Shown here piece by piece: positions 1-56,713 of a stretch of 56,713 nucleotides of DNA. Source of the stretch: an uncultured Gammaproteobacteria bacterium (lineage in GTDB: Bacteria; Patescibacteriota; Microgenomatia; UBA8517); contig CAZCNT010000002.1 of the NCBI GenBank assembly GCA_964500695.1, positions 1 to 56,713 of the forward strand, written 5' to 3'. The notes under the pieces were generated by a model. That model ran no database searches. It had not been told where the DNA came from and was given only the letters and a program-made list of their open reading frames with translations. How positions within the stretch are numbered: the stretch's first letter is position 1; each line of letters opens with the position of its first letter. Made by a program: the position numbers and the translations under genes.

Positions 1-103
1 AAGAATGCCAGTCCGCAATGGGGTTATCTATTTTATACAACCTTACAGCAAAACCTCCAACTAGAATCAAGAGTAACAAAAATAACTCAAATTTACGGTT
101 CAT
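1..103 (-). CDS. 5' end (34 codons) of a GT-C / ArnT-PMT-like polytopic glycosyltransferase; the gene continues beyond the window start
   Basis: Minus-strand ATG at 103-101 forms an ATGA overlap with the stop of the upstream ORF. Translation is MNRKFELFLLLLILVGGFAVRLYKIDNPIADWHS: one TM helix followed by the RLYKI..P..DWHS opening typical of GT39/GT83-type enzymes. It is truncated, so it is absent from the ORF track. Confidence 0.5.
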   Translation of the reverse strand, partial: MNRKFELFLLLLILVGGFAVRLYKIDNPIADWHS

Positions 104-1560
104 ATTGTTTTATCCCCCTTCGCGAATACCCCGGGCTTAAAGCCTCTGTGGGTAAGCGAAGAGGCCTCGCTTCGGAGGGATTCCGCTCCTGACGAAGCTT
201 GGGAGAAGATACCCCGACCGTTAGGTTGGGGGGCTTCATTCCTAACTAAGATAACAGCATACCCTATCAATAACCAGTAGATGGTTGCAAATTTAGACGC
301 CTCAAAAACGTCTATGAAAATTGCCGTTAAAAAAGTGCCAACCACTGCGCCAATTATTCCCGCTATATAAGACGTTTCTAAAGTGTCAAAATCTTTCCTA
401 TTTTTAATAAACTTCCAGAAAACCTTACCTATTCGGCAAAATATTAAGCTAAAGGTCGCAAAACCCAAAAGGCCAATCTCTCCCAAAATCCTCAAATAGT
501 CATTATCTGTCGCCAAACCGATTGAAGAATACCCTGTTCCGAGCGCGGGATTTTTATAAAAAGCCATAATTGCCCTTGGCCACTCAACATACAATCTGAT
601 TGAGGTCGATCTATCCTCCGACACCAGGGTAATCGGCGAAACATCCGAAGAGGCCGCCATCACCTCTATCTTAAAAAATGAAGTATCGACAATCTTTAGT
701 AGCTGCTGATATCTTCCCAAAAAACTTGGAAAGGCCAAAACAATAAGTACGGCCGCGGTAAAAATTGCAAAAGTTGCTTTATATTTTTTAACCAATATTA
801 GTGAGATACATGAGGCCAAGACCCACGAGGCAAGTGAAACTCTGGAAAGTGATGCTCCCAAAAGCCAAAGACCGGGACCGATTGTTCCGAGTAGCCAAAA
901 CTTCAATTTCATTTTATCTGTCAGGAAAAAAAGTGTCGTGAAGATCGGTAAAACCAAGACAATGTATGATGCCAGGTCATAATGTCCCGCAAATGTCGAG
1001 TTAATATGCGCGCCAGGCGTCCATCTTAATGCTATCCCTTTTGAATATTCACTATTTTGCGTATCAACTACGGGAAAATTGTAAAATCTTTGTCCAAACC
1101 CATAAAGAAATATAACAACAGTAACTATCATCAAAATCTTTATATAATAATCTAAATTATTTCTTGCATCCTTATTGTTTAAAGCCAGAAGCGCAAAAAG
1201 CGGAACGGCGTACTCAATGCGTCTAAGAAAGTGTAATAAGGCTATCGACGGAGTTACTGTATGACTTATGAAAATACCGGACACTAAAGAGACGAGACCG
1301 ACACCAAAAAAAAGCAAGAAAGCAATAATTATCTTATCTTCCAAAAAACTTCTGAAGTTCTTAAAGATTTTAATCAGGGTGAAAATCCCCAAAATCAAAA
1401 TAACAAAATCTTCGGCTCTTATAGAAACATACGTTCCGGAAATGCGTATAAAAGGAAATTTCGGGTAAAGGCAAACAATAATCAAAACTGCCGCCAATAA
1501 ATATTTCGGAAAATTATTTAGCCAGTAAGGCGTTCTAAGCCAAGACAAATATTTTTGCAT
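100..1560 (-). CDS. Wzy / O-antigen-ligase-like polytopic membrane protein, C-terminally extended by repeat element copy A
   Basis: 486-aa ORF with many hydrophobic segments and a larger loop before the last TM helices, as in the O-antigen ligase/Wzy_C family. The last ~45 aa (..SQASSGAESLRSEASSLTHRG..) are encoded by the repeat at 109-246. The stop overlaps the next ATG. Confidence 0.6.
   Translation of the reverse strand: MQKYLSWLRTPYWLNNFPKYLLAAVLIIVCLYPKFPFIRISGTYVSIRAEDFVILILGIFTLIKIFKNFRSFLEDKIIIAFLLFFGVGLVSLVSGIFISHTVTPSIALLHFLRRIEYAVPLFALLALNNKDARNNLDYYIKILMIVTVVIFLYGFGQRFYNFPVVDTQNSEYSKGIALRWTPGAHINSTFAGHYDLASYIVLVLPIFTTLFFLTDKMKLKFWLLGTIGPGLWLLGASLSRVSLASWVLASCISLILVKKYKATFAIFTAAVLIVLAFPSFLGRYQQLLKIVDTSFFKIEVMAASSDVSPITLVSEDRSTSIRLYVEWPRAIMAFYKNPALGTGYSSIGLATDNDYLRILGEIGLLGFATFSLIFCRIGKVFWKFIKNRKDFDTLETSYIAGIIGAVVGTFLTAIFIDVFEASKFATIYWLLIGYAVILVRNEAPQPNGRGIFSQASSGAESLRSEASSLTHRGFKPGVFAKGDKTI
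109..246. repeat. GC-rich ~140-bp dispersed repeat, copy A (partner at 6357-6497)
   Basis: Direct alignment by eye with 6357-6497. Shared blocks: tttatcccccttcgcgaa, taccccgg, ggagggattccgctcc, gacgaagc, gggagaagataccccgac, aggttgggg, gcttcatt. Internal inverted pairs: cttcgc 118-123 / gcgaag 156-161, and gcttcg 169-174 / cgaagc 193-198. Confidence 0.85.
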
Positions 1561-2434
1561 ATGTTTTTCCGAAAATCGGAATACGGATCAGGGCTCCAAC
1601 TTTTAAAAGAAATCTCAGGATGGGGAACTGCCAGGAAGCCATATGTTTATTATAAAAAATTTTTAAACCCTTAACCTCGTTAATAAGTGAAAATTCTTTT
1701 ACAGAACTTGCTCCTCCAAAGTGAATTATGCTCCACTTTGGTAAATACATAACTTTCCAGTCAAGACGCTTTGCTCTGAAACAGTAATCAACTTCCTCCA
1801 TGTACATAAAATAAGCTTTATCAAAATATCCAACTCTCCGAGCCACCTCTTTTCTCATCATAAAGAAGGCTCCGGTAATCCAATCCATTGAGTGTTCTTT
1901 TTTATAAAAATTGGAATTTGATCCAAAAGGCGAAAGGTTATGCATGGGATGAAAGGATTTGAGCAATGTTGAAATTCCCGGCAAGTCATCCAAAAATGTC
2001 ATCCAGACAAAAACCTTAGGCAGTGTCGGAAAATATCCGCCGGTTGCCTGAATACTCCCATCTTTGTTTTTCAAACTGCAGCTTGCTATTCCAACCTTTG
2101 AATTTTTATCCATCCACCCAACCATCTCCCCTATTACATTGTCCATAATTAATGTATCTGAATTGAGTAATAATAGATATTTTCCCTTCGCCTTTTTAAT
2201 CCCCTGATTATTTGCTTGCCCAAAACCAACATTTTCTCTGTTAAGAACCAAGGTTATATTTTTGTTTGATTCCACTAATTTTTTTAAGGCGCTCACGCTT
2301 CCATCTTGGGAATTGTTGTCAACAACTATAATTTCAAACAAAACACTTTTTGTTTTTTTGATAATAGAGTTAATTGCGTCAACTGTTAACTTTATTGTAT
2401 TAAACGAGATAATAATAATAGATATATCTTTCAT
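1535..2434 (-). CDS. GT2 family glycosyltransferase (rhamnosyltransferase-like)
   Basis: ISIIIISFNT..VVDNNSQDGS..LLLNSDT (DxD-type) motifs with a GT-A fold layout. 299 aa. Confidence 0.9.
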   Translation of the reverse strand: MKDISIIIISFNTIKLTVDAINSIIKKTKSVLFEIIVVDNNSQDGSVSALKKLVESNKNITLVLNRENVGFGQANNQGIKKAKGKYLLLLNSDTLIMDNVIGEMVGWMDKNSKVGIASCSLKNKDGSIQATGGYFPTLPKVFVWMTFLDDLPGISTLLKSFHPMHNLSPFGSNSNFYKKEHSMDWITGAFFMMRKEVARRVGYFDKAYFMYMEEVDYCFRAKRLDWKVMYLPKWSIIHFGGASSVKEFSLINEVKGLKIFYNKHMASWQFPILRFLLKVGALIRIPIFGKTYAKIFVLA

Positions 2435-2518
2435 ATTATATATGTGCGTATATTATATATGTGCGTATATTATATATGTGCGTATATTATATATGTGCGT
2501 ATTTTATAAATGTGTGTA
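2434..2518. repeat. 17-bp tandem repeat: 4 perfect units (tattatatatgtgcgta) plus 1 degenerate unit
   Basis: Units at 2434-2450, 2451-2467, 2468-2484 and 2485-2501 are identical. Unit 2502-2518 has diverged. On the gene (minus) strand each unit reads tacgcacatatataata and contains TATAAT. Confidence 0.95.
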
Positions 2519-3010
2519 TATTTTTCTAAACTCCATGTATAGCAAATATGTAAGTCCCAATGTTGCAGCTCCAACAACAAGGCGTATCCACATAGAGCTT
2601 TTAACAAACCTGACTATAACTTTTTGACGGTAATGTACGCCATTTATGTTAATTTCGTATTGGGCGTCTTCCGGTTCAAACCCGTTGATATAAATGCTTT
2701 CGCGAAACGGATGCACAATCTCCTGCAAAAACGTGCTTTTTGTCTGATCACGAATTACGTCTTGGGCATTTTCAGGAGGGTAGTTTAAAACTACTCCCCA
2801 CTTAAATTGGCTTCTATACCAATCCATCACCTCGGCTCTTGTCATGTCGGTATAGTAACCGCGTCTTAAGGGTGTTTCTGTGTCAGCGGGCTCGTCCGAT
2901 TGTAAGGATCCGGGAAGGGAGATAGGAAAATCGACATTGGGTAAACCGAGATATACAAGAAGAAAAATTCCAAATGCGATTAATGCGGCCCTGAATATAA
3001 TATCTTTCAT
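2504..3010 (-). CDS. Hypothetical bitopic membrane protein (TM helix at each end, ~110-aa soluble middle)
   Basis: 168-aa ORF in the operon, with a 1-nt stop/start overlap to the upstream gene. No family recognised. The last codons (RKIYTHL*) are encoded by the degenerate unit of the 17-bp repeat. Confidence 0.55.
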   Translation of the reverse strand: MKDIIFRAALIAFGIFLLVYLGLPNVDFPISLPGSLQSDEPADTETPLRRGYYTDMTRAEVMDWYRSQFKWGVVLNYPPENAQDVIRDQTKSTFLQEIVHPFRESIYINGFEPEDAQYEININGVHYRQKVIVRFVKSSMWIRLVVGAATLGLTYLLYMEFRKIYTHL

Positions 3011-3624
3011 TACTGAAAAAGTCTGGCACGGCCTAATTTATAGTCCGGGTTTTTGTTTTTGCGCTCTCCGATTACTTTTGCCGGAACTCCCCCAACAATA
3101 GTAAAACTGGGAACATCCTTTGTAACAACTGCCCCAGCTGCCAGTACGGCGCCCTTTCCGATTTTAACACCGGGTAGAATAATAACCCTTGGTCCTATAA
3201 AAACATAATCGCCGATCTCAACTGGTTCGACAATTGCTGAAAAATTATTTTTTGAAAGATCGTGTTCGGAATTAAAAATCATTACACTCGAGGCTATATC
3301 CACATGGTTTCCTATTGAAAGTTTTGCCCGTCCATCCAGAAACGCATGGTCTCCAATAATTGTATCGTCACCGATTTTAATATTCTTTGGATCAAAAAAG
3401 TTCGCCCACATATGAATTACCGAATCTTTGCCAATTTTAATCCCAAAAAATTTGTATTCAAGCTTGCGGATTGAATGCGATGGCAAGTGCCCCACCCATC
3501 TTAAAAGCATAAGTTCAAAATCCAGCCAATAGTTATAAAGCCTATTGGAAATCTTCTCCATCGCTTTGATTGGCGTTAATTTTTTTCCTTCTTTGTCCTT
3601 AAACATTGTTTTATCTTTAGCCAC
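3010..3624 (-). CDS. Left-handed beta-helix (hexapeptide repeat) acetyltransferase, WcaF/sugar O-acetyltransferase-like
   Basis: Hexapeptide runs IGDDTIIGDHAFL..IGNHVDIASSV..IGDYVFIGPRVIILPGVKIGKGAVLAAGAVV..VGGVPAKVI. The start is either GTG at 3624 (inside the heptamer array) or ATG at 3606. Confidence 0.85.
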   Translation of the reverse strand: MAKDKTMFKDKEGKKLTPIKAMEKISNRLYNYWLDFELMLLRWVGHLPSHSIRKLEYKFFGIKIGKDSVIHMWANFFDPKNIKIGDDTIIGDHAFLDGRAKLSIGNHVDIASSVMIFNSEHDLSKNNFSAIVEPVEIGDYVFIGPRVIILPGVKIGKGAVLAAGAVVTKDVPSFTIVGGVPAKVIGERKNKNPDYKLGRARLFQ

Positions 3625-3656
3625 TATTCACCATTCACTAGACACTAGTCACTATT
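3622..3656. repeat. Heptanucleotide array, 5 units (cactatt caccatt cactaga cactagt cactatt)
   Basis: Read directly from the sequence. It spans the stop of the GT4 gene (3638-3640) and the GTG of the acetyltransferase (3622-3624). Same unit family as the arrays at 50894-50934. Confidence 0.8.
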
Positions 3657-4786
3657 TTTAATGTCTCTCGAGCGGTTTTCTCCCATGAAAATCTTGCCGC
3701 CTGCTTAAACCCTTTCTCAACTAGATTATTATACTTCGAATTACCGGCAGATAGAACTTCTTTAATGCCCTCCGCAATGCTATCGGCATCATACGGATCT
3801 ACCAAAATTCCTGCGTCCCCTACCACTTCAGGCAAACTGCCCGCGTTTGAAACAACAACGGGTACGCCGCAGGCCATTGCGTTTAATACTTCCATCCCGA
3901 ATCCTTCCCAAAAGGAAGGAAGTATGTAAAGTTTCGCGCCCGCTAAAAGGGCCGGCCTGTCCGTCTCGGGGAAATAATCAGTAAACACAATTTTATCCTT
4001 TAATCCCATGTTTTCGACCTTTTTAAATATAGTTTCAAAAAGCCAACCTTTTTTACCTGCAATGACCAACTTAATTTTCGGGTACTCTCTAACCACTTCC
4101 GAAAAAGCGTCAATAAGACCCTCAACATTCTTGCTTGGTTTTAGAGTACTCAAGAAAAGTATATAGTCCGTAACTATGGAGTACCTTTTTTTGATACGTC
4201 GCACATCCTCCAATGAAATAGATCGATTAAATTTGTCCTTATTGTACGCCAGTTGTGTAACGTAAATTTTGTTCTTTACGAACTGATAGTGTCGTACAAT
4301 GTCGGATTTTGTACTACTTGATATTGTAATGATCCTTTTTGATACAATAATTGAGATAGCACTCCACCATTTTAACTGCCAAAACACGTTTTTTGTAAAT
4401 TGTCCCGAAGATTCGAGGTATCCGAGGTCCATAATTGAACATACTCGCGGCATCGGAGCAAAGGGGACTGTGTAATGACTTGGGGAGAAAAAAACATCCG
4501 GTCTGGGTTTACAAAAAAATAAATTTGGCATAAGACGTGTTAGTATCCATAACCTGCCACCTGAAATAACCTTATATTTAAAGTTTTTCGTTTCACCGGG
4601 CATATCCTTCCGAGGTTTTTCCTTAAGATAAACTATAAGATTATGTTTTTTACTCCACTCACTCTCCAATTTCCGCAAATTCCACAAAAGTTCAAATCCA
4701 TATTGATTTACACCCACTCTTCTTTCAATATTTGCCTCGTTTCCGTCAATACCAATAATCATCTTATTGTCATTTTCTAGCCTCAT
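3638..4786 (-). CDS. GT4 family (GT-B) glycosyltransferase
   Basis: C-terminal EGFGMEVLNAMACGVPVVVSNAGSLPEVVGDAGILVDP (E-x7-E type GT4 motif). Alternative ATG at 4762 (MIIGIDG..). Confidence 0.9.
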   Translation of the reverse strand: MRLENDNKMIIGIDGNEANIERRVGVNQYGFELLWNLRKLESEWSKKHNLIVYLKEKPRKDMPGETKNFKYKVISGGRLWILTRLMPNLFFCKPRPDVFFSPSHYTVPFAPMPRVCSIMDLGYLESSGQFTKNVFWQLKWWSAISIIVSKRIITISSSTKSDIVRHYQFVKNKIYVTQLAYNKDKFNRSISLEDVRRIKKRYSIVTDYILFLSTLKPSKNVEGLIDAFSEVVREYPKIKLVIAGKKGWLFETIFKKVENMGLKDKIVFTDYFPETDRPALLAGAKLYILPSFWEGFGMEVLNAMACGVPVVVSNAGSLPEVVGDAGILVDPYDADSIAEGIKEVLSAGNSKYNNLVEKGFKQAARFSWEKTARETLKIVTSV

Positions 4787-5846
4787 TATAGACGTTCAAA
4801 GTCATTTTGGCCGTCTTTTCCCAAGAAAAATCTTTCACTCGGGCTATTCCCTTTTCAATTAATCCCTTGGGGCCATCAAGAGCCTTTTTAATGCCCTCTG
4901 CAATCGAATTTACATCGTATGGGTCAACGAGTACTGCAGCTCCTCCGGCGACTTCAGGCATCGAGGAGATATTGGACGTTACAACCGGCGTTCCGCAAGC
5001 GAACGCTTCCAAAATTGGCAAACCAAAACCTTCATAAAGCGATGCGTAAACCAAAGCTTTTGCTCCGGAATAAAGAGCAGGCATCTCATCCGCCGCTCCC
5101 CTGCCAATCATCCTGATATTTCTCGATTCTTTTACTGTCATGTATTTAGGTATTCCTACAAAAACGAGCTTTAGTTCTTTTCCTGTCGAAGCGTGTTCAA
5201 AAGCTTTAATGGTTCTCTCTGTGTTCTTACGGGGGTCAACACCAACGCAAAGAATATAATCTCCAAAAATTTTATGTTTTCTTTTTACCTCCTCTATTCG
5301 CACTTCAGTTGGTCTTTTAAAAATACCCGAGACACTTTCTGGTGTTACCCTAATAATAGATTCCTTAAAACCCAACTTAACCAGATCTTTTTTGGTTGCC
5401 GTGGCAGGAACGAGAATTCTATCCGACTCTTTCTCTACCAATTTCAGTTTTGCCTTGTGAGCATCAACAATGTTTCGAATCATATCTCTCGGAAACAAGC
5501 TGGGATAAAGAAACGGTGCAAGATCGTGTACGGTAGTTACTTTAAAAGTAGAGCTAGGGGGCTCCGCCCAGTCTGAGGTATGAATCACGTCAACTTTTCC
5601 AATCAACTTCTCTATTGGTAAGGTATGAAATCTATTCCAGACAATATTCATCAGAACTGGCGGGATTGGAAAGACTTTTGTTTGGGGAAAAATCTTCAAA
5701 ATGTCACTTTTTCTACGAAAAGCTCCAGCAAAAAGGATGTATTCGTTTTCTTTATCAATCCTAAGTAGGTTTTTGACTAGCTCGATTGTGTACTGGGAAA
5801 CCCCTGTACCATAGACTATTTGGCTGACGTCAATTGCGATTTTCAT
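4770..5846 (-). CDS. GT4 family (GT-B) glycosyltransferase
   Basis: EGFGLPILEAFACGTPVVTSNISSMPEVAGGAAVLVDP. I prefer ATG 5846 (MKIAIDVSQ..), which forms an ATGA overlap with the stop of the upstream gene, over the track start at 5861. Confidence 0.9.
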   Translation of the reverse strand: MKIAIDVSQIVYGTGVSQYTIELVKNLLRIDKENEYILFAGAFRRKSDILKIFPQTKVFPIPPVLMNIVWNRFHTLPIEKLIGKVDVIHTSDWAEPPSSTFKVTTVHDLAPFLYPSLFPRDMIRNIVDAHKAKLKLVEKESDRILVPATATKKDLVKLGFKESIIRVTPESVSGIFKRPTEVRIEEVKRKHKIFGDYILCVGVDPRKNTERTIKAFEHASTGKELKLVFVGIPKYMTVKESRNIRMIGRGAADEMPALYSGAKALVYASLYEGFGLPILEAFACGTPVVTSNISSMPEVAGGAAVLVDPYDVNSIAEGIKKALDGPKGLIEKGIARVKDFSWEKTAKMTLNVYNEARK

Positions 5847-7261
5847 TTGGTATATTTCCAAAAGACTACTCCGTTAAAATTGTATTCCGAGGCCTTATTA
5901 TAGCCTAATGCCTCCACATTTTTCCTTGCAGAGTCTCCTGAATCAAATATCTCCCATACATACCTTGATAACCAGATATCTTTATCCTTCTGTGATATTT
6001 GAGAAGTATTGATTATCTGCTCTCCTTTTCCATAATAAATAAGTGCTTCTTTTTGCGTAGCCGCAGGAAATACTATTTTGTCTTCTCCGATTGCAGACGC
6101 AGCTCCTCTCCAATCTTCCCTCTGAAATCTGGGAGCTATCAAATAGTACATTGTACTTATTAAATTAACGCCCAAAACTAAACACAAAAATAGTTTTCTG
6201 TGCTTTCCCAAATTCCCAATCGCCTTGGCTATCAAAATATAAAATGCCGGAAGAACAAAAAGAAACCTAAAATAAGAAAGCGTTGGAATTTTAAGACTAA
6301 CTATTATTCCAATAAGAATCGGGGTAATTAACCACGCCCACAAAAGCTTAGAGTCCTTTATCCCCCTTCGCGAAATACCCCGGACGTAAGCCCGCGGGTG
6401 TAGCGAAGTGGTTTCGTTTCGGAGGGATTCCGCTCCCGACGAAGCGCTGGGAGAAGATACCCCGACTATAAGGTTGGGGAGCTTCATTGCCCTAAACAAC
6501 AAATACCCAAAGAGTGAAGAAATTAAACCAACCAAAACTGCGTAAAGCGTTTTATCATCAAAACTGATCCTACCTATCATAAACTTAACCGGAATCAGGA
6601 GGGTATTCTTAAAAGTCGCCATTCCCAATAACTGCAACCAAGAAGTCTTTACTGCCGATCCCACCACAAGTTGCTTTATAAAAATTGGCAACCAAATAAT
6701 AAAGGTAACGGCTAACGGAACGTGACTAAATGTCAATTTTTTCCTATCGTTCCAACCTGTAATCCAAAAAACAGGAATAATAAATAGTGAAACATAGTCG
6801 GTCATACCTAACAAAAGTAAAATTACAGAAAAATAAATCCACTTTTTCTCCAAAAATAAATAAACCAGGAAGCCTACCAAAAATGCTGCCAAACTATACA
6901 TTCTCGCCTCTTGAGAATAATATACGGCCAACCCTGACGTGGCCATTAGACTTGAAGAAATTAGCCCAACTCTCCGGTTAAACAGTTTCGCCGCTACTAA
7001 GTAAGTTGCATAAATTGTCGCTACCCCAAAAATAACGGATGGAATCCTAAGAGCCACCTCACCCATTCCAAATAATGCTACCCAACCTTTAAGAAACAAA
7101 TAATAAAGTGATGGATGGAAATCTCCGGGTAGAAATTTTGAAAAAATGTCCGCTACCGACATTTTTGCAACCAAAGCACTCGTTGCTTCATCCAGCCAGA
7201 GGGATTGATTAATTGAAATGAGTCGAAAGATAAATCCAAAAAATATAATTAAGTAAATCAT
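5843..7261 (-). CDS. GT-C fold glycosyltransferase (GT39/ArnT-PMT-like) carrying repeat copy B in-frame
   Basis: N-terminal TM helix followed by the SLWLDEATS first-loop Asp-Glu motif, then multiple TM helices. Residues ..SSPSASSGAESLRNETTSLHPRAYVRGISRRGIKD.. are encoded by 6357-6497. Confidence 0.8.
   Translation of the reverse strand: MIYLIIFFGFIFRLISINQSLWLDEATSALVAKMSVADIFSKFLPGDFHPSLYYLFLKGWVALFGMGEVALRIPSVIFGVATIYATYLVAAKLFNRRVGLISSSLMATSGLAVYYSQEARMYSLAAFLVGFLVYLFLEKKWIYFSVILLLLGMTDYVSLFIIPVFWITGWNDRKKLTFSHVPLAVTFIIWLPIFIKQLVVGSAVKTSWLQLLGMATFKNTLLIPVKFMIGRISFDDKTLYAVLVGLISSLFGYLLFRAMKLPNLIVGVSSPSASSGAESLRNETTSLHPRAYVRGISRRGIKDSKLLWAWLITPILIGIIVSLKIPTLSYFRFLFVLPAFYILIAKAIGNLGKHRKLFLCLVLGVNLISTMYYLIAPRFQREDWRGAASAIGEDKIVFPAATQKEALIYYGKGEQIINTSQISQKDKDIWLSRYVWEIFDSGDSARKNVEALGYNKASEYNFNGVVFWKYTK
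6357..6497. repeat. GC-rich ~140-bp dispersed repeat, copy B (partner at 109-246)
   Basis: Aligned by eye with copy A. The inverted pairs are conserved: cttcgc 6366-6371 / gcgaag 6403-6408, and gtttcg 6416-6421 / cgaagc 6440-6445. Confidence 0.85.
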
Positions 7262-9123
7262 CTATTTAATATTACTACCCTTGGATCAGAGTTTATTATC
7301 ATACCTAAATATAGAGTAAAAAGAATTACTAAAATAATCAGAACTATTTTTTGAAATCTCGAATTAACATGTTTTATCTGAAAAAGAACAATATAAGCTA
7401 TTAATATGTGTATCAATGGGTAAACTATGAGGCTTAAGACGGAATGGTTCCAAATTTTATCAAAATTAAATCGCAAGAGCGACGACGCTATTACGGAAAT
7501 AAAGTCAGTATTAACAAATGCCACAGAAAAAGGAGGTGTAATTTTAAATCCAACAAATCTTAACGCATCTACCGAAACACCTAAATAATGACTACCGGAA
7601 AAATAAGAATATCTTAAAATACTTAAGATATAATCCAACCCAAACGATAAAATGACAAGTAAACGAAGATGTTTGGATTTTAAGAAATAGAACAGAATAA
7701 ATGTTGCCACAACAATTGCCGTTTGAATTATTAATAGATTACTTACAACCGGACCGTAAAACACAAACCACCCGTAGCGAAGTCCTGATTTTAAAATCAA
7801 CCCAAAAGACGCCATGAGAAAAAATGTTCCGTACAACCATACTTCAAATTTCTTTTTCCAAAGAAAAAATATCGAAATAAATAACCAAAAGAATACATAA
7901 AAGGGATAATGCGATTCGTTGTTAGTGCTAAGTTCTTCATTGGTCAACCTTCTGTCCAGAAACGAAGAACTATCTTTAATAAAATAATCTGAAAAGGAAA
8001 CCTGTTGACTATATTTTACGAGATCTCCTAATTTTTCATTACGTCTTTCATTTTTATTTAATATCCACTTGGTTTTGGGACCCTGTAAAACAAACTCATT
8101 AATTTGAGGATATAAATGCTCATACTCAACGGCGAATTTACTCATCGATAGAAATTTAATATTTTTAAGGCTCCACAAGAAGGATAACTGTCTTTGATAC
8201 TCATCATTAAATCCGATCGACTCCATTCCCGTTTCCAAACCAATTGTTACCTGGGCAACTGGATTCTCACAGTTCAAATATGTATTTATCAGGTCTTTAA
8301 AAAAGATTGTACTTTTACCCTGTCTTATATAGTCATTCGCCTGGAATGAATAATTTGAGAAAACCGGGCCCTCACCATATGCTAAATCAGGGTGTCTTTG
8401 GGCCCATTGGATAATTGCGACATCAGCTCTTGTTTCCTCTCCTTTTGCCGGTATTAATATATTCGCCTTAGATGGAAAGTAAGGAAACCCCCACCATTGC
8501 CCCCACACTCCATAACGATCAGTTGTCTTCTGATCTGCCACAATCATCGCAGCGTTAATTCCATATTTTTCTTTCATATAGTTAAGAGAGTAGGAATCAA
8601 TCCACCAAGCTCCGACTGATTTTGGAAAATAACCATAAAAATCCTTAAAATCCAAAAACAGTTTGTCTATTAATTTTCGTCTGTCAGACTGCGAATAACC
8701 TGACAAAAATATTGCAGCAGGATTTGCCCAGTCAACTGCATGCGGATATACAACTCTTGATTTTAAAGTAAGCTCGGGGGTTACTTCTAAGAAAACCCCT
8801 ATTTCCTGATTGCTATCGAATGTTTTTGTATAATCACGAAGCTCTCCATCAATTAACGAGTCATACTGAAGTAGCCATGTCGCCGGAAATTTATATTTAT
8901 TTATTGATTCGTATTGTGTTTTAATCGGAGCCAGAGACCTGTCACCCCACATAATCCTTCCCCTAACAGGGTTAACTAAAGTTACGAATCTATTTGAACA
9001 ATTAATTGTATTTTCCGCTGCAAAAACATTCGAAAAATTAAATCCAATAAATAACCCGGCAATAATAACAGCAAAGAGTGTAAGTTTAATTAATTTTCGC
9101 ATTTTTGAATTCATTGGATACAA
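7258..9123 (-). CDS. Uncharacterised membrane protein: signal/anchor helix, ~390-aa extracytoplasmic domain, C-terminal multi-TM block
   Basis: 621-aa ORF. N-terminus is KLIKLTLFAVIIAGLFIGFNFSNVFA. The Trp/Tyr-rich middle (WGQWWGFPYFP, GAWWIDSY) suggests a carbohydrate-active fold. About 6 TM helices follow residue ~410. No family confidently recognised. Confidence 0.55.
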   Translation of the reverse strand: MYPMNSKMRKLIKLTLFAVIIAGLFIGFNFSNVFAAENTINCSNRFVTLVNPVRGRIMWGDRSLAPIKTQYESINKYKFPATWLLQYDSLIDGELRDYTKTFDSNQEIGVFLEVTPELTLKSRVVYPHAVDWANPAAIFLSGYSQSDRRKLIDKLFLDFKDFYGYFPKSVGAWWIDSYSLNYMKEKYGINAAMIVADQKTTDRYGVWGQWWGFPYFPSKANILIPAKGEETRADVAIIQWAQRHPDLAYGEGPVFSNYSFQANDYIRQGKSTIFFKDLINTYLNCENPVAQVTIGLETGMESIGFNDEYQRQLSFLWSLKNIKFLSMSKFAVEYEHLYPQINEFVLQGPKTKWILNKNERRNEKLGDLVKYSQQVSFSDYFIKDSSSFLDRRLTNEELSTNNESHYPFYVFFWLFISIFFLWKKKFEVWLYGTFFLMASFGLILKSGLRYGWFVFYGPVVSNLLIIQTAIVVATFILFYFLKSKHLRLLVILSFGLDYILSILRYSYFSGSHYLGVSVDALRFVGFKITPPFSVAFVNTDFISVIASSLLRFNFDKIWNHSVLSLIVYPLIHILIAYIVLFQIKHVNSRFQKIVLIILVILFTLYLGMIINSDPRVVILNR

Positions 9124-9124
9124 T

Positions 9125-10174
9125 TTAGGCTACAAAGTACCCTCTGACAAAAAACATTGTAAGAATAAATAAAAGTATTCCCGAAATGAACAGCCATATC
9201 TTTTTTACCCTTTCCCCAAGGAAGCTTAGGGCAATAAAGATTGGAAAAAGTACAATTATGTATCTCGGAAGTCCGGAAAAAGTCCCACTAGAAACAGGAA
9301 GAAGAAACGCCAAGATAGAAAAAATAAGATAAGAGGTTCTGACTTTCTTCTTCCAGGCAAAATAAAGAAGAAGGGAAACCCCGATAAAGGAAGTCAGTTC
9401 TAAGGCCGCAATCCACCATTCATATTGACTAACAGGAAGACTCAGAAAGATTTTAAAATACCGATAGACCGTCTGAGGAAAGAGAACAATTCCGTTTGTT
9501 ACCCTTCCATTTCCCAGTTCCGAATGGGCATTAATAAAATAAAACCAGTCACCCCACTTCTTAAAATTAAACAAAGAATAAGCAAATAAACAAATGGGGG
9601 TAATTAATAACCAAAGATTAAACTTTTTTTTCTGTACATATTGTTCATAAATAAGAGCCGGAAGAATAAAAATTCCGATAAGTCGGGTTGCAGAAAGAAG
9701 CATTCCGGCAACAGATGCCCAAAACCACATTCCCCTCCTGGCAAAGTATAAAGATAGTATTAAAAGAAGGAAAAACAAACTTTCAGAATAGACCGCTCCA
9801 AAAAAAAGGGCTGTAGGGAATAGAAGCAATATCACTAAAACATCCCAACTTGTCTTTTCCTTGTAATCAAGTCTCAAGAGCTTGTAAAAAAAGTAAAGGG
9901 AAACAAAAAAGGAAATATTTGATATTAAAAAGCCGGAGAGAAACATTTGGTTTCTAAACGAAAATATTTTTATTAGAAGAGGGTAAAGAGGAAAAAAAAC
10001 TGCCTGATTTACATAACCGTTTGCTGCGATGGAAAGATAATGAACTCCGTCAAAGTTTGCCCAGGGGTTAATAGAAAGGTAGCCTGTCCTAAATATTATA
10101 AAATATCCTGCTAAAAAAACGGGGACAAAAAGGAAAAGCCTCCAAATCACAAAAGTTTTAAATACTTTTGCCAT
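9125..10174 (-). CDS. PIG-V-like (GT-C) mannosyltransferase-family membrane protein, paralog of 47728-48894
   Basis: NFDGVHYLSIAANGY..FFPLYPLL motifs, shared with the ORF at 47728-48894 (NFDGVHYLRLAQDGY..FFPVYPLL). Polytopic. I prefer the start at ATG 10174; the track gives 10219. Confidence 0.65.
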   Translation of the reverse strand: MAKVFKTFVIWRLFLFVPVFLAGYFIIFRTGYLSINPWANFDGVHYLSIAANGYVNQAVFFPLYPLLIKIFSFRNQMFLSGFLISNISFFVSLYFFYKLLRLDYKEKTSWDVLVILLLFPTALFFGAVYSESLFFLLLILSLYFARRGMWFWASVAGMLLSATRLIGIFILPALIYEQYVQKKKFNLWLLITPICLFAYSLFNFKKWGDWFYFINAHSELGNGRVTNGIVLFPQTVYRYFKIFLSLPVSQYEWWIAALELTSFIGVSLLLYFAWKKKVRTSYLIFSILAFLLPVSSGTFSGLPRYIIVLFPIFIALSFLGERVKKIWLFISGILLFILTMFFVRGYFVA

Positions 10175-11819
10175 TTTTAAATTCCAGTTTATAAATCTTG
10201 CATTGCGTATAACATTCATTCTGAACCTCGGTAAGTTTAAAGTCTTTACTTAATTCGTCAAAAGCTTCATGCAAATAAAATTCATTCCCCAAGCCGTATG
10301 TTGAGACATAAACAGGATATCCTTCCAATAGATATTTTTTGTAAATACCATGAAAGTCTGAATAGTCCTCGTATCCCCAGGCCGCCTCTTTGCTTTGTCT
10401 AAACTCTTGGTCTTTATCCAACGGTAAAAGTCTGTAATTACCATTGGAATAAAAATCTATGTAATAAGGAGGCATAGGTGAAATAACATATGGCATTTTA
10501 TCACCCAAGAATTTTCCCTTGGTAAAATAATCATTTAATCTTAATACCGAAATGTAATACCACGGGGTTTCCGCATATTTGAGATTAAGTGCGGTTTGAT
10601 ATCTAAGTCTTTGAAAATTCTTAAAAATATAAAGCCCCCCGATTATAAAAATACCTAATACGAAAACTGCATACAACTTTTTCTTACTGAGAAAATCCTT
10701 AACACAAAACAAAAAAAGGGAAATCCCCAATATTAGTGTCGGAACGGAATGGTAGATATATCTCATGTCTTGTGTACTAAATGTCGAAATAAATATTAGC
10801 GGAAGAGCCAACAGGAGCATAAGAGAAAACGAAAAATATCTCACCCCTTTTTTGAAAAGCCCCATAAACATACCTGTCCACGCAGGAAATATTAGATATT
10901 TGGGCAACAGGGGTGTGTAATCCCACAAAAACCGGGCTTTTTCTCCCAAGAGTCCCCTTACGTAAATAGGAAAATTTTTTTGAAAAAAAAGTTCTGAAAA
11001 CCATCCTCCGGAACCAACAAATTTATCACTTCCAATAACCAAATTGGCATTTCCGAAAGAAAAAGTTCCAACCAAAATATTAAAGTATCGAATCAGAGGA
11101 TTAATTTCTTGCATATATGATTGATAAATCAGAATAGGAAGAAATAATATTGAACTTAGAAGAATAAATAAGATCCCCAGCCTAACTCTATCGGTCTTCT
11201 TTTCCCATATCACCTTCAAAACGTAAAGGGCGACAAAAGTGCCGGCAAGGGGCAGGTACGCGTACTTTGTTGAATAAGACAAAAATGGAATTATCGAAGC
11301 AAAAATTATATTTGTCTTACTAACAGGTTTTATCAGAAGAAGAACAGCAAAAAGAAATATCGGTAAAATAAGATTTTCCGCCATAGCCCACTGGGGGTAC
11401 CAATACATATAGAAATTAGTGGTAAACAGAAAAAGACTTATGCCGATAATCCATTTGTCCTTTATGGCCAGTTTAAGAATCAGAAATAACAGATAGATCG
11501 AAAGCAAGGCAAGTGCCACATTGGCAAAATAATAGGTTCTCGGGTCGTTATTAACTAAGTAGAAAGGGGCAAGAAAGGCCGAATATAGCGGCGGTACGCT
11601 GGGGTTAATTACCCTCTCCTCTCTTATTATTTTGAATAGTCCGCCACTTACCATACTTCTAGCCGGCACAACATAATGCATGGAGTCGGGATAGGGTTCA
11701 AGATTTGGTATTAGGGTCCTTTGAGAATAAGGATTCCTGGCCAAAAGTACAAGAAAAACCACAACCGAGCTTAGAAAGAACAAGTCAACCAAACTTCTCA
11801 TCCTCAAAGATTTTAGCAT
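10158..11819 (-). CDS. Candidate GT-C-like polytopic membrane protein with a C-terminal soluble domain
   Basis: 553 aa. About 11 TM helices followed by a ~150-aa Tyr-rich C-terminal domain. The first loop contains EPYPDSMHY. The family assignment is tentative. Confidence 0.5.
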   Translation of the reverse strand: MLKSLRMRSLVDLFFLSSVVVFLVLLARNPYSQRTLIPNLEPYPDSMHYVVPARSMVSGGLFKIIREERVINPSVPPLYSAFLAPFYLVNNDPRTYYFANVALALLSIYLLFLILKLAIKDKWIIGISLFLFTTNFYMYWYPQWAMAENLILPIFLFAVLLLIKPVSKTNIIFASIIPFLSYSTKYAYLPLAGTFVALYVLKVIWEKKTDRVRLGILFILLSSILFLPILIYQSYMQEINPLIRYFNILVGTFSFGNANLVIGSDKFVGSGGWFSELFFQKNFPIYVRGLLGEKARFLWDYTPLLPKYLIFPAWTGMFMGLFKKGVRYFSFSLMLLLALPLIFISTFSTQDMRYIYHSVPTLILGISLFLFCVKDFLSKKKLYAVFVLGIFIIGGLYIFKNFQRLRYQTALNLKYAETPWYYISVLRLNDYFTKGKFLGDKMPYVISPMPPYYIDFYSNGNYRLLPLDKDQEFRQSKEAAWGYEDYSDFHGIYKKYLLEGYPVYVSTYGLGNEFYLHEAFDELSKDFKLTEVQNECYTQCKIYKLEFKNGKSI

Positions 11820-11840
11820 TTAGTTATATAATTACCAAAA

Positions 11841-12512
11841 GTGATCATCTCAATTCACATACCTAAAAACGCTGGGGTAAGTTTCTATTCAACCCTTAAA
11901 GATATTTATAAAAACCGTTTGCAAATCGACTATCAGGATAAAATAGGCTCTATTGAATATTTGAGAAGAAATTTTGAAAAATACCCAAAAATAAAAAATT
12001 ACACTACCATTATTCATGGTCACTTTCAGGCTGAAAAATATCTAAAAAAATATCCACACGCGCAATTTATCACTTGGTTTCGGGATCCGGTAGAAAGAAT
12101 TGTCTCTCTTTATTACTTTTGGAAAAGAAAACCTGATTATAAAAACTCGACGTGTGTGAAAATGCTCGAAAAAAAGTTTAGCCTTTTAGAATTTGCCAGT
12201 ATGCCAGAAGTCAGAGATATGCAACCATATCTAATCAAGCCACTCAATTTAACAGATTTTAAATTTTTTGGGATAGTCGAACATTATTACATGAGTATGT
12301 TTTTATTTAAAAGTTCGATGGGTATCAGAAAACTTAACATTCATTACGAAAACGTTAATCCCAACAAGAAAAACGAAATGTATAATACAAGCCGCGAAGA
12401 AAGGAAAAGGATTAGAAACCTTAACAGAGAAGGTGCCAGGCTTTATCAAAAAGCTAAATTATTGTTTTACGCAAGATTCCTGTTCGCCGTCCTTAACCGT
12501 TTAATAGTATAA
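11841..12512 (+). CDS. Sulfotransferase family protein (family-2-like)
   Basis: N-terminal IHIPKNAGVSF matches the HIPKtgGtS PAPS 5'-phosphosulfate-binding loop of this family. GTG start. 223 aa. Confidence 0.6.
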   Translation: MIISIHIPKNAGVSFYSTLKDIYKNRLQIDYQDKIGSIEYLRRNFEKYPKIKNYTTIIHGHFQAEKYLKKYPHAQFITWFRDPVERIVSLYYFWKRKPDYKNSTCVKMLEKKFSLLEFASMPEVRDMQPYLIKPLNLTDFKFFGIVEHYYMSMFLFKSSMGIRKLNIHYENVNPNKKNEMYNTSREERKRIRNLNREGARLYQKAKLLFYARFLFAVLNRLIV

Positions 12513-12522
12513 TTACCTAAGT

Positions 12523-12867
12523 ATGAAATTCTTTCTTCTTGGCAGCTCTATGATTTTGGCTATTGTCGGTCAATTTTTATTGAAAAAAGGTATTCTATTA
12601 TCAAACCTTGCGCCAAATCTTGGATCTCTCATTAAAACCGTCTTTTCTCCTTTTGTTTTTTTTGGATTTATTGCCTACGGAGTATCCGCAATTATTTGGC
12701 TATTTGTTCTTCAAAAATTCCCTCTCTCTACCGCCTACCCCGCCCTTTCTTTGACCTATCTGGTTATTGTAGCCTTAAGCGTTATATTTCTGAAAGAACC
12801 AGTTACTCCTTTTAAGTTGGTTGGAATATTATTGATAATCTTAGGTGTATACTTCCTTTTTAAATGA
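12523..12867 (+). CDS. Small 4-TM DMT/EamA-half transporter, ArnE/ArnF-like candidate lipid-linked-sugar flippase
   Basis: 114 aa with four hydrophobic helices and an LSTAYP motif. Sits immediately upstream of two Dpm1/ArnC-like GT2 genes and overlaps the first. Confidence 0.6.
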   Translation: MKFFLLGSSMILAIVGQFLLKKGILLSNLAPNLGSLIKTVFSPFVFFGFIAYGVSAIIWLFVLQKFPLSTAYPALSLTYLVIVALSVIFLKEPVTPFKLVGILLIILGVYFLFK

Positions 12868-13592
12868 CAATACTCAAAACCATTTCTATTGTTATCCCCG
12901 TATACAATGAAGAGAAGTTTATTAAAAAAACAATAGAGGAAGTTATTAAAGCCGATTCTCTGGGATTAAAAAAGGAAATTGTTGTTGTAGACGATGGTAG
13001 TACGGATTCCACTACCTTAATTCTCAAGAAAATTAAGAATAAATCTGTAAAAAATAATCTAGTACTCATCCTCAAGAAAAAAAATGAAGGGAAAGGTGCA
13101 GCTCTCAAGGACGGATTCAAAAATACTTCGGGAGACATTGTTTTGGTGCAAGATGCCGACTTGGAATACAATCCTAATAACTATTCAAATCTTCTTATGC
13201 CAATTATTTCAGGACAAGCAGACGTAGTTTATGGATCAAGACTTGTTACGGCGGCACCACATAGGGTTCTATACTACTGGCACTATCTCGCAAACAAATT
13301 TCTGACTAGTTTTTCAAACGTGTTAACCAACCTTAACCTCACAGATATGGAAACAGGCTTTAAGATCTTTCGTGGAGATATTGTCAGGAAAATCGCCCCA
13401 AAACTGCAAAGTAAGAGGTTTGGTTTTGAACCGGAGATTACTGCAAGAATATCAAAAATAAGCGAAATTAAGATTTACGAGGTGGGAATTTCGTATTCCG
13501 GCAGAACCTACAAAGAAGGAAAAAAGATTACATGGAAAGACGGTGTCAAAGCCCTCTTTGAAATTATCAAATATAATCTATTTACTAGCTAA
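12864..13592 (+). CDS. GT2, Dpm1/ArnC-like polyprenyl-phosphate sugar synthase
   Basis: ISIVIPVYNEE..VVVDDGSTDST..GKGAALKDGF..VQDADLEYNP. Confidence 0.85.
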   Translation: MTILKTISIVIPVYNEEKFIKKTIEEVIKADSLGLKKEIVVVDDGSTDSTTLILKKIKNKSVKNNLVLILKKKNEGKGAALKDGFKNTSGDIVLVQDADLEYNPNNYSNLLMPIISGQADVVYGSRLVTAAPHRVLYYWHYLANKFLTSFSNVLTNLNLTDMETGFKIFRGDIVRKIAPKLQSKRFGFEPEITARISKISEIKIYEVGISYSGRTYKEGKKITWKDGVKALFEIIKYNLFTS

Positions 13593-13593
13593 C

Positions 13594-14307
13594 ATGCCTG
13601 TCAAAAAAACAAAAGAGGTTTCCCTAATAATTCCGGCCTTCAACGAAGAAAAAACTATCAAATCAATACTCGATAGATGCTTTAGCCTTGATTATGTAAA
13701 GCAAATAGTCGTTGTAAACGACGGATCAACGGACAACACAAAAGAAATTTTAGAAAAGATAAAGGAATCAAGAAGACACAAAAGTGTCGAGTTGTTTATA
13801 GTCCACCATACATTAAATTCGGGGAAAGGTGCCGCCATCAAAACCGGATTAAAGTACGTGAACGGAGAATATGTAATGATTCAAGACGCAGATCTTGAAT
13901 ACTCACCTGAGGATGTCAAAAACCTTCTCATTGAAGCCAATCGCTCGGAAGATAAAATCGTCTTTGGATCCAGAGGACATAATAAACGAAAGAGTTATTT
14001 TCTTGCATTGCTGGGAAATTATTATTTAAGCCTAATGTTTAATATACTATTTAACTACCGTCTAGAAGACAGTTATACTTGTTACAAACTTATTCCCAGA
14101 AAAATTTGGAAGGAATTGAACTTAAAGTCAACCGGATTCGAAATTGATTCCGAACTAATAGCAAAAATGGGGGTAAGGGGCTATAAAATTAAAGAGGTTC
14201 CCATCTCCTACAAACCCAGGACATTTCAGGAAGGCAAAAAAATCAGATGGACCGACGTACTCAAGGCTTCGAAGGTTGCTTTGGAAGTTCGCCTTAGAGG
14301 ATCTTAA
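13594..14307 (+). CDS. GT2, Dpm1/ArnC-like polyprenyl-phosphate sugar synthase (tandem paralog)
   Basis: VSLIIPAFNEE..VVVNDGSTDNT..GKGAAIKTGL..IQDADLEYSP. I prefer ATG 13594, one nt after the upstream stop, over the track start at 13543. Confidence 0.85.
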   Translation: MPVKKTKEVSLIIPAFNEEKTIKSILDRCFSLDYVKQIVVVNDGSTDNTKEILEKIKESRRHKSVELFIVHHTLNSGKGAAIKTGLKYVNGEYVMIQDADLEYSPEDVKNLLIEANRSEDKIVFGSRGHNKRKSYFLALLGNYYLSLMFNILFNYRLEDSYTCYKLIPRKIWKELNLKSTGFEIDSELIAKMGVRGYKIKEVPISYKPRTFQEGKKIRWTDVLKASKVALEVRLRGS

Positions 14308-14383
14308 GAGGATCAATAATTTACATTTCTTCCACTCTTTCCATTTATACAATACAACTCGAACCTCAAGCTTTTCCAAATTG

Positions 14384-14392
14384 TGTTAGAAT
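14384..14392 (+). promoter_or_regulatory. Candidate extended -10 box (tgttagaat) upstream of the radical-SAM operon
   Basis: TGnTAGAAT match lying 29 nt upstream of ATG 14422, in the only sizeable spacer (14308-14421) of this block. No good -35. Confidence 0.3.
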
Positions 14393-14421
14393 AGAAAAAT
14401 TTCCGACAATAAGAGAAATAT

Positions 14422-16104
14422 ATGACTCCAGAATACGTATCCGCAGAAACTGTATTTAATAGAGAGTTTGAAGCCCAAAAAGAGAAGGTCAGGGGCGTTT
14501 CTGTCTGTTTAATCACCCCTCCGTCACCGTTTTTGGCAGATGAAAGGGTTTTTCCGTTCCTTGCCCCCGCTAAAATAGCTGCAGAACTCATGAGAAATTC
14601 AAATCCCGTTGAACTGCTTGACCTCTCCGGATATTCTAACTTTCTGGATGTCACCAGGGAATACCTCCAAGACACTTCTATTCGCACTTTTGGGATCACT
14701 GCCACAAGCCCCCAAGTCCCCGCTGCCGTTGCCATAAGAGACGAAATTAAAGCGGCTTATCCAGACGCAAAAGTTATACTCGGAGGCCCACATGTTACTT
14801 TGACCCACGAGGCTATGAAACAGAACGTCAAATCCGGTACTACCGGGAGGGGAATCCACGATTTTGCAGAAATATCAGGTAGATTTGATAAATTAGTCGC
14901 CGGGGATGGTGAAATGGCCATTTTTTATGCGATTGATCCTTCGGATTCTAAAACCATCATCGACTCTTCCACTCCAACATCTCCCCTCTTCATGGCAAAA
15001 GGGAGTTTGGAAAAGTTTGGCTATCCGGCACGTCATATGATAGACCTTGATAGCTACCACTATTTTATAGATGGCCACAGAGCTTTTAGTCTGATCGCGC
15101 AGCTTGGATGTCCATTCGAATGTGGGTTCTGTGGAGGTCGAGATGTTGCTGCGTATAGAATTGCTCGGACAAGACCTATTGATAGCATATCGGAAGAAAT
15201 ACGGGAAGTAGTCTATAATTCAATTGACAGAGCCCTTCTTGATAACGATCCTAAAAAAGTATTAACCGGTGTCATGTTCTATGATGATGAGTTAAATGTC
15301 TCTCCGGCAAATTTAGAAAATCTTTGTATAGCACTCATCGATTTCCAAAAAAAATTAGCCCACCAAATTCCTGAGGATAAAAAGGAATGGCTTGGACTAA
15401 AAACAGAGGGCAGTGGTAATGACAAAAGAATTGCCATGAGGTTCAGGGGGTTTGTCAAAGCTGAGCTTTTCAGTCAAGAGCAGGCTAATCTGATGCACGA
15501 AGCGGGATTCAGAGTTTTACTAAGCGGGATCGAGTCGGGGTCAAATAAAATTCTCTCTGCTATGAAAAAACACACAACGAGAGAGATAAACAGCCGATGT
15601 GTTACCTTTGCACACAATGCCGGACTTAAGTTTAAAGCACTTATGTCTATTGGACACCCGGGAGAATCGGAAGAAACAATAAACGAGTCCATAGAGTGGG
15701 TTTTAGCAAACCTTAAAGAAGGGGACGAAGTTGACTGGACAATTATTACTCAGTACCCCGGTTCACCCTATTACGACCAATCGAATTACATTCCGGAAAA
15801 AAACGCGTGGCTATTTTCCGCTCAAGACAAAACAACTGGAGAAATACTGAATCTGTGGAGCAGGGCAACTAACTACATCGCCGATACACATTTTTATAAA
15901 GGCATTCCCGGGCAATACACCGCCTATGTATGGACAGACAAGCTTTCAAGTGTCGATCTGGTCAGACTCAGAGACAATGCAGAACAAATTACCAGAAGTG
16001 CCCTAAATATGCCATTTATAGAACAGGTTACTGCACGTCATTTTGAACATTCAATGGGTCAGGGATTGTCACACACGGCCTTAAGAAAATCCTCTGATTT
16101 CTAA
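14422..16104 (+). CDS. B12-binding-domain radical SAM enzyme (class B-like)
   Basis: CPFECGFC (CxxxCxxC) cluster at about residue 230. It follows a Rossmann-like N-terminal domain (..ITATSPQVPAAVAIRDEIK..VILGGPHVT), as in B12-binding radical-SAM proteins. 560 aa. Confidence 0.85.
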   Translation: MTPEYVSAETVFNREFEAQKEKVRGVSVCLITPPSPFLADERVFPFLAPAKIAAELMRNSNPVELLDLSGYSNFLDVTREYLQDTSIRTFGITATSPQVPAAVAIRDEIKAAYPDAKVILGGPHVTLTHEAMKQNVKSGTTGRGIHDFAEISGRFDKLVAGDGEMAIFYAIDPSDSKTIIDSSTPTSPLFMAKGSLEKFGYPARHMIDLDSYHYFIDGHRAFSLIAQLGCPFECGFCGGRDVAAYRIARTRPIDSISEEIREVVYNSIDRALLDNDPKKVLTGVMFYDDELNVSPANLENLCIALIDFQKKLAHQIPEDKKEWLGLKTEGSGNDKRIAMRFRGFVKAELFSQEQANLMHEAGFRVLLSGIESGSNKILSAMKKHTTREINSRCVTFAHNAGLKFKALMSIGHPGESEETINESIEWVLANLKEGDEVDWTIITQYPGSPYYDQSNYIPEKNAWLFSAQDKTTGEILNLWSRATNYIADTHFYKGIPGQYTAYVWTDKLSSVDLVRLRDNAEQITRSALNMPFIEQVTARHFEHSMGQGLSHTALRKSSDF

Positions 16105-16205
16105 TCCACTCTATGAAAGTGGTTAGTTTGTCTCCAGATAACCAGATTGTCAATCAGGCATATTAACTGAATTTTTCTGTTACAATAAATGAAGTAATTG
16201 ACATT

Positions 16206-16808
16206 ATGGAATTCTTTGAAGAAGAACTTTTGGAGCCAATAATTAGGCCAATCAGGTTTGCGAAGGGGCTAAAAAATATAGGACGTAAAAATCCTGTGAT
16301 ATTGGCAGATTTAGGATGTGGTCCAAAAATAAGATTTTACAATTACGCAACAATGCATAATATTCATTTTTCAAAATATATAGGAATTGACCCTCTCCTA
16401 TCCGATCGCATGATGAAAATAAACAGAAGAAAAAACATTCTTCTGATAAAGGATCCGTTAAAAAATCGAATTCCCCTTAAAAATAACTCTGTAGATTATA
16501 TTACTGGCTTTGCGTTTATCGAACATGTTGTGAACCCTGTCGAAATATTAAATGATGCATTAAGAGTTCTAAAACCTGGAGGAAAAGCAATTTTTACTAC
16601 TCCGACAAAAAAAGCAAAAGGGGTTCTTGAATTTCTGTCTTTCAAGCTTGGCATAATTAGTAAGGCCGGGGTACGCGAACACAAAAACTATTTTGAAAAA
16701 AAGGATCTGATGAGTATGGTAAATGCAAAAGCGTTTTCCACCCGCTATGAATACTTCGAATTCGGCTTTAATAGCCTTTTTGTGATAGAAAAAACTCATG
16801 GGCAGTAA
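16206..16808 (+). CDS. Class I SAM-dependent methyltransferase
   Basis: LADLGCGPK (motif I) and LKPGGKAIFTTP (post-II). Confidence 0.85.
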   Translation: MEFFEEELLEPIIRPIRFAKGLKNIGRKNPVILADLGCGPKIRFYNYATMHNIHFSKYIGIDPLLSDRMMKINRRKNILLIKDPLKNRIPLKNNSVDYITGFAFIEHVVNPVEILNDALRVLKPGGKAIFTTPTKKAKGVLEFLSFKLGIISKAGVREHKNYFEKKDLMSMVNAKAFSTRYEYFEFGFNSLFVIEKTHGQ

Positions 16809-18483
16809 GTACACCAAGCACATACTTTTTGTAGTTGCACTACTTTTTATTTTCAGGGATTTGGTGGGGAATATGTCAACGAACCTACCTGATTGGCGGG
16901 ACTATGCTTTCATCACTTGGATAACAAACCAGAACATAAACCATATTAAAACTCTCGACTTTGCAAACATATTCAATACCAATGCCTTTTTCCCCCATAC
17001 AAACACCCTCTTTCTATCCGAAACTTTTTTTACTCTGTCTCTTGTAGGCCTACCGATTTCACTTTTTGTAAAAGATCCAATCATATTATTTAACTTGTTA
17101 TTTCTACTAACTTTCGTTCTGAACTATGTCAGTTCATTTCTGTTCTGGAAAAAAATAACAAAGTCCGAGGGTGTGGCATTCATTGGTTCAGTGGCTACCG
17201 TTTTTTCCCCCTATTTCTATGCACAGTTTGGCCACTTTCAAATGATCACATATTGGCCACTAATGTTCTCCTTATATTTTCTTGTAGAGAGCAAAAGAAA
17301 CAAAAAGAAATTATTTCTGGTCGGTCTTTTTCTTGCCATACAATTTCTTGCCAGCGTATATCTCACATATTTCCTTTGTGTCGCAATATTGCTATACCTA
17401 TTCTTTGACTTTCTCAAAAACCGAAACATCAAAAGTGTGCTTGTGTCATTTTTTATAATATTTTCTTTGTTTTTAACGCTAGATGGGGTGTTTATCAAAG
17501 GCTACATGAATACCCAAAAATACTTTGGGGTTAAAAGAGAGTACGGTGAATACGTTGGCTACTCTGCCCATTTGACCGACTATCTATTTCCACGACAGCA
17601 AAGTTATCTGTACAATAATACTTTCTTCAAAAAGTGGAATGCCTACAACAAACACAATTTGGGCGAGGTTGCATCATTCCCCGGATTCGTTCTCACAATT
17701 ACAGCTCTCCTCGGAATTTTCGGATTTAAGAATTCTAAAAACTCCATCGTGGTCATGTTCAAAAAAGAGGTAGAGCGATATTGGTTTCTTTCGTTAGCTA
17801 CTATTGGATTTCTTTTTTCACTCGGACCGCGTCTAAATTTTAATGGTGTCTACAGCGGAATTCCCACTATTTATACATTGCTACTCAAAATTCCTTTTGT
17901 TGAGGCCATCAGAGGCCTTGAGAGATGGTCATTTTTGTTTTACTTCGGCCTTACTTATTTTTCTCTCCTTTATATAAAAACTATTAAGAGAAGATCTGTA
18001 CTCTTCATCGTATTGACCATTCTCCTCCTTGAACTTATGCCCTTTAAAACGCTAACTTATGCCGGCTCCTATATCACCAATAACGACGAAGTGCTCAGGG
18101 ACATCTGTTCTATTCAAAAAACAGCAATTCTGGAAATACCGGTAACCCATTTCGACACAACCGGGTCTATCGCTGAAGGTGTAAGCTATATAACTACAAG
18201 AGAGCTCGCCACTTTGTATAATCATTGTCACCTGATAAACGGTTATACCGGATACGACTTACCAAGCATTGCAAACACCAAAAACCAAATTTACGAATCA
18301 ATCGCCAGCAAAGACAGTCAAGGCTTTTATAAAACAATCAGCGAATCTGGTGCGCAAATCCTTGTCTTAAACAGAAAAAACCTTTTACCAGAGACAATAA
18401 CAACTTTTAACAAGTTCCTGCTAGAACTTGTTAAAACTTCACAGTTAAAACCACTTGGGAAGGATGTGTATAAAATAAATTAG
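16798..18483 (+). CDS. Candidate GT-C-like polytopic membrane protein with a C-terminal soluble domain
   Basis: 561 aa. About 11 TM helices followed by a ~140-aa C-terminal domain. Family not recognised with confidence. Confidence 0.5.
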   Translation: MGSKYTKHILFVVALLFIFRDLVGNMSTNLPDWRDYAFITWITNQNINHIKTLDFANIFNTNAFFPHTNTLFLSETFFTLSLVGLPISLFVKDPIILFNLLFLLTFVLNYVSSFLFWKKITKSEGVAFIGSVATVFSPYFYAQFGHFQMITYWPLMFSLYFLVESKRNKKKLFLVGLFLAIQFLASVYLTYFLCVAILLYLFFDFLKNRNIKSVLVSFFIIFSLFLTLDGVFIKGYMNTQKYFGVKREYGEYVGYSAHLTDYLFPRQQSYLYNNTFFKKWNAYNKHNLGEVASFPGFVLTITALLGIFGFKNSKNSIVVMFKKEVERYWFLSLATIGFLFSLGPRLNFNGVYSGIPTIYTLLLKIPFVEAIRGLERWSFLFYFGLTYFSLLYIKTIKRRSVLFIVLTILLLELMPFKTLTYAGSYITNNDEVLRDICSIQKTAILEIPVTHFDTTGSIAEGVSYITTRELATLYNHCHLINGYTGYDLPSIANTKNQIYESIASKDSQGFYKTISESGAQILVLNRKNLLPETITTFNKFLLELVKTSQLKPLGKDVYKIN

Positions 18484-18488
18484 ATTGC

Positions 18489-19559
18489 ATGGCGGCTAAA
18501 ACTGTTAAAAACCTCAACAGCAAGATTTACTACCAAGGACAGTATTGGAATGATCTCCCGCAAGTGCAAAATTATATTGCGAAAAGTATAACCGGAGACG
18601 AAAATAAATGGTGGGTAGAATATTTTAAACAGAAATACGCCACTACCCCCTTTCACCATGGCCTATTTTTAAATTGCGGTGACGGAAGATGGGAAAGAGA
18701 ATTTATCGACAGAAAAATCGTAAAAACAGCTACCGCATTTGATGTGTCTCCAGATTTTATTAAGAAAGCCTTACTGCTAAGAGGTAAGAGAAAAATAGAA
18801 TACATACTTGCAGATGCTAATAAAGTCAAATTGCCAAAAAACAAATACGATCTTATCGTTAATTATGCTGCCCTTCATCACACCCAATACATTAACCGAT
18901 TATGCAATGTATTGGCCAATTCGCTAACGCAGGACGGTATTTTTTTAAATTTCGATTATGTAGGTCCCTCAAGAAATCAATATCCTATTGTTAATTGGTT
19001 AATATTGAAATTGGTAAATAACACGCTTCCCAAAAATCTTAAAAAAACTACTCTCGGATACCCCCACTTACCCACAATGCTTGCAACCGATCCGACAGAA
19101 GCCATACACTCGAATTTAATTGTTGACAGCGTGTCTAGATTTTTTAATATCACAGAGAAACGCAACACCGGTGGCGGCATTGCCTATGAGATATTAACCC
19201 ACAATACAAATCTCAATAAAAAAATTATCTCCTTAAAAAAATCAAAAAAACATATACAAAGACTTCTGAAGTTGGATAGAATATTTACAACACTAAAAAT
19301 AGTTCCTGTTTATTTCTCATTTTTCATTGCTTCAAAAAAATCTCAAAGAGACGTCAAAACTGCGTACTTTCAGCAGATTGAAAACATTCGAGAAAAATAC
19401 TCTCTTAAACTTGAAAACACATATACACTTTTTAATTTCCTTGTGATGTTTAAACACTATCGATCCTGGAGAAAAAGAGCTAAAATGACCGGAGATTACA
19501 TGATATACACATTGGCCAGAGTCGCGAGTCTTTTTTTAGCATTCTTAAAGCACATATGA
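18489..19559 (+). CDS. Class I SAM-dependent methyltransferase with a C-terminal hydrophobic tail
   Basis: LFLNCGDGRWE (motif I-like), DLIVNYAALHH, LTQDGIFLNFDY. Confidence 0.7.
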   Translation: MAAKTVKNLNSKIYYQGQYWNDLPQVQNYIAKSITGDENKWWVEYFKQKYATTPFHHGLFLNCGDGRWEREFIDRKIVKTATAFDVSPDFIKKALLLRGKRKIEYILADANKVKLPKNKYDLIVNYAALHHTQYINRLCNVLANSLTQDGIFLNFDYVGPSRNQYPIVNWLILKLVNNTLPKNLKKTTLGYPHLPTMLATDPTEAIHSNLIVDSVSRFFNITEKRNTGGGIAYEILTHNTNLNKKIISLKKSKKHIQRLLKLDRIFTTLKIVPVYFSFFIASKKSQRDVKTAYFQQIENIREKYSLKLENTYTLFNFLVMFKHYRSWRKRAKMTGDYMIYTLARVASLFLAFLKHI

Positions 19560-21652
19560 AAAGGTTGCTCATATCTTTATTTTTCTTTTTTTACCTCTTT
19601 CTATCGTTGTTCGTATCGGGAATCGTAGATTCGCAAGACGGTCTCCAATATTTAGCTGTGGCACGCAATCTTTATTACCAACATGAACCAACGGCTCCTG
19701 TTTATGAATATGGAAACGAAGGTGGGTGGAAAAATATCCATATGAGTACTTTTGTCGGAAGGAACGGCAAAACTTACACTTTAACGGGGTTGGGATTTTC
19801 TCTGGCAATGGTACCATCAGTTGCTCTTGCAGATATTTTTTACAAAATCTACAATTTAACACCTAGTATCCATTTCCCCCTCGAATCAGATTGGATAATC
19901 CTATTTACTACAAGTTTTACAAACATATTCTTTGCAGCAGTTCTGGCTATTACCATTTTTTCATTTCTGATTCTTATTAAAGTTTCCCAACAAAACGCAT
20001 TAATTATAACTGTCCTTGCTTTCCTGACTACCAATCTTTTCGCTTTTTCTAAACACATCACAGCACACATGATGTTCGCCTGTTTTTTGACTCTTAGTTT
20101 CTATTTCTTAAAAAAATATTCAATTAACAAAAGAGCGCTCTTCATATTCTTGTCGGGGATCACTTTCGGAATTCTTCTTATTACCTACAACAACACTTTT
20201 ATGCTGACAATTCCGTCTATCATAATCTATTATCTTTTAATCACCAGAACAAAAATTGATCGTCGTTTTATAATAAATGCTTTTAAGGATTCTGCATTAT
20301 TTCTCTTGGGTGCAATGCCGTTTTTTTTACTATATCTGTGGTATGAGAATACCCGAGCGCCAACCGATGCCATACTTTCATCTCCAACCTTCTTGGCATT
20401 TTATACAAGCACCAGAACTTTAAAAGTCCCCCTTACTGTTTTTTTTGAAGGTATATATGGACAGCTTTTAAGCTCCGGTCGCAGTATTTTTATTTACTCT
20501 CCGCTTTTACTGGTCCCATTAATATTCTGGCATAAATTCAAAAAGGACATACTTCCCGAAATTATTTCTTGGACAATTTTGGCAGCAACTTATATTCTTT
20601 TCTACTCCACATTATTCTCAGACGGGGGACCGGGGCAAGGAGTAACCGCTCTGTGGTCTGGAGAGGCTAGTTGGGGTCCAAGGTATTTAGCGCCACTTAT
20701 CCCTTTCGGAGTGATACTCTCAGGATATATATATCAAAAGGTAAATAAAATGGGAAAGGTTCTGGTTTTTCTTCCTCTCTTATTGTTTGGGTTTTATGTT
20801 GAAATATTAGGAGTTTTAATGCCCTACCAAATTAAATTGCACCACCTTGAAGCACACTTTTACGTAAATCAGACTGAGTATACATCATACGCATATAGCA
20901 ATCTTCTACCCAGATATTCTCCAATAATAATGATGAGCAAAAATCTCGTAAGATTAATAAAGAATTTCAAAAGCAGGACTTTCCCCGGAAATTTCAACAC
21001 AAAATTCTACGATGGAATAGACTTCGCTTTTGATGTGGGATCGGAAAGATGGAGAGTGGTTCAAGGCACAGGTTACATATCGTTTAATAACGGCATCGAA
21101 GATGTGAAGAATATTACTTTTGACATGATCAACCACCCTATTGCCGACACGAAAGAGCCTCTCTATTTGGACTTCGCCCTTAACGGTAACAAACTAAACG
21201 ACGTTCCCTATATACTGAAAATCGGTGAGAGGAGAAAAATTATTCTAAGCATAAACCAGACTCTTCTTAAGAATACAGAAAACACGTTAATGGTTAATAG
21301 TAGTTATAAGAATCCTAGAGTCACCAAAGACAAAGACAACACCCAGCTGCCCGCAATAATCAACATGTGGATTAACGGTAAGTCGATTAACAAGGAGCAC
21401 ATATCTGTCCCCTACATTTCAGCTCTTGGCCCCAAAACGGCTGGGATTTCTTACAAAAATTGGGGAGGGACAAACATAGACCCATGGCTGTCGTGGAATA
21501 TCCACACACAAATCTATGAACGTACACCTGATTTCTGGTGGTTACGTCCTATCTATTACTGGGATGTTAACAAAAAACCGTTTATTTTTCTTTTTATTGC
21601 CAACCTTGTCGGCGTTGTGTTTTTTACTTATAAACTGAGGAAAACTATTTAA
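19556..21652 (+). CDS. Candidate GT-C-like polytopic membrane protein with a ~250-aa C-terminal extracytoplasmic domain
   Basis: 698 aa. The first loop has DSQDGLQY. Many TM helices, a beta-rich C-terminal domain and a final TM helix. ATGA overlap with the upstream gene. Confidence 0.5.
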   Translation: MKRLLISLFFFFYLFLSLFVSGIVDSQDGLQYLAVARNLYYQHEPTAPVYEYGNEGGWKNIHMSTFVGRNGKTYTLTGLGFSLAMVPSVALADIFYKIYNLTPSIHFPLESDWIILFTTSFTNIFFAAVLAITIFSFLILIKVSQQNALIITVLAFLTTNLFAFSKHITAHMMFACFLTLSFYFLKKYSINKRALFIFLSGITFGILLITYNNTFMLTIPSIIIYYLLITRTKIDRRFIINAFKDSALFLLGAMPFFLLYLWYENTRAPTDAILSSPTFLAFYTSTRTLKVPLTVFFEGIYGQLLSSGRSIFIYSPLLLVPLIFWHKFKKDILPEIISWTILAATYILFYSTLFSDGGPGQGVTALWSGEASWGPRYLAPLIPFGVILSGYIYQKVNKMGKVLVFLPLLLFGFYVEILGVLMPYQIKLHHLEAHFYVNQTEYTSYAYSNLLPRYSPIIMMSKNLVRLIKNFKSRTFPGNFNTKFYDGIDFAFDVGSERWRVVQGTGYISFNNGIEDVKNITFDMINHPIADTKEPLYLDFALNGNKLNDVPYILKIGERRKIILSINQTLLKNTENTLMVNSSYKNPRVTKDKDNTQLPAIINMWINGKSINKEHISVPYISALGPKTAGISYKNWGGTNIDPWLSWNIHTQIYERTPDFWWLRPIYYWDVNKKPFIFLFIANLVGVVFFTYKLRKTI

Positions 21653-22583
21653 TTTTGCGCATCCAAAAAGATCCTCCCCCGATAGGTACCATGTCAGAGA
21701 AAACTGCTTTAACTTTTTTTGGATATTTTTCATTCATATACCCTCTTGCAAAAACTATTTCAAAAGCGTTGTTAAAAAGCAAAAAAGCATGAAGAAGATA
21801 CTGCTCGGACCAAAATCTTCTTTCTTTTAATACCCAATCCTTAGGATAATCGTAAGGCAAAAATATATCGTGAACATGTATATATACCCCCTTCTTCAAC
21901 CTGGGCAGAACTTCAAAAAAAATGTAGTTTACATCCCCTCCAATCCTGACAACATGAGAAGAATCAATAAATAGAATATCGTCCGCTTCTAGACTCTCAA
22001 AGATCTTCAGTGGTACATTTTCAACCTTACGTTTAATAAGCTTTGAAAATCCCGGAAAACCTTTAGTTAATATCGGTTGCGGGTAGGGTTCGATTGAAAT
22101 CAATTTTGTATTTCCGTTTTTTAAACAGGCCGATGCTGCAATTTTTGTTGACCATCCTGAACCTATTTCTAAAACTGTTTTCGGCCTAAGGTGCCGAATC
22201 ATTCCATAATAGCTTAGAGCGTCAATACCATCAAAGGCCATGTTATTTAAATAAAAATTTGAATCGTTCTGAGCATTTACCGCCTTAGAAAAATTCTTAA
22301 ATGTTTTATATTCATTTTTGAATTCGTCAAGCTTTCTTAATACTTCCAGTTGTGTTTTGTCATTGGTATTTATTCCAATCATGCTTTTTTCACCAAAATC
22401 ACTAATCTTAAGTTTCGAAGTATCGGGAATTGGATGGTAATAATGATTGGGAATGATATGAAACCCCACTTTTTGCCAATAATTAAACCCGTCATAATAA
22501 CCAAGATCCCCTTTTTGAATTTTATAAAGACCAATTAAGCTGGCGGTAATTTTTTTAAGTAATTCTCTATACAACATTTTCAC
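21645..22583 (-). CDS. Class I SAM-dependent methyltransferase (Methyltransf_24 / TylF-like)
   Basis: TVLEIGSGWSTKIAA and DILFIDSSH motifs. The start is GTG 22583 or ATG 22577. Confidence 0.7.
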   Translation of the reverse strand: MKMLYRELLKKITASLIGLYKIQKGDLGYYDGFNYWQKVGFHIIPNHYYHPIPDTSKLKISDFGEKSMIGINTNDKTQLEVLRKLDEFKNEYKTFKNFSKAVNAQNDSNFYLNNMAFDGIDALSYYGMIRHLRPKTVLEIGSGWSTKIAASACLKNGNTKLISIEPYPQPILTKGFPGFSKLIKRKVENVPLKIFESLEADDILFIDSSHVVRIGGDVNYIFFEVLPRLKKGVYIHVHDIFLPYDYPKDWVLKERRFWSEQYLLHAFLLFNNAFEIVFARGYMNEKYPKKVKAVFSDMVPIGGGSFWMRKIK

Positions 22584-22586
22584 TGC

Positions 22587-22616
22587 TTGATTATAACATG
22601 CACTTAATTCTATAAT
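22587..22616 (+). promoter_or_regulatory. Sigma70-like promoter: ttgatt-N18-tataat
   Basis: -35 at 22587-22592 and -10 at 22611-22616. ATG 22630 begins 13 nt after the -10, and no SD is visible. Confidence 0.4.
22590..22598 (-). promoter_or_regulatory. Extended -10 box TGTTATAAT on the minus strand
   Basis: The reverse complement of attataaca is tgttataat. Only 6 nt separate it from GTG 22583, which fits a leaderless start. Confidence 0.4.
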
Positions 22617-22629
22617 TTATGATCTTTAC

Positions 22630-23622
22630 ATGCTAAAAAAAACAAGTTCTCTAAAATATTTGAGCTTTGGGAAATCCACAAGTTTTCTAACCTGTCCAAG
22701 GTGTTTTATCGTTCCCGAGAGTTCGCTCCAATACAAAGGAGCTTTCCTGATATGTAAAAGTTGCAAACAAAAATATCCGATAAAGAAAAGGGTCTTACAA
22801 TTAATTTATCCAGGGGCGCTATCCAGGCAAGTTAGGAATGAATTATCCGGAAATGAAATACCTCTGACCAGGAAAAATATTGAGCGTTTTGCAACAAAAG
22901 ACAAATGGAGCAAATATTACAACCATTTTGTAGACCAGAAGATTAATTACCTGATGGAAGGTCTGGGCCACAGGAATTTCAGAGGAATAATTTCCCTTGG
23001 ATCAGGCCCCGGATTTGAAATTAAGGAAATATTAAAAAAAAGGCATTTTCCTTTAGTGTTTTCCTCAGACCTAGCTCCTTCTGCAACAAGTATCGTTCCT
23101 TACACCTTAAGTAATGCCAATACTACCGTTTGTCTTTTTACCTCTGACCTTAACTATGTTCCAATTATTCCAAATAAATCCTATCCTATTCTGATTTACG
23201 AAGCTCTCCACCATACAAAAAGCTCTCTAAAAACTTTGGAGAGAATGATGCAAAAAAAATATTTTGACATTTTCTTCGTAGAACCGTGCACCAATTTTTT
23301 TATTCGCTTTCTAGCCAAACTTGGATTGGCACAGCGGGTTGAATATTCGGGTGTCCGCCCGGATTTTATAGATCTAGTAAAGGTAGGAGAACTGGCAAAA
23401 AAATACAAATACAAGCTTCATTTAAACACAATTTGGGACATCCCAGAAGAGTACATCAGACGCATTTGCAAAGAGGGCTCATGGGTAGAATCGGTTTTGC
23501 TGATTATTATCGATTTATCATCAAAAGTGGGAAACTTGCTTAATTGGGGAAGCTTCGCTATAGTACACCTACAAATAAATGAAACGCGCAGTGGATATCG
23601 TATTTATAGCCCACGGAAGTAA
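22630..23622 (+). CDS. Zinc-ribbon (Trm112-like) plus class I methyltransferase-fold protein
   Basis: N-terminal CPRC..x17..CKSC ribbon, followed by ISLGSGPGFE (motif I). Confidence 0.6.
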   Translation: MLKKTSSLKYLSFGKSTSFLTCPRCFIVPESSLQYKGAFLICKSCKQKYPIKKRVLQLIYPGALSRQVRNELSGNEIPLTRKNIERFATKDKWSKYYNHFVDQKINYLMEGLGHRNFRGIISLGSGPGFEIKEILKKRHFPLVFSSDLAPSATSIVPYTLSNANTTVCLFTSDLNYVPIIPNKSYPILIYEALHHTKSSLKTLERMMQKKYFDIFFVEPCTNFFIRFLAKLGLAQRVEYSGVRPDFIDLVKVGELAKKYKYKLHLNTIWDIPEEYIRRICKEGSWVESVLLIIIDLSSKVGNLLNWGSFAIVHLQINETRSGYRIYSPRK

Positions 23623-24571
23623 AAGCTTTGGCGCCGGGCACTTGTCAAGATGTAGTAAAATAAGCAACTACATCAAAGCCAAAACAAAGAATGAAGTTAG
23701 TATGCTTTTTTTGGGGCACTATGACAGTTGGGGAGAAAAAGCGGCAAAAGAAAATAGGCTTCAATATATCAACCTTGTCTCCGAGAACAATACCAAAGAG
23801 CTGGAGAAACATCTTTTTAAATTAAATCCCAAGATAATAATTAACGATAACTGGGTACTTAACCCTCCCGAGTATTATTTGATGTTAAAGAAATATTCAA
23901 ATTACCTAATTGTAATTGACGACTCCCTGCACGCACAGCATTTCTGCGATGTTCTGATAAATGTAGACCCCAATAAATATATTCCAAAACCCAAAAGAAA
24001 AGATCTCATATTTTTCCAGGGTTTGAAATATTTGGTACTTCCCTATCAAACAGATACTTTTCACTATGACATTACAGGAGATATCTTAATTTTTTTGGGC
24101 GGAACCGATTACAGAGAAATTGCCGTTGAACTTGCAAAAAATTTAGCTGACTTGATGAAGGATAAAAAAATTACAGTAATAGACACACCCCAAAAGGGAC
24201 TTCCTAAAAATGTAACTCTCGTGGAACCGTTTACTTACCCCATTACTTCGCTTCTCAAATTTCACAACATAATAATTACTTCAGGCGGAACTGCCATGCT
24301 CGAATCCATATACTTTAAAAAACCTACTTTTGCATTTGCCGCGCAACCTTGGGAAAAAGTTAATATAAAATACTTTGAAGAAAGGTCGCTGGTTAAGTGC
24401 ATCGGGAGCTATGAATATTATCCGAAATATCTTGCCGAGAACTTCATGAAATTTCTGAGTTCCCCCCTTGATTTTGCCTTTAACAAAAATTTAATTGACG
24501 GAATGGGGGTTGTCAGAATTGGTGCCGTCGTTCTGGACAAACTGTCTAGAGTGTCTCATAAAAATTCATAA
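23579..24571 (+). CDS. PseG/SpsG-like nucleotide-sugar hydrolase (GT-B, GT28-like fold)
   Basis: N-terminal IVFIAHGSKSFGAGHLSRC (G-x-G-H-x-x-R) and C-terminal ITSGGTAMLES. Sits directly upstream of the NeuB-like gene, as in the sps/pse loci. Confidence 0.6.
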   Translation: MKRAVDIVFIAHGSKSFGAGHLSRCSKISNYIKAKTKNEVSMLFLGHYDSWGEKAAKENRLQYINLVSENNTKELEKHLFKLNPKIIINDNWVLNPPEYYLMLKKYSNYLIVIDDSLHAQHFCDVLINVDPNKYIPKPKRKDLIFFQGLKYLVLPYQTDTFHYDITGDILIFLGGTDYREIAVELAKNLADLMKDKKITVIDTPQKGLPKNVTLVEPFTYPITSLLKFHNIIITSGGTAMLESIYFKKPTFAFAAQPWEKVNIKYFEERSLVKCIGSYEYYPKYLAENFMKFLSSPLDFAFNKNLIDGMGVVRIGAVVLDKLSRVSHKNS

Positions 24572-26376
24572 TGAAAGCTATTAAAGTCGGCAATAAAGAA
24601 ATAGGCGAAGCTTCTCCAACTTATGTTATAGCAGAAGCCGGGGTCAATCATAACGGAGATGTCGATTTAGCCAAAAGACATATCAGAGAAGCCTGGTTGT
24701 CAGGGGCGGATGCAATAAAATTCCAAATCTACAAAGCAGATAAACTGGTCACGAGGACCGCTCCTATCTATTGGAAAGTTGGAAATGATGAGGGTAAAAC
24801 TCAATACGATGTATTTTCTAAAATCCACAATTTTCCAATCGAGTTTTATAAAAAATGTATAGATTATGCCAATAAAATCGGAATTACTTTTTTCTGTACT
24901 CCGTTTGATTTAGATGCTGTTGACGTAATGGAAGAGATAGGAGTCAAACTTTATAAAGTTGCCTCCGGAGACATCACCTATCACCAACTTCTTAAGAAAA
25001 TTGCACAAACAGGAAAGCCAATTGTCCTTTCCACCGGAGCTTCAACTCTGGGAGAGATCGAAGAAGCCGTAAATATTATTGAGAAAGAGAATAATAGTCA
25101 AATTATCCTCCTTCACTGCACCCTAGCCTATCCAACTCCCCAAAAAGATATTAACCTTAACATGATTCCCACTCTGGCAAAACTTTTTCCTGACTACCCT
25201 ATTGGCCTATCTGACCATACCTTTAGCCCTCTGACCCCCGCGCTTTCTGTAATGGTGGGGGCTAAAGTTATTGAAAAACACTTTACGGTAGACAAAACTC
25301 TGGAAGGAAGCTCCGATCATAAACTTGGAGTAGACCCATACCAATTAAAATGTTTGGTGGAAAGCATCAGACTCGCCGAAGCATCTCTCGGGGGGGGTAT
25401 GAAAAGGCCGGAGGATGCCGAGAAACCAGCTTTAATGATGGCCAGAAGAAGTTTAGTTTCCACTCAAAACATAAAAAAAGGGGAAAAAATCACTAAACAA
25501 ATGCTCACCGCAAAAAGACCCGGAACCGGAATTCAACCAAAATTGATGGAGGAAATTATCGGTCTAACCTCTAAAAAAGATATTAAGGAGGATTCTATTT
25601 TTACATGGAACATGGTTAAAGACCCAAAAATTGATGTCATTATTCAGGCCAGAATGGGTTCTGTCAGATTTCCGGGAAAAACACTTAAAAAAATAAAAGA
25701 TAAAACACTATTGGAAAGAGTAATCGACAGGGCAAATAAGATTAGAGGCATATCGGAAATTATTGTGGCAACAACAAACAGAAGAAATGATGAAGCGATT
25801 GTCGACCATTGCAAAAAACTGGGAGTTTCATATTACGTTGGTAGTGAAACCGACGTCCTTAACAGACTGGTCAAGGCTTCCCAAGAACACTCATCCGATA
25901 TTGTTATCAGATTAACGGCAGATAACCCTTTTTTGGAACCAAGTGAGATAGATTCCTTAATTCAAAAACATCTAAAAAATGAAAACGATTACACCCTGTC
26001 TTTTGGTTATCCGCTCGGCTCTTCTGGAGAGGTTTTTGGTGTAGAAGGTTTGATCAAAGTTAGCAATCTCACTAAAGATAAACTTTCCCACGAACACCCC
26101 GGAGTGTATTTTCTTAATCACCCCGAAGAATTTAAAATAGAAGCAGATAAGGCACCCAAAAAAAGAGATTTCCCTGAAATAAGACTTACGATAGATGTAC
26201 CCAAAGACTTTAAAACCGCCGAAAATATAATAGATAAACTGGGTGAAAATTTTACAATCGATGACATTATTGCTCTTTACAGAAAAAACAATAAATTGTT
26301 TACAAACCGTAAAGTCGAGCAAGAAAAACCCAGCATGGCGTTTAAAAAAATTTTCAGTGGGGAAAACCCTTTTTAA
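24571..26376 (+). CDS. Fusion protein: nonulosonic-acid synthase (NeuB/PseI/SpsE-like, with SAF domain) plus CMP-sugar cytidylyltransferase (SpsF/PseF-like)
   Basis: Residues 1-345: YVIAEAGVNHNGDVDLAKRHI..GADAIKFQ..LHCTLAYPTP..SDHT, followed by a SAF-like segment (..KKGEKITKQMLTAKRPGTGI). Residues ~350-601: IIQARMGSVRFPGKTLKKI..TADNPF (CTP_transf_3-type). Confidence 0.85.
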   Translation: MKAIKVGNKEIGEASPTYVIAEAGVNHNGDVDLAKRHIREAWLSGADAIKFQIYKADKLVTRTAPIYWKVGNDEGKTQYDVFSKIHNFPIEFYKKCIDYANKIGITFFCTPFDLDAVDVMEEIGVKLYKVASGDITYHQLLKKIAQTGKPIVLSTGASTLGEIEEAVNIIEKENNSQIILLHCTLAYPTPQKDINLNMIPTLAKLFPDYPIGLSDHTFSPLTPALSVMVGAKVIEKHFTVDKTLEGSSDHKLGVDPYQLKCLVESIRLAEASLGGGMKRPEDAEKPALMMARRSLVSTQNIKKGEKITKQMLTAKRPGTGIQPKLMEEIIGLTSKKDIKEDSIFTWNMVKDPKIDVIIQARMGSVRFPGKTLKKIKDKTLLERVIDRANKIRGISEIIVATTNRRNDEAIVDHCKKLGVSYYVGSETDVLNRLVKASQEHSSDIVIRLTADNPFLEPSEIDSLIQKHLKNENDYTLSFGYPLGSSGEVFGVEGLIKVSNLTKDKLSHEHPGVYFLNHPEEFKIEADKAPKKRDFPEIRLTIDVPKDFKTAENIIDKLGENFTIDDIIALYRKNNKLFTNRKVEQEKPSMAFKKIFSGENPF

Positions 26377-27615
26377 CTATTTCAATAACTTTCGCTTTTT
26401 GAGGTCTTCGGCAAAGTTTAAAGCCAGTTCGACATCCATCTTCAATTCCTGGGCGATTTCTACCACAGACCTTTTTCCGTCAATCATGTAACCAAAAAGT
26501 TCAAGCTGCCAATCTTCCGGACGTTTATCGAGAAACCAGCCTATTTTACCTCTCATAAGAGGTCCCACCCATTCCCTTCGGGGCACAAAATCTCTGTCAA
26601 AATTGCGTATAATCTTTAATATTAAACGCCTTCCGTTCTCAAGAGCTTCTTTACTAATAATTGATGGATTGTCAAGATGAGTGTGGTACTCTTCATATGG
26701 CCAAGTGGTAATCATCACTGCAGGAATATTAATTTTAGGGTCATTAAATATCAGCTCATCCGATCCTGTTAGCTCTCTGAATTCCAATATTTCGTGTTTT
26801 AATTTCAGATTCCTACATGAACTCTCACATGCGTAATTTAGTGGATGCTTTCCATCAAAAGTCTTTTGCACTAAAATTCTGTTTTTGTTTCCCAAAATGT
26901 CTATTACAAGAACGGCTTTGATATTTTTTAAATTCTTAATTCTTCGGGCCACATATGCAATAGAGCCAATCGTTTCCGGTAAAAACAAGAATCTAATCGT
27001 GTGATTAATCTTTTTAGATTTTATTTCCTGCGCGACCTTGATTGCAACTGCAACCGCCGATAAATTATCATTTGCCTGATATGGATGGTCCACATGAGCA
27101 ATAACTAATATTTCTTTCTTGGTCTTACCTTTAATAACAGATTCTCCTATTGTTAGATACCCTTTCTTATACGCAACTTTAATCGAAACTTTATATCTAT
27201 GTTTCCTGTTAAGTTTCTTGTATTGATTCTCACTCAGGCAGAAACCCCAATCCAAATTGTAATATGGAAAAACATAAGGAATTGCATTTTTATTCTTGCT
27301 AAAAAAACATTTATGCCTTAAATGTTTATCAAGTTCTGCAAAAGTCACAACTCCCTCAAAAGGGAGTGAGCCCACAAAAAGGTGTAGCGGGTTATTTTTG
27401 TAGTCTGCCACCAATCTTCCTGTCACCTCATCAATCAAGGTGGCGGCGGATACTTCCCACTTATCGGGAATTTTCCACGTAAAACACTTTGTCCCTGAAG
27501 CAATTTTAATAAACTTTAGAGGCAAATATTCTGAAATTATATTCATCGCTTTGTCTTCCCCGGCACTAACCAATGCACGATTGAACGGATATAGTCTTTT
27601 TATAATTTTCAGCAT
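26377..27615 (-). CDS. Aminopeptidase-like (M28-fold, COG4310-type) protein with a C-terminal winged-helix domain
   Basis: LVIAHVDHPYQANDNLSAVAV core, an N-terminal ..PFNRALVSAGEDKA.. segment and a C-terminal SVVEIAQELKMDVELALNFAEDLKKRKLL. From memory, this domain combination (DUF2172/DUF4910/HTH) recurs in polysaccharide loci. Confidence 0.5.
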   Translation of the reverse strand: MLKIIKRLYPFNRALVSAGEDKAMNIISEYLPLKFIKIASGTKCFTWKIPDKWEVSAATLIDEVTGRLVADYKNNPLHLFVGSLPFEGVVTFAELDKHLRHKCFFSKNKNAIPYVFPYYNLDWGFCLSENQYKKLNRKHRYKVSIKVAYKKGYLTIGESVIKGKTKKEILVIAHVDHPYQANDNLSAVAVAIKVAQEIKSKKINHTIRFLFLPETIGSIAYVARRIKNLKNIKAVLVIDILGNKNRILVQKTFDGKHPLNYACESSCRNLKLKHEILEFRELTGSDELIFNDPKINIPAVMITTWPYEEYHTHLDNPSIISKEALENGRRLILKIIRNFDRDFVPRREWVGPLMRGKIGWFLDKRPEDWQLELFGYMIDGKRSVVEIAQELKMDVELALNFAEDLKKRKLLK

Positions 27616-28324
27616 GAGAATCTTTGTATTGTATCACAATCCTGATATAATCTACCCCGTGAACAAACGAGCATATAGAAATTTTTACGGAGGTGGGTAT
27701 TTCGTGGATAGAATAGACGATGATTTGCGAACCCAAATGGAGCTTCAGGAAATAACTAGGCTAAAGAAATATATTCCTAAAAAAGGGAATGTTCTTGATG
27801 TTGGTTGTGGTTTGGGTGAATTTCTTTCACTCTTCGATCATGGTTGGGATAAATACGGAATCGAAATATCACAATACGCAATTAGGAAGGCAAAAAAAAG
27901 AGGGGTTAAATTTACGATACCAAATAAAGCCGATAACTTCGACCTAGTGATCTTTCGGGGAACGATACAGCATTTAGATAAACCGTTTTCTGAAATTCAA
28001 AAAAGAATTAAGCAACTTAAGCCAGGTGGTTTCATGGTCTTTCTGGCAACACCGAATACCGGCGGGCTTTATTATCGAATTTTTCAAGATCTCCCATTTC
28101 TGGATCCTAAAAGGAATTTTCTTATCCCCTCTGACAAAATGTTTATTCATATCCTGGAAAATTTAGGTCTAAAAGTAAAAAAAATCCACTATCCATATAA
28201 AGAAACTCCATACGCTCACCCATTAAAAGACTTCTTCTTTTTTGCCCTGAGGCTTTTTGGGATTGCTAACAAAAAACATGCTTTTCCAAAAAATATGATG
28301 GAGGTGTATGCCCAAAAACCTTAA
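27614..28324 (+). CDS. Class I SAM-dependent methyltransferase
   Basis: VLDVGCGLGEF (motif I) and LKPGGFMVFLATP. ATG 27614 overlaps the divergent ATG at 27615. GTG 27659 is the more likely start if the TGATATAAT box is the promoter. The track start at 27440 is rejected. Confidence 0.8.
   Translation: MRIFVLYHNPDIIYPVNKRAYRNFYGGGYFVDRIDDDLRTQMELQEITRLKKYIPKKGNVLDVGCGLGEFLSLFDHGWDKYGIEISQYAIRKAKKRGVKFTIPNKADNFDLVIFRGTIQHLDKPFSEIQKRIKQLKPGGFMVFLATPNTGGLYYRIFQDLPFLDPKRNFLIPSDKMFIHILENLGLKVKKIHYPYKETPYAHPLKDFFFFALRLFGIANKKHAFPKNMMEVYAQKP
27628..27651. promoter_or_regulatory. Back-to-back extended -10 boxes: TGATACAAT (minus strand, 27636-27628) and TGATATAAT (plus strand, 27643-27651)
   Basis: Read directly from the sequence. 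The minus-strand box ends 12 nt before ATG 27615. The plus-strand box ends 7 nt before GTG 27659. Confidence 0.45.
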
Positions 28325-28385
28325 TCCTCCTCATTGACTTTTTTGTCCTTCGTGAGAAAATATTTGAAATTATCGGACATAAAAA

Positions 28386-30068
28386 ATGAAGGATCGTATA
28401 AAACATATAGGTCAAAACCCCGAGGAGATGGGATCATACGGATCCGTAATCCCGTTTACCGATATTACGCCCAAAGTAAATCCGTCTGCACCATTTGAAA
28501 AATTATCCATAAAGAATGTTGAAAGTCTCCCCGATTCACAAAGAAACATATTGTTTATTTATCCCGGTATGATTACCGAAGCTCCTATGACACTCGGCAT
28601 GCTTGGGGCTGTAGCAAAGCAAGAGGGTTGGAAAGCCCATGCAATGGTAAATACTTTTAAAAAACCTTTAGCGGTAGAAGATTACGTTCACAAAGCCCAT
28701 GAAGTTAAAGCAAATTTAGTAGGGATAACAATGCTAACATTTAATGCGCTTGAAACCTATAAAATCGTTGCTGGTCTAAAAGAAGCCGGTTTCCCTGTAA
28801 TAATGGGTGGGCCTCACCCTACTGATAATCCCCAGGAATGTCTTGATCGTGGCGCAAATATTGTTGTAAGAGGAGAGGGTGAATATCCAATACGGCAAAT
28901 ATTACGGGATTTTCCAAATGTTCCGGAAGGTGTTATAAAAGGAGAAGTTCCTCGAAACTTAAGCGAACTTCCTCTCCCAGATTTGGATGTCTACGATCAA
29001 AGTGCTTTTACTGACGACGAAGGGTTCGTAAGAGGATTTAACAGAATACATACGAGTAGAGCTTGCCCGGCTCATTGTACCTTCTGCGCTTCAAGTGTAC
29101 TCGGGCATGACTGGAGACCTACTACCGTAGACAGAATAATTGAGGATATCCAAAGGAGAGTTGACCAATATGGAATCACCAGTATCGGCTTTGCGGATGA
29201 TTGTTTTCCGGTAGATAAAGATAGAGCACTTGATTTTTGTAGGCGTGTCCATGAAATTAAACTTAAAGACTCAAATCAAAAGCTTACGATTAGGCTTAAT
29301 TCCCGTGTAACCTTGGTTGACAGTGAACTTTTGAAAGCGTTCAAGGATGCAGGTGTTTATTCAATAGCCTTTGGACTAGAAAGTTTCGACGAGCTTTCTT
29401 TAAAACGAATGGGTAAAAACGTAACTTTGCAACAAAACATTGAAGCTCCATGGATGGCTCATGAGGCGGGCCTGATTGTATATGGTTGTTTGATGATAGG
29501 TTTCCCCTGGGAAACATCCCTAAGCATTCAAAATCAAATAAAAGGTATGCATGAAGTTTGGGATGCGGTATCACTCTTTCAGGTCTCAGGATGCCTGACG
29601 CCTTTTCCGGGAACGGCAATATATAAACAATTTGTAAACGAATATCCGAGTATCAGTGAATGGTGGCTTGATCCGCGCAAGCAAGACCACGGCATCCAGG
29701 TTTATCAAAATGCAGCAAATCCTTATGCAGTGAGCAATTTCTATCAGCGTGTGTATTTTGACGATTCATACATAAGAGGTGAAGATTTCTTTCCATATAC
29801 CGATGAATACAAGAGGTCTGTTGCCAAATTCGTACAAGAAGTGGGTAGCCATAATATACCTTTTATGTATCCTGATCGGCCAATTACGCAACAGTTTACC
29901 CATTTGGCTGCTAAGGCTTCGATGATTGGCGAAGATTTATTCCCCGGTATGGAGAGAAAAATAGGAGGATGGTTATTTGATAGGTTTGGACGTAAAGGCG
30001 AAAGAACCGGCATTGAAAAACAAAGAGATCAAAGAAGAGGAATTTCTAAACATCTAAACAGCCGATAG
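28386..30068 (+). CDS. B12-binding-domain radical SAM enzyme (class B-like), second copy
   Basis: CPAHCTFC (CxxxCxxC) at about residue 227. N-terminal domain has ..LVGITMLTFNALETYKIVAGLKEAGFPVIMGGPHPT. 560 aa with a basic C-terminal tail. Confidence 0.85.
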   Translation: MKDRIKHIGQNPEEMGSYGSVIPFTDITPKVNPSAPFEKLSIKNVESLPDSQRNILFIYPGMITEAPMTLGMLGAVAKQEGWKAHAMVNTFKKPLAVEDYVHKAHEVKANLVGITMLTFNALETYKIVAGLKEAGFPVIMGGPHPTDNPQECLDRGANIVVRGEGEYPIRQILRDFPNVPEGVIKGEVPRNLSELPLPDLDVYDQSAFTDDEGFVRGFNRIHTSRACPAHCTFCASSVLGHDWRPTTVDRIIEDIQRRVDQYGITSIGFADDCFPVDKDRALDFCRRVHEIKLKDSNQKLTIRLNSRVTLVDSELLKAFKDAGVYSIAFGLESFDELSLKRMGKNVTLQQNIEAPWMAHEAGLIVYGCLMIGFPWETSLSIQNQIKGMHEVWDAVSLFQVSGCLTPFPGTAIYKQFVNEYPSISEWWLDPRKQDHGIQVYQNAANPYAVSNFYQRVYFDDSYIRGEDFFPYTDEYKRSVAKFVQEVGSHNIPFMYPDRPITQQFTHLAAKASMIGEDLFPGMERKIGGWLFDRFGRKGERTGIEKQRDQRRGISKHLNSR

Positions 30069-30118
30069 CGGGGACGCTTCTTAACCGGGCTCATTGATGT
30101 TAAAATCATAATAAATTT

Positions 30119-31141
30119 ATGCCCCATATTAAGGATTATTTAAGAGAGTTTTTACACAGCATCAATCAAAACCCCATAAGTGAGATGTTGTTTGAAAAAG
30201 AAATCATTAGAAAATCAAAACTTCCCTTGACATCAATACATGAGTTGGTTAATAAAATCGGTATATTTTCTCCGTTTACAAAGGAGCTCTATCGACAAAA
30301 TGACTATTATGGTCATGCTTCTGTCATCAAAAAATACCTTAAGATTTCAGGGGACTATCAATTCAAGTTTGCGATCGACCATGGAATTGTATTTAGTAAA
30401 AATACAAATCAACTGGGAACAGATTCTACGATCCCCTCGGCTGTAACTTTTGGGAAATATCAACAATGTATTCTAAAAACATATAAACCAAATATCTATT
30501 GCATAGGACCTTATATACACTACGCAGAAAGCCTTTACTGCGATGAAGAAATATACAAAATGAGAAAGAAATTGGGGACAACTCTTTTAGTTTTTCCGTC
30601 CCATTCAACCCCATCCGATACGGTCGAATATGACTATAGAGAACTGGTTAATAAGATTCAAATTGCAGGGAAAAAATTTCAAACAATACGTGTATGCATT
30701 TATTGGAGCGATGTCTTAAGAGGGGTAGATGAAATTTACAGGAAAGCGGGGTTCGAGTGTGTTACTGCCGGACATGTTTATGATCCCAACTTTTTACCCA
30801 GATTAAAATCGATTATTTTGTTATCGGATTATGCCATGGGAAACGGTGTTGGCTCGAATGTGGGTTATTGTATTTACATGAATAAACCTTATCAAATAAT
30901 GTGGCAGGAGGAAAAACTAAGTGGCCACCATAAGGCGATAAAAATAATCGAGGACGAGACGTCCTCTAAGGGTTTTCGTGAAGTTATAAAAACCCTAAAC
31001 AAATTCAGCAATAAAGTAACAACAAAACAAAAAGAAATAATCGGATATTATTGGGGGTTCGATGAAATCAAATCTCCTTCCAAACTTGGTGAAATTATCA
31101 GAAATTCAGAGGCCAACTACCAAAACTCAACAAACGATTGA
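30119..31141 (+). CDS. Hypothetical protein (no family recognised)
   Basis: 340-aa ORF directly downstream of the second radical-SAM gene. No TM helices. Possibly a Rossmann-like C-terminal half (..TLLVFPSHSTP..RVCIYWSDV..). Confidence 0.55.
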   Translation: MPHIKDYLREFLHSINQNPISEMLFEKEIIRKSKLPLTSIHELVNKIGIFSPFTKELYRQNDYYGHASVIKKYLKISGDYQFKFAIDHGIVFSKNTNQLGTDSTIPSAVTFGKYQQCILKTYKPNIYCIGPYIHYAESLYCDEEIYKMRKKLGTTLLVFPSHSTPSDTVEYDYRELVNKIQIAGKKFQTIRVCIYWSDVLRGVDEIYRKAGFECVTAGHVYDPNFLPRLKSIILLSDYAMGNGVGSNVGYCIYMNKPYQIMWQEEKLSGHHKAIKIIEDETSSKGFREVIKTLNKFSNKVTTKQKEIIGYYWGFDEIKSPSKLGEIIRNSEANYQNSTND

Positions 31142-31176
31142 CATCCTAGGCTAAAGACCCAAACGACACAAGCTTC

Positions 31177-31205
31177 TTGACTATAATTAGCTTTATCACT
31201 AGAAT
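31177..31205 (+). promoter_or_regulatory. Near-consensus sigma70 promoter: ttgact-N17-tagaat
   Basis: -35 at 31177-31182 and -10 at 31200-31205, 15 nt upstream of the rfbF ATG at 31221, inside an 79-bp spacer. Confidence 0.5.
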
Positions 31206-31220
31206 CAGGTATCAAATTTT

Positions 31221-31997
31221 ATGAAAATAGTAATTCTATGCGGCGGGATCGGCTATAGGCTTAAAGAAGAGACCGAGTTTAAGCCAAAACCCATGGTTTT
31301 TGTCGGTGACAAACCCATTCTTTGGCATATAATGAAAATTTACGCCCATTACGGATACAATGAATTTATTATTGCTCTGGGGTATAAAGGAGACTGTATA
31401 AAAGACTACTTCTTAAAACAAAAACATTTGCTTCATGACTTTACCCTCCAAACTAAAGACGGTTCTACAAATCTCCATAAAATGACCTCAAAGAGTGGTG
31501 ACGACTTTATCATTACATTTGTGGATACAGGACTCGAAACCTTACCCGGTGAAAGGATATTAAGAATAAGAGATTATATTCCAAAAGAGGATGAGAATTT
31601 TATGGTCACCTACGGAGACGGCCTTGCAGATATTAATATTCCAAAACTCATAAGCTTTCACAAAAAACACGGTCTCATCGGATCAGTTACTAGCGTTCAC
31701 CCAACCAGTAGATATGGAATTTTATCAATTGACAAGAGGGGGCTTGCATATTCTTTTAAAGAAAAACCGCTTCTTAATGATTGGGTAAACGGGGGGTTTA
31801 TGGTGTTTAAAAAGACTTTTTTCAAATACTTAAAAAGGGGCGAGTATGAACATCCTGCTCTTAAAAGACTTATCGAAAGAAAACAGCTTGCAATTTTTTC
31901 CCACAAGGGATTTTGGCACTCTATGGACACCTACCCGGACGTAGATCATCTAAACGGGCTTTGGAAAAAAGATCCGAAATGGAAAGTATGGAAATAA
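31221..31997 (+). CDS. rfbF: Glucose-1-phosphate cytidylyltransferase
   Basis: MKIVILCGGIGYRLKEETEFKPKPMV.VGDKPILWHIMKIYAHYGYNEFIIALGYKG is the canonical RfbF/DdhA N-terminus. 258 aa. Confidence 0.9.
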   Translation: MKIVILCGGIGYRLKEETEFKPKPMVFVGDKPILWHIMKIYAHYGYNEFIIALGYKGDCIKDYFLKQKHLLHDFTLQTKDGSTNLHKMTSKSGDDFIITFVDTGLETLPGERILRIRDYIPKEDENFMVTYGDGLADINIPKLISFHKKHGLIGSVTSVHPTSRYGILSIDKRGLAYSFKEKPLLNDWVNGGFMVFKKTFFKYLKRGEYEHPALKRLIERKQLAIFSHKGFWHSMDTYPDVDHLNGLWKKDPKWKVWK

Positions 31998-33076
31998 ACT
32001 CAAATATTGAAGACAAAGATTTAAAATATATCCTTACTAAGGCGGGAGCGGAAATCAAGGGCCTGGCCGGCAAGGCAATTCTTTTTACCGGAGCCGGAGG
32101 TTTCTTGGGTTACTATTTCATTAAATCTTTTATTAAATGGAACGATTTGCACCCAAAGAACAAAATTTCAATTTATGCCTTGGATACTTTCCCCTTAAGG
32201 GTTCCTTCATGGCTGAAGGACAGACCCGAAATAAAAATCATCAGGCAGGATGTCGCCAAGGCCGTTTTTTCCCCAAAACAGCAATTTGATTACATTATCC
32301 ATGCAGCGTCAATTGCCTCTCCAATTTTCTACCGCCTTCACCCAATCGAAACCATCAATGCGAATGTTCAGGGCCTTTACAAAATATTAAATTATGCTGT
32401 TGAAAGGCTGAAAACAAAGAGAAAGGTAAAAGGAATATTATTTTTCTCAACTAGCGAAATATACGGCGATCCGACCATGGAAAATGTACCCACCCCTGAA
32501 ACTTACCGTGGAAATGTCTCCTGCACCGGTCCCAGAGCATGCTATGATGAGTCCAAGAGATTTGGCGAGACCCTTTGCGTCAATTATTCAAAGGTTCACG
32601 GACTACCAATTAAAGTTGCCCGCCCGTTTAATAATTACGGTCCAGGTTTGAAAATTACAGACGGGCGCGTCATTCCTGATCTTGCCAATGATATTTTGCA
32701 CGGCAGAAATGTTACGCTTCTTTCCGGCGGGTCCGCTACCCGTACATTCTGTTACATCGCCGATGCAATCACCGGCTACATCAAAATACTGATCAACGGC
32801 AAACCCGGCGAAGCCTACAACATCGGAACTGAAAAACCTGAGATATCCATTTCTCTCCTCGCAGAAAAAATGAAAGATTTATCCATTAAACATTTTGATT
32901 ATCATGGAAAAATAATCAGAAAAATAAGCAAGGACAAAAACTACTTGACAGACAATCCTCAACGTAGGTGTCCTCAAATTTCAAAAGCGAAAAAGGAGTT
33001 GAAATACAAACCCGAAATTTCTCTCGATAAAGGTTTACTTAACACACTTCTTTGGTATAAGGAAGGTCAATTATGA
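31979..33076 (+). CDS. Extended SDR, UDP-glucuronate decarboxylase (UXS / ArnA C-terminal domain)-like
   Basis: ILFTGAGGFLGYY (GxxGxxG), STSEIYGDP, CYDESKRFGETLC (YxxxK, as in UXS CYDEGKR.AE), RPFNNYGP, DGRVIP. Start is ATG 31979 or 31988; the track start at 31913 is rejected. Confidence 0.75.
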   Translation: MESMEINSNIEDKDLKYILTKAGAEIKGLAGKAILFTGAGGFLGYYFIKSFIKWNDLHPKNKISIYALDTFPLRVPSWLKDRPEIKIIRQDVAKAVFSPKQQFDYIIHAASIASPIFYRLHPIETINANVQGLYKILNYAVERLKTKRKVKGILFFSTSEIYGDPTMENVPTPETYRGNVSCTGPRACYDESKRFGETLCVNYSKVHGLPIKVARPFNNYGPGLKITDGRVIPDLANDILHGRNVTLLSGGSATRTFCYIADAITGYIKILINGKPGEAYNIGTEKPEISISLLAEKMKDLSIKHFDYHGKIIRKISKDKNYLTDNPQRRCPQISKAKKELKYKPEISLDKGLLNTLLWYKEGQL

Positions 33077-34425
33077 AAATATCAATCGTGGGGTCAGGCT
33101 ACGTAGGATTAATTACGGGAATCTCGTTGTCATCACTGGGACATAGAATCACATGTATTGAGAACAATAAGGACAAAGTTTTCGCTATTAATAATGGTAA
33201 ATCTCCATTTTACGAACCCGGAGTAGATCTGGCTCTTCAAAGTGCTATTAAAAAGGGTCTACTTCAGGCAACAGAATCACTTAAAGAAGGTGTGATTAAC
33301 TCTGATATCACAATTATCGCCGTAGGAACACCTACTATAGATAATAAAATCGATCTTACATTCGTTAAGAAAGCATCGGAAGAAATTGGGAGAGCCTTAA
33401 GAGAAAGTAAAAAATATCACGTTGTTACCGTTAAATCCACCGTTTTACCCGGTGTTACAGAGCAAGTTGTTAAACCAATAATAGAGAAGTTTTCAGGCAA
33501 AAGCATCGGAGAGTACGGCCTTTGTATGAGTCCCGAATTCTTAAGCGAGGGAACGGCTATTAAGGATGCGCAGGAACCGGACAGAATCGTCATTGGTCAA
33601 TACGATGATAAAAGTGGTATGGAATTTGCAAAAATATATAATGGAAGCAAGGCACCTATAATATTTACCAATCTTTGGACGGCCGAACTGACAAAATACA
33701 CTGCCAACTCGCTACTTGCCACACTAATCAGTTTTTCCAACGAAATAGCCAGGATAGCAGAAGCAACCGGCAAAGTGGATATCTTGGAAGTATGGAAAGG
33801 AGTGCATCTCGATAAGAGGCTCAGCCCAATAAATGGAAAGGTCAGAATAAAACCCGGGGTGCTAAAATTTATTCTTTCCGGATGTGGATATGGCGGAAGT
33901 TGTTTCCCGAAAGATACCAAGGCAATTGCCAGCTACGCCGACGAGCTTGGAATAGAAACTTCGCTTATCAAAAGTGTTATTGAAATAAACAACACTCAGC
34001 CTATTAGAACGGTAAAACTATTAGAGGATGTTTTAGGGAAAAATTTGGCCGGTAAAAAGATAGCCGTATTAGGATTAACTTTCAAACCAGATACCGACGA
34101 TCTTCGAGAATCTCCGGCTTTTCCTATCATCAATGAATTACTTTCGGAAGGAGCAATTGTATTCGGGCATGATCCCAGGGCATACAAAGAAAGCGTTCCC
34201 CCACAACTTTCAAGTCTTGGTATCTCCTTAGCCAATTCGACAGAGGAAGCTCTCAAAAATGCCGATGGCGTTATTGTTGTAACTTCCTGGAAAGAGTACA
34301 CACAATTAACTCCCAAGTTTTTCAAAGAAAATATGAAACTTCCGGTTGTAATCGATGCCAGAAGAATTTATAATAGGAGCTCATTTACAAACGCTGGAGT
34401 AATCTACAAAGGAATTGGTCTATGA
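33073..34425 (+). CDS. ugd: UDP-glucose 6-dehydrogenase family
   Basis: MKISIVGSGYVGLITGISLS.., ..GCGYGGSCFPKD.. catalytic Cys motif, ..LGLTFKPDTDDLRESPA... 450 aa. Confidence 0.9.
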   Translation: MKISIVGSGYVGLITGISLSSLGHRITCIENNKDKVFAINNGKSPFYEPGVDLALQSAIKKGLLQATESLKEGVINSDITIIAVGTPTIDNKIDLTFVKKASEEIGRALRESKKYHVVTVKSTVLPGVTEQVVKPIIEKFSGKSIGEYGLCMSPEFLSEGTAIKDAQEPDRIVIGQYDDKSGMEFAKIYNGSKAPIIFTNLWTAELTKYTANSLLATLISFSNEIARIAEATGKVDILEVWKGVHLDKRLSPINGKVRIKPGVLKFILSGCGYGGSCFPKDTKAIASYADELGIETSLIKSVIEINNTQPIRTVKLLEDVLGKNLAGKKIAVLGLTFKPDTDDLRESPAFPIINELLSEGAIVFGHDPRAYKESVPPQLSSLGISLANSTEEALKNADGVIVVTSWKEYTQLTPKFFKENMKLPVVIDARRIYNRSSFTNAGVIYKGIGL

Positions 34426-35702
34426 AACTAAATTACCCAAAGCATCACCTTGTAAATATCGGACATATTTCAAGGTGTCAGATATGCAACTCAAATAAAC
34501 TTCATACAATTCTTGATCTTGGACATCAGCCTCTTTGCGATTCTCTTCTTACAAAAGAAACATTAAACGATCCTGAAACCACGTACCCTCTTAGAATGGT
34601 TTGGTGTCAAAACTGTACATGCGTTCAATTGGATTATTGCGTTGACGGCCGTTTGGTTTACCACCCCGACTATCCGTATAGAAGCGGTATTACTAAGGAG
34701 CTGGCAGAATACCAAACTGCCTTAAGCGAATCTTTAGTAAAAAAATACAACCTGACCAGAAAAGACCTTGTAATAGATATCGGATCAAACGATGGAACTC
34801 TTTTGTCCGGATTTAAAAAGCAGGGAGTTAAGATATTGGGAGTTGAACCGACCAACATAGCTAAAATTGCAAACGCCTCGGGAATTAGAACAATACAAAA
34901 ATATTTTGACATGAAGGTGGCCAAACAGATAAAGAAAAAGTACGGGTCCGCATCCTTGATTACGACAACCAACACCTTTGCCCATATGCAGTCCCTAGGA
35001 GAATTTATAGTCGGGGCTCACTTACTACTTAAAGAGGGTGGTACCTTTGTTAATGAAACGCACTATCTTCTGGATATTATTGCGGGTGGACAATTTGATT
35101 CCATTTACCATGAACACCTTAGGACATACTCTCTAAAAGCCTATATCTCCCTGTTTGACCAATACGACTTCACCGTAACTGATGCAGAAAGAGGAAGCAG
35201 GTATGGGGGTAATATCAGGGTTCACGCGACCAAGGGCAGAGGGATGCCGGTGAGTAAGAATGTAAAGCAACTTCTTAAACTGGAAAAGGATGCGGGCCTT
35301 GGAAGGCTGGTCACTTACTCAAAGTTTGCCCAACGCGTAAAAATGGCAAGATTTGAGTTTATGAACTTCATATATAAAGTCAGAAAAGTAAATAAAAATA
35401 TTGTAGGCAACTCCTGTCCTGCCCGAGCATCTACACTTTTAAATTATTACGGTGTGGATAGTGAGCTTCTCCCCTACTTGGCAGAACAACCGACATCCTT
35501 AAAACTTAATATGTTTTTGGCCGGCGAGCATATCCCAATCGTTAATAACCAGAGATTAATTGATGAACAGCCCGATTACGTCATTATTTTAGCCTGGCAT
35601 CTCGCAAAACCGATAATTGAACAATTAAAAGCAAGGGGATTAAAATCCGATTTTGTTATTCCCCTGCCCGACTTCAAACTAATAAAAAACTCACAAGTTT
35701 AA
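34422..35702 (+). CDS. NDP-hexose C-methyltransferase-type enzyme (Zn-ribbon + SAM MTase + C-methyltransferase C-terminal domain)
   Basis: CQICNSNKL..x..CQNC Zn-binding N-terminus, VIDIGSNDGTLL motif I, and a C-terminal ..DYVIILAWHLAKPII.. region typical of TylCIII-like enzymes (Methyltransf_13/14 architecture). Confidence 0.8.
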   Translation: MKLNYPKHHLVNIGHISRCQICNSNKLHTILDLGHQPLCDSLLTKETLNDPETTYPLRMVWCQNCTCVQLDYCVDGRLVYHPDYPYRSGITKELAEYQTALSESLVKKYNLTRKDLVIDIGSNDGTLLSGFKKQGVKILGVEPTNIAKIANASGIRTIQKYFDMKVAKQIKKKYGSASLITTTNTFAHMQSLGEFIVGAHLLLKEGGTFVNETHYLLDIIAGGQFDSIYHEHLRTYSLKAYISLFDQYDFTVTDAERGSRYGGNIRVHATKGRGMPVSKNVKQLLKLEKDAGLGRLVTYSKFAQRVKMARFEFMNFIYKVRKVNKNIVGNSCPARASTLLNYYGVDSELLPYLAEQPTSLKLNMFLAGEHIPIVNNQRLIDEQPDYVIILAWHLAKPIIEQLKARGLKSDFVIPLPDFKLIKNSQV

Positions 35703-35707
35703 GTTAC

Positions 35708-36568
35708 CTAAGCTCCGTAAATTCTATTGAGGATGTTGTCGGAGTATTTTGTCAGGTAGCTTCTGAAATATTTCAAATCCTCAATTATCGCTATATATTG
35801 ACCATTCCTTTTTTTCTTAAATTTACCGATCGACCCATTTTTGATATATTCTTCATTTTGTTTCTGACTTTTTGGATAAAGTGCTTTAACTATGGGAAAT
35901 AAATAACAGTTTGACAACTCACCTGGTTCACCATATCTATCGGTACTTACAACCGTAGGTGAAACGTATTTATACCTTTCCAAAAACAGCCGAAGCACCC
36001 TTGGATGATTTCGAAAAGCTATTGGTCCGAAAAAGATATCAAAATTCTGTCCCTGTCTTAATTTGCACAGTCTCCGCAGTAAATTAATATACACCTTGTT
36101 ACCAGCCATTTCCGATTTCCACATAAACCCAGGGTAAGTTTCGCGGAACAAAATTGGATTTCTGTTGGCTATAACTATGTCAGCTTCCCTATTTATAATC
36201 GGCAAAATTATTTGCGAAATAAATTTTTCAACTATGGAGACCTTCTCCGGTTCGGTTTTTAGGATTATCTTCGTATCTTTAAAACCGGCTGCAAGCAAAT
36301 AGGCTTTGCGCCTTCCGAGATCCCTGCCTTTATGTTCGCGCTTAAACAGAATTATTTTGCCTATTTTGTCTACTCTATCAATAAATTCTACCGAGCTGGC
36401 CCAGTCGCCTACTATTACCCGATATCCTTTTACTTTGCCTGTTCTGATCATCTGGATTGCCAAATCTCCTCTTATTTTGTCTACATCTCCTACAGACTTT
36501 ACTCTACCCGAATACCACGCGGGGTAGGATGTAAGCAAAACCACGGCTATTGACTTTGGATTTAGCAT
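35708..36568 (-). CDS. Hypothetical protein, possibly a GT-A-like fold
   Basis: 286-aa ORF opening with IAVVLLTSYP... No canonical DxD seen. The family call is weak. Confidence 0.45.
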   Translation of the reverse strand: MLNPKSIAVVLLTSYPAWYSGRVKSVGDVDKIRGDLAIQMIRTGKVKGYRVIVGDWASSVEFIDRVDKIGKIILFKREHKGRDLGRRKAYLLAAGFKDTKIILKTEPEKVSIVEKFISQIILPIINREADIVIANRNPILFRETYPGFMWKSEMAGNKVYINLLRRLCKLRQGQNFDIFFGPIAFRNHPRVLRLFLERYKYVSPTVVSTDRYGEPGELSNCYLFPIVKALYPKSQKQNEEYIKNGSIGKFKKKRNGQYIAIIEDLKYFRSYLTKYSDNILNRIYGA

Positions 36569-36615
36569 AATTTATATAATTACAGAATACTTATTGTAAA
36601 GTATAATACAGTTTA

Positions 36616-37626
36616 ATGAGTGTAGTAAAAATTGGAATAATAGGTACAGGGTTTGGCCTATATGGCCTACTCCCCGCTTTTAACTCAACCCAAGGGTTTT
36701 TTGTGACCTGCATTTCTGGGGAAAAGACTAAAAGACTAACAGACTATTGCAGAAAAATCGGTCTAGAAAAAATCTATACCGACTGGCACGAAATGATCAC
36801 AAATGAAAAATTGGATGCAGTCGCCATCGCGGTCCCTCCAAATATACAATACAAAATAGCAAAATATGCGATCGGTAGAGGAATTCATGTATTTACAGAA
36901 AAACCGTTGGCGGTAACCCTGAGTCAAGCTGAGGACCTTCTTCAACTTGCCAAAAGAAAGAAAGTAAAGCATATGGTGGATTTCGAGTTTCCGGAAATTG
37001 AGGCCTGGAAGAAAGTAAAAGAGCTTTTGAGCAAAAAGGTATTCGGCAGTCTCATGAAAATTTGCATAAACTGGGATTTTCTAAGCTTCGACATTAAAAA
37101 CCAAATATCTTCATGGAAAACAGACATTAAGGAAGGTGGAGGAGCGCTATCTTACTATTTTTCCCACACCCTTCATTATCTTGAACATTTCGGAGGTGAA
37201 ATTACAGATACAAAAAGTGTACTTTCCTACTCAACGGAAAGTTTAAACGGCGGTGAAGTGGGAGTTGATCTTCTGGCAAAATTTAAAAATGGGGTTACAG
37301 CAAATACACACCTGTGCTGCAATACAAGAGGACTAAATAGGCACCAGCTTGTGTTTATCTGCAAAAAGGCTACCATTGTCTTGGAAAATACGAGGAGTTT
37401 TACATCCGGATTTACTGTCAAAATTCACACGAATGATAATATTAAACAATTACCAATACCCCCGGATAAGGGTATTGTTAAGGACGAAGACGAAAGAGTG
37501 GTAATCGTCAAAAAATTAGCCGCAAGATTTATTAAAGCCATCATCCAAAACGAGAGAGTCACGCCGTCATTAGCAGAGGGTGTTAGGGTTCAATATCTAA
37601 TCGAACAAATTAGAAAAAATGAATAA
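36616..37626 (+). CDS. Gfo/Idh/MocA family NAD(P)-dependent oxidoreductase
   Basis: VKIGIIGTGFGLYG.., ..VAIAVPPNIQYKIA.., HVFTEKPLA (EKP motif). Confidence 0.85.
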   Translation: MSVVKIGIIGTGFGLYGLLPAFNSTQGFFVTCISGEKTKRLTDYCRKIGLEKIYTDWHEMITNEKLDAVAIAVPPNIQYKIAKYAIGRGIHVFTEKPLAVTLSQAEDLLQLAKRKKVKHMVDFEFPEIEAWKKVKELLSKKVFGSLMKICINWDFLSFDIKNQISSWKTDIKEGGGALSYYFSHTLHYLEHFGGEITDTKSVLSYSTESLNGGEVGVDLLAKFKNGVTANTHLCCNTRGLNRHQLVFICKKATIVLENTRSFTSGFTVKIHTNDNIKQLPIPPDKGIVKDEDERVVIVKKLAARFIKAIIQNERVTPSLAEGVRVQYLIEQIRKNE

Positions 37627-38491
37627 AAAGAAAGTTGTTATTCTGATTCCAACTCATAGACCAAATCTTATTGAAACCGATATAATTTCATTGGCTCATC
37701 TCAAAAAGCATCTGGGAAAATATGATATCTGCTTCGTTATTCCAAAAAAAATAAATGGCGATACCTTCAAATCTCTCGGATACAGGATTAAAAAAGTTAA
37801 TAATAATTTCTTTGGTACTTTAAGAAGAGTAAATGAATCTCTGCTTAATAAGGAATTTTACGAAAATTTTAAAGATTATGAGTACCTACTGCTTTACCAA
37901 CTTGATGCGATTATCCTTTCCAACCAGCTGGAAATGTGGCTAAAGTCTGGCTATGATTTTATAGCTGCTCCCTGGTTTAGACCAATAATTGGCCACCTGA
38001 CACATCAAAGAGGACAGGGGGTTTCGGGAGGAAACGGAGGTTTTTCGCTAAGAAACATCCAAAAATCAATCGAGGTATTAAGTAAAGTTGAAAAACTAGC
38101 CAAAAGAAATTCAAAGAACCATTACACGAGAAGACTTTGGTTTTGGCTTGCTGTTCTGACGGGAAAGTCACACAAAATTTGGCTAAACGCTCCCGCCGAC
38201 AACTATCCATTTAACGAAGACGGGTTCTGGTCATACGAAGCCCCTAAATACCTCAACAGCTTTAAAGTTGCCCCTTTTAGTGAGGCGCTAAAATTTTCAT
38301 TTGAAAGGTATCCAAAAAAATGTTTCGAACTCAATGGGCACAAGCTTCCCTTTGGTGCCCATGCCTGGGAAAAATACGACAAGGATTTTTGGTTAAGCGT
38401 TCTTTTTGACAATAAGAGAAATATTCGGAGTCATAATTCTAAAAAAGTTGCCCCCGTTAATCACAAGTGCAAAAAGCAGAAGAAGATGTAG
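37619..38491 (+). CDS. DUF5672-like protein (putative glycosyltransferase-like, uncharacterised)
   Basis: VVILIPTHRP.., LLYQLDAIILS.., YDFIAAPW.., GGNGGFSLRN. These match my memory of the DUF5672 pattern (DYIGAPW..GNGGfSLR). This needs an HMM check. Confidence 0.45.
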   Translation: MNKKKVVILIPTHRPNLIETDIISLAHLKKHLGKYDICFVIPKKINGDTFKSLGYRIKKVNNNFFGTLRRVNESLLNKEFYENFKDYEYLLLYQLDAIILSNQLEMWLKSGYDFIAAPWFRPIIGHLTHQRGQGVSGGNGGFSLRNIQKSIEVLSKVEKLAKRNSKNHYTRRLWFWLAVLTGKSHKIWLNAPADNYPFNEDGFWSYEAPKYLNSFKVAPFSEALKFSFERYPKKCFELNGHKLPFGAHAWEKYDKDFWLSVLFDNKRNIRSHNSKKVAPVNHKCKKQKKM

Positions 38492-39103
38492 CGTCTTTTG
38501 TAGAAATATCCTGGCAACATTTATTAGGGAATATGGGGGTATTTCAAATCCTTGTAGGGAAAGGGAATAATCTTTTATTCCAGATAAACCTACGAGATCT
38601 TTTAAAGATTGCTCGGTAAAACTGATGTAATGCTGCAAATCTGCGTACCTCTCTACTAATCCCAGTGGATTGCTTGCGTTTGGTACTACTATTATCAGTT
38701 TCCCCAAAGGTTTTAGGCTTGCATATAACATACTCAAAACTTCTGTATATTTAGCAGGAGAAATATGCTCCAGTACTTGAATCATTATTACTAAATCATA
38801 TTTTCCCGAATTTCTACTTAACTTACTTACATCCTCAGTACAGATGGTCTTTCTAATTTTGTGTTTATTGTTTATACGCTTAAGTATTTCCCTATCGTTA
38901 TCCACAACGTCGATGTTTTTTACTCCCAGTTTATTTAAATAACACACAAATTCCCCCATCCCTGGACCGATTTCAAGAACTGAATATTTTTCCTCGCTTT
39001 TAATATCAATTAAATCAGAAAAATTGTACTTGATATAGCCAATTTTCCGATTGAAGGTCTTTTTACTATACATTTGTTCCAAATGTTTAATGTATCTCGA
39101 CAT
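38393..39103 (-). CDS. Class I SAM-dependent methyltransferase
   Basis: VLEIGPGMGEF (motif I), DLVIMIQVLEH, LKPLGKLIIVVPN. Confidence 0.8.
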   Translation of the reverse strand: MSRYIKHLEQMYSKKTFNRKIGYIKYNFSDLIDIKSEEKYSVLEIGPGMGEFVCYLNKLGVKNIDVVDNDREILKRINNKHKIRKTICTEDVSKLSRNSGKYDLVIMIQVLEHISPAKYTEVLSMLYASLKPLGKLIIVVPNASNPLGLVERYADLQHYISFTEQSLKDLVGLSGIKDYSLSLQGFEIPPYSLINVARIFLQKTLHLLLLFALVINGGNFFRIMTPNISLIVKKNA

Positions 39104-39105
39104 GT

Positions 39106-39915
39106 TTATAGCGTGTTTACTATCATTGACCTTACACTATTGTGAACTCTATGCAAAGTTAGGGTTATTCTATTAGCAGTATATTTCCTTAGAACTTTCA
39201 TGTCTGAATCAAGAAGATCTTTATATTTTTTGGAGGAAATATTCTCTCCGGACATCCTGAAACTTGATAGATCAGAATTTATTATCCTTGGCATTTTAGT
39301 TCTTCCTATCTTTAACCACATTTCATACTCCAATACAAAATCCTTAGTTCCTTTAAATGGGCCGAATTTTTTATACGCAGCTCTTGTTAAAAAAACAGAA
39401 GGCTGCATTAAATAGTTAACCATCAAAAGAAGTCTGTAACTATTTATGCATGTTAATAGCCTTTTATAAAACATCGATAAACCTGCGATATTCTTTCCAT
39501 TTTTGTCTACCATCCGACCATACCCTGCCAACCAGAGCGCATCCTTACAATTTAGATACCCTTCAACCACTTTTTTAAAAGCATCTCTTTTATAAAGATC
39601 ATCTGCATTGATGTATGTAAGCACCTCTCCTCTTGCCTTTCTCATTCCAGCGTTGATTGCACTAAACTGTCCTTTGTCTTTTTTAGATTCACATCGAATC
39701 ATATCGGGATATTTTTTTAGATAATTATTAACAACATCGAGCGTCTGATCACTTGACCCCCCGTCTTGAATAATAACCTCAAAGTTCCTATAGCTCTGAC
39801 TAAATATAGAGGCCAACGTACTTTCAATAAAGTTTCCTTTATTTAACGAGGGGATAACAATGGATATCTTGGGGATGTTGTTGCTATTTTCCTTTCTTGA
39901 CATTTTTAAGGGCAT
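39106..39915 (-). CDS. GT2 family glycosyltransferase (WcaA-like)
   Basis: ISIVIPSLNKGNFIESTLASIFSQSY.NFEVIIQDGGSSD.., YINADD. Confidence 0.9.
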   Translation of the reverse strand: MPLKMSRKENSNNIPKISIVIPSLNKGNFIESTLASIFSQSYRNFEVIIQDGGSSDQTLDVVNNYLKKYPDMIRCESKKDKGQFSAINAGMRKARGEVLTYINADDLYKRDAFKKVVEGYLNCKDALWLAGYGRMVDKNGKNIAGLSMFYKRLLTCINSYRLLLMVNYLMQPSVFLTRAAYKKFGPFKGTKDFVLEYEMWLKIGRTKMPRIINSDLSSFRMSGENISSKKYKDLLDSDMKVLRKYTANRITLTLHRVHNSVRSMIVNTL

Positions 39916-40222
39916 CTTTTCTTACAAATTTTTCAAGTTTTTTTTCGGTTCTCCTGGTAGAAATATACGCCTTCGAAACCATCATTATTACGAGAATCAA
40001 TCCGCCCACAACCATCATGTCAAAAAGACGGGCAAATTTAAAATTTCTTGCAAACAATTGAAGTGAGTCAGGAAAAATAATGGCAATAATTGCAAATGTC
40101 CAAACACCAACCCAAACTACCATCTCGGATCGATCAATCTCCCTTCTTTTAAAATTGAGTACGGCAAAGTAGACCATCGTCAAAGCAAAAAGCAAGGTAA
40201 TTATTTGTAATCCTAAAATCAT
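39884..40222 (-). CDS. DUF2304-like small membrane protein (usual partner of polyprenyl-phosphate GT2s)
   Basis: 112 aa with 3-4 TM helices and a basic C-terminal tail. Lies immediately downstream of, and overlaps, a DSDGQH-type GT2. From memory, this is the usual genomic pairing for DUF2304. Confidence 0.55.
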   Translation of the reverse strand: MILGLQIITLLFALTMVYFAVLNFKRREIDRSEMVVWVGVWTFAIIAIIFPDSLQLFARNFKFARLFDMMVVGGLILVIMMVSKAYISTRRTEKKLEKFVRKDALKNVKKGK

Positions 40223-40884
40223 TTAGTTATTCTCCACTTAATAATATCTAATAAAATAGCAAACGCGTCCAAGAGCGTAACCCCCTTTACGCTGTCCAAG
40301 TATACAGTCTCAACAGGAACCTCGCAATATTTGAGGTTTGTATTTGCCAAATTTATTATCATCTCTGTTTCGACTCCATATCCGGTCGACTCCCAGGCAA
40401 TTTTCCGATAGGCTCTTTTGGTCAAGGCACGATAACCGCAAAGAATGTCAGACACATATATATTAAAGAGCAGAGATATCAATATTGAAACCATTTTATT
40501 TCCCATAAATCTTACCAGAGGCACTCCGTGACTTAAATTCCTGGATCCGAAAACAACTTCGTTGCCATCATAAAGTGCTTCTAAAAAATTATCCATATCT
40601 CCAATTTTATGCTGCCCGTCAGAATCCATCATAACAACGGCATCTGCCCCCAATGCGAAAGCTGCCTCACATCCGGTTTTTAAGGCCGCCCCCTTGCCAA
40701 GATTGGTCTTGTGCCTGATAACATTATCAACAATCTTACCGGCAATCTCAAATGTGGAATCTGTAGATCCGTCATCTACAACAACTACGGGCAACCTCGA
40801 AATAAGTGCTTTCCTAAGTACAGTGGCTATTTGTTTTTCTTCATTGCAGGAAGGAATAACTATAAATATATTATTTTTCGACAT
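40219..40884 (-). CDS. GT2, GtrB/ArnC/Dpm1-like polyprenyl-phosphate sugar synthase
   Basis: IFIVIPSCNEE..VVVDDGSTDST..GKGAALKTG..MMDSDGQH. I prefer ATG 40884 over the track start at 40980. Confidence 0.85.
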   Translation of the reverse strand: MSKNNIFIVIPSCNEEKQIATVLRKALISRLPVVVVDDGSTDSTFEIAGKIVDNVIRHKTNLGKGAALKTGCEAAFALGADAVVMMDSDGQHKIGDMDNFLEALYDGNEVVFGSRNLSHGVPLVRFMGNKMVSILISLLFNIYVSDILCGYRALTKRAYRKIAWESTGYGVETEMIINLANTNLKYCEVPVETVYLDSVKGVTLLDAFAILLDIIKWRITK

Positions 40885-42409
40885 ACTTAAGCAGTTCTTT
40901 TCCAAATCTATCCTTCGAAAAATATTTAGACCTTTTAACTGCACCTTCGGAAAGCGTCTCCATAAATGTTTTGTTCTCAATCAATTGTTTGGTCATTGTT
41001 ATTAGCTCTCTCTGAGAATTCCAAACCATCCCGCTTTCTTTACTGACTGTTTCAGTCAGTCCACCACCATTAAAAACTATCGGCACTACGCCTGCCGCCA
41101 TTGCTTCCACGACTGTTATTCCAAAATGCTCGAAAGTGATGGGGTCTCTGGCTTTATCCTCCCCAAAGCCGGTTGCATGCCAATAAATCTTAGCCTGTGA
41201 ATAGAGTTTCTTAAGCCCCTCAAACGATAAAAACAAGTGAAAATACACTTTATAACCCTTGGCTTCATTTCTAATCATGTTTAAGTAGTCTGTATGCTCT
41301 TTTCCTCCGGCAACTCCTCCAACAAAGTGAAGTTCCCAGGAACTGTCTATCATTTTCTCATCAACCATCTTTTTGAAAACCGAAACAAGAATATCTTGTT
41401 TTTTGGAATGCCCACCCATAAAGAATCTACCAACGTTTAAAATAATGTTTTTCTTTCTCCCCGGTTGAAACTGATCTATATCTACCGGTGGATAAAGTAT
41501 CTCTGCATCCTTATCCAGATATTTCTTGGTCCAAAACTTTGTAAATTCTGAGTTGGCTAAAAATACTTTATAAGTATCCAGTCCTTCACCGGGCTTATAC
41601 GAAGAACTGCCATAAAGGGCCATTTCATAACGTGGCATGTAGCGTTTTAAAATGTTCCAAAGAATAAATCTGAAGTTTCTGACCCCCATGCTTACAAGAC
41701 CAAATCCATTCGATTTTGTATCCTCATTTATAATTATCTTTATCACAGGATTTTGGTTTGCCGAATTTACTCTTAACTTAAAAACCCCAACGTTAAAATT
41801 GTAATCAAGGTATCTGTCTTCCAAAGATATTCTTGCATTTGGAGAGTCAAAGCTAATTGATTTAAGCGACCTCAAGGTCAATTGCTCCACAAAAATCCTT
41901 AAAACGAGTAAAAAACTTTTTGGGGTATTAGAAAAAACAATCGTATTTTCCTTATCCAACCACCTTCCTCCTCTTGTATAAACATCGTCAACCGGATTAA
42001 TACCGCTTTTTATTTCGGGAATAATCAGGAATCTTCTCAATATAGGCAAAATCTTTTCATATTTTATAAATCCCAAAAACGTCCTTTTCATCGGGGTCGG
42101 AAAATGAACGTAATAGATCGATCTTTTCGCTTTTGACGGCAGATGGTCCAAAAAGCTGACATTAATAAACATATCGTATTTTCTTGTCTTGGGTATAAGC
42201 TTGGCATAACTTCTTTCATACCATGCAACCATGTTAACGCTTGACAAATCAACGCCCATCTTTTCCTGAACTTCTTTCTTATCAACCTCAAAATTAGAAA
42301 CCAGATCAACATCGTGACCTTTTTTCGACAACACCTCGGCCATTACCGTTGCCACCTTTTCTCCGCCTCCAAGGGCACTTAACCATTTGTCATAGATTGC
42401 AATTTTCAT
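40871..42409 (-). CDS. GT4 family (GT-B) glycosyltransferase with a large inserted middle region
   Basis: MKIAIYDKWLSALGGGEKV N-terminus and EHFGITVVEAMAAGVVPIVFNGGGLTETV C-terminal motif. 512 aa. Confidence 0.8.
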   Translation of the reverse strand: MKIAIYDKWLSALGGGEKVATVMAEVLSKKGHDVDLVSNFEVDKKEVQEKMGVDLSSVNMVAWYERSYAKLIPKTRKYDMFINVSFLDHLPSKAKRSIYYVHFPTPMKRTFLGFIKYEKILPILRRFLIIPEIKSGINPVDDVYTRGGRWLDKENTIVFSNTPKSFLLVLRIFVEQLTLRSLKSISFDSPNARISLEDRYLDYNFNVGVFKLRVNSANQNPVIKIIINEDTKSNGFGLVSMGVRNFRFILWNILKRYMPRYEMALYGSSSYKPGEGLDTYKVFLANSEFTKFWTKKYLDKDAEILYPPVDIDQFQPGRKKNIILNVGRFFMGGHSKKQDILVSVFKKMVDEKMIDSSWELHFVGGVAGGKEHTDYLNMIRNEAKGYKVYFHLFLSFEGLKKLYSQAKIYWHATGFGEDKARDPITFEHFGITVVEAMAAGVVPIVFNGGGLTETVSKESGMVWNSQRELITMTKQLIENKTFMETLSEGAVKRSKYFSKDRFGKELLKYVEK

Positions 42410-42413
42410 ATTC

Positions 42414-43700
42414 CTACATTAGTGATTTAACTTCGTTATATTTTATCCGATTCGTCTTGAATAGACCAATAAAAAAGGGAAACAATACGGAAGCGCAGAC
42501 CCTCAATCTGACCACGAGCCTCTTTTTTATCTTTTCCCAATTTCTTTTGAGAAGATTATAGACGAGAACCCCAAAGGTATCTCTAATTACATACTTAAAA
42601 AGCAGTTGCAATGCTTTTAGTCTGGGCCAATGCTTAGATACAAAGAGAAGCCTACCTCTTTCTGCATGAAAAACGAAAAAGTCAGACCACTCCTTGGAAC
42701 TACCTGCGTGTATATGGCGAATGACAGATTTGGGATTATAAATTACCCTCCAACCCTTTTCTCTAAGTCTGAATGACAAGTCAGAGTCTTCGTAGTACAT
42801 AAAAAAGTTTTTATCAAAATAACCAACATCCTGAAGCGCCTTTTTATTTAAAAGTACGCCCGCTCCACAAAATGCAGGGACGATTTCCTCTTCGTCATAT
42901 TGACCATCGTCTTCCTCGTAAAATTGCCTGCTAGCAGCAATAATTGCTCCCCTGTCTCTCCCAGACCCGTCCCTAAAATAAAAATTTCCGGCATTTTGTA
43001 TCAGATTTTTTTGGTACTTGGCAACCTGTTCTTTGCTTAGGTCAAGGTCAATATTAAAGTCTTTTATTAGCGAGTCCAGGTGCCCTTTAAATACTACGTC
43101 TTCGCCTATATATATTTTAAAGTCGTTTCTTCTAAATGGTTTTATTCTCAGATTTATTTTTACACCATGATTTATTTCATGATTAAGAGGAATAAACACT
43201 TTTTCCGTAATAAGGCTTCCTGAATCGTGGGAGATAATAAAAGGATCCGGAGTGTATGGTTTTGCAGTTTCATGGGAAGCATAACTCGAAAAAAACGCCT
43301 CCTCGATCATGATTGGTAAATAGAAGTCTACCAGTACTAATTTTGCACCGATGGCCCCTACCCTACTCCCTCTTTTTTTGAATAGATCCACGAGTGAGGT
43401 AACCGTATCGATATTCAAAATCGTATCGTTGTTGGCGAGTAAAAAAAGATCTCCCTTGGCGTGTTTCATCCCCAGATTATTTCCTAAACCAAAACCCAAG
43501 TTTTTTTCAGACTTTATGATTCTTACTTTGGGAAAGTTCTTTTCAATATAGATAATTGAGTCATCAGTTGAACCGTTATCGACAACTATAACTTCGTAAT
43601 TTTCTTTAGGGCAATCCTGGATGAAGGTTGAATTCAAAAAGTCTTTTAAAAACCTTTTACCATTGAAGTTAACAGTGATTATGGAAACAAAATTAGTCAT
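42414..43700 (-). CDS. GT2 family glycosyltransferase (rhamnosyltransferase-like, long form)
   Basis: VSIITVNFNGKRFL..VIVVDNGSTDDS..LLANNDT. Confidence 0.85.
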   Translation of the reverse strand: MTNFVSIITVNFNGKRFLKDFLNSTFIQDCPKENYEVIVVDNGSTDDSIIYIEKNFPKVRIIKSEKNLGFGLGNNLGMKHAKGDLFLLANNDTILNIDTVTSLVDLFKKRGSRVGAIGAKLVLVDFYLPIMIEEAFFSSYASHETAKPYTPDPFIISHDSGSLITEKVFIPLNHEINHGVKINLRIKPFRRNDFKIYIGEDVVFKGHLDSLIKDFNIDLDLSKEQVAKYQKNLIQNAGNFYFRDGSGRDRGAIIAASRQFYEEDDGQYDEEEIVPAFCGAGVLLNKKALQDVGYFDKNFFMYYEDSDLSFRLREKGWRVIYNPKSVIRHIHAGSSKEWSDFFVFHAERGRLLFVSKHWPRLKALQLLFKYVIRDTFGVLVYNLLKRNWEKIKKRLVVRLRVCASVLFPFFIGLFKTNRIKYNEVKSLM

Positions 43701-44559
43701 TCTTTTTTCCCAAAACCTTACTTTTAACCTCTAAATAATATCTCCAAAGCTTGTAAGTCTTAGAGGCTTTTATTTTTTCCAGTTCTTCTCTCAATTGTGT
43801 AGTCTCATTCTGCAAGCAAGTCATAAGCTTTCCCAATGGTTGTATTCCTTGTGTAACATCCATACCATCAATGTCGTTGCCTGCCACAAAAGAAGGAATT
43901 ACGTTTTCAATCTTCTTATCGGAACAAATGGCTATAAGATACTGTGAATTGTTCCCGCTATGGGAAGGAACACTCCCACTTGCCACAAGCTCACTCTTTT
44001 CGGGAATTACGAAGTTAGAGAACCAGAAAAACTGACCCAACATCTCTACATATTTAAAATGTGCCATTAGTATTTCCTTAAACTCTTTGGCGTTCAATTC
44101 CTTTTTATGAAATTTATTTTTATCCGAATAAGTCGTCTTATTGGGTGTTGAGATTATAAGAATGCCTTCGGACTTTAGAAGTCTTTTGATTTCAATAATA
44201 AAATCGTTCTGTTTTATGATATGTTCGATAAATTCAAAGCTTACCACAACATCAAAACTCCCCGACACCAGATCCGTCTTCAAAGCATCACCCACACAAA
44301 AATTAATATTGTCGTGCCCATATTTGCTTTCTGCATACTCAATCGCTGTTCTGGAAATATCAAGCCCAACAACATTATTGGCACCCGCGGAAGAAAGCAT
44401 CTTGCTGCCGTATCCGCTACCGCAGGCTAAATCTAAAACCTTCTTTTTTTTAACAAACCCTCCCGCAAATTGATACCTATTAATATGCTCGTAATATAAT
44501 TCCTTACCCATATTCAAGTCGGGAATCATTCTTTCTCCTGTAAAAATAATTTTTTTCAT
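43693..44559 (-). CDS. Class I SAM methyltransferase with a C-terminal coiled-coil (WbdD-like chain-terminator candidate)
   Basis: VLDLACGSGYGS (motif I). The C-terminal LQNETTQLREELEKIKASK region is heptad-like. Lies directly downstream of wzm-wzt. Confidence 0.75.
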   Translation of the reverse strand: MKKIIFTGERMIPDLNMGKELYYEHINRYQFAGGFVKKKKVLDLACGSGYGSKMLSSAGANNVVGLDISRTAIEYAESKYGHDNINFCVGDALKTDLVSGSFDVVVSFEFIEHIIKQNDFIIEIKRLLKSEGILIISTPNKTTYSDKNKFHKKELNAKEFKEILMAHFKYVEMLGQFFWFSNFVIPEKSELVASGSVPSHSGNNSQYLIAICSDKKIENVIPSFVAGNDIDGMDVTQGIQPLGKLMTCLQNETTQLREELEKIKASKTYKLWRYYLEVKSKVLGKKND

Positions 44560-45695
44560 TTAATTTTAATCGAGATATCACCTTTTTTCGGAGAACTTTT
44601 CCCGACTATTTTGAAAAAAACCATATTATTTCTCCAATCGTAGGTTCGCGACAGATCGGAATAGGCCACAGCAGGAGAGATTGAATATTCACCCGCCGGA
44701 ATTGATACATCAATTGAGAAGATCACCCTTCTTGATTCACTTTTCTCGAATTTGCCCGTTTTAATACGATTCCAAATTGTATTTGCCGCAAAAACCTCCT
44801 CATTATTTTTATTTCTCACCACAATTCCGAAAACCGGGTCTTTAACGTCCTCGTGAAACTCCAAATCAAAGATAACCTTAAATTCTTTTCCAGCAGGAAT
44901 TACCTTCCCTTGTCCGCTATTAACCAACAAATCCTTTATTTCAATAAGCCTATCTCCCCACCTAAACTCCTTCATTTGAGTATAGTCATCAATCACTTTC
45001 CGCGGGTCTCCCGAACTCAACAGTTTTCCTTTATCTATATAAAAAGCCCTGTCGCAAAAACTCTCAACAATGTCTAAATTGTGGCTTACTAAAACTATTG
45101 CCACTCCTCTTTTCTTAAACTCTTTCATCTTCTGCATGCACTTTGCTTGAAAATTAGCATCACCTACCGCCAACAGTTCATCAACCAATAAAATATCAGG
45201 ATCAACATGTACAGCTATCGAAAAACCCAACCTCATGTACATCCCTGAAGAGTAATGTTTGACCGGAGTATCGATAAAATCCTCAATTTCAGCAAAGCTC
45301 ACTATACTGTCAAATCTTTCTTTTACTTCTTTTCTTGACAAACCCAATATGACGCCGTTTAAATATATGTTTTCCCTACCTGTCAGCTCCGGATGAAAAC
45401 CTGCTCCCAATTCTATGAGAGGAGAAACTCTGCCGTTTACCTCAACCTTCCCCTTATCGGGAATCATAAATCCCGAAATGAGCTTAAGAACGGTTGATTT
45501 ACCAGAACCGTTTGGTCCTATTATCCCAACACTTTCCCCCCTTTTAATAGTAAAACCAGTATCTCTCAATGCCCAAAACCACTCCGTCGGATCGAGTCTA
45601 AACACATTAACCAAAACCTCCTTTAAAAGAAGTTTTCGTCCTCTTTTAAACCTTTTACTCACGTTTTCAAATCTAATCACGATGTTGTTTTTCAT
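44556..45695 (-). CDS. wzt: Polysaccharide ABC exporter ATP-binding protein with a C-terminal carbohydrate-binding (Wzt_C-like) domain
   Basis: Walker A GPNGSGKST, signature YSSGMYMRLGFS and Walker B ILLVDELLAVGD. A ~150-aa beta-rich C-terminal extension follows. I prefer ATG 45695, 1 nt after the wzm stop, over the track start at 45749. Confidence 0.9.
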   Translation of the reverse strand: MKNNIVIRFENVSKRFKRGRKLLLKEVLVNVFRLDPTEWFWALRDTGFTIKRGESVGIIGPNGSGKSTVLKLISGFMIPDKGKVEVNGRVSPLIELGAGFHPELTGRENIYLNGVILGLSRKEVKERFDSIVSFAEIEDFIDTPVKHYSSGMYMRLGFSIAVHVDPDILLVDELLAVGDANFQAKCMQKMKEFKKRGVAIVLVSHNLDIVESFCDRAFYIDKGKLLSSGDPRKVIDDYTQMKEFRWGDRLIEIKDLLVNSGQGKVIPAGKEFKVIFDLEFHEDVKDPVFGIVVRNKNNEEVFAANTIWNRIKTGKFEKSESRRVIFSIDVSIPAGEYSISPAVAYSDLSRTYDWRNNMVFFKIVGKSSPKKGDISIKIK

Positions 45696-45696
45696 T

Positions 45697-46455
45697 TTAT
45701 ATAACGTCTGCAAAATATCTCGATCTATGTTTAAAAAATAAGAATCCAACGATAAATATTAACAGCGAAACAATTATGGAATAAATAAACGAAGGCCAGG
45801 CCGGTGACACTCCATATAACATGGTATTTCTGTAAGCACTAATGATCGAAGCCATCGGATTTAAATTATAAATCGGAAGCCACTGAGTCGGAATAAGTTC
45901 TTGAGGGTACAAAACCGGGGAAAGATACATCCAGATAGTTACCATAACACCCATCACATTCCCTATATCTCTGTAAAAGACGTTCATTGCAGAAAAAATA
46001 AAAGAAATACCCAAGGTAAGAAAAAGCTGAACCGTAAAGATCACCGGGAGATAAATAAATAAGGGATGAAGTTTTATTCCGAAAATCAAAACCAACAGAA
46101 CGCCTACAATTACGGTTAGAAAAAAATCGATAAACTTAACCAAAACTGTTGAAATTGGGAACACTTCCATTGGTAAATAGATTTTTGTAATAAGGGAGCT
46201 GTTCCCCACCAAACTTGATGTCGAGGAAATCAAAGAATTGGCTGTAAATGTCCAAGGTATAAGACCTGTAAAAAGAAATACCGGATAAGGAATATTCCCC
46301 GTAGGAATACGGACAAAATAGGAAAAGACCATGGTCAAAACGATAAGGTTGAGTAGAGGAACAATAATAACCCAAGCACATCCCAGTATTGATTGTTTGT
46401 AGCGGGCTTTGATTTCCCTTTTTACGAGCTCAATCAGTAGATCTTTGTACTTCAT
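45697..46455 (-). CDS. wzm: ABC-2 type polysaccharide exporter permease
   Basis: LVKREIKARYKQSILGCAWVIIVPLLN opening and 6 TM helices. 252 aa. Confidence 0.9.
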   Translation of the reverse strand: MKYKDLLIELVKREIKARYKQSILGCAWVIIVPLLNLIVLTMVFSYFVRIPTGNIPYPVFLFTGLIPWTFTANSLISSTSSLVGNSSLITKIYLPMEVFPISTVLVKFIDFFLTVIVGVLLVLIFGIKLHPLFIYLPVIFTVQLFLTLGISFIFSAMNVFYRDIGNVMGVMVTIWMYLSPVLYPQELIPTQWLPIYNLNPMASIISAYRNTMLYGVSPAWPSFIYSIIVSLLIFIVGFLFFKHRSRYFADVI

Positions 46456-46472
46456 ATACGCATAGTTTGACG

Positions 46473-47723
46473 CTATTTTCCCAATTTAGCAACTGAATAA
46501 ATGTTCAACGCTCCAAAAAGCAGAAGCACTGAAAATGTTGAGACGTTTACGATTTGACCTATTCCTGAATGAAAAAGTGTTATCCCAATCACCTGGGTCA
46601 GAGCCAGTATTAGTGTCAGATAAGCAGGAACAACTTTCGAACGAGAAAGGAAGTAACTAACCAGTAATAAATCCAGGCTGTAAATAAGATACACTATGCC
46701 AATCCTTCCCAGATATGGCACAATCGTCAAATATTTCTGGCCGTAAAGCACTCTCACCGCTGTTTCGGGGAAGAAATGATACAGAGCTACAACAAAGAGG
46801 CCGACAAAAAACGTCGCCATACCGCTTAAAAGGAGGATCTTTCCAGTTTTAAATCCCTTTGTATGGCTTTGGCTTACCAGAGGAAACATCACACCAATAA
46901 TTGGAACAGAGGCATATAGCACCATTTTCCCCATCGTAGCAAGTGCAGCATATATTCCTGAGTCGTGCGGAGATAAAAAATATCTTGCCAGAACAACATC
47001 CTGGGAAATAAAGGCGCCCGTGGCAACTGTCATAATAAGAACCGGAAGAGCATACTTGACAATTTCCTTCCTCTTTTCATAGATCAAGCTCCCGAACTTG
47101 ACACCCTTAATTCTAACAAAATTCTTACCTATCCAAGCAGAAACCAAATTTGATACTAAAATGGCAAAAACTACACCCGATAGTGAAAAGCCCAATCTAA
47201 AAAGTAAATATCCAGCAACTATCCTTATTGACCAAGTCACCATTCCAACAATGACCAGCTCCTTAAACCGCAAGAGCCCTTCTAAAAAGGAGTTATTAAA
47301 TATTATAAAGAAGGTAAAAAACATGATCAGTCCCACCTGTATGGCAGAAAGAGAATTTGTGAATAATATTTTTGCAATCAGAGGATAAGACAACAGTAAA
47401 ATTACCGAACAAACAATGGCAACTTTTTTGATTATGCCCCCAAGCCATGAAAAAAGACGTTTCCTCCCCTCATTGTCCTCCATCGAAACAAATTTAACTA
47501 TTACGACGCTAAAAAAACCGAAGATTGAAGTAAAAAGACTGATAAGAGAAATTATCGCGGCTAATTCGCCATATAAAGACGGACCCAATATTCTTCCAAA
47601 AAACAAATGGTAAATATAGGCAAGAAAGTTTACGAAATTAGTACCCACCAGCATAATAATGCTTCCTGTAAAAAGCTTACTTGTAAACAAGTTTTTCATC
47701 TCTTTTAATAGTTTGTCCATCAT
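46473..47723 (-). CDS. Wzx/MOP-superfamily oligosaccharide flippase-like protein
   Basis: 416 aa with about 12 TM helices. The N-terminal ..GSIIMLVGTNFVNFLAYIYHLFFGRILGPSLYGE is typical of Polysacc_synt flippases. Confidence 0.7.
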   Translation of the reverse strand: MMDKLLKEMKNLFTSKLFTGSIIMLVGTNFVNFLAYIYHLFFGRILGPSLYGELAAIISLISLFTSIFGFFSVVIVKFVSMEDNEGRKRLFSWLGGIIKKVAIVCSVILLLSYPLIAKILFTNSLSAIQVGLIMFFTFFIIFNNSFLEGLLRFKELVIVGMVTWSIRIVAGYLLFRLGFSLSGVVFAILVSNLVSAWIGKNFVRIKGVKFGSLIYEKRKEIVKYALPVLIMTVATGAFISQDVVLARYFLSPHDSGIYAALATMGKMVLYASVPIIGVMFPLVSQSHTKGFKTGKILLLSGMATFFVGLFVVALYHFFPETAVRVLYGQKYLTIVPYLGRIGIVYLIYSLDLLLVSYFLSRSKVVPAYLTLILALTQVIGITLFHSGIGQIVNVSTFSVLLLFGALNIYSVAKLGK

Positions 47724-47727
47724 TTTT

Positions 47728-48894
47728 TTATGCTACCCAGTAGCCTCTTATGAACATTGACAGCAATATGATCTGAACTGTGGTCAATATTATCACTAAG
47801 AGTCTGAAATGTCTCCCAGGCGTGCTAGCAAGTAGGGGAAATATCGGAAAAGCAACTAGAGCATAACGCGGCATTGAGGAAAGCGTACCTGTCAAAGTCG
47901 GAAGAATTAATACCAAAAAACTAAACCATAGATAACTCGATCTGATTTTTTTGAAAAAGATTGCCAATAAAGATAACGGAATCAGAGTAAAAATAAATTC
48001 CAAAAGAGCATTCCAAAAAGGAAGAGAAGTAACTTTTACCGTTAAAAACATTTTTATATAACGGAAAATAACTTGAGGCAATAAGATATAAGCCTGAGAA
48101 CTTCTTCCGGCGCCAAAGCCCGGTTGTGAATTTAAAAAAAGAAGAGCGTCACCAAAATTTTTGTTCAGGTAAAACATGTAGGCAACTAACCCCAGAGGTG
48201 CCAAAACCAAACCTAATATCTGCCCTCCTAACTCCTTTGTTTTAATGTTTTTACGGTTCATAAACATCTCTATCAAAAAGATTACCTGAATAAACACACC
48301 GAAGATTTTAGTAGCGCTCGCAATTGCAGCAAGAATACCTGCAAGAAAATATTTCTTAGTCCTAAAGCAGTAAATACTAGCGACTGTCAGCATCAAAAAA
48401 AGAGATTCTGTATATATCGAACCTAAGTAGAAGGATGTTGGAAATACCAAAACGAGGACCAATGAAAGCTTTGCAATCTTCTCCGAGTAATCAAGCTTTA
48501 AAAGCTTGTAGAAAAAAACAAGAAATCCCAGAAAAAACAAGTTGGATAGAATTAAGCCTGTGTAGAAATATGACGGGTCGACAAAAGTTCGGGTATCAAT
48601 AGCCGGATTCTTGGGTATAACGTTCAAAAACCTGATCAACAGTGGATAAACAGGGAAAAAAGACTGAGAGAATTTAGAGGTGTACCCGTCCTGTGCAAGT
48701 CTTAAGTAATGAACCCCGTCAAAATTCCCAAATCCCCATATCCAATTGGGCAAACCGGTTGGTTCTAAAGCCGTATTATAATAGGGAAATCTGGCGCCAA
48801 ATTGAGATATTAGATAATTAGACGAAAAGGCAACAAAGAAAAGACATATCCTCCAAATAATAAACAGAGTAAAAATATATTTGATGGTTTTCAT
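47728..48894 (-). CDS. PIG-V-like (GT-C) mannosyltransferase-family membrane protein, paralog of 9125-10174
   Basis: NFDGVHYLRLAQDGY..FFPVYPLL..FYKLLKLDY, shared with the ORF at 9125-10174. Confidence 0.65.
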   Translation of the reverse strand: MKTIKYIFTLFIIWRICLFFVAFSSNYLISQFGARFPYYNTALEPTGLPNWIWGFGNFDGVHYLRLAQDGYTSKFSQSFFPVYPLLIRFLNVIPKNPAIDTRTFVDPSYFYTGLILSNLFFLGFLVFFYKLLKLDYSEKIAKLSLVLVLVFPTSFYLGSIYTESLFLMLTVASIYCFRTKKYFLAGILAAIASATKIFGVFIQVIFLIEMFMNRKNIKTKELGGQILGLVLAPLGLVAYMFYLNKNFGDALLFLNSQPGFGAGRSSQAYILLPQVIFRYIKMFLTVKVTSLPFWNALLEFIFTLIPLSLLAIFFKKIRSSYLWFSFLVLILPTLTGTLSSMPRYALVAFPIFPLLASTPGRHFRLLVIILTTVQIILLSMFIRGYWVA

Positions 48895-48935
48895 GTATGC
48901 CGGATGGACTAATTATACCGCAGGGAAGACTTTAT

Positions 48936-49643
48936 TTAATACTCAACCCTGACATCATGAAGCCAGATTTTAGGAGGACGGGAAAGCATGAAAACAACGA
49001 CCTCGGCTAAATTTTCAGGATCAATAAACTTCTCTTGATCAAAATGCTCACCGGTTTTGTTAAACATTTCAGTATTTGTTCCCCCTTGGTAAAAAGCAGC
49101 TGCACGCACTGAAGTCCCCTTTAGATCCTCTTTCAGTACATCGGTAAATCCCCTAACTCCCCATTTTGCAGCCGTATAAACACTTTGCCCGGGTTGAGCT
49201 GTTATTCCCGATTTAGAAGAATCATTAATTATTACAGCTTCTTTTTGACGTTTAAGAATCGGGAGAGCAAAGTGGGCCATATAAATCATCCCTTTCAAAT
49301 CCGTATCAACAATATTGTCAATTTCTTCAATCGAAACGTCTTCGAGCAAATTTAGTTTCTGCCAAACTCCGGCGATATTAAGAAGAATCTGAACTTCTTT
49401 AAAATCAACCTCAACCTGCCTAACTGTACTCTCAACCTGTTTACTGTTAGAAATATCGCAGGAATACACTTCAGCTTTAAGAGAGCCAAGTTTTTCGACC
49501 TCTGTCTTCACGGCATTTAGCTTTTCTTCACTTCTGGCAACAAGCGCTAAAGAAACACCCTCCTTTGCCAATTTGATGGCAATTTGTTTTCCAAGTCCAT
49601 CACTTGCTCCCGTAACAATTGCGACTTTTCCCTTAAGGTTCAT
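48936..49643 (-). CDS. Classical short-chain dehydrogenase/reductase
   Basis: VAIVTGASDGLGKQIA (TGxxxGxG) and YTAAKWG (YxxxK). Confidence 0.9.
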   Translation of the reverse strand: MNLKGKVAIVTGASDGLGKQIAIKLAKEGVSLALVARSEEKLNAVKTEVEKLGSLKAEVYSCDISNSKQVESTVRQVEVDFKEVQILLNIAGVWQKLNLLEDVSIEEIDNIVDTDLKGMIYMAHFALPILKRQKEAVIINDSSKSGITAQPGQSVYTAAKWGVRGFTDVLKEDLKGTSVRAAAFYQGGTNTEMFNKTGEHFDQEKFIDPENLAEVVVFMLSRPPKIWLHDVRVEY

Positions 49644-50524
49644 TATTTTTTATTATAATTCGTTGTTAAATATTTAAAATACGCAATCGGAAAATGCATG
49701 GCACTAAAAAAACTCCACAAGAATCCGGAAACACCATCAAGAAAACCGAGATGTCTGAAATATAACTTCAAAAAAGTGAATAGTGGGTAGTAAACGGTGA
49801 ATAGTAGAAAACTCCACGGATTTTTACCAATATGGTCTTGGGCAAGTTCCTGCGCCTTCAGGTCTGTATAACGATTAAGGCGTGTCAGATAACGTTTTAG
49901 GGTCGGTGAATCATAATGCATTAAATCTTCTCCCAACCACCCAACCTTTCCATTAACTATAATTTGTTCATGAACGGATTTTTGAGGAAAATGTGCTTTT
50001 CCTTTTTTCACCAAGCGGATTTCCCCATCCGGATATACACCCGCGTGAATTAAAGGCTTTCCTAAAAAAATATTTCTCCTGGGAAGAAAATAACCAACAA
50101 CTTCACCCGTAGGTTTACCGATTTTACCATCGCGCCGTTCAATTAAAGACTGGTGACGAAGAAAAAGGGGATTGTGGATAGTGGTTAGTGGCTGGTGATT
50201 GATAACTCGGACAATTTCTTTTGCCAATTTTGGGGACACTTCTTCATCTGCGTCAAGTTGTAATATCCAGTCCCCCGTTGCTCTATCCAACGCTTTTTGT
50301 TTAGTTATGTGGAAAATATCATGGTGAGGTTCCAAAAAAACTTTTGCACTATATTTTTCGGCAATTTCGCGTGTTTTATCCGTCGAGTATTCGTCGACCA
50401 ATATTATTTCACCGGCAAGATTTTTAACCGACTCCAAACATCTGCCAATATTGCCCTCTTCGTTTCTTGTTGCCAACACGACACTAAGTAATTTGTGATT
50501 AGTGACTTGTGGTTGGTGAATCAT
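49643..50524 (-). CDS. GT2 family glycosyltransferase whose first 11 codons and one internal segment are built from heptamer arrays
   Basis: LSVVLATRNEEGNI..ILVDEYSTD..QLDADE. The N-terminus MIHQPQVTNHK is encoded by array 50495-50522. The internal INHQPLTTIHN segment is encoded by array 50174-50201. Confidence 0.85.
   Translation of the reverse strand: MIHQPQVTNHKLLSVVLATRNEEGNIGRCLESVKNLAGEIILVDEYSTDKTREIAEKYSAKVFLEPHHDIFHITKQKALDRATGDWILQLDADEEVSPKLAKEIVRVINHQPLTTIHNPLFLRHQSLIERRDGKIGKPTGEVVGYFLPRRNIFLGKPLIHAGVYPDGEIRLVKKGKAHFPQKSVHEQIIVNGKVGWLGEDLMHYDSPTLKRYLTRLNRYTDLKAQELAQDHIGKNPWSFLLFTVYYPLFTFLKLYFRHLGFLDGVSGFLWSFFSAMHFPIAYFKYLTTNYNKK
50174..50201. repeat. Heptanucleotide array, 4 units (gtggata gtggtta gtggctg gtgattg), inside the GT2 coding sequence
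   Basis: Read directly from the sequence. Same polarity as array 50495-50522. Confidence 0.6.
50495..50522. repeat. Heptanucleotide array, 4 units (gtgatta gtgactt gtggttg gtgaatc); left bracket of the four-helix-bundle gene
   Basis: Read directly from the sequence. gtgattagtga (50495-50505) is the exact reverse complement of tcactaatcac (50900-50910). Confidence 0.75.
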
Positions 50525-50892
50525 TTTTTCTTTCTCAAACTATTAATAAGAGCGTTTATCGACATTGCTAATATCTCATATCTTTGCCTAAGACGGGAAT
50601 AATTATCTTCATTAATATATTTCAGGTCTTTGGACACTAATAAGTGATAAATTGTTTCACCAGTAGAACCGCGCGCATTAATTAAAAATTGAATCAGCTC
50701 TTTAGTAGAATATCTGTAAAACCCTTCAATAATATTGGCAGGTATTGACAGAGAAGACCTTCTTAATTGAGAAACAAGTCCATACAATTCATCTTTTGGA
50801 AAACTTCTAGTAATAACATATATTTCCATGGCTAGTCTGTGCGATTCTTGCCAGATCTTTAGATCTTCAAATTTCGTAATCTTGTTTTTCAT
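50521..50892 (-). CDS. Four-helix-bundle protein, 23S rRNA intervening-sequence protein / Avd family (TIGR02436-like)
   Basis: FEDLKIWQESHRLAMEIY..FPKDELYGLVSQLRRSSLSIPANIIEG..STKELIQFLINARGSTGETIYHLLVSKDLKYI matches the family signature. 123 aa. Confidence 0.9.
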   Translation of the reverse strand: MKNKITKFEDLKIWQESHRLAMEIYVITRSFPKDELYGLVSQLRRSSLSIPANIIEGFYRYSTKELIQFLINARGSTGETIYHLLVSKDLKYINEDNYSRLRQRYEILAMSINALINSLRKKK

Positions 50893-50893
50893 T

Positions 50894-50934
50894 CACTATT
50901 CACTAATCACGAATCACCAATCACGTTCACTGAT
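50894..50934. repeat. Heptanucleotide array, about 6 units (cactatt cactaat cacgaat caccaat cacgtt cactgat); right bracket, inverted relative to 50495-50522
   Basis: Read directly from the sequence. It begins 1 nt beyond the ATG (50892-50890) and contains the stop codon (50927-50929) of the upstream GT-C gene. Confidence 0.8.
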
Positions 50935-52495
50935 TTCCACTCACCACATAGAACGCATCACTCCCATCAGGGTACTTAATCAATTCATTGACGTCAAACT
51001 GATTAACGAACCTCAAACCTCCATAATAACTCGGTGTAACAATATACAATATTTTATAATTCGGATAGCTGTTTATTATATTCCAGCCCCCGAATTGATA
51101 TTTGTCAAAAGACGATACGGTATTATAACTCTTTGATTCACTTTCATCGTATTTCACCGTTTTAAGAAGCTCCGGAAGTGGGGTTTTTAGATAGTAAAGG
51201 AAAAATATGTATGGCTGCTGTCTAATTTTGTCCATGTAAACTTTTACATAATCGGGGTTCCTCTTTACATAATCAGCGATCTGCTTCATGCCATATTGCC
51301 ACTCTATGGCGTCTTTCTTTGAATACTCCGTAAAGTAGTAGTTAACATAATGACTAGCTTCTTTGCTTAAAATGGTCAGCAATATAACAAGAACGGCTAT
51401 CTTTAACCAACTTTTTCTAAACACCGAAATAATAGCTTCTGCTCCGGTAGCCGAAAAGATCAGTACAGGGGCTATCATAAAAATACCTCTTGTGGCACTG
51501 GGCTCTAGAGCCGAGACCGCACCGGGAATCGGAGTTAAAGCTAACCAGCTCAAAAGCACCAACAATCCTTCCCACTTCCTGCGCAGTAAAAGGGCAATGA
51601 TTCCGACAGCAATAAGAACCAAATCAATTTTATAAAACTCCCCTATTGTCTTTACTGATGCCCTTGGCTTTAAATCGCCATTTTCAAACAGATATGAGAA
51701 GGTAAAATAGCCCTTATAATTGTGTATTACGGTCCCCAATTCCCCTCCATACGGCTTAGTTACTTCTTCTGAAAATTTGTTTTGATCAATTCTGGCAAAA
51801 CCCAAAATTCTAGGGTCCTTTATCACCAATCCGGTAAAAAGCATCACAATCGCGATTGAACATAACAGTATTTTTTTATTTGCAACCAACTGCCTGAAAT
51901 GAATCAGGCAAAGGAGAAGGACTAACGGAGGCACAACCACTTTGGCTGAATGATATGAAAAGAAACTCAATCCAAAAAATACAAACGACAAGGGAAAGAA
52001 CCATAGTCTTTTACCTAAACTTACATAAAAACAGGCAAATCCCGCTATCAAGAAAAATAGAGCAAAATTTGCCTCCCACAACCCCCTTGAGTAATGTATT
52101 GCATATGGAGATACGGCAATAAATAATCCCGAAAATAATGCCGCCAGTTCATTTTTAAAAAGTTGCCTGACAAATATGTAAATTGCAAGAATACTTAATA
52201 CACCGATCGCGGCACTACCGGCACGAGTTGAAAAATCAGATAACCCAAAGGTTTTTACAACAATTGCCGTTAAATAAATATGAACAGGGTGTTTATCATC
52301 CCCAAAATTCTTAAAAACTGTTGGAAATTTGTTTCCATACTCATCCGCTCCCCAATTAGCAATCGTATAAGCATTATAACCCGCGGCAACTTCATCCCAG
52401 TTTAGAGAAGGCGGAATTTGGTCTAATTTGTAAAAACGCAAAATAGCACCTAATACCAAAATCATTGCCAATATTATTAAATAAATCCTTTTCAT
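50927..52495 (-). CDS. GT-C fold glycosyltransferase (GT39/ArnT-PMT-like), tandem paralog 1 of 3
   Basis: RFYKLDQIPPSLNWDEVAAGYNAYTIANWGADEYGNKFP first-loop motif. Polytopic with a C-terminal soluble domain. Confidence 0.8.
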   Translation of the reverse strand: MKRIYLIILAMILVLGAILRFYKLDQIPPSLNWDEVAAGYNAYTIANWGADEYGNKFPTVFKNFGDDKHPVHIYLTAIVVKTFGLSDFSTRAGSAAIGVLSILAIYIFVRQLFKNELAALFSGLFIAVSPYAIHYSRGLWEANFALFFLIAGFACFYVSLGKRLWFFPLSFVFFGLSFFSYHSAKVVVPPLVLLLCLIHFRQLVANKKILLCSIAIVMLFTGLVIKDPRILGFARIDQNKFSEEVTKPYGGELGTVIHNYKGYFTFSYLFENGDLKPRASVKTIGEFYKIDLVLIAVGIIALLLRRKWEGLLVLLSWLALTPIPGAVSALEPSATRGIFMIAPVLIFSATGAEAIISVFRKSWLKIAVLVILLTILSKEASHYVNYYFTEYSKKDAIEWQYGMKQIADYVKRNPDYVKVYMDKIRQQPYIFFLYYLKTPLPELLKTVKYDESESKSYNTVSSFDKYQFGGWNIINSYPNYKILYIVTPSYYGGLRFVNQFDVNELIKYPDGSDAFYVVSGNQ

Positions 52496-53814
52496 GGCTT
52501 AAATTGAAACCCATTAAACGATGCCACTTTTGAAAATCCCCATTCACTTACCTGATTTAGTTTTACCTCTTTCCTAAATTTCTCAGGAGGATATTTCAGG
52601 TAGTAGAGAGCAAAAATATATGGCTGGGCATATCTATCGGTCACTACTCCCCCGGTTATTTCTGAAAATATCTGTTTATATTCATATTGCCAATCACTCA
52701 AAGTTTCCAGATTATATTTGGTAGAAAAATCCCGATAGTAGAACCCAAAAAAGATCAGGTAAATCCCTACCGTCACATATAGAAAATATTTTTTAAATGA
52801 GACCAATCCCACTGCAGATATTACTGCGAGGGATGGTGCCATGAGTATTGCTCGTAGAGCATGAGGGGATTCTTTGGTAATTGCCGCCGGGATCGGAGCC
52901 AAAACTAATAATAGTAGAAAAAGCCAGGTTAACTTGTTCCTATCCTTTATAACCCTCCATATTCCAATTAAAAGAATCGGGAAGTCCAAATAATAAAGTT
53001 CTCCCCACCCGGGAAGACCATGTCTCTTGATGATATCTCCGTTAATAAAAAGAAATTTTGGGTCAAAATGAGAAAGGTAATTTGTTATTATCCCGACAAA
53101 GCCATTGGCACCGACGGCTATCAACCTTACCGCCCCCGCATCCAACAAATACAGTCTGACAATTGGAATTAGACTAATCAAAAAAAATCCAAGAGCAATT
53201 AACTCCAACTTAATATCTTTGTGTTTTTGACTAATTAGCCAAACAAACAAAATGGCCGGAATAATTATTCTAAATGAGTTGTAACTGTAAATTGAAAGAA
53301 TTGCGGCAAGTGAAGAAAGAATTATGTAGTATCTCTTTTCCTGATACAAAAGGAGGAAAATAAGGAACACAAAAAAGAAAAATAACCCCGCCGTCGCCTC
53401 AAATCCCGTTCTTGAAAAAATAAAAAGCCAGGGAGAAATGGTTAATAGAAAAGCAGAAGCCAATCCCACACTTTCTTTCTTCGTTATCTTCTTGGCTAGG
53501 AAATATACTGCAATTATCGTTCCCAGGGAATATAAAACAGCGGGAAGCCTTAGAGTAATTTCGTTTGATCCGAAAAGTTTTGTCAGAATGGCAACGCTGT
53601 ATATGTAGACCGGAAGCTTAAACTCGCCAAAAGCCCTGAAATGAAGAGGGAGAGTATCTCCCCACTCATCCTTCAAGTCTGTCGCAACAGCAAAAGCGTT
53701 GTACCCGATTGACGCTTCATCCCAATATACAGATGACGGAATCTGTGCGATCTTATACAACCTAGTCACCAAAAAAAGTAAGATTATTAGAACCAGTAAT
53801 AAATATTTTTTCAC
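52492..53814 (-). CDS. GT-C fold glycosyltransferase (GT39/ArnT-PMT-like), tandem paralog 2 of 3
   Basis: RLYKIAQIPSSVYWDEASIGYNAFAVATDLKDEWGDTLPLHFRAFGEFKLPVYIY. ATGA overlaps on both sides. Confidence 0.8.
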   Translation of the reverse strand: MKKYLLLVLIILLFLVTRLYKIAQIPSSVYWDEASIGYNAFAVATDLKDEWGDTLPLHFRAFGEFKLPVYIYSVAILTKLFGSNEITLRLPAVLYSLGTIIAVYFLAKKITKKESVGLASAFLLTISPWLFIFSRTGFEATAGLFFFFVFLIFLLLYQEKRYYIILSSLAAILSIYSYNSFRIIIPAILFVWLISQKHKDIKLELIALGFFLISLIPIVRLYLLDAGAVRLIAVGANGFVGIITNYLSHFDPKFLFINGDIIKRHGLPGWGELYYLDFPILLIGIWRVIKDRNKLTWLFLLLLVLAPIPAAITKESPHALRAILMAPSLAVISAVGLVSFKKYFLYVTVGIYLIFFGFYYRDFSTKYNLETLSDWQYEYKQIFSEITGGVVTDRYAQPYIFALYYLKYPPEKFRKEVKLNQVSEWGFSKVASFNGFQFKP

Positions 53815-55466
53815 TCTACTTTAACTATCTCAAAAGCTCTGTTACCGTTAAGAAAATCAACCGTTAAAAGTCTTGGCAAGCTATCGGGAAAGTCTCTAGG
53901 CTTTCCGATAAATAAAATCTTTTTACCCGGATTTTCTTTTCTAATATCGGCAAATTTAGTACCTATATCCCCTAAATCAGGAAAGTAGAATTTATCAAAC
54001 CTTAAAACCCTCACCCAATCGTAAGTCTCAAATCTATTCAAATTTGGATCATTTTGAAATTTGCCGGGATCCCAACCGGTGAAGAAAAGAGTAAACATAT
54101 GAGGTTCTCCATAAGTTCTGCTGAAAACTATCAGATCATAATCGTTATAGTGTGACTTTATGTAGTTAACCACTTGTTTGTTGCCATATTGCCAATCACG
54201 GGAGTAATTGATGGGATAATCAATATAGTATTTTTTAAGATAAATACCAAAATTAAGTCCAAATAATAATACTGTGACAGAGACTAACAAGACAATTTTT
54301 AACTGTTTGCTTTTGGTCTTTTGAAAAAACTCATATATACCAATAGCTGTAAATATTTGATATACAGGAACGGCGATTAATGTTCTTAATGCATTTGGAA
54401 TACTGTCATTTGTCATAGACACTGGAACAAAAGCTAAAAATAACCACGGCAGTAAAATTTTTAAGCTTTCATCTTTTCGCTTAATCAATAAGTAAAGTCC
54501 AAACAATAAAAATGGAGCTTGAATCCAATACAGTTCACCAACACCTTGAACATGATGTTGTTTATGCCCTGCACCGTTTATAAATAGAAAATTTGGTGTA
54601 AAGTGAGCAATATAATTCTCCGTAAAATATAAGGTGTTATATGTATATCTGTTATGAATTAATTTGGTTAAGGTTAATGGAAGTTTTGATAAATTTCTTC
54701 TTTCTTCGATTCTTGGAATTAAACCCGCATCGTCTGTGATACTCACTAATTTATACCTCGCAGATGCTTCTCCGCTTAATATAAAGGGTATTAAAGGCAA
54801 GAGTAATACAAAGAAAAGAAAGGCAAAAATAACTGACTCTTTTTTCATTGCCAAGAATCTTTTTCTATAAATCAGTGCGACAAGTGCAAGAAATAGGGGT
54901 GTAAAAACACGGGCGGAGTTATATGTATAAACTGATATTGTAAAGGGTATTACACTTAATATTAACCATTTTGGTTTTTCAAATCCTTTCACTAGCCACC
55001 AAATGCCAAGCACTATCCACATTACTGCAAATGATGATTCAAACGAGGCCCTAGTTAATTGTATGTGCCATGGGGAAATTGCAAGAAAAAACGATGAACC
55101 TAAAGCAACCCATTTATTTTTGAATAACTCCATAACTAAAAAGTATAAAAGAAGTACAGTTAGGGTTCCGTAAATTGCAGGTGTAATTCTTACACCAATT
55201 TCGTTTAATCCAAAGATCGCAATCCCCGGAATTGAAGCATAGATTTGAACCGGAAGTTTGTACTCCCCGTAAGCCTTAAAATGAACCGGAAACTTTACTC
55301 CCCACTCATCTTTTCCGGTCTTGAGAATTGAATAGGCATTATATCCGATCGAAACCTCATCCCAGTTCAAAGAAGGAGGAATCGAGGTTATATTATAAAA
55401 CCTTAAAAAGAAAGCCAGGACAACAATTGCAATTAGAGCCAAATATTTTTTCAAAAATGATATCAT
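53811..55466 (-). CDS. GT-C fold glycosyltransferase (GT39/ArnT-PMT-like), tandem paralog 3 of 3
   Basis: RFYNITSIPPSLNWDEVSIGYNAYSILKTGKDEWGVKFPVHFKAYGEYKLPVQIY. Confidence 0.8.
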   Translation of the reverse strand: MISFLKKYLALIAIVVLAFFLRFYNITSIPPSLNWDEVSIGYNAYSILKTGKDEWGVKFPVHFKAYGEYKLPVQIYASIPGIAIFGLNEIGVRITPAIYGTLTVLLLYFLVMELFKNKWVALGSSFFLAISPWHIQLTRASFESSFAVMWIVLGIWWLVKGFEKPKWLILSVIPFTISVYTYNSARVFTPLFLALVALIYRKRFLAMKKESVIFAFLFFVLLLPLIPFILSGEASARYKLVSITDDAGLIPRIEERRNLSKLPLTLTKLIHNRYTYNTLYFTENYIAHFTPNFLFINGAGHKQHHVQGVGELYWIQAPFLLFGLYLLIKRKDESLKILLPWLFLAFVPVSMTNDSIPNALRTLIAVPVYQIFTAIGIYEFFQKTKSKQLKIVLLVSVTVLLFGLNFGIYLKKYYIDYPINYSRDWQYGNKQVVNYIKSHYNDYDLIVFSRTYGEPHMFTLFFTGWDPGKFQNDPNLNRFETYDWVRVLRFDKFYFPDLGDIGTKFADIRKENPGKKILFIGKPRDFPDSLPRLLTVDFLNGNRAFEIVKVE

Positions 55467-55475
55467 TTACTCAGA

Positions 55476-55708
55476 ATGGCTAAAAGAATAGCACCTTATT
55501 TAATTATACTATTAGCTGTAGGTATTTTTTCTGGAAAGTTATTTTTCAAGGAATGGTGGCCATGCCGGGAGATCTTTTGTCCGGCGCATACTACCCTTGG
55601 CTGGAATATAAATACGGATACCAAGTGGGAGTTCCGGCGAAGTTGTCTTTGAGTACCGTCCGAGAAGTTTCCGCCACGGTTTTTACATCTTTATTGCCTC
55701 CGCAGTAA
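55476..55708 (+). pseudogene. Decayed 5' fragment of a plus-strand membrane-protein gene (frameshifted and truncated)
   Basis: ATG 55476 gives MAKRIAPYLIILLAVGIFSGKLFFKE (a TM helix). The plausible continuation MPGDLLSGAYYPWLEYKYGYQVGVPAK.. lies in another frame and stops at 55706-55708. The fragment is visibly GC-richer than its flanks. Confidence 0.35.
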
Positions 55709-55719
55709 TTTGGGGATTA

Positions 55720-56460
55720 TTATTTAAATCTACTGTCTTTCTTAACCCCAAACCGGTGCAAGTAAAAAGCAAGAATGGTAAGAAATCCATCTAAAATAAA
55801 TTTTGCCCCCTTTACAAACTGAATCGACGAAGCTTTTTCGTGATATCTGGTGGGGATTGCAATTTCGCCTATCCTAAATCCATAACTTATCGTAGAAATG
55901 GTCATTTCCTGATCAAAACCAAAGTCATTGGAGAATCTTTGGAAAGGAACAGCTCTTAATAATTTTACAGAATATGCCCTAAAACCGGAAAAGTGTTCTG
56001 TAAAGTTAACACCCAGAAGGATATTTTGAATTAAGCAAATTATTCTGTTCACGTAGTACTTAACGGGTGGCATTCCGCCTTTGAGCGCGCCATTCTTGTT
56101 TGCGATTCGGCTTCCAAACATAAAATCATATTTATTCTCCAAAATTGGCCTTATTAAATCCTTAATTCTTGTTCCATCATATTGATAATCGGGGTGAAGC
56201 ATTACAACCACATCAGGCTTGAGTTTTAAAGCTTCCCAATATAAAGTCTTTTGATTTCCTCCGTAGCCTAAATTATTAGGGTGAGCATAGACTTTAACCC
56301 CGAGTTTTTTTGCGACTTTTAATGTATTATCCTTTCCCCAATCGTCTACCAAAATAACATGCTTTCTTAGATTTTTTGGGATCTCATTGAAAGTATCCGC
56401 CACAGTTTTTTCAGCCTTATAGGCGGGCATGACAATTACTACCTTTGGGTTTTTTTTCAT
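55720..56460 (-). CDS. GT2, Dpm1-like polyprenyl-phosphate sugar synthase with a C-terminal TM helix
   Basis: VVIVMPAYKAEKT..VILVDDWGKDNT..LGYGGNQK..MLHPDYQYD, plus a C-terminal hydrophobic helix ILDGFLTILAFYL. Confidence 0.85.
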   Translation of the reverse strand: MKKNPKVVIVMPAYKAEKTVADTFNEIPKNLRKHVILVDDWGKDNTLKVAKKLGVKVYAHPNNLGYGGNQKTLYWEALKLKPDVVVMLHPDYQYDGTRIKDLIRPILENKYDFMFGSRIANKNGALKGGMPPVKYYVNRIICLIQNILLGVNFTEHFSGFRAYSVKLLRAVPFQRFSNDFGFDQEMTISTISYGFRIGEIAIPTRYHEKASSIQFVKGAKFILDGFLTILAFYLHRFGVKKDSRFK

Positions 56461-56713
56461 TGTAATTCGTTACAGTATACACTCCCTTGAGGAGATGACA
56501 AACACTTTTCTTTTGGATTGGTCGAGTAGCCTCTAAGAGAAACTTCCCCACTCAAATCTTTTAGTTCAAACTCAAGTTTAAGCTTGTGTTCATCTGCCTG
56601 GTTCTGAGAAATGGCTAAGGGATCTCCCACTAATATTTGATTTTTATAGACATCCTCCTTCCAATCAATCGGTCTGATCTCTGCGTTATTGATTTTATAT
56701 TCTTTTTCATAAT
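56457..56713 (-). CDS. 3' end (84 codons) of an unidentified upstream gene; the gene starts beyond the window end
   Basis: Open minus-strand frame from the window edge: YEKEYKINNAEIRPIDWKEDVYKNQILVGDPLAISQNQADEHKLKLEFELKDLSGEVSLRGYSTNPKEKCLSSPQGSVYCNELQ*. It ends in an ATGA overlap with the GT2 start. Absent from the ORF track because it has no start codon in the window. Confidence 0.45.
   Translation of the reverse strand, partial: YEKEYKINNAEIRPIDWKEDVYKNQILVGDPLAISQNQADEHKLKLEFELKDLSGEVSLRGYSTNPKEKCLSSPQGSVYCNELQ

Follow-up and report, generated by a model that had tools for sequence, protein, structure and literature searches.

The 56,713-nt stretch of DNA analysed here (the window) carries two copies of a small GC-rich repeat that is shown to be a dispersed, sharply bounded and polymorphic DNA insertion, placed precisely 3′ of the tetranucleotide TTAT. 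The repeat is probably a non-autonomous, ends-only IS200/IS605-type (PATE-like) element of Microgenomates that behaves like a Rickettsia palindromic element (RPE). In the window, copy A has added 42 codons to a Wzy-like gene, five codons before its stop, and copy B has added 42 codons within a loop of a GT39 glycosyltransferase.

The two stretches can be aligned end to end, with a mean column identity of 84% in MAFFT, flanks included, and blastn identifies a 71-nt block shared by copy A and copy B at 90% identity (E = 2.7e-17) together with a second block of 27 nt at 96%. The element has a GC content of 57% compared to 37% for the window. The GC-rich repeat described in the original prediction at 109–246 and 6357–6497 was recovered along its whole length, with some correction of its limits: the ends at 246 and 6497 overshoot by 7–10 nt, and the starts at 109 and 6357 take in two T residues of the target. 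The copies located by nhmmer and by a covariance model with filters off (111–239 and 6359–6487, both on the + strand) are the only ones in the window, where searches with blastn-short, nhmmer --max and the covariance model with filters off gave no more than these two. A weak nhmmer match at 34199–34257, scoring 6.6 bits with the covariance model, was dismissed as noise. No tRNA or tmRNA was found in the window. When more than 100 copies from elsewhere are aligned, similarity stops at an element start of (TT)TATCCCCC and an element end of GAGCTTCAT, giving a length of 126–129 nt across copies; the unit is 129 nt long, and 126 nt in this window. Terminal inverted repeats are absent, as the left end TATCCCCCTTCGC bears no similarity to the reverse complement of the right end, ATGAAGCTCCC, in alignments of 24 and 103 copies. 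The right end has the layout GATA-hairpin-AGCTTCAT.

Copy A, for which the top strand is the + strand of the window and the boundary rule is taken from a filled and empty pair of loci described below (L139/L094), matches the covariance model at 111–239 with 108 bits. The TTAT that would serve as target and left cleavage site (C_L) lies at 110–113 (+), in the flank directly 5′ of the element proper (CCCCC...GGCTTCAT; 114–239, +), a stretch of 126 nt or 42 codons that orthologues do not contain. Within it, the + strand carries a putative left guide (G_L) AATA at 125–128, which occupies the four positions just before the left hairpin foot and pairs with TTAT by the IS608 scheme of G1:C2, G2:C1 and G4:C4. 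This is followed by a left subterminal imperfect hairpin (CCCCGGGC..GCC.TCTG.TGGG; 129–152), identified from folds and from covariation in A3 columns 23–30/35–45, and by a strongly conserved central hairpin predicted by folding (GCTTCGG-AGGGATTCCGCTCC-TGACGAAGC; 169–198). The putative right guide (G_R) GATA at 208–211 is directly 5′ of the right subterminal hairpin (CCCCGACC-GTTA-GGTTGGGG; 212–231; covariation in A3 columns 148–155/160–169), and the putative right cleavage site (C_R) TCAT at 236–239 makes up the final four bases of the element, its end lying 8 nt beyond the hairpin foot. The host gene (100–1560, −) encodes a Wzy_C/O-antigen-ligase-like membrane protein of 486 aa (Pfam Wzy_C, E = 2.9e-10), in which copy A supplies residues about 441–482. 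The repeat had been read as the C-terminal tail of this protein, and the open reading frame does pass through copy A to a TGA overlapping the ATG of the next gene; however, this is not a run-on tail, as the element is a 42-codon in-frame insertion positioned five codons (KQYEQ) ahead of the native stop. Orthologues of the 100–1560 protein end in ...LVRNKQYEQ and lack the element tail. An additional A puts the native KQYEQ tail out of frame, as DNA comparison with L140 and L145 shows, so that copy A is followed by no more than K-T-I-stop, and in the relative L140/P0121 the sequence ...KQYEP is still present after the element.

Copy B matches the covariance model at 6359–6487 with 127.5 bits and has the same arrangement on the + strand. 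Its TTAT target and left cleavage site were assigned from sequence at 6358–6361, and the element proper occupies 6362–6487 (126 nt, 42 codons), the orthologues being short of exactly 42 residues. Putative guides are found at 6374–6377 (G_L, AATA) and 6456–6459 (G_R, GATA), each followed by a subterminal hairpin supported by folds and pair counts (CCCCGGAC-GTAA-G.CCCGCGGG at 6378–6398 and CCCCGACT-ATAA-GGTTGGGG at 6460–6479), and the C_R TCAT at 6484–6487 marks the right element end. The inverted pairs cttcgc/gcgaag and gcttcg/cgaagc noted in the original prediction are found in both copies, and the C-to-T difference in copy B preserves a G-T(U) pair on the + strand, T6417 with G6444, within the conserved central hairpin (6415–6446). 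The host, a GT39/PMT_2-type membrane glycosyltransferase of 472 aa (5843–7261, −; Pfam PMT_2), is unrelated to the Wzy_C host of copy A, in agreement with the earlier claim. Copy B lies in frame in the middle of this ORF and encodes residues about 259–301, in a loop between two predicted helices; in an AlphaFold model, residues 261–302 have a pLDDT of about 28–31 and are flanked by helices 237–259 and 298–321. Host orthologues are 423–445 aa long with a 42-residue gap at the element position, and orthologous empty sites read CTTTAT|TCC in L023 and L024. The relative L140, in which copy A is present, has an empty site at the position of copy B, while the closer relative L025 is filled. One example of a host-element junction peptide is ...LVRNEAPQPNGR.

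The search for further copies that had been proposed as a test of the prediction revealed many in both genomes and metagenomes, with 22 genome loci and at least 119 metagenome loci yielding at least 153 copies. Among the matches listed, distinct insertions number 112; they have TATCC...TTCAT as ends and lie between flanks that are unrelated. The loci examined are windows of up to 15 kb around copies, about 1.1 Mb in all. As conserved blocks served as search patterns, the apparent conservation of those blocks is inflated, although the central hairpin is also conserved in copies gathered by a pattern that does not include it. All named hosts are Microgenomates (Woesebacteria, Daviesbacteria and Gottesmanbacteria, in genomes and metagenomes), and as far as sampled the element is confined to this group of the Candidate Phyla Radiation (CPR). 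At least 3 copies lie in one Microgenomates genome, CP066686.1. No copy was found in viral contigs with two different patterns, and literature searches gave no relevant CPR report of such an element or of its own motifs. Many copies are intergenic and many others lie in unrelated genes, including those encoding GatB, Sua5/TsaE (TsaC/TsaE), UvrA, YchF, LeuRS, GT39, Wzy, DUF2298 and VanW proteins.

The insertion site is precise. TTAT directly precedes 99 of the 103 aligned copies, with T at −1 in 95% and T at −2 in 87%, and the strongly conserved flank bases are confined to the left side. In a metagenome pair with flanks 98.8% identical, the empty locus L094 reads GATTTTTAT|ATTGCC and the filled locus L139 reads GATTTTTAT[CCCCC..TTCAT]ATTGCC, an insertion of 129 nt that retains TTAT without any duplication. 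Comparison of the flanks likewise revealed no duplication above chance (0–1 nt in 86 of 111 copies). A TA-duplicating insertion of the Tc1/IS630 type was rejected, as only about one copy in four has TA as its right flank. The copies also show signs of having converted or recombined with one another, including chimeric flanks.

The length of the element and its reading frames appear to be constrained by translation. Element length is a multiple of three in 102 of the 112 distinct insertions (p = 2e-37) and in 25 of 35 length variants (p = 5e-6). The same holds for every one of the 22 copies lying deep in an ORF (at least 60 open codons on either side), whereas eight of the ten copies of other lengths are outside long ORFs. 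Four of the six frames of the element consensus contain no stop codon, a number reached by only 13 of 5000 shuffled sequences. Copies are often intragenic and in frame, as the original prediction had suggested should be checked, and they are read in several ways by their hosts: antisense f2 in 41, antisense f0 in 25, sense f2 in 23, sense f0 in 21 and sense f1 in 2. Antisense copies outnumber sense copies by 66 to 46, a bias in orientation that runs against what a naive lagging-strand-template model would predict, and that could be caused by differences in frame openness. Judged from sequence, the 3n length and stop-codon constraints point to selection at the level of translation, from which we infer that the inserted codons are translated. 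An intron or translational bypass was rejected on the grounds that both orientations occur and that these constraints show the insert to be read. A mini-ORF within the element was also considered, since the gene-sense strand starts with ATG and ends with TAA, and was dismissed because the frames differ and lengths vary. The end of the element shows a weak and confounded enrichment as a source of Shine-Dalgarno sequences for genes downstream (23 versus 11 of 112).

Both element ends carry predicted hairpins, CCnCGAGC-GTAA-GCTCGnGG and CCCCGAnC-GTAA-GnTCGnGGG, which are imperfect, alike and in direct orientation; they share the form CCnCGRnC-GTNA-GnYCGnGG, and each is irregular at the third pair. 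The RNAalifold consensus on the 103-copy alignment was partly wrong owing to gaps, so helices were specified and pairs counted, giving 82.8% paired cells for the left hairpin and 94.4% for the right, with many double changes. The folding check suggested in the original prediction was therefore positive, as the helices covary across copies. The C_L is positioned 16 nt from the left hairpin foot, on the 5′ side, and the end of the C_R is 8 nt from the right foot, on the 3′ side. The putative guide tetranucleotides, AAWA on the left and GATA on the right, complement TTAT and TCAT, respectively, the G_R being GATA in 101 and the C_R TCAT in 100 of 103 copies. Under the IS608 scheme, all six guide/cleavage positions are Watson-Crick pairs in 92–102 of 103 copies, a six-pair fit with a chance probability of about 8e-4 when three registers are allowed for, and it is obtained only in the register that places TTAT in the flank and TCAT at the element end.

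Diverged copies show compensatory changes at these positions. In L034 and L119, a G_R of GAWT accompanies a C_R of TCAA; in L057, a G_R of GAGG accompanies TCAC and a G_L of AAAT accompanies a flank of TTAA; and in L078, a G_R of AATA accompanies TTAT, the left end of this copy missing one predicted pair. The hairpin stems also change together between families, with CCACGGC at both ends in L057 and L078. These comparisons show predicted hairpins that covary and putative guide and cleavage sites whose complementarity is kept by compensatory changes between sister families. For one sister family the left-end assignment is tentative, and with the boundaries used three diverged copies are not multiples of three. 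G-T wobbles outnumber A-C mismatches by 102 to 60 overall and by 50 to 16 in the right hairpin, in counts that are not phylogenetically independent, and the hairpin loops are GTNA on the + strand. The strand asymmetry is modest, as one copy folds equally well on either strand as DNA.

These features resemble those of the IS200/IS605 family, in which the element would join others without terminal inverted repeats or target duplication, with similar imperfect hairpins near both ends on one strand and with insertion 3′ of a tetranucleotide that is retained in the left flank (TTAT here, TTAC in IS608). IS608 has a G_L of AAAG with a C_L of TTAC and a G_R of GAAT with a C_R of TCAA, and a pairing scheme of G1:C2, G2:C1 and G4:C4 with A+16:T-3 and A+17:T-4 (PMC5934647). 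The same scheme fits the C_L/C_R of TTAT/TCAT and the G_L/G_R of AAWA/GATA in the present element, and its distances from hairpin foot to cleavage site, 16 and 8 nt, are comparable to the 19 and 10 nt of IS608 (PMC3201880, PMC5934647, PMC7290912). PATEs are short elements that have palindromic ends only and are moved in trans (PMC3201880, PMC5934647, PMC7290912). The present element differs from both IS200/IS605 and PATE elements in several ways: no tnpA, tnpB or full-length parent was found in the window or in the approximately 1.1 Mb of loci; it is unusually short (126–129 nt) and includes an invariant hairpin at its centre in addition to the two near its ends; it keeps a 3n length with four open frames; and its host range is CPR/Microgenomates. 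Many copies also lie in frame within genes, essential ones included; to our knowledge, in-frame residence in genes is not a described PATE property.

From these likenesses we infer an enzyme and a single-strand pathway. A Y1 HUH transposase (TnpA) encoded elsewhere in the genome would act on the top strand, that is the + strand of the window, binding the two similar subterminal hairpins and locating the cleavage sites by pairing with the four bases 5′ of the hairpin feet (TTAT-AAWA and TCAT-GATA). The element strand would then be excised as a circle, which would be joined to single-stranded DNA 3′ of a further TTAT without duplicating the target. Most insertions would land in genes because the host genomes are almost wholly coding; the 3n length and four stop-free frames mean that an insertion therefore only adds 42–43 residues, and insertions would be kept in proteins that can accommodate an additional loop or a longer terminus. 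A motif regular expression identified no Y1 transposase in the 56.7-kb window and the approximately 1.1 Mb of loci, nor did tblastn with an approximate IS200 TnpA query find a TnpA there. The recurrent gene families near copies were of host type only (GT39, ABC/UvrA, GT2 and AbiE), no longer element with the same ends was found, and orphan left and right ends in the 1 Mb of loci were chance-like.

The failure to find a TnpA gene in the window and loci would also be expected if the repeat were moved by other machinery and its likeness to IS608 ends were convergent or coincidental, which we consider unlikely for the candidates taken jointly: an AT-duplicating transposase, an IS91/Helitron-like enzyme of the rolling-circle type that inserts between A and T, or gene conversion and recombination. 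The AT at the junction can be read in two ways, as TTT[AT..core..AT]T is compatible both with a 2-bp duplication and with none, and such a duplication by a different enzyme would yield the same sequences. The signs of conversion and the chimeric flanks agree with recombination, and the 5′ TC start, 3′ subterminal hairpin and A^T site loosely recall Helitron termini, but the element end is not CTRR, and the conserved flank bases, being left-sided only, are unfit for a symmetrical target duplication. Other machinery also leaves unexplained the fit of six of six guide/cleavage pairs to the IS608 scheme in more than 90% of copies in one register only, the compensatory changes in three sister families, and the twin direct hairpins co-evolving at both ends; these favour the IS200/IS605-type reading.

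The covarying helices, and + strands that fold better than shuffles (z = −4.4 and −3.8), are also compatible with a family of structured-RNA genes expressed from the + strand, such as an antisense regulator, ribozyme or guide-type RNA with copies within genes by chance. GNRA-like loops (GTAA, GTGA) and G-U wobbles favouring the + strand fit this idea; however, a quarter of the loops are GTCA or GTTA, better matched by a DNA GNNA than an RNA GNRA motif. Copies occur in both orientations relative to host transcription, promoter- or terminator-like sites are absent beside both window copies, and Rfam 15 gave no match in the window at gathering score and none at E ≤ 10 over positions 1–400, which includes copy A. 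An RNA gene would have no reason to keep a 3n length or avoid stop codons on both strands, and the exact ends of an insertion that is present at some loci and absent from others speak for a mobile element, so the antisense structured-RNA alternative raised in the original prediction finds no support and we regard an RNA gene family as very improbable. In both window copies, ...ASSGAESLR... is encoded in one local frame, as would be expected of a shared protein segment such as a conserved peptide motif or domain, yet beyond these residues their reading frames differ. Across copies, use is made of four frames and of both strands, many copies are intergenic, the segment is absent from orthologues, and the AlphaFold model shows a loop of very low confidence. 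Use of both strands and empty orthologous sites refute a protein motif, and we give this reading almost no weight. The DNA-level repeat read in frame that had originally been proposed is instead supported by the further copies, the in-frame hosts and the tail-less orthologues. A template or variable repeat of a diversity-generating retroelement was also rejected, as copies occur in either orientation at over 100 dispersed and unrelated loci, and the sequence examined gave no sign of a reverse transcriptase. A role of the window copies as intrinsic terminators or promoters was discarded, as no such sites adjoin them.

The original prediction had likened the repeat to RPEs or to REP/MITE-like elements; the in-frame read-through bears this out, but a classical MITE does not fit, as terminal inverted repeats are absent. 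MITEs are defined by inverted repeats at their termini and by the target-site duplications that DDE transposases generate, and the present element, which is similarly small, non-autonomous and multi-copy, has neither. REP-associated RAYT transposases derive from the IS200/IS605 family, and REPs and REPINs are hairpin repeats thought to be handled in trans by a domesticated IS200/IS605-type Y1 enzyme, without an internal transposase. The element is likewise a hairpin-forming repeat with no transposase inside; however, a REP is an extragenic palindrome of 20–40 nt that carries a conserved 5′ tetranucleotide, and a REPIN combines two inverted REPs, whereas here a single 129-nt unit holds two hairpins in direct orientation and has left and right ends that differ from each other, with at least 22 of the 112 copies located deep in ORFs. 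Classical MITEs, including Correia, ERIC, Nezha and the Coxiella QMITE, are sometimes intragenic and can form in-frame fusions (PMC10969869). RPEs are in-frame insertions in unrelated genes, including housekeeping genes, that are apparently translated and fold-compatible (reviewed in PMC10969869). Both are repeats of about 100–150 bp with strong secondary-structure potential, and the element is also found in frame in unrelated ORFs, its 22 deep copies all being 3n and copy B lying in a predicted loop. RPE copies are described as using one conserved peptide and frame, while this element uses both strands and four frames; the phylum also differs, and the element ends point to a specific mechanism, whereas that of RPEs is unknown.

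The repeat breaks or chimerises metagenome assemblies, with contigs seen that share one flank and not the other. Gene calls are affected as well, with inflated protein lengths and spurious extensions at the N and C termini, and strains can be distinguished by whether a copy is present or absent. As an IS200/IS605-type element, it would tie RPE-like in-frame repeats to a defined and testable chemistry, the guide/cleavage-site pairing of Y1 HUH enzymes. It is a source of 42–43-residue loops in CPR surface glycosylation enzymes and housekeeping proteins, some of which might have been co-opted by their hosts. In some of the smallest bacterial genomes, transposable DNA would persist in essential genes (GatB, UvrA, LeuRS and YchF) by translatability and not by gene avoidance. 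More tentatively, the 3n length and stop-free frames may be properties of the master copy under transposon-level selection, rather than the result of mere insertion filtering, in a lineage that evolved for intragenic life. If true, the element would be a single-strand transposon that is 'coding-compatible' and has adapted to CPR genomes so compact that they have hardly any intergenic space.

Copies A (111-239) and B (6359-6487) of the repeat both lie on the positive strand within minus-strand ORFs encoding a Wzy_C-type protein (100-1560) and a PMT_2/GT39 glycosyltransferase (5843-7261), respectively. The original prediction that positions 109-246 align with 6357-6497 was borne out, with BLASTn matching the copies over 71 nt (90% identity, E = 2.7e-17) and again over 27 nt (96%), and the element is GC-rich as claimed (57% GC vs. 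37% for the window). No third copy was found in the 56.7-kb window using nhmmer or a covariance model run without filters. The genes scanned between 100 and 9123 function in cell-envelope glycosylation (Wzy_C, GT2, and PMT_2/GT39); in the close relatives L025, L145, and L146, this set is joined by genes for GT4, hexapeptide acetyltransferase, radical SAM, and methyltransferase proteins. Elsewhere, too, it is GT39-type genes that most often neighbour or host the element, one family accounting for 24 loci. The window contains two other repeats: a 17-bp tandem repeat, ATATTATATATGTGCGT (2433-2522; approximately five copies, 92-100% identical), where ORFs 1535-2434(-) and 2504-3010(-) are separated by a short gap, and a 74-nt direct repeat at 72% identity (53600-53673 and 55240-55313) within two neighbouring ORFs of the minus strand, 52492-53814 and 53811-55466, which probably reflects paralogy of these two genes.

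Further copies, the search for which had been proposed as a check, are numerous in Microgenomates genomes and metagenomes. An exact 22-base core pattern matched 22 loci in a species-representative genome collection, with at most five matches per MAG, and a pattern of the left end plus one internal block only matched at least 119 metagenome loci. In the collected loci, nhmmer identified at least 153 copies, at least 112 of them distinct insertions complete at each end. The copies resemble one another from (TT)TATCCCCCTTCGC to GGGAGCTTCAT, and their flanks are unrelated. Informatively named hosts of the 22 loci are Woesebacteria, Daviesbacteria, Gottesmanbacteria, and other Microgenomates. The TPA MAG records L002, L005-L007, L009-L011, L014, L018, and L020 are titled 'uncultured Gammaproteobacteria bacterium'; apart from these, every named host belongs to Microgenomates, and the labels look like placeholders or mislabels. 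No copy was found on viral contigs. Some contigs share one element flank and differ in the other (L008:5499-5630, L021:4917-5048, L031:1396-1527, and others); the L031 ORF, for instance, has a DUF2298 N-terminus on one side of the element and the C-terminus of a UvrA-type ABC protein on the other. Assembly chimeras or genuine recombination in MAGs seem to result from the repeat.

Comparison with empty sites identifies the element as an insertion. The metagenome contigs L094 and L139 have flanks 98.8% identical and differ solely by the element: the empty L094 reads GATTTTTAT followed directly by ATTGCC, and the filled L139 carries CCCCC...GCTTCAT between these sequences, a gain of 129 nt with zero duplication. 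At copy B, GT39 orthologues (61-75% identity, 423-445 aa) lack exactly 42 residues at the element, and their DNA reads CTTTAT followed directly by TCC; the copy is present in the 96%-identical relative L025 and absent from the more distant L140. Aligning orthologues of the 100-1560 protein, as had been suggested, was equally informative: Wzy-like orthologues end in ...LVRNKQYEQ* without the element, the window protein reads LVRN-[element]-KTI*, and the 91% relative P0121, encoded in L140, reads LVRN-[element]-KQYEP*. These C-termini show copy A to be an in-frame insertion five codons ahead of the native stop; in the window, a single extra A behind it moves the final codons onto the TGA at 102-100. 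Copy A's left hairpin (129-152) is wholly unlike that of L140:9499-9627, although the remaining element sequence and the two flanks are nearly identical; it equals that of copy L020:3666-3797, which suggests gene conversion between element copies. The end of copy A also places GAAGGGGGAT (101-125, minus strand) 9-10 nt upstream of the next gene's ATG (103-101), where the empty orthologue has AGAAACAAACAAT only. Long ORFs start no more than 30 nt from this element end in 23/112 copies and from the other end in 11/112, a weak hint that the element can possibly donate a ribosome-binding site.

Four frames, spread over both strands, are used where host ORFs read through the copies (antisense f2, 41; antisense f0, 25; sense f2, 23; sense f0, 21), which excludes a shared protein motif, the reading that would have undone the original prediction. 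Orientation relative to genes is 66:46, an antisense excess that does not show the simple bias expected and that differences in open frames may explain. Copies deep inside ORFs occur in GatB (within the catalytic domain), a Sua5/TsaC-TsaE fusion, UvrA, YchF, LeuRS, five GT39 paralogues, Wzy, DUF2298, and VanW. Of the 112 insertions, 102 have a length, measured from TATCC to TTCAT, that is divisible by three; the commonest class measures 132 nt (net 129) and the window copies 129 nt (net 126). Among length variants, 25/35 are multiples of three (p = 5e-6), including units with internal insertions (162, 168, 171, and 210 nt). The same holds for every one of the 22 copies flanked on both sides by 60 or more open codons; eight of the ten exceptions lie outside long ORFs. 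Four of the six frames of the consensus lack stops, a number reached by only 13 of 5000 shuffles. AlphaFold modelling of the GT39 host places the insert (residues 261-302) between two helices, as a loop predicted with very low confidence. This agrees with a surface loop that the protein tolerates, but the evidence is weak because the alignment rows of the orthologues have gaps at the insert. Lengths and frames indicate a DNA element selected to be translatable.

Four blocks are invariant in an alignment of 103 distinct copies: TATCCCCCTTCGC (left), GCTTCGG-AGGGATTYYGCTCC-CGACGAAGC (centre), GGGAGAAGATA, and GAGCTTCAT (right). Three helices covary: a left hairpin (CCnCGAGC-GTAA-GCTCGnGG), a right hairpin (CCCCGAnC-GTAA-GnTCG(n)GGG), and a longer-range GCNNAAAA/TTTTNNGC helix that competes with CTTCGC/GCGAAG pairing. 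Helix cells are paired in 86-88% of cases (33-50% with partners slid), with 222-265 double-change cells compared to approximately 80-97 in shuffles. The two end hairpins are alike and in direct orientation, with GTNA loops on the positive strand. G-T wobbles exceed A-C (102 vs. 60 overall; 50 vs. 16 in the right hairpin), a modest asymmetry pointing to the positive strand as the one whose fold matters; one copy, folded as DNA, does equally well on either strand.

The earlier reading of an in-frame element resembling Rickettsia palindromic elements or REP/MITE-like repeats is supported. As Rickettsia palindromic elements do (PMC10969869), the element sits in-frame in unrelated genes, but unlike them it uses both strands and four frames, in a different phylum. 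A classical MITE is rejected on structure, as the element has no terminal inverted repeats and no duplication at the L094/L139 site, and a REP/REPIN by the direct orientation of the end hairpins. The proposed antisense RNA was not supported, given no Rfam match and copies in both orientations. Structurally, the element corresponds to a miniature IS200/IS605 element. The TnpA of IS608 binds imperfect palindromes that lie subterminally in the top strand. Cleavage is at TTAC on the left (C_L), a flank sequence 19 nt 5′ of the hairpin foot, and at TCAA on the right (C_R), which belongs to the element and lies 10 nt 3′ of its foot; each site is recognised by pairing with the four-base guide that directly precedes the hairpin foot on its 5′ side (G_L AAAG, G_R GAAT), including A+16:T-3 and A+17:T-4, and insertion occurs 3′ of the target with DNA neither gained nor lost (PMC3201880, PMC5934647). 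A second hairpin following the left palindrome of IS608 has a minor role (PMC5934647).

The A+16:T-3 and A+17:T-4 pairs give a scheme of G1:C2, G2:C1, and G4:C4. Candidate counterparts here are C_L TTAT (99/103 copies), 16 nt 5′ of the left foot; G_L AAAA, AATA, or AACA and G_R GATA (101/103), the four nt 5′ of the left and right feet, respectively; and C_R TCAT (100/103), ending 8 nt past the right foot. Watson-Crick bases occupy all six predicted pairs in 92-102 of the 103 copies. Base composition puts the chance of such agreement at approximately 8e-4, with three registers of the ambiguous AT allowed for. The pairing fits solely in the register with TTAT in the flank. Insertion by another enzyme with a 2-bp AT duplication is a less likely alternative. 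Neither the window nor the 1.1 Mb surrounding the copies yielded a transposase, and no full-length parent element turned up in the loci around copies. Given the anatomy, guide/cleavage pairing, and co-changes in relatives, the repeat is probably an ends-only IS200/IS605-type element resembling PATEs (PMC7290912), putatively moved in trans. Searches of open literature found no mention of its motifs or of such an element in CPR bacteria, and no prior description was found of a PATE-like element held at multiples of three, with four open frames, in essential CPR genes.

Diverged relatives found by covariance model (L057:5785-5903(+), L078:1069-1185(-), L034:936-1063(-), L119:405-546(+), which equals L099:1823-1964(-), and L119:2678-2832(+), within an AbiEii-like toxin ORF) have other end sequences and centres. 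With the boundaries used here, three are not multiples of three. Guide and cleavage bases change together: L034 and L119 have G_R GAAT/GATT with C_R TCAA, identical to IS608; L057 has G_R GAGG with C_R TCAC, and G_L AAAT with flank TTAA; and L078 has G_R AATA with C_R TTAT. At the left end of L078 one predicted pair does not form, and in one sister family the left-end assignment is tentative. Left and right stems also co-change (CCACGGC at both ends in L057 and L078), as expected if both were bound by one protein. Since these sister families keep the same two-hairpin plan, the element superfamily is wider than the pattern-based sample.

Follow-up and report, generated by a model that had tools for sequence, protein, structure and literature searches.

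How did two genes for different membrane proteins come to share a stretch of structured, GC-rich DNA while their reading frames stayed open? The window analysed here, that is, the whole stretch of 56,713 nt, contains a 26-nt core twice (173-198 and 6420-6445; expected 0 matches from 100 shuffles), and repeat search and pairwise alignment extended the match between the two copies, A and B, to ~132 nt (109-240 against 6357-6488). From TAT to CAT, each copy spans 129 nt. A covariance-model scan of the window returned no copy beyond these two; a look-alike pair of end motifs at ~25103/25821 was rejected as a chance match within a coding region. The GC content of the element is 0.60 against ~0.30-0.45 in most of the flanking sequence, and the MFE z-scores of the window copies are -3.8 and -4.3. 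We consider copy B likely, with a probability of roughly three in four, to be a single insertion of a small, non-autonomous mobile element found frequently in Microgenomates (CPR/Patescibacteria). Its parts and its host gene are the following.

5843..7261, minus strand: host gene of copy B, encoding a 472-aa polytopic GT-C (PMT_2/GT39-like) glycosyltransferase.
6358..6361, plus strand: TTAT target motif of copy B, pre-existing, directly 5' of the insert and comparable in role to the TAM, the transposon-flanking motif of IS200/IS605; it gives the codon of I301.
6362..6487, plus strand: copy B, an insert of 126 nt (CCCCCTTCGCG...GGGGAGCTTCAT).
6364..6411, plus strand: hairpin domain 1 of copy B, from the fold and pair counts (helices 2-3).
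6415..6446, plus strand: central hairpin of copy B (TTTCGGAGGGATTCCGCTCCCGACGAAGC), near-invariant family-wide.
6453..6485, plus strand: hairpin domain 3 of copy B (GAAG..CCCCGAC TATA GGTTGGGG..CTTC), from the fold and the covariation of helix 7.
6484-6487, plus strand: right-end motif TCAT of copy B, a sharp right boundary.

The initial annotation had placed copy B inside a GT-C glycosyltransferase. This is borne out by a Pfam PMT_2 match to the host protein (6.4e-08, above the cut-off) and by Foldseek (probability 1.00), and the GT-C fold is confirmed because the host model groups with STT3, ArnT, AglB, ALG12 and Pmt4. The N-terminal acidic motif in the first loop, WLDEAT, is invariant among the homologues. 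Copy B is an insertion in this gene. In two related contigs (L135 and L035) this GT-C gene has an empty site, shorter by exactly 126 nt, and among the best 120 of 2192 homologues found, which were aligned and are 370-461 aa long, the segment is present in a single protein, from a 96%-identical strain. The segment had been expected to be missing from homologues, and apart from this one strain it is; no distant homologue carries an equivalent peptide. An empty allele with identical flanks was not found in the metagenome contigs.

The extent of the repeat can be read from four metagenome runs, in which contig matches begin or end at 6357 and 6488/6489 and the depth climbs from ~36 to as much as 660 across 6357-6488/6489. 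The break of the matches at 6488/6489 sets the right end at 6487/6488, not at the 6497 given earlier. No joint skipping copy B was found in these four DNA runs. DNA runs of groundwater sites (X1-X4) contain this contig at 99%.

Copy B lies antisense to its host gene and, read on the minus strand, supplies residues 259-300 of the protein (MKLPNLIVGVSSPSASSGAESLRNETTSLHPRAYVRGISRRG). In the AF2 model of the host (pTM 0.77), residues 261-301 have pLDDT <50 (~30) and no secondary structure, with helices at 237-259 and 290-324 flanking them. In the insert-free homologue P0002, helices 230-251 and 253-273 are joined by one residue at pLDDT 86-92. The models place the insert in a tight turn between two TM helices predicted with confidence, probably on the cytoplasmic side. 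Copy B is very probably read through as a 42-residue disordered loop that does not destroy the enzyme: because the frame is preserved and the insert is retained in several strains, we infer that the loop is translated and harmless. The predicted read-through peptide is AMKLPNLIVGVSSPSASSGAESLR, and the peptide predicted across the junction of insert and host is FRAMKLPNLIVGVSSPSASSGAESLR. In four of the six metatranscriptome runs listed for the same studies, no contig matched the gene or the element. Insert-free homologues, the occurrence of the family in unrelated contexts and the disordered loop of the model all support the earlier view of selfish DNA tolerated in a loop.

Copy A is an event of the same kind in the neighbouring Wzy-like gene:

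110..113, plus strand: TTAT target motif, directly 5' of copy A.
114..239, plus strand: copy A, likewise 126 nt long and oriented as copy B is.
100..1560, minus strand: host gene of copy A, encoding a 486-aa Wzy_C/O-antigen-ligase-like membrane protein (Pfam Wzy_C, 2.9e-10).

On the minus strand this copy is read as 42 residues (EAPQPNG...FAKGD), which lie close to the C-terminal end of the Wzy-like protein. It had been taken to lie mid-host, a position that we correct to five codons ahead of the native stop; homologues of the protein end in ..VRNKQYEQ* and lack the element. The site is empty in L156, and comparison with L156 and P0122 shows that TTAT is kept and that nothing is duplicated. 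The T-run upstream of copy A is one T longer than in strain L135. The stop TGA of the host overlaps the ATG of the next gene, which is PMT_2-like (1-84) and runs off the window; gene order in L156 was part of the basis on which this host and its neighbour were described.

The translations of the two copies (copy A, ..NEAPQPNGRGIFSQASSGAESLRSEASSLTHRGFKPGVFAKGDKTI*; copy B, ..MKLPNLIVGVSSPSASSGAESLRNETTSLHPRAYVRGISRRGIKD..) agree with the initial annotation in that the centre, ASSGAESLR, is identical in both hosts and both ends are framed differently. These nine shared residues could point to a genuine protein module, a domain shuffled or duplicated between two membrane proteins, and a repeat of this kind could also arise as an assembly artefact. 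Both explanations are effectively refuted: the remainder of the segment is framed differently in the two hosts, and elsewhere the element occurs in four frames and two orientations and often between genes; homologues lack the segment, which is modelled as disordered; and it is present in independent assemblies (L034 and L123) as well as in all four sequencing runs examined. As had been stated, the element is free of stops in at least two frames of one strand, each copy being open in 2/3 gene-strand frames. The copies do differ by 1-nt indels (cccaagcttcg/cccagcgcttcg and gcgaatacccc/gcgaaatacccc), with more indels in hairpin 1. These had been described as compensating changes. They need not be frame repairs made after insertion, since the same length variants occur in other members of the family, including intergenic copies such as L007.

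The family to which copies A and B belong comprises at least ~150 copies in Microgenomates genomes and groundwater metagenomes. Around 30 further copies came from 33 genome-contig matches, nearly all of them to Microgenomates MAGs, and a metagenome scan that did not use the central hairpin as a seed gave at least 119 loci. Carriers include Woese-, Davies-, Levy- and Roizmanbacteria together with other Microgenomates, and CP066686.1 is a complete genome rich in the element; VMGE01 Gr01-1014_5 is another complete or near-complete genome with several copies. We found no copy in viral contigs and no paper with the sequence of the element in the literature searched. Covariance-model scores are 140 bits for copy B and 122 bits for copy A. 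Two sequences whose end pattern matched (L151 and L122) were rejected as unrelated high-GC sequences. A protein search with a 45-mer encoded by the element gave only 2 candidates (word index) and is of no use as a census.

Each insertion adds a net 126 or 129 nt, and the element itself encodes nothing. It is built of three GC-rich hairpin domains, namely a variable imperfect palindrome near each end and a near-invariant centre. Hairpins 1 and 3 both follow the pattern CCnCGnGC-GTAA-GCnCGnGG with an internal mismatch or bulge, and compensatory changes support both. In hairpin 1 the outer stem CTTCGC/GCGAAG is invariant, and the apical stem, with a GTAA-type loop, is variable and shows covariation. 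Among 29 copies, 34 cells of hairpins 1 and 3 had both sides changed against 9.4 expected (0/500 shuffles), and a second set of 86 distinct copies gave 139 against 39 (0/500 shuffles). In the central hairpin, 78-84 of the 86 distinct copies are identical at each pair, in a set that was not seeded on this hairpin.

Structure conserved to this degree raises the possibility that the element functions mainly as an RNA gene or module, either an omega-RNA-like guide scaffold for TnpB/IscB or an antisense or regulatory RNA, whose hairpins are selected as RNA and whose dispersal and intragenic copies are secondary. The near-invariant central hairpin would fit such a role, as would the GNRA-like loops (mostly GTAA, GTGA and GCAA) on the TTAT...TCAT strand and the better folding of the window copies on that strand; PATEs, moreover, are reported often to encode omega-RNAs on which TnpB acts in trans (PMC10055086). 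The covariation, on the other hand, is explained equally well by palindromic DNA hairpins, no TnpB- or IscB-like ORF was seen nearby, and Rfam 15 gave no match at the gathering score for the whole window nor at E <= 10 for 6300-6550. Wobble pairs also fail to single out one strand: the excess of G-U over A-C pairs (29 versus 13) in 29 copies shrank to 79 versus 60 in 86 copies (p = 0.13, not significant). We accordingly dropped a claim of strand-specific structure; the 86 copies likewise give no significant sign of a single-stranded intermediate. A hammerhead-like CUGANGA in copy A was likewise rejected, as most copies read CCGACGA or CCTACGA there. Taken together, we regard a primary RNA function as unlikely.

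A mobile element should leave a recognisable signature at its sites, and here it is uniform. The left end reads TTAT-CCCCCTTCGC... and the right end ...GAGCTTCAT. T at -1 plus TAT lies 5' of the element in all 31 of 31 copies, which were found without seeding on the motif, and is often extended to TTTAT; the element ends in (T)TCAT, with a sharp boundary after CAT. Reciprocal pairs, in which a site filled in L100 is empty in L023 and vice versa, show that TTAT stays in the empty site: the empty form reads flank-TTAT|flank and the filled form flank-TTAT[CCCCC...CTTCAT]flank. The sites of copies A and B likewise keep TTAT and have nothing duplicated. Insertion directly 3' of TTAT without target-site duplication is demonstrated by these sites, with the proviso that in pairs of filled and empty sites a 2-nt duplication of AT looks identical to a TTAT target without duplication. 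This proviso leaves room for a cut-and-paste MITE moved by a DDE transposase that duplicates a 2-nt AT (or TA) target, and every copy indeed has ..T-AT as its left boundary and ..C-AT as its right one, compatible with an AT duplication in the pairs. Such an element would be improbable here, even more so than a primary RNA module, given that terminal inverted repeats are absent (the left end TTATCCCCCTTCGC is unrelated to the reverse complement of the right end, ATGAAGCTCCC), that the two Ts 5' of AT are invariant (31/31), which a recognition motif of 4-5 nt fits better, and that there was no sign of a DDE transposase carrying such ends.

The signature resembles that of the IS200/IS605 elements: these have neither inverted repeats nor target duplications, they insert on the 3' side of a particular tetra- or pentanucleotide, and they depend on a hairpin at either end (PMC7290912). 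Geobacillus elements of this type use TTTAT and TTCAT as TAMs, and PATE derivatives, which have no genes, are mobilised in trans (PMC10055086). By this analogy we lean, somewhat beyond even odds, towards a Y1 HUH transposase acting in trans as the likeliest mover and towards a PATE-like nature of the Microgenomates element, which would then be mobilised by "peel-and-paste" single-strand transposition of the IS200/IS605 type. A crude motif and clustering search of ~900 kb of flanks found no ORF for a Y1 transposase or TnpB-like protein, screens of the flanks for HUH/Y and zinc-ribbon motifs gave zero candidates, and a search for longer elements sharing the ends of the family was negative. Our first clustering of neighbours for a transposase was an artefact in which ORFs were linked solely via the peptide encoded by the element. 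With masking applied, the neighbours found repeatedly were glycosyltransferases, MreB, an AAA ATPase, AbiEi-like and LAGLIDADG-like ORFs, and no transposase was among them. As a measure of the strand bias linked to replication that typifies IS200/IS605, orientation relative to neighbouring genes gave 80 of 127 copies antisense, a mild bias (p = 0.004, with copies that are not independent); GC skew was uninformative. A transposase reading the hairpins at the two ends leaves the near-invariance of the central one unexplained.

How the Microgenomates element persists within genes is indicated by the lengths and frames of its copies. With a spanning ORF of 40 aa or more on both sides of the copy as the criterion, 35 of 124 assessable copies (~28%) lie in long ORFs. 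The in-ORF copies run in both orientations and use four different frames, and conserved host proteins include UvrA, GatB, Sua5/TsaE, VanW, FemAB and PMT_2. Since copies are intergenic or are read in several frames and both orientations, it is not a peptide that is conserved; the nucleotide sequence and the hairpins are. The modal length of the family is a multiple of three and usually four of the six frames are stop-free, so that insertion into a gene often causes neither a frameshift nor a stop; the mean number of open frames per copy is 3.07 of 6, against 1.59 in dinucleotide shuffles. In-ORF copies are filtered for a length of 3n and for a stop-free reading in the frame used, as is demonstrable from the counts: the length is a multiple of three in 34 of 35 in-ORF copies and in 70 of 89 others (Fisher p = 0.013). 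Copies that land in permissive sites of genes would thus be those that survive.

The same filter bears on a possible loss of the segment during expression, by an intron-like or IStron-like route or by translational bypass, which would leave a mature enzyme without it. There is precedent in the IStrons, which belong to the IS605 family and are spliced from the mRNAs of their hosts (10.1101/2023.11.20.567912). Excision, however, sets no constraint on length or stops, yet 34 of the 35 in-ORF copies are 3n long and open in the host frame, and 19 of the 89 other copies are not 3n. Rfam gave no group I/II intron or ribozyme match, 126 nt is far under the size of a self-splicing intron, and intragenic copies occur in both orientations. 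We judge removal to be very improbable, and retain read-through of an inserted mobile element as the preferred explanation.

In-frame selfish repeats within protein genes are best known from Rickettsia, and the Microgenomates family displays the same behaviour in an unrelated and very gene-dense CPR lineage. The combination of a TTAT target, a TCAT end, end hairpins and the absence of duplication makes HUH single-strand transposition a testable hypothesis for its spread. It would also represent a third way for IS200/IS605-like DNA to exist within genes, by being 3n long and stop-free, the others being an intergenic position and IStron splicing. Practical consequences follow for CPR genomes: inserts of 42-43 residues inflate or confuse annotation, alignments and structure predictions (UvrA, GatB, Sua5/TsaE and many glycosyltransferases), and metagenome assemblies are broken by the element, with contigs terminating at the repeat. 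A bolder and doubtful proposal is that the central and right-end hairpins form an omega-RNA-like or other trans-acting RNA/DNA scaffold for a candidate CPR nuclease or transposase, and that the family has in addition been selected, through its 3n length and four open frames, to colonise the coding sequence of streamlined genomes. If so, this would be a second, mechanistically tractable case of the Rickettsia "selfish DNA in genes".

Among known systems, the closest in behaviour are the RPEs of Rickettsia (Ogata et al. 2000), each of which encodes a conserved peptide, as summarised in PMC10969869. Both are structured repeats of ~100-150 bp found in many unrelated genes, in frame, contributing a peptide and with the host ORF kept, and the interpretation in either case is selfish DNA that permissive protein regions tolerate. 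They differ in phylum, and the Microgenomates element is not known to be related to the RPEs in sequence. It is read in four frames and both orientations with no conserved peptide, and it has the TTAT/TCAT insertion signature without duplication.

In its mode of insertion the element is most similar to the PATEs (ISGst of Geobacillus stearothermophilus, with the TAM TTTAT/TTCAT, and IS608 of H. pylori), with which it shares the absence of inverted repeats and duplication, a fixed tetra- or pentanucleotide 5', a related right-end motif, an imperfect hairpin near each end, small size and, presumptively in the Microgenomates case, a transposase supplied in trans. Unlike PATEs it has an extra invariant central hairpin, and no cognate TnpA/TnpB was found in the ~900 kb of flanks; its 3n modal length, four open frames and 28% of intra-ORF copies are undescribed for PATEs in the sources cited here. 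IStrons, which combine an IS605-family element with a group I intron, are of IS200/IS605 type, as is proposed for the Microgenomates element, and can likewise reside inside genes without inactivating them, but they escape by RNA splicing, whereas the Microgenomates element has no intron or ribozyme signature and appears to be read through.

ERIC, BOX and Correia-type MITEs are small structured repeats with occasional in-frame fusions to host genes (PMC10969869). Classical MITEs, however, are defined by terminal inverted repeats and duplication, neither of which the Microgenomates element has beyond the possible AT. REP/REPIN sequences share with it GC-rich palindromes and, presumptively in the Microgenomates case, a mover encoded elsewhere in the genome, a tyrosine HUH enzyme (for REPs RAYT, a Y1 HUH protein). 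REPs are single hairpins of 20-40 nt that have a GTAG motif and are extragenic, in contrast to the 126-129 nt, three hairpins, TTAT target and frequently intragenic position of the Microgenomates element.

In the 56.7-kb window, the 26-nt repeat core has exactly two occurrences (173-198 and 6420-6445), where none is expected. Repeat search and pairwise alignment extend the similarity to ~132 nt, 109-240 for copy A and 6357-6488 for copy B. Both copies have the same orientation, are ~85-90% identical and have several 1-nt indels between them:

114-239, copy A: 3′ end of host ORF 100-1560 (minus strand), a Wzy_C/O-antigen-ligase-like protein
6362-6487, copy B: within host ORF 5843-7261 (minus strand), 472 aa, Pfam PMT_2

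With a GC content of 60%, against ~30-45% for most flanking sequence, the element is foreign in composition to its surroundings. In four groundwater metagenome runs, the match of contigs to the window starts or ends at 6357 and 6488/6489, and word depth rises from ~36 outside to up to 660 across this interval, which indicates that the element is multi-copy in those communities and defines its ends independently.

Insertion is clearest in a pair of related contigs, L023 and L100, which carry the element at different positions of the same Sua5/TsaE fusion gene (5754-7025 in L023; element at 2083-2215 in L100), each being empty at the other's site. The filled site of L100 reads ...accatgtttTTAT[CCCCC...GCTTCAT]tctcaacc and the matching empty site of L023 reads ...accatgtttTTATcctcaatc; the reciprocal pair is ...gccagtTTAT[...]gctttccg versus an empty ...gcaagtTTATgctttcca. 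These insertions into one housekeeping gene are independent events. At the copy B locus, two contigs (L135 and L035) that share ~89-93% identity with the window across several kb carry the same GT-C gene, in which the site is shorter by exactly 126 nt. The best 120 of 2192 GT-C homologues are 370-461 aa long, bar one 96%-identical protein of 472 aa, and segment M259-G300 is missing from every one of them that was aligned except this protein, identifying it as an insertion. Homologues of the Wzy-like host of copy A end in ..VRNKQYEQ*, strain L135 reads ..VRN[EAPQ...AKGD]KQYEP*, and the alignment puts the empty site of L156 at this same point. All 31 copies recovered without the left end as seed have TTAT, preceded by T in 22 of them, and conservation ends abruptly after ...CTTCAT. 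The inserted DNA is thus CCCCC...CTTCAT, 126 or 129 nt long and directly 3′ of a pre-existing TTAT, with neither terminal inverted repeats nor a target duplication, although a 2-nt AT duplication would look the same. We regard the element as a mobile, non-autonomous DNA insertion, with a probability of about 0.9.

An exact 19-mer from the element's centre, searched against bacterial and archaeal contigs at one genome per species, gave 33 loci, of which 30 were full copies; the other three were rejected as chance matches in high-GC genomes. The full copies belong to Woese-, Davies-, Levy-, Roizmanbacteria and other Microgenomates MAGs; VMGE01, a single MAG, has seven of them, and the closed Woesebacteria chromosome CP066686.1 has four. 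A scan of metagenome contigs with the two end motifs only returned at least 119 loci. Among the 121 matches listed, the length from TAT to CAT was 132 nt in 83, 129 in 12 and 126 in 5, and the central hairpin, absent from the search pattern, lay within two mismatches of the consensus in 104. What these copies represent is a family of dispersed DNA elements rather than a protein domain, and its host lineage is CPR/Microgenomates. Ten contigs (L004, L005, L009, L010, L015-L017, L021, L027 and L030) were deposited as "uncultured Gammaproteobacteria" MAGs yet carry the Microgenomates-type element, and this label is probably wrong. No Rfam 15 family matched the element, even at E <= 10, or anything elsewhere in the window, and the literature searched contained neither its sequence nor anything relevant on CPR repeats.

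The element folds into three hairpin domains, with a short closing helix (TCCC/GGGA) around the first two. Hairpins 1 and 3 are alike (CCnCGnGC-GTAA-GCnCGnGG, with an internal mismatch or bulge in both), and their apical stems vary freely among copies with pairing kept; the outer stems and the central hairpin (GCTTCGGAGGGATTyCGCTCCCGACGAAGC) are near-invariant. In 29 copies, 34 cells had changed on both sides versus 9.4 expected (0/500 shuffles). The 86 distinct copies among the matches listed in the end-motif scan gave 139 versus 39 expected (0/500), and pairing collapsed to 40-54% in slid controls for this set. A first indication that the structure favours one strand did not hold up: the ratio of G-U to A-C was 29:13 in the 29 copies but 79:60 (p = 0.13) in the larger set. 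DNA palindromes on either strand and RNA are both possible forms of the structure, and it is unlikely that the central hairpin belongs to a guide-RNA-like or other trans-acting module. One copy (L005, 4745-4915), 39 nt longer than the modal copy, holds a nested extra segment in the GTAA loop of hairpin 1, and a similar one occupies the GTAA loop of hairpin 3 in L115 (1221-1361). Such a segment, CCTTCG..CTCAGGA.GGTGAGCG.AGTCG.ACCAT, resembles a smaller second insertion nested in the element.

Among 124 non-redundant copies with enough flank, 35 (28%) lie in a spanning ORF with 40 or more open codons on each side. Their length is a multiple of 3 in 34 cases, compared with 70 of the remaining 89 copies (Fisher p = 0.013), and 25 are antisense and 10 sense. 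They are read in four frames (NEAP...FAKGDK; MKLP...SRRGIK; YPPS...RELH; LSPFA...GAS), and the frame switches inside the element between subfamilies, the central hairpin being read as RRERNPSEA, SSGAESLR or VGSGIPPKR. Copies have a mean of 3.07 stop-free frames out of six versus 1.59 in dinucleotide shuffles, only ~3% of which have four or more. The host proteins are genuine and conserved: UvrA (inter-module linker), GatB, Sua5/TsaE, VanW-like, FemAB and PMT_2. The use of both orientations and four frames, the 3n length and the scarcity of stops argue that the peptide is a by-product of an element conserved at the nucleotide level, whose length and stop-codon content would let it pass through coding sequence.

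The initial annotation had placed copy B within a GT-C glycosyltransferase, which Pfam (PMT_2) and Foldseek (1.00 to GT-C enzymes) bear out. Our translations likewise reproduce a centre common to both hosts (ASSGAESLR), both ends read in different frames in A and B, and at least two stop-free frames, each copy being open in two of three on the gene strand. Its reading of the segment as tolerated selfish DNA, not a conserved protein domain, is supported by the absence from homologues, the dispersed family and the four frames. It had further proposed that compensating indels restored the host frame. Offsetting 1-nt indels do distinguish copies A and B, which enter their hosts in different codon phases, but repair after insertion is not supported: the same length variants (CGAAGC-TTGGG versus CGAAGCGCTGGG, GAATACC versus GAAATACC) recur in many other copies, some of them intergenic (L007, for example), and are polymorphisms of the family. 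What the copies do show is a filter on survival that favours 3n length and open frames.

The AlphaFold model of ORF 5843-7261 matches STT3, ArnT, AglB, ALG12 and Pmt4 with a Foldseek probability of 1.00, which gives the host of copy B a GT-C fold. In this model (pTM 0.77), residues 261-301 have pLDDT below 50 and 260-289 are without secondary structure, and the helices on either side, 237-259 and 290-324, are modelled with confidence except close to the insert. Homologue P0002 lacks the insert, and in its model (pTM 0.82) only one residue separates the corresponding helices, 230-251 and 253-273 (pLDDT 86-92). The comparison indicates that the element expanded a tight helical turn to a ~43-residue loop, modelled as disordered, in agreement with the loop location proposed earlier. 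A cytoplasmic position of this turn is suggested by its basic flanks (KAR-KDSK in homologues) and by counting helices back from the soluble C-terminal domain. Of six metatranscriptome runs listed, the four compared with the copy B locus gave no match, which says nothing either way on expression.

At the copy A locus (window 106-170 versus L135 9494-9632), the flanks and the 3′ two-thirds of the element are identical, and the hairpin-1 apices are entirely different, that of the window resembling L030 and that of L135 resembling L023. This mixed identity suggests that dispersed copies have exchanged patches by conversion. The T-run 5′ of TTAT is one T longer in the window (100-113; TTTTAT versus TTTAT in L135), which changes the last codons of the Wzy-like gene from KQYEP* to KTI* and makes the stop TGA overlap the ATG of the PMT_2-like gene downstream. 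The element end AAGGGGGAT precedes that ATG by ~9 nt and resembles a ribosome-binding site. The GT-C gene (5843-7261) is identical to L034 10001-11419 over the first ~1080 nt and 83-87% thereafter; against L035 3536-4807 it is 55-82% in the 5′ part and 100% over the last ~250 nt, a mosaic that points to recombination inside the gene. Genes for cell-envelope glycosylation are densely clustered in the first 11 kb of the window and in the matching L034 stretch (several GT-C/PMT_2 genes, Wzy-like, GT2, GT4, a radical SAM enzyme and a methyltransferase). The spacer that separates ORFs 1535-2434(-) and 2504-3010(-), with 20% GC, contains head-to-tail repeats of a 17-nt unit (ATATTATATATGTGCGT) at 2433-2522: four 39-nt copies overlap there, spaced 17 nt apart.

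A crude motif and cluster search of ~900 kb of element flanks found no Y1 transposase or TnpB, nor did a longer element with these ends turn up. The bias in orientation is weak, with 80 of 127 copies antisense to their neighbours. Copies at six loci (including L061 348-1038) have as a neighbour a 230-aa ORF that combines an N-terminal helix-turn-helix with a LAGLIDADG-like motif and whose link to the element is not established.

Known systems offer two comparisons. In-frame residence in genes has been described for Rickettsia palindromic elements (PMC10969869); the Microgenomates element behaves in the same way, with the difference that no single peptide is conserved. The IS200/IS605 family (PMC7290912, PMC10055086) shares with it the lack of inverted repeats and duplication, a fixed motif of four or five nucleotides 5′ of the left end with a related one at the right end, here (T)TTAT and (T)TCAT, and a similar imperfect hairpin near each end. 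In Geobacillus elements, TTTAT and TTCAT are transposon-adjacent motifs, and gene-less PATE derivatives are mobilised in trans (PMC10055086). On these shared features we read the element as PATE-like and lean towards an IS200/IS605-type mechanism, in which a Y1 HUH transposase would move it by single-strand "peel-and-paste" transposition. The family is undescribed, and joins RPE-like in-frame residence in genes to an IS200/IS605-like insertion signature.

Follow-up and report, generated by a model that had tools for sequence, protein, structure and literature searches.

In the Arn (ArnC-ArnD-ArnE/F-ArnT) and Gtr (GtrA-GtrB-Gtr*) systems, a polyprenyl-phosphate monosaccharide made by a GT2 glycosyltransferase is handled by a small 4-TM flippase and then by a GT-C enzyme outside the membrane. 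Arn furthermore includes ArnD, a cytoplasmic tailoring enzyme that acts on the lipid-linked sugar. To our knowledge, no Arn or Gtr system with a radical SAM (rSAM) enzyme is known. MoeK5 takes as its substrate a lipid-phosphoglycerate-linked sugar. Together with GenK and GenD1, it is a class-B Csp3-methyltransferase. That sugars attached to lipids can undergo radical chemistry has precedents in HpnI-HpnK-HpnJ, which form the hopanoid cyclitol ether, and in the calditol synthase Cds; for both HpnJ and Cds, the reactions are so far proposals.

An earlier note on the DNA analyzed here had regarded an envelope-glycan role for a class-B rSAM enzyme as undescribed, and we agree with that assessment, as such a role is absent from two 2026 reviews and was not found in literature searches. 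Our analysis suggests that a large, uncharacterized family of such enzymes, a member of which is carried here by a groundwater CPR bacterium, acts in a sugar-tailoring step that has not yet been described.

RESULTS

Genes surrounding the rSAM gene

The window, by which we mean the whole stretch of 56,713 nucleotides, contains a block of genes (Table 1) that is syntenic in its entirety in a relative at 74% identity. The five open reading frames from the rSAM gene onward have the coordinates given in the earlier note, and their last three junctions are overlapping or near-contiguous, as it had described (11-nt overlap, 5-nt gap, and 4-nt overlap). The genes that are functionally linked to the rSAM gene, encoding a candidate flippase and two GT2s, sit upstream and had been overlooked.

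Table 1. Coordinates of the features discussed in the text
Feature	Position	Strand	Basis or remark
Small 4-TM EamA/DMT protein, 114 aa; ArnE/ArnF-like candidate flippase for polyprenyl-phosphate-sugar	12523..12867	+	
Short soluble GT2, DPM1/ArnC/AglJ-like; candidate polyprenyl-phosphate sugar synthase	12864..13592	+	Pfam Glycos_transf_2 1e-33
Second short soluble GT2, same type	13594..14307	+	Pfam Glycos_transf_2 1.4e-31
Extended -10-like box TGTTAGAAT, 30 nt 5' of rSAM ATG	14384..14392	+	TGATAATAT at aligned position in 74%-identity relative
Radical SAM enzyme of class-B architecture; soluble, 560 aa, one Fe-S motif	14422..16104	+	Pfam, NCBIfam, homolog alignment, model
CPFECGFC, CxxxCxxC radical-SAM cluster motif (C230, C234, C237; residues 230-237)	15109..15132	+	
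Weak hairpin right after rSAM stop, possible partial terminator	16106..16122	+	5-bp stem, 3 GC pairs, T-rich tail
Second extended -10-like box TGTTACAAT, 20 nt 5' of MTase ATG	16178..16186	+	TGATACAAT at aligned position in relative
Class I SAM-dependent methyltransferase, 200 aa, soluble	16206..16808	+	Pfam Methyltransf_11/23
GT-C-fold glycosyltransferase, DUF6311 family, 561 aa, polytopic	16798..18483	+	PF19830 precomputed; Foldseek
Class I SAM-dependent methyltransferase, 356 aa	18489..19559	+	Pfam Methyltransf_11/25/12
Divergent PMT/ArnT-type GT-C glycosyltransferase, 698 aa	19556..21652	+	NCBIfam LA_3751/3752 putative glycosyltransferase 8.5e-5

The candidate flippase, with about four TM segments, matches Pfam EamA (1.3e-8) and, below the respective NCBIfam cut-offs of 99 and 92 bits, ArnF (2.9e-14, 53.5 bits) and ArnE (1.1e-10, 41.6 bits); its gene is likewise syntenic in the 74%-identity relative. 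For the first GT2, AglJ, ArnC, and PgfS are the best NCBIfam matches, with DPhHxTase and PpgS lower, while the second matches AglJ (3e-32), PpgS (6e-18), and ArnC (2e-17). All of these matches are under the cut-offs, with bit scores for the first and second GT2 of 97 and 112 (AglJ), 74 and 63 (ArnC), and 45 and 65 (PpgS). The longest reading frame of the second GT2 begins at 13543; gene calls on sister contigs vary, some corresponding to a start at 13594 and others lying earlier, and the protein is called as 237 aa in L083 and L084.

Downstream of the rSAM gene, Pfam bears out the two methyltransferases (MTases) of the earlier note as class I SAM-dependent enzymes. Its two polytopic membrane proteins are indeed polytopic, but their identity as GT-C glycosyltransferases had gone unrecognized. 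The first carries a conserved LxDWRDY motif after TM1, D35 is nearly invariant, and the top 18 Foldseek PDB matches of its model (pLDDT 88) are all GT-C enzymes, led by DPY19 (1.6e-6) and AftD (TMq 0.59) and followed by PglB, AglB, STT3, ArnT, Pmt4, AftA, and ALG3. In the second, the conserved TM core is followed by a C-terminal region of approximately 230 aa that is not part of it. Its distant relatives, about 500 aa in length, cover residues 1 to 470 in alignments, and 8 of the 10 that were tested have Pfam PMT/PMT_2.

Identity and fold of the rSAM protein

The class-B (B12-domain) architecture that had been claimed for the rSAM protein, with a CPFECGFC cluster behind a cobalamin-domain-like N terminus, is supported by motif, Pfam, and modeled fold alike. 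The protein matches Pfam Radical_SAM (E=9e-13), and the three Cys residues of its cluster are invariant in an alignment of 24 homologs. Its match to the B12-binding Pfam family (E=2e-7, 31.3 bits) is just under the gathering score of 32.1; PF02310 is annotated in 119 of 120 among the homologs listed. The class-B-typical motifs GGPHxT, GDGE, and YDDELN are conserved in the family, and many Arg and Lys positions are invariant in the 24-homolog alignment, which would be compatible with a phosphorylated substrate.

Subfamily membership was called when the score of the whole protein reached the curated NCBIfam cut-off. By this standard, the protein fits no curated subfamily and belongs to none of the well-characterized nonglycan subgroups, the check that the earlier note had proposed. 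All scores are far under the cut-offs: PhpK, 82 bits versus 600; HpnJ, the second-best match, 75 versus 577.6; MgmA, 48 versus 360; the AprD4 equivalog NF033070, 46 versus 500; BchE, 38.5 versus 481; HpnR, 29 versus 650; and Trp 2-C-MT, 17 versus 500. RiPP C-methyltransferases and a ladderane lipid rSAM are also weakly matched. The window holds a second rSAM, whose best NCBIfam match is HpnJ at 96 bits.

The AlphaFold model (pLDDT 89, pTM 0.89) consists of an N-terminal Rossmann-like domain, with strands at residues 28 to 32, 63 to 67, 89 to 93, 117 to 121, and 157 to 161 and helices between them, and an rSAM barrel. As a whole, it matches TsrM, AprD4, MgmA, OxsB, TokK, and CysS in Foldseek. 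Among solved structures, AprD4 has the top TM-score (0.58/0.70, at 17% identity in the structural alignment) and is also the best by sequence profile (E=1.1e-17, versus 2.7e-8 for TsrM), the sequence match spanning the rSAM core only. The profile of the N-terminal domain alone finds no significant solved B12 domain, the best being 4q37 (E=0.07).

The most conserved stretch of the N-terminal domain is the loop after beta-1, which in class-B enzymes is the site of the residue beneath the corrin; in the 24 aligned homologs, its conservation would fit a bound cofactor. Since AprD4 and ArsL fall within the class-B sequence network yet bind no cobalamin, the fold cannot show cobalamin dependence. 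No cobalamin uptake or salvage genes were found within the 57-kb window. The earlier note had taken the lineage to be probably unable to make cobalamin; in one study of groundwater CPR bacteria, cobalamin was among the few vitamin pathways not missing from most MAGs.

Base composition and transcription signals

The rSAM gene is the GC-richest of the window (0.436 versus a mean of 0.373; z=+2.7), as had been noticed by eye. The separate ancestry drawn from this does not follow, as the excess falls on codon positions 1 and 2 (z of +1.8 and +2.6) and thus reflects amino acid composition, while GC3 (0.398; z of +1.2) is inside the range of the neighbors.

Before the rSAM gene lies a TGnTAGAAT-type box, as the earlier note had stated, but the spacer that holds it (114 nt) is not the only clear one, and a second of 101 nt separates the gene from the first MTase. 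The 101-nt spacer contains a weak hairpin, which is not conserved in the 74%-identity relative, where the corresponding spacer is 35 nt, and a second box. Both TGnTAnAAT boxes keep their positions in that relative, the rest of the spacers having diverged. Over the window, such boxes occur at chance level (16 versus 16.9 expected), but intergenic DNA, 3.5% of the window, holds 4 of the 16 (P=0.002), all four in the correct orientation and 7 to 30 nt upstream of starts. Because of the internal box before the MTase and the positional conservation of both boxes, the proposed role of the rSAM gene as head of a five-gene operon is doubtful; as judged from these signals, it is probably its own transcription unit.

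Spread and genomic context of the family

The rSAM family comprises more than 4,000 homologs, which are spread over CPR, DPANN, Elusimicrobiota, Nitrospirota, and Acidobacteriota and consistently sit in glycan loci; cultured carriers include Acanthopleuribacter pedis and Sulfidibacter corallicola. In species-representative genomes, 314 loci were confirmed. In the 80 loci used for neighborhood statistics, glycosyltransferases make up about one third of the 136 immediate neighbors (30 GT2 and 17 GT1/GT4, beside 9 MTases, 6 NTP-transferases, and 6 epimerases), the commonest direct neighbor being a short polyprenyl-phosphate-type GT2. Relatives of the first GT2 of the window (at least 130 bits) lie at most 1.5 kb from the rSAM gene in 17 of the 80 loci, from five phyla. 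Of the 80 loci, 31 have a short GT2 within 2.5 kb, 25 have an MTase within 2.5 kb, and 37 have a polytopic membrane protein within 5 kb; 11 loci combine the three, and approximately 30% have none of them nearby. The composition seen in the window recurs in a Nitrospira locus (GT2-MT-rSAM-10TM protein) and on a Nanoarchaeota contig, and in L090, the rSAM gene is translationally coupled to an MTase gene. NAD-dependent epimerase/dehydratase-family genes, ordinary content of glycan loci, occur in 31 of the 80 loci, their median distance being 5 kb; none adjoins the rSAM gene in the window. Precursor-peptide, RiPP, or lipid-synthesis genes do not recur among the immediate neighbors in the 80 loci.

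Outside close relatives, the MTases and GT-Cs downstream of the rSAM gene are not conserved with it; direct coupling is therefore deduced from the present lineage alone, and by gene neighborhood, the partnership with these four genes is specific to the lineage and not conserved.

DISCUSSION

The analysis showed the fold and motifs of every component of the block, the order of its genes, and a glycan context that recurs around members of the rSAM family. With this context recurring across phyla and in archaea, we consider an envelope-glycan role of the rSAM enzyme to be very likely. That its substrate is a sugar, linked to either a lipid or a nucleotide, seems reasonably probable. The combination of a candidate flippase, two GT2s, and two GT-Cs leads us to read the block as an Arn/Gtr-type lipid-linked-sugar pathway with rSAM and MTase tailoring; whether the rSAM protein is the cytoplasmic tailoring enzyme of such a pathway, decorating the cell surface via lipid-linked single sugars, we regard as an even call.

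For this pathway, we infer what the rSAM enzyme acts on, its need for cobalamin, the type of reaction, how the steps are ordered, and what the sugar is finally attached to. The two short GT2s would transfer sugars from nucleotide sugars to polyprenyl phosphate at the inner membrane face. The rSAM enzyme would then reductively cleave SAM at its single [4Fe-4S] cluster and abstract hydrogen from an unactivated carbon of the polyprenyl-phosphate sugar, or of its nucleotide-sugar precursor. The reaction could be a C-methylation, a dehydration, or a ring contraction; in the most likely outcome, methylcobalamin held by the Rossmann domain at the N terminus would donate a methyl group to yield a C-methyl sugar, and we propose cobalamin-dependent C-methylation specifically only tentatively. 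Further methyl groups, probably on oxygen, may be added by the two class I MTases. The ArnE/F-like protein would flip the lipid-linked sugar, and the two GT-C enzymes would transfer it to an extracytoplasmic acceptor, which may be a glycan, the S-layer, or another surface protein.

An alternative that keeps the sugar substrate is a cobalamin-independent, AprD4-like radical dehydratase, in which hydrogen abstraction beside a vicinal diol is followed by loss of water. The product would be a keto or deoxy sugar, and the Rossmann-like N-terminal domain would be structural or bind substrate instead of cobalamin. AprD4, the best solved relative by both profile E value and TM-score, acts on a sugar and does so without cobalamin despite its class-B network, solved B12 domains are not significantly matched by the sequence of the N-terminal domain here, and many members of the family come from CPR and DPANN, both of which have reduced cofactor biosynthesis. 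We nevertheless consider this reading unlikely, as the AprD4 equivalog scores under PhpK and HpnJ, the sequence match to AprD4 is confined to the rSAM core, a conserved AprD3-like reductase does not stand out among immediate neighbors, and the conserved loop after beta-1 agrees with a bound cofactor.

The rank of HpnJ as second-best NCBIfam match, and as best match of the second rSAM, would instead favor a radical reaction that contracts the ring of a lipid-linked hexose or forms a carbocycle from it, similar to what has been proposed for HpnJ (BHT-glucosamine to cyclitol ether), Cds (calditol), or OxsB; the result would be a cyclitol-type surface decoration. The pairing of the glycosyltransferase HpnI with the putative rSAM HpnJ parallels the adjacency of GT2 and rSAM, and OxsB is a significant structural match. 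Such a reaction appears quite improbable, since HpnJ scores far under its cut-off, an HpnK-like deacetylase is not conserved nearby, and carbocycle transfer, which this reading would demand of a GT-C, has no known precedent. Finally, the glycan genes might be merely colocated with an enzyme acting on the polyprenyl lipid carrier, a surface protein, or a peptide. Class-B enzymes do methylate or cyclize isoprenoid lipids (HpnP/R, GrsA/B, and Gmm) and peptides, in line with the weak NCBIfam matches to RiPP and ladderane lipid enzymes, but the absence of recurrent peptide, RiPP, or lipid-synthesis genes beside the family, whose most specific recurrent neighbors are sugar-activating and sugar-transferring enzymes, makes a nonsugar substrate very unlikely.

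Extended to the whole family, radical tailoring of lipid-linked sugars would mean a cross-domain modification of polyprenyl-phosphate-linked monosaccharides directly after a DPM1/ArnC-type GT2, perhaps cobalamin-free in CPR and DPANN, a speculation to which we give rather low probability. If true, GT-Cs would decorate the cell surface from a C-modified sugar donor, whether this is C-methyl-branched, deoxy, or ring-contracted.

Comparison with known systems

GenK, GenD1/GntE, Fms7, and MoeK5 resemble the rSAM protein in having a Rossmann-like N-terminal domain followed by the barrel and a single CxxxCxxC motif. They target a sugar carbon, which is presumed for the enzyme of the window; in contrast to these GenK-type enzymes of actinomycete antibiotic pathways, the rSAM family is found in envelope-glycan loci of CPR, DPANN, and other phyla. 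AprD4 (PDB 6FD2), a radical SAM 1,2-diol dehydratase of apramycin biosynthesis, likewise has a sugar substrate and a Rossmann-like N-terminal domain but differs in its reductase partner, none being seen beside the rSAM gene, and in its sequence (17% identity); AprD4 itself binds no cobalamin. The hypothetical-equivalog family TIGR04295 (B12_rSAM_oligo) also consists of uncharacterized B12-domain rSAM proteins, which its curators presumably tied to an oligosaccharide-type gene cluster. The weak match of our protein (E=1e-4, 21 bits versus a cut-off of 400) indicates a different family, and TIGR04295 provides a computational precedent for the general idea.

HpnI/HpnJ and Cds follow the same logic as proposed here, wherein a hexose is placed onto a membrane lipid and an rSAM enzyme then remodels the sugar; here, by contrast, polyprenyl phosphate would serve as the carrier, and GT-Cs would take over the product. 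From the Arn and Gtr systems, the block differs in which sugar is transferred, in the acceptor, and in its host, a CPR bacterium that probably lacks an outer membrane. It nonetheless parallels them in its GT2s as candidate polyprenyl-phosphate sugar synthases, its small 4-TM candidate flippase, and its GT-Cs, with similarities that all lie below equivalog cut-offs.

Results

Our analysis ties the B12-domain-type radical-SAM enzyme of this locus, and apparently its whole family, to a lipid-linked-sugar route that would feed GT-C glycosyltransferases. The five open reading frames described in the earlier note, the radical-SAM gene followed by two class I methyltransferase (MTase) genes and two genes for membrane proteins, were all recovered, as were the CxxxCxxC cluster and the tight packing of the last three junctions (an 11-nt overlap, a 5-nt gap, and a 4-nt overlap).

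Features of the radical-SAM locus and of the surrounding window
Feature	Position (nt)	Strand	Basis or remark
Wzy_C-type ligase/polymerase, Wzx-type flippase, Wzm/Wzt ABC exporter (Wzt C-terminal domain)	100-1560, 44556-46455, 46473-47723		
Eight recognizable GT-C glycosyltransferases	within 5843-11819, 16798-21652, 47728-55466		four PMT_2/PMT, two PIG-V-like, one DUF6311, one divergent PMT-like
Two polytopic proteins without class	7258-9123, 10158-11819		
First gene of co-directional block	11841-12512	+	weak sulfotransferase-family matches only (E about 2e-3)
TGnTAnAAT box TGTTAGAAT	14384-14392	+	30 nt 5' of radical-SAM ATG
Radical-SAM enzyme, 560 aa	14422-16104	+	ORF; Pfam Radical_SAM and B12-binding
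CPFECGFC, residues 230-237	15109-15132	+	motif in radical-SAM protein
Insertion AHQIPEDKKEWLGLKTEGSGNDKRIA, ~27 aa, residues about 311-337	15352-15432		barrel region of radical-SAM protein
Weak hairpin in second spacer	16106-16122	+	terminator scan
TGnTAnAAT box TGTTACAAT	16178-16186	+	20 nt 5' of MTase start
MTase, 200 aa	16206-16808	+	ORF
GT-C glycosyltransferase, DUF6311, 561 aa	16798-18483	+	family and fold match
MTase, 356 aa	18489-19559	+	ORF
Putative divergent ArnT/PMT-type GT-C, 698 aa	19556-21652	+	remote relatives
TGnTAnAAT box	22590	-	
PseG-like gene; NeuB/PseI-type synthase fusion, 601 aa	23579-26376	+	
M28/DUF4910 gene	26377-27615	-	
MTase, longest ORF	27440-28324	+	GTG start
TGnTAnAAT box	27628	-	
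TGnTAnAAT box	27643	+	
Second class-B radical-SAM gene, 560 aa	28386-30068	+	22% identical to first
TGnTAnAAT box	30098		
Gene without assignment, 340 aa	30119-31141		
TylC3-type sugar C-methyltransferase	34422-35702		

Since a sequence search of both membrane proteins against the PDB gave no match, fold and remote-homolog routes were needed. The top 18 PDB matches of the 561-aa protein model (pLDDT 88.3) were all GT-C glycosyltransferases, including DPY19, AftD (TMq 0.59), PglB, AglB, STT3, ArnT, Pmt4, AftA, and ALG3, and the protein carries a near-invariant acidic motif, LxDWRDY, after its first transmembrane (TM) segment. The 698-aa protein weakly matched a putative glycosyltransferase family in NCBIfam; an exhaustive search retrieved many relatives of ~500 aa, aligned to residues 1 to 470, and eight of ten relatives tested are Pfam PMT/PMT_2 proteins. 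It appears to be a divergent ArnT/PMT-type GT-C enzyme.

Upstream of and co-directional with the radical-SAM gene lie a 114-aa, 4-TM EamA protein matching ArnF (2.9e-14) and ArnE and two short soluble GT2 glycosyltransferases, whose best NCBIfam matches include the polyprenyl-phosphate sugar synthases AglJ, ArnC, PpgS, and DPhHxTase. From these component matches, the block reads candidate flippase, GT2, GT2, radical-SAM enzyme, MTase, GT-C, MTase, GT-C. Its synteny is complete in a relative at 74% protein identity, and more than 20 groundwater contigs carry an identical block. The sulfotransferase match of the first co-directional gene, if real, would suggest sulfated sugars.

The radical-SAM gene had been thought to head an operon behind the only clear spacer of the block. 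The TGnTAGAAT-type box reported in that spacer is present, and the gene is in fact flanked by two spacers (114 nt 5' and 101 nt 3'), the second with a weak hairpin and its own box. Both spacers are diverged and shorter in the 74% relative, and each keeps a TGnTAnnAT box at the matching aligned position (TGATAATAT and TGATACAAT). Across the window the TGnTAnAAT motif is not enriched (16 observed versus 16.9 by chance), yet intergenic DNA, 3.5% of the window, holds 4 of the 16 matches (P=0.002), all rightly oriented and 7 to 30 nt 5' of a start. Counts in sigma-70 and terminator scans of the window were no different from those in shuffles; the placement of the TGnTAnAAT boxes alone was informative. 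Given this placement and the positionally kept boxes in the two spacers, the radical-SAM gene is most likely a separate transcription unit, and the MTase-GT-C-MTase-GT-C genes most likely have their own promoter, with read-through possible. No part of the locus was found in metatranscriptomes from the same studies, and no tRNA or Rfam family in the window.

Boxes of this kind precede starts by 7 to 30 nt in most of the window's few intergenic spacers, with a back-to-back divergent pair near 27630, and this extended -10-like form may be the organism's usual promoter. Taken as the longest ORF, one MTase gene (27440-28324) shares 176 nt with the divergent M28/DUF4910 gene; its translation probably begins 3' of the promoter-like box at 27643.

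The radical-SAM protein matches Radical_SAM (E=9e-13) and B12-binding (E=2e-7; 31.3 bits, slightly under the gathering score of 32.1) in Pfam. In NCBIfam it approaches no curated cut-off: the strongest partial matches are PhpK (82 bits; cut-off 600) and HpnJ (75 bits; cut-off 578), followed by TIGR04013, MgmA, and AprD4 (46 bits versus 500). We therefore did not obtain the BchE, HpnP, or coproporphyrinogen-type assignment that the earlier note had set against a glycan role, and membership in the BchE, HpnJ, HpnR, PhpK, AprD4, MgmA, or similar families is rejected by scores far under their cut-offs. No TM segments are predicted, and since the homolog alignment conserves no Cys besides the three of the motif, the enzyme would hold a single cluster. 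The barrel-region insertion occurs in just 6 of 24 aligned homologs, the window protein among them.

A model built from the 24-sequence alignment (pLDDT 89.1, pTM 0.89) has five N-terminal strands alternating with helices, then the radical-SAM barrel, and then a C-terminal sheet. Foldseek matched it in the PDB to TsrM (E=2e-18) and AprD4 (E=6e-17, with the top TM-score, 0.58/0.70), then to MgmA, OxsB, TokK, and CysS, and then to MiaB and RimO; a sequence profile searched against the PDB placed AprD4 first (1.1e-17) with MgmA and TsrM next. These matches confirm a class-B architecture for the modeled enzyme. The proposal of a cobalamin-domain-like N terminus held to that extent, but a profile of the N-domain alone had no significant match to any solved B12 domain in the PDB (best, 4q37, E=0.07, via GGPHVT and GDGE motifs), and any cobalamin use is putative. 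In the homolog alignment, N-domain conservation peaks in the PSPFLADERVFPF loop that follows strand 1 (PPSPFLADERVFPF); it is here that class-B enzymes position the residue under the corrin (2026 review). As a sign of cobalamin binding, this loop is suggestive, not decisive.

The 57-kb window contains no cobalamin uptake or salvage genes and no phosphonate genes. In one study of groundwater CPR, cobalamin is named as one of the few vitamin pathways that most MAGs do not lack, so the premise of a lineage unable to obtain cobalamin is unsafe either way.

The radical-SAM gene is, as had been noticed by eye, GC-rich, the highest of 50 genes (0.436 versus a mean of 0.373; z=+2.7). The reading of this as a sign of separate ancestry did not hold: GC3 is normal (0.398; z +1.2), under the 0.413 of the neighboring GT-C gene, and the excess sits at the first two codon positions (z +1.8 and +2.6), which gives no evidence of recent transfer. 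The pattern appears to be that of a Gly/Ala/Arg-rich, strongly conserved soluble enzyme amid AT-rich membrane-protein genes, and the second radical-SAM gene repeats it, with GC3 below average. The closest named relatives, from Woesebacteria and Daviesbacteria, are consistent with inheritance inside CPR.

A word-seeded search returned 4,485 proteins at E<=1e-5. Identity to the window protein is still 46 to 49% at rank 87 to 120, a Nanoarchaeota protein included, and it is 43 to 58% to members in CPR, DPANN, Elusimicrobiota, Nitrospirota, and Acidobacteriota; judged from these alignments, the family appears large and conserved to an unusual degree. Scanning a single genome of each species gave 314 confirmed loci, in CPR groups, Nanoarchaeota, Elusimicrobiota, Omnitrophota, Nitrospirota, Acidobacteriota, Planctomycetota, and others, with Acanthopleuribacter pedis and Sulfidibacter corallicola (Acidobacteriota) and Nitrospira defluvii as cultured carriers. 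The 49% identity between the window's CPR bacterium and Nanoarchaeota (L009 / L088, P0087) equals that to many bacterial phyla, which suggests that the gene moved between CPR and DPANN or their hosts.

Context was counted in the best 80 of the 314 loci. The window's four downstream genes are essentially absent there (BLAST and profiles find L008 and, marginally, L070); since BLAST and profile HMMs match them in close relatives only (L008, L085-87), they are ruled out as conserved partners of the family, and the neighborhood conservation sought for the proposed operon does not extend further. The 136 immediate neighbors, sorted by Pfam family, include GT2 (30), GT1/GT4 (17), Glyco_trans_1_2 (12), class I MTases (9), NTP-transferases and epimerases (6 each), and Wzy_C (3), and the glycan context is general. 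In 17 of the best 80 loci, from Patescibacteria, Elusimicrobiota, Acidobacteriota, Nitrospirota, and Rokubacteria, relatives of the window GT2s (>=130 bits) are found no more than 1.5 kb from the radical-SAM gene. Within 2.5 kb, 31 of the 80 have a short GT2 and 25 a class I MTase; 37 have a protein of at least 400 aa and at least 7 TM segments within 5 kb; 11 have all three and 56 at least one. The membrane partners vary (Wzy_C with TPR, YfhO, PMT_2, DUF2079, unclassified), all belonging to extracytoplasmic glycan assembly.

Individual loci illustrate this context. A Nitrospira locus (L060) reads GT2, MTase, radical-SAM enzyme, 10-TM protein; one from Daviesbacteria (L006) has a GT2, a cluster-c6 NTP-transferase (GalU-like by eye), the radical-SAM enzyme, a GT2-MTase fusion, and a DegT aminotransferase. 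In another (L090), the radical-SAM and MTase genes are translationally coupled and accompanied by two short GT2s and PMT_2/YfhO-type proteins, and on a Nanoarchaeota contig the gene sits amid GT4, GT2, PMT_2, and MTase genes.

Elsewhere in the window, the second class-B enzyme gives a canonical match to Pfam B12-binding (53 bits), and its top NCBIfam match is HpnJ (96 bits, far under the cut-off); an MTase gene and a gene without assignment flank it, and NDP-sugar genes with a TylC3-type C-methyltransferase follow downstream. A PseG-like gene precedes a fusion of NeuB/PseI-type nonulosonic acid synthase and CMP-sugar cytidylyltransferase, which would imply a sialic-acid-like sugar pathway in this bacterium. 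For a CPR genome, eight predicted GT-C enzymes in 57 kb would represent extracytoplasmic glycosylation on an unusually large scale, and the Wzy_C, Wzx, and Wzm/Wzt genes in one locus suggest at least two glycan export routes beside the lipid-linked monosaccharide route.

Discussion

The best-supported reading is that the radical-SAM protein may act as a cytoplasmic tailoring enzyme for a sugar bound for a lipid-linked, GT-C-dependent route. Its substrate would be a nucleotide sugar or a polyprenyl-phosphate sugar. The latter is attractive because a DPM1/ArnC-type GT2 is the most specific recurrent neighbor and because ArnD offers a precedent, tailoring its sugar at the lipid-linked stage. Further precedents come from the literature on lipid radical-SAM enzymes, in which the hopanoid enzymes HpnI, HpnK, and HpnJ and calditol synthase represent radical chemistry on lipid-linked hexoses.

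Three observations lead us to rank first, among candidate reactions, a cobalamin-dependent C-methylation like those of GenK, GenD1, and MoeK5 (2026 review of B12-dependent enzymes): intact class-B motifs, strong conservation of the N-domain loop, and a second class-B gene in the window with a canonical B12-domain match. The structural closeness of AprD4, together with the limited cofactor metabolism of CPR and DPANN, keeps a cobalamin-free dehydration alive; AprD4 and ArsL belong to this sequence network, and their Rossmann-related domains bind no cobalamin (2026 review). A further candidate beside the favored methylation is the kind of ring contraction proposed for HpnJ, Cds, and OxsB.

If the reaction were worked out, it would define a new sugar modification, shed light on the cell surfaces of CPR and DPANN, organisms that rely on host contact and whose surface chemistry is almost unknown, and decide between cobalamin scavenging and a B12-free form of the fold in such reduced organisms. 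The cultured carriers open this question to testing.

B12-domain radical-SAM enzymes occur in antibiotic, cofactor, lipid, and peptide pathways. As the earlier note held, an envelope-glycan role is not yet described: it is absent from the functions catalogued in the 2026 review of B12-dependent enzymes, the 2026 review of lipid-modifying radical-SAM enzymes mentions no polyprenyl- or undecaprenyl-linked substrates, and targeted full-text searches found no such role. An Elusimicrobia paper with B12-radical-SAM genes was set aside as a precedent, as it concerns nitrogenase-paralog clusters and a different family.

In conclusion, both the enzyme superfamily and the logic of glycosylation are familiar, while their combination and the reaction would be new. 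The block would follow the same logic as the Arn pathway and Gtr-type three-component glycosylation, to which it adds tailoring enzymes.

Follow-up and report, generated by a model that had tools for sequence, protein, structure and literature searches.

A small four-helix-bundle gene and the two inverted heptamer arrays that frame it have been inserted, as one cassette, at the stop/start junction between a GT-C and a GT2 glycosyltransferase gene of a surface-glycan operon, and related cassettes have repeatedly arrived or been exchanged at this junction in related genomes. The cassette is probably a small, selfish ORF-bearing element of the rRNA IVS type, here located between two protein-coding genes and not in a 23S or 16S rRNA helix. 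The features of the locus, and of the other arrays found in the window (the whole 56,713-nt stretch of DNA that was analysed), are listed in Table 1.

Table 1. Features of the cassette locus and other heptamer arrays in the window
Feature	Position	Strand	Remarks
Upstream host gene, GT-C/PMT_2 glycosyltransferase	50927..52495	-	stop codon in outermost unit of 5′ arm
5′ arm	50890..50930	-	one degenerate unit and five GTGAnnn heptamers; last overlaps cassette ATG 50892-50890
Four-helix-bundle protein gene	50521..50892	-	123 aa; PF05635 / TIGR02436, "23S rRNA IVS protein" family
3′ arm	50488..50524	-	ATGA, then five nnnTCAC heptamers; reverse complement of 5′ arm
Downstream host gene, GT2 glycosyltransferase	49643..50524	-	array-encoded leader MIHQPQVTNHK
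In-frame CAC-type heptamer array inside GT2	50174..50197	-	sense CACCAGCCACTAACCACTATCCAC, peptide HQPLTTIH
Solo five-unit GTG-type array	3621..3654	-	GT4 / acetyltransferase junction, without four-helix-bundle gene

Structure of the cassette

Each arm is about 35 nt long with five GTGAnnn heptamers, and the two arms are mutually inverted. On the minus strand the 5′ arm reads GTGATTG (50924-18), GTGATTC (50917-11), GTGATTA (50910-04), GTGAATA (50903-897), and GTGA-ATG (50896-90), and the GT-C gene ends before it as aat cag TGA (50929-50927) ac. The cassette ORF ends as aaa aaA TGA and is followed by tTCAC CAACCAC AAGTCAC TAATCAC AAATTAC (50520-50488); its stop codon (TGA, 50523-21) overlaps the GT2 start codon (ATG, 50524-22) in an ATGA, and the 3′ arm is read as codons 1-11 or so of GT2. 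The bracketing of the gene by inverted heptamer arrays, described in the initial annotation, was confirmed from the sequence of both arms, and the exact 11-bp inverted repeat that had been listed (50495-50505 and 50900-50910) is correct. The best ungapped pairing of the arms covers 24 nt with 83% complementarity. The arrays had also been credited with four signals for the surrounding genes. The cassette ATG, its stop codon, and the GT2 ATG with codons 1-11 do lie in the arrays, whereas the GT-C stop codon is found only in a degenerate 6-nt unit (GTGAAC) set one base off the register of the five canonical units.

The pattern GTGAN3GTGAN3GTGA, with at most one mismatch, occurred 9 times in the window against an expectation of 0.15 from 100 dinucleotide-preserving shuffles (maximum 2). 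Chance, the doubt that had been raised along with the first description of the arrays, is ruled out as their origin by this excess together with the family-wide recurrence described below. No Rfam match near the gathering score was found within 50300-51100, and the gene strand within the arms carries no promoter-like or terminator-like site.

Profile searches matched the 123-aa ORF to PF05635 (E = 1.1e-36; 125.6 bits, cut-off 33.8) and to TIGR02436 (E = 4.2e-35; 120.3 bits, cut-off 24), both far above the cut-offs, in agreement with its earlier assignment as a TIGR02436-type four-helix-bundle protein. The conserved family motif RxxxSxxxNxxEG (PMC3936711) is present as QLRRSSLSIPANIIEGF, and residues N53, E56, and G57 do not vary across 36 relatives. 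The nearest solved structure is PDB 2GSC (E = 3e-19), which has five chains and has been described as a toroidal homopentamer (PMC4990558). The dN/dS values of the gene are 0.04-0.18, with saturated dS, which indicates purifying selection; judged by these ratios, the protein is kept by selection, and its role might, at a guess, be to bind the arms or the cassette RNA. The protein family comprises 21,247 clusters at 50% identity (E up to 1e-3). A search of viral contigs with two peptide patterns, which has low sensitivity, returned no relative of the protein.

Empty sites and recurrence at the junction

In close relatives, the junction has the form CAA TAA t ATG (TAAnATG), with neither cassette nor arrays. 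Such empty sites at orthologous GT-C/GT2 junctions, which the initial annotation had proposed to look for, were found in L091/L097 and L093. The GT2 and GT-C proteins of L091/L097 are 80% and 73% identical to those of the window in the same synteny, and the junction reads ...aaccaaTAAtATGaga TTG TCC with no array; in L093, also with the same synteny, it reads caaTAAaATGaaa, again with no arrays. Because the junction of these close relatives lacks both the cassette and the arrays, the gene and its arms must have arrived together. Among the GT2 loci with enough upstream sequence, 68 are without the cassette gene, and none of the occupied GT2 loci examined was without arrays.

Occupied loci fall on at least 9 separate branches of the GT2 tree, each adjoining empty loci, and are thus polyphyletic. 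The divergence of the cassette is also discordant with that of GT2 (Spearman 0.30): between the window and L096, the closest pair, GT2 is 90% and the cassette protein 60% identical, while between L098 and L121 the corresponding values are 74% and 87%. Both the polyphyly and the incongruence were derived from NJ trees and pairwise identities only. A second cassette type was found at the same junction, with different arms (GAGGGTT units) and a decaying protein cut to 82 aa, and in L141 an array scar has been retained. The empty sites, scattered occupancy, discordant divergence, and second cassette type together uphold the earlier proposal of a mobile cassette. In eleven strain-level copies the architecture is the same, and the unit number is unchanged in both arms and in the GT2 loop array. 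Genomes of this type turn up repeatedly in aquifer samples. The junction offers no definable target-site duplication, and no transposase or integrase families were found among the window ORFs scanned. With its many occupied, empty, scarred, and re-occupied copies, the junction is a natural experiment on mobility.

Family-wide distribution of inverted arms

The survey covered 78 PF05635-family loci from many phyla, retrieved with a 14-sequence alignment. Tandem repeats were detected by TRF in 128 of 156 family flanks and in 24 of 154 control windows. Whether other family members are flanked by such arrays had been proposed as a check on the window gene, and a repeat was indeed found in at least one flank of 76 of the 78 relatives and in both flanks of 52. 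The periods in the 128 positive flanks were 7/14 in 97, 8/16 in 17, and 9/18 in 12. The flanks of a gene match each other better than they match the flanks of different loci, with a mean inverted-repeat score of 16.3 compared to 8.0 and a duplex energy of -42.1 compared to -26.8 kcal/mol (p = 9e-18). Pairing of at least 15 bp was observed for 64/78 of own flanks, although flanks from different loci paired fairly well too (44/78). The median arm length is 29 nt, and the most common number of units per arm over 77 diverse loci is 4.

The two arms differ in composition. The purine-rich arm lies upstream in 62 of 63 loci; stop triplets number 10.3 per 100 nt in the 5′ arm and 5.0 in the 3′ arm, with a background of 4.0, and 43% of 5′ arms have a stop in every frame, compared to 12% of composition-matched shuffles. 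The neighbouring genes are mostly co-oriented with the cassette gene (upstream at 65/70 and downstream at 55/70 loci), at median gaps of 48 nt upstream and 44 nt downstream. An ORF with inverted heptamer arms was found in operons of CPR bacteria, Omnitrophota, Elusimicrobiota, Bacteroidota, Chloroflexota, Planctomycetota, cyanobacteria, and ANME archaea. Genes of PF05635 have been described as lodged within cas operons (PMC3936711), and CPR bacteria are reported to carry them in 16S and 23S insertions (PMC11270868). Full-text searches of the literature yielded no account of family-wide inverted heptamer arms other than the Coxiella IVS paper.

Features preserved in the arms

In the 481-nt sense RNA, the MFE and centroid folds both close the ORF by a helix of the arms, and the MFE fold of the whole element contains 43 bp between the two flanks. 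The stability of the whole-RNA fold is not unusual (z = -0.9) and is uninformative. The mismatches between the arms comprise 65 G:U pairs in the sense RNA and 72 A:C (p = 0.6), and because there is no G:U bias an RNA-specific signature is not claimed. The sense duplex was more stable than the antisense duplex in 50 loci and less so in 28, a modest difference (p = 0.016).

Compensatory change at unit positions 5-7 was considered for the 13 cassettes of the window's clade and rejected, since it was absent (order shuffle, p = 0.37). These cassettes preserve the GTG(A) motif, repeated every 7 nt, and not the helix pairing. The GTG core is intact in 60-61 of 61 upstream and 63-66 of 66 downstream units, even though dS is saturated. 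With lenient matching, five units are present in 8/13 upstream and 11/13 downstream arms of this clade. A general rule in which five units correspond to a pentamer was dropped, as the mode across phyla is 4.

Possible translational coupling through the arms

The initial annotation held that the arrays were co-opted for translational coupling. This agrees with the ATGA overlap, retained by 12 of the 13 distinct cassettes of the window's clade, and with the GT2 reading frame, which is open through the 3′ arm in all 13. In the empty-site relatives, the GT2 N-terminus is M(K/R)LSVVLATRNEE. The GGTGA units were considered as Shine-Dalgarno sites and dropped for the window, because upstream SD-like motifs are almost absent at 47 long ORFs of this genome and a ribosome-binding role of GGTGA is unsupported where Shine-Dalgarno usage is so low. 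Family-wide, SD-like 4-mers were present in 34/58 5′ arms compared to 1/58, which may reflect purine richness only.

Proposed mechanism

The explanation that we favour, and judge to be fairly likely, is that of an IVS-type mobile, promoter-less cassette in an mRNA operon, in which the arms can close into a helix and also provide the signals (stop, start, and ATGA) by which translation of the host genes is maintained. The cassette would be transcribed within the host operon, and the purine-rich 5′ arm and pyrimidine-rich 3′ arm would pair on the transcript, enclosing the ORF with a helix of about 30-40 bp. Translation may pass through the insertion as a relay. The stop-rich 5′ arm would end GT-C, with the cassette ATG abutting the last unit of that arm, and the cassette TGA would overlap the new GT2 ATG (ATGA), with the stop-poor 3′ arm serving as an 11-codon GT2 leader. 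Ribosomes terminating on GT-C would open the helix and so free the cassette gene, whose own termination would restart GT2. Such a relay would retain the coupling that already existed at the empty site (TAAnATG or ATGA), and the asymmetry of the arms would let ribosomes pass across the insertion. If the arms do act as a translation-coupling helix frame, they form a compact natural device by which a gene can be placed in an operon with no polar effects.

Cleavage by RNase III and the cassette's mode of movement are inferred. RNase III may cut the arm helix, by the precedent of the Coxiella rRNA IVS. However, efficient cleavage would conflict with the ATGA coupling, because a cut in the stem severs the GT2 start and first codons.

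A wider proposal, which we put forward tentatively and consider unlikely, is that PF05635 genes and heptamer arrays make up one self-propagating system in which the ring protein recognises its own 7-nt units. The protein would promote the copying or insertion of framed cassettes and lone arrays into conserved transcribed sites, by a route that is possibly RNA-templated, with a reverse transcriptase supplied in trans. If true, such a system would account jointly for rRNA IVS with an ORF, for orphan four-helix-bundle genes (including those in cas operons), for solo and in-frame heptamer arrays, and possibly for the cyanobacterial STRR.

Alternative explanations

The arms may instead be mainly arrays of protein-binding sites, in which the four-helix-bundle protein, whose solved relatives form ring-shaped homopentamers, or another factor recognises GTG(A) at 7-nt spacing in DNA or RNA. 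They would then serve autoregulation or, as terminal inverted repeats, DNA mobility of a REP/RAYT-like kind, and a helix may coexist with this role. The GTG core in essentially all 127 units of the 13 cassettes despite saturated synonymous sites, the variation of positions 5-7 without pairwise compensation, and the lack of G:U bias all point this way, as do the five-unit arms of the window's clade beside a pentameric nearest structure and the arrays that stand alone or in frame inside GT2. However, the commonest unit number over the diverse loci is 4 and not 5, the unit sequence differs so widely between clades that a co-evolving specificity would be needed, and the purine-rich-upstream polarity is unexpected for symmetric DNA terminal repeats. 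In addition, Avd binds nucleic acid but is not known to do so with sequence specificity, which counts against sequence-specific binding sites, and we regard this reading as possible though somewhat unlikely. It is very unlikely that the four-helix-bundle gene is the partner of GT2 in a stable two-gene module, inherited vertically with many losses. In all relatives of at least 60% identity that were examined, the next gene downstream is of the same GT2 family and overlaps in an ATGA, even where the upstream gene is different; the strong purifying selection on the protein and the shared architecture of the eleven strain-level copies are also in line with such a module. Occupancy is nevertheless scattered on the GT2 tree, with the empty locus of L091/L097 closer to the window than most occupied ones, and cassette and GT2 divergence are discordant. 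Each loss would need a clean restoration of TAAnATG, a different cassette type occupies the same junction, and the framed gene also occurs in surroundings that have nothing in common with this one, among them rRNA and cas operons.

In a phase-variation reading, gaining or losing 7-nt units would put the GT2 body in or out of frame with its ATGA start, since 7 is not a multiple of 3, and so turn the glycosyltransferase on and off; genes for glycosyltransferases are classic examples of phase-variable loci. The solo array has five units in the window, six in L186 (96% protein identity), and four elsewhere among relatives, and the heptamer number also varies among Coxiella strains. Phase variation is nevertheless highly improbable here: the unit number is constant in the arms and GT2 loop array of the 11 strain-level assemblies, imperfect unit copies are poor substrates for slippage, and phase variation would leave unexplained why, in all phyla, a conserved gene is framed by inverted arrays. 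A remnant of a DGR, or a stand-alone Avd without a reverse transcriptase and with unrelated arrays, would explain the weak match of the protein to the DGR Avd model NF033474 (E = 8e-4) and the PF22296 (bAvd) record of many relatives. That match scores 19.7 bits, below the cut-off of 80, and no template/variable repeat pair is present. In agreement with the initial annotation, a search for a reverse transcriptase came up empty in the 27 largest ORFs of the window, as it did in the flanks of relatives, and throughout the family the arrays go with the gene, which leaves this origin with hardly any probability.

Comparison with known systems

The favoured IVS-type cassette can be compared with the ORF-bearing 23S rRNA IVS of Leptospira and of Coxiella burnetii. 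In that of Coxiella, 3-4 tandem GACAGAT heptamers precede the S23p ORF, terminal inverted repeats form a stem of about 28 bp that closes the ORF, and RNase III cuts at the first repeat, as mapped by RACE (PMC4990558). This IVS has no promoter of its own, its repeat number is variable, and its sporadic distribution suggests horizontal transfer (PMC4990558). Similarly, the cassette has a PF05635 ORF directly after tandem heptamers (five GTGAnnn that abut the ATG), terminal inverted repeats with a closing stem in both predicted folds, and no promoter of its own. Unlike rRNA IVS, it lies in an mRNA operon, and its arms also encode the host stop, start, and N-terminal leader. The Coxiella S23p protein has been argued by the authors to be decaying (PMC4990558), whereas the cassette protein is under strong purifying selection, and RNase III cleavage, if it takes place in the cassette, would be costly for GT2. 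The rRNA IVS stem with RNase III is the closest experimental precedent, a link that was absent from the initial annotation.

Avd of DGRs, which according to Alayyoubi et al. in 2013 is reportedly a pentamer and binds nucleic acid, shares the four-helix-bundle fold and a distant sequence similarity with the cassette protein; unlike it, the cassette lies far below the model cut-off and is without RT, template, or variable repeat. The STRR of heterocystous cyanobacteria, said to have been described by Mazel et al. in 1990, are short tandemly repeated repetitive heptamers. Like them, the arms are tandem heptamers between genes, and the Nostoc plasmid copies of the gene are flanked by heptamer runs, as in a Nostoc punctiforme plasmid copy with (GGAGTCA)n and an inverted partner. 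The STRR consensus units CCCCAGT, TTGGTCA, and CAACAGT were not seen. The cyanobacterial link raised in the initial annotation finds partial support in the Nostoc punctiforme copy.

In REP/REPIN systems with RAYT, a Y1 transposase, the gene is flanked by an inverted short repeat that is also dispersed alone. The cassette gene is likewise flanked by an inverted repeat that also occurs alone, but there is no Y1 transposase, the repeats are tandem heptamers instead of single hairpins, and only 4 arrays are present in 56.7 kb. Integron cassettes and MITEs have a small promoter-less ORF and imperfect inverted repeats and lie co-directionally in a transcribed gene string; the present cassette differs in that there is no integrase or attI, the repeats on both sides are tandem arrays, and no target-site duplication is definable.

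The nature of ORF-bearing IVS, the role of their ORF, and their spread have been questions in the field since the early 1990s, and they have been studied almost only within rRNA. The class now appears to be much larger, with the rRNA IVS as one of its habitats. For the family members next to cas genes and other systems, the cassette nature offers a simple alternative to a functional association assigned by "guilt by association". Gene callers will append array-encoded leaders and tails to host proteins.

Other heptamer arrays in the window

The array inside GT2 and the solo array were absent from the initial annotation. The GT2-internal array lies in a loop of variable length and has the same repeat type as the arms. 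The solo array resembles a cassette's 5′ arm together with its leader. In total, three of the four arrays in the window are at one gene, and there is one cassette and one solo array.

Anatomy of the cassette and its junction

The genes around the cassette all lie on the minus strand and are members of a large surface-glycan cluster that includes Wzy, several PMT_2/GT-C proteins, GT1/GT2/GT4, NeuB, sugar dehydrogenases, methyltransferases, and a Wzt ABC transporter. The cassette itself sits between a GT-C gene and a GT2 gene and consists of a four-helix-bundle (HB) gene flanked by inverted heptamer arms. The TIGR02436-type identity proposed in the initial annotation was borne out by matches to both family models. 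Among solved structures the closest is XCC0516 (PDB 2GSC, E=3e-19), which has five chains.

Coordinates of the cassette, its host genes, and heptamer arrays
Feature	Locus	Position	Strand	Remarks
Cassette ORF	window	50521-50892	-	123 aa; PF05635 E=1.1e-36, TIGR02436 E=4.2e-35
Upstream (5') arm	window	50890-50930	-	
Downstream (3') arm	window	50488-50524	-	
GT-C (PMT_2), upstream host gene	window	50927-52495	-	
GT2, downstream host gene	window	49643-50524	-	
In-frame CAC-type heptamer array inside GT2	window	50174-50197	-	peptide HQPLTTIH, length-variable loop
Solo five-unit GTG-type heptamer array	window	3621-3654	-	between GT4 gene and hexapeptide acetyltransferase
Cassette gene copy	L187, Nostoc punctiforme pNPUN02	1090-1600		(GGAGTCA)n upstream, inverted partner downstream
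Cassette gene copy	L188, Nostoc PCC 7120 alpha plasmid	1550-1620		(CTCTGCC)n downstream only, adjoins transposase gene

Read on the gene strand, the 5' side of the junction is GT-C ...aat cag TGA ac GTGATTG GTGATTC GTGATTA GTGAATA GTGA-ATG, and the 3' side is aaa aaA-TGA tTCAC CAACCAC AAGTCAC TAATCAC AAATTAC tta gtg. The upstream arm thus comprises five GTGAnnn units, the fifth of which is fused to the cassette start codon, while the cassette stop overlaps a new GT2 ATG (ATGA) and the five reverse-complement units of the downstream arm are translated as GT2 codons 2-11. The best pairing of the arms spans 24 nt with 83% complementarity, and the pattern GTGAN3GTGAN3GTGA (at most 1 mismatch) has 9 matches in the window versus 0.15 in shuffles. 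The coordinates and the exact 11-bp inverted repeat reported initially were correct on re-reading. The proposal that the arrays supply signals to the surrounding genes held for the cassette ATG and for the cassette stop with the GT2 ATG, but the unit that holds the GT-C stop is degenerate, 6 nt long, and one base off register.

Insertion and recurrence at the GT-C/GT2 junction

The first ~11 residues of the window GT2 protein are absent from most GT2 homologues. Empty junctions of the kind expected for a mobile cassette were found in the homologous loci L091/L097 (GT2 80%, GT-C 73% identity; junction ...aaccaaTAAtATGaga TTG) and L093 (junction caaTAAaATGaaa), which have identical gene order and neither cassette nor array. 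The cassette occupies 18 of the 89 loci carrying this GT2. Among 68 empty loci with enough upstream sequence, junction arrays occur in none except L141, in which the GT2 leader (~2440-2500) retains two CAC units (ATGAcaaatataaATCACAGTTCACCAcga) that are probably a deletion scar. On a neighbour-joining GT2 tree every occupied locus (the window with L096, L011, L095, L149, L098/101, L121, L130, L168, and L122) adjoins empty ones; L012 is occupied and off the tree. The window and L096 share 90% identity in GT2 and 60% in the cassette protein, L098 and L121 share 74% and 87%, respectively, and overall the two divergences correlate with a Spearman coefficient of 0.30. These empty syntenic sites, the scattered occupancy, and the discordant divergence demonstrate insertion, as the mobile-cassette reading of the initial annotation had it, and its recurrence.

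A different cassette type, with GAGGGTT-type arms (GGGTTGAGAGTTAGGAGTTGAGGGTTAA / CACTCAACCCTCAACAC) and a truncated protein of 82 aa, occupies the same junction in L122 (1700-2040) and L127-129, and the GT2 start again falls within the 3' arm (MNTQPSTRNRKTVKLSVV). All located relatives with at least 60% identity immediately precede a GT2 gene of this family, including those in which a DAO-type oxidase replaces GT-C upstream; therefore, the junction, or the GT2 5' end, behaves as a preferred landing site. No target duplication was definable at the junction, and neither a recombinase nor, in agreement with the initial annotation, a reverse transcriptase was found among the scanned window ORFs. 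The cassette protein of L098-L100 contains an in-frame insertion of 36 aa (~2100-2210), encoded by palindromic DNA (ggatgtcatcctcc...ggaggatgtcat) that looks like a small hairpin element put into the cassette gene.

Inverted arms across the gene family

A family scan with one genome per species yielded 275 relatives, and 80 loci were kept, from CPR groups, Omnitrophota, Elusimicrobiota, Bacteroidota, Chloroflexota, Planctomycetota, cyanobacteria, ANME-1 archaea, and others. When their flanks were printed out, nearly all cases had short tandem repeats upstream and the reverse complement downstream, with a unit that varies by locus (GGATTAA, TAGGGAG, GGGGTAA, CAGAATA, TTTAGAAC, and others). Lag-7 identity was 0.42 upstream and 0.40 downstream versus 0.27 in the control, and a TRF repeat was present in 128 of 156 family flanks versus 24 of 154 control flanks, so inverted arrays recur in other family members as the initial annotation would have it. 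A gene's own two flanks gave an inverted-repeat score of 16.3 and a duplex energy of -42.1 kcal/mol, compared to 8.0 and -26.8 kcal/mol for flanks from different loci (p=9e-18 for the energy). Such arms are characteristic of the family. Among the 128 TRF-positive flanks, the period is 7 or 14 in 97, 8/16 in 17, 9/18 in 12, and 6 in 2; arm length is ~29 nt, and four is the commonest unit number.

Family cassettes are wedged in co-directional gene strings (neighbour co-oriented upstream in 65/70 and downstream in 55/70 loci), with median gaps of 48 nt upstream and 44 nt downstream, little beyond arm length. Arm polarity is strict, the purine-rich arm (A 38, G 31, T 22, C 9%) lying upstream of the ORF in 62 of 63 loci. 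Some representatives are far longer than 125 aa, with the bundle N-terminal (P0377, 382 aa; P0388, 389 aa; P0403, 420 aa; P0495, 602 aa); these may be fusions with the next gene, made by reading through a stop-poor 3' arm, or else artefacts of gene calling.

Selection and coupling

A dN/dS of 0.04-0.18, with dS saturated, points to strong purifying selection on the cassette protein. The arm units of 13 cassettes, 127 in total, span the same divergence, and practically every one retains the GTG core; A stands at position 4 in ~80%, and positions 5-7 are variable. ATGA coupling to GT2 is preserved in 12 of these 13 cassettes, and in all 13 no stop interrupts the GT2 frame across the 3' arm. Overlaps of 1 or 4 nt between genes are frequent throughout the window, and translational coupling may therefore be general in this genome; upstream regions of 47 long ORFs are A/T-rich, with Shine-Dalgarno-like motifs almost absent.

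Relation to known systems

REP/RAYT systems, integron cassettes, MITEs, and cyanobacterial STRR bear partial resemblances to the cassette. The link to cyanobacterial heptamers that the initial annotation had suggested stood in part, as heptamer runs accompany two of three cyanobacterial plasmid copies of the gene (L187 and L188) but not the Calothrix copy (L189). [quoted passage not shown] PF05635 genes are also found in 16S and 23S insertions of CPR bacteria (PMC11270868) and inside cas operons, where the authors interpreted them as functional associates (PMC3936711; PMC10910872). The cassette is built, and would work, like an ORF-bearing rRNA IVS; however, it lies outside rRNA, the defining location of an IVS, and is therefore a variant of that kind and not a member. 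A full-text literature search found inverted heptamer arms stated nowhere as family-general or in mRNA operons.

Proposed mechanism and alternative readings

Our data establish the anatomy of the cassette and its family-wide architecture. Transcription would depend on the host; no promoter- or terminator-like site was found on the cassette strand within the arms. The arms are predicted to close the ORF into a helix, which is present in the MFE fold as well as the centroid fold; of 78 whole-element folds, 64 have 15 or more bp between the flanks. By analogy with Coxiella, this helix could be an RNase III substrate. Arm polarity would also fit a translational relay: 5' arms hold 10.3 stop triplets per 100 nt versus 4.0 in the background, and 43% of them have a stop in every frame, versus 12% of shuffles. 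A period not divisible by three would present one stop in each frame, while the stop-poor 3' arm would be read through by ribosomes. An operon-embedded, IVS-type cassette, combining insertion, arm helix, and translation relay, is our best explanation, which we hold with somewhat better than even confidence because G:U is not favoured over A:C mismatches (65 vs 72), pairwise compensation at variable unit positions is absent (p=0.37), and an RNase III cut within the stem would decapitate the GT2 message.

These three points count against a purely RNA-helix view. A rival reading, which overlaps this one in part and to which we give perhaps one chance in a few, takes the arms chiefly as arrays of putative protein-binding sites, perhaps for a pentameric cassette product. 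A stable HB-GT2 functional module under vertical inheritance, set beside the scattered occupancy of the junction, is unlikely. Phase variation is more doubtful still, as length variants are absent among 11 strain-level copies. The cassette as a component of a diversity-generating retroelement (DGR) was ruled out, since the protein scores far under the cut-off of the DGR Avd (accessory protein) model and the scanned window ORFs include no reverse transcriptase; its being a DGR remnant is the least probable reading.

Arrays away from the cassette

Loops homologous to the array-bearing GT2 loop read HQSPVTNH or SQSLTINHQPLEIN in other loci and GQWLVTSD in the opposite orientation; such arrays occur in occupied and empty loci, in either orientation. 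A second array-like stretch in GT2, near +720 nt (FTVHRPLFTF), is constant in length and may be coincidental. Between or over two gene ends, the window (2433-2522) also holds 5.3 copies of a 17-nt-unit tandem repeat (ATATTATATATGTGCGT; 94% identity) with no relation to the heptamers.

GT4 takes its TAG stop and the four codons before it from the solo array. Its relatives have 6 units in L186 (96% identical protein), 4 in L184 (81%), and 0 in L185 (80%), and none of the three has a four-helix-bundle gene. The A-rich spacer of the solo array (AGATAAAACAA) matches the L095 cassette leader exactly, and the array may therefore be the 5' portion of a cassette that was lost.
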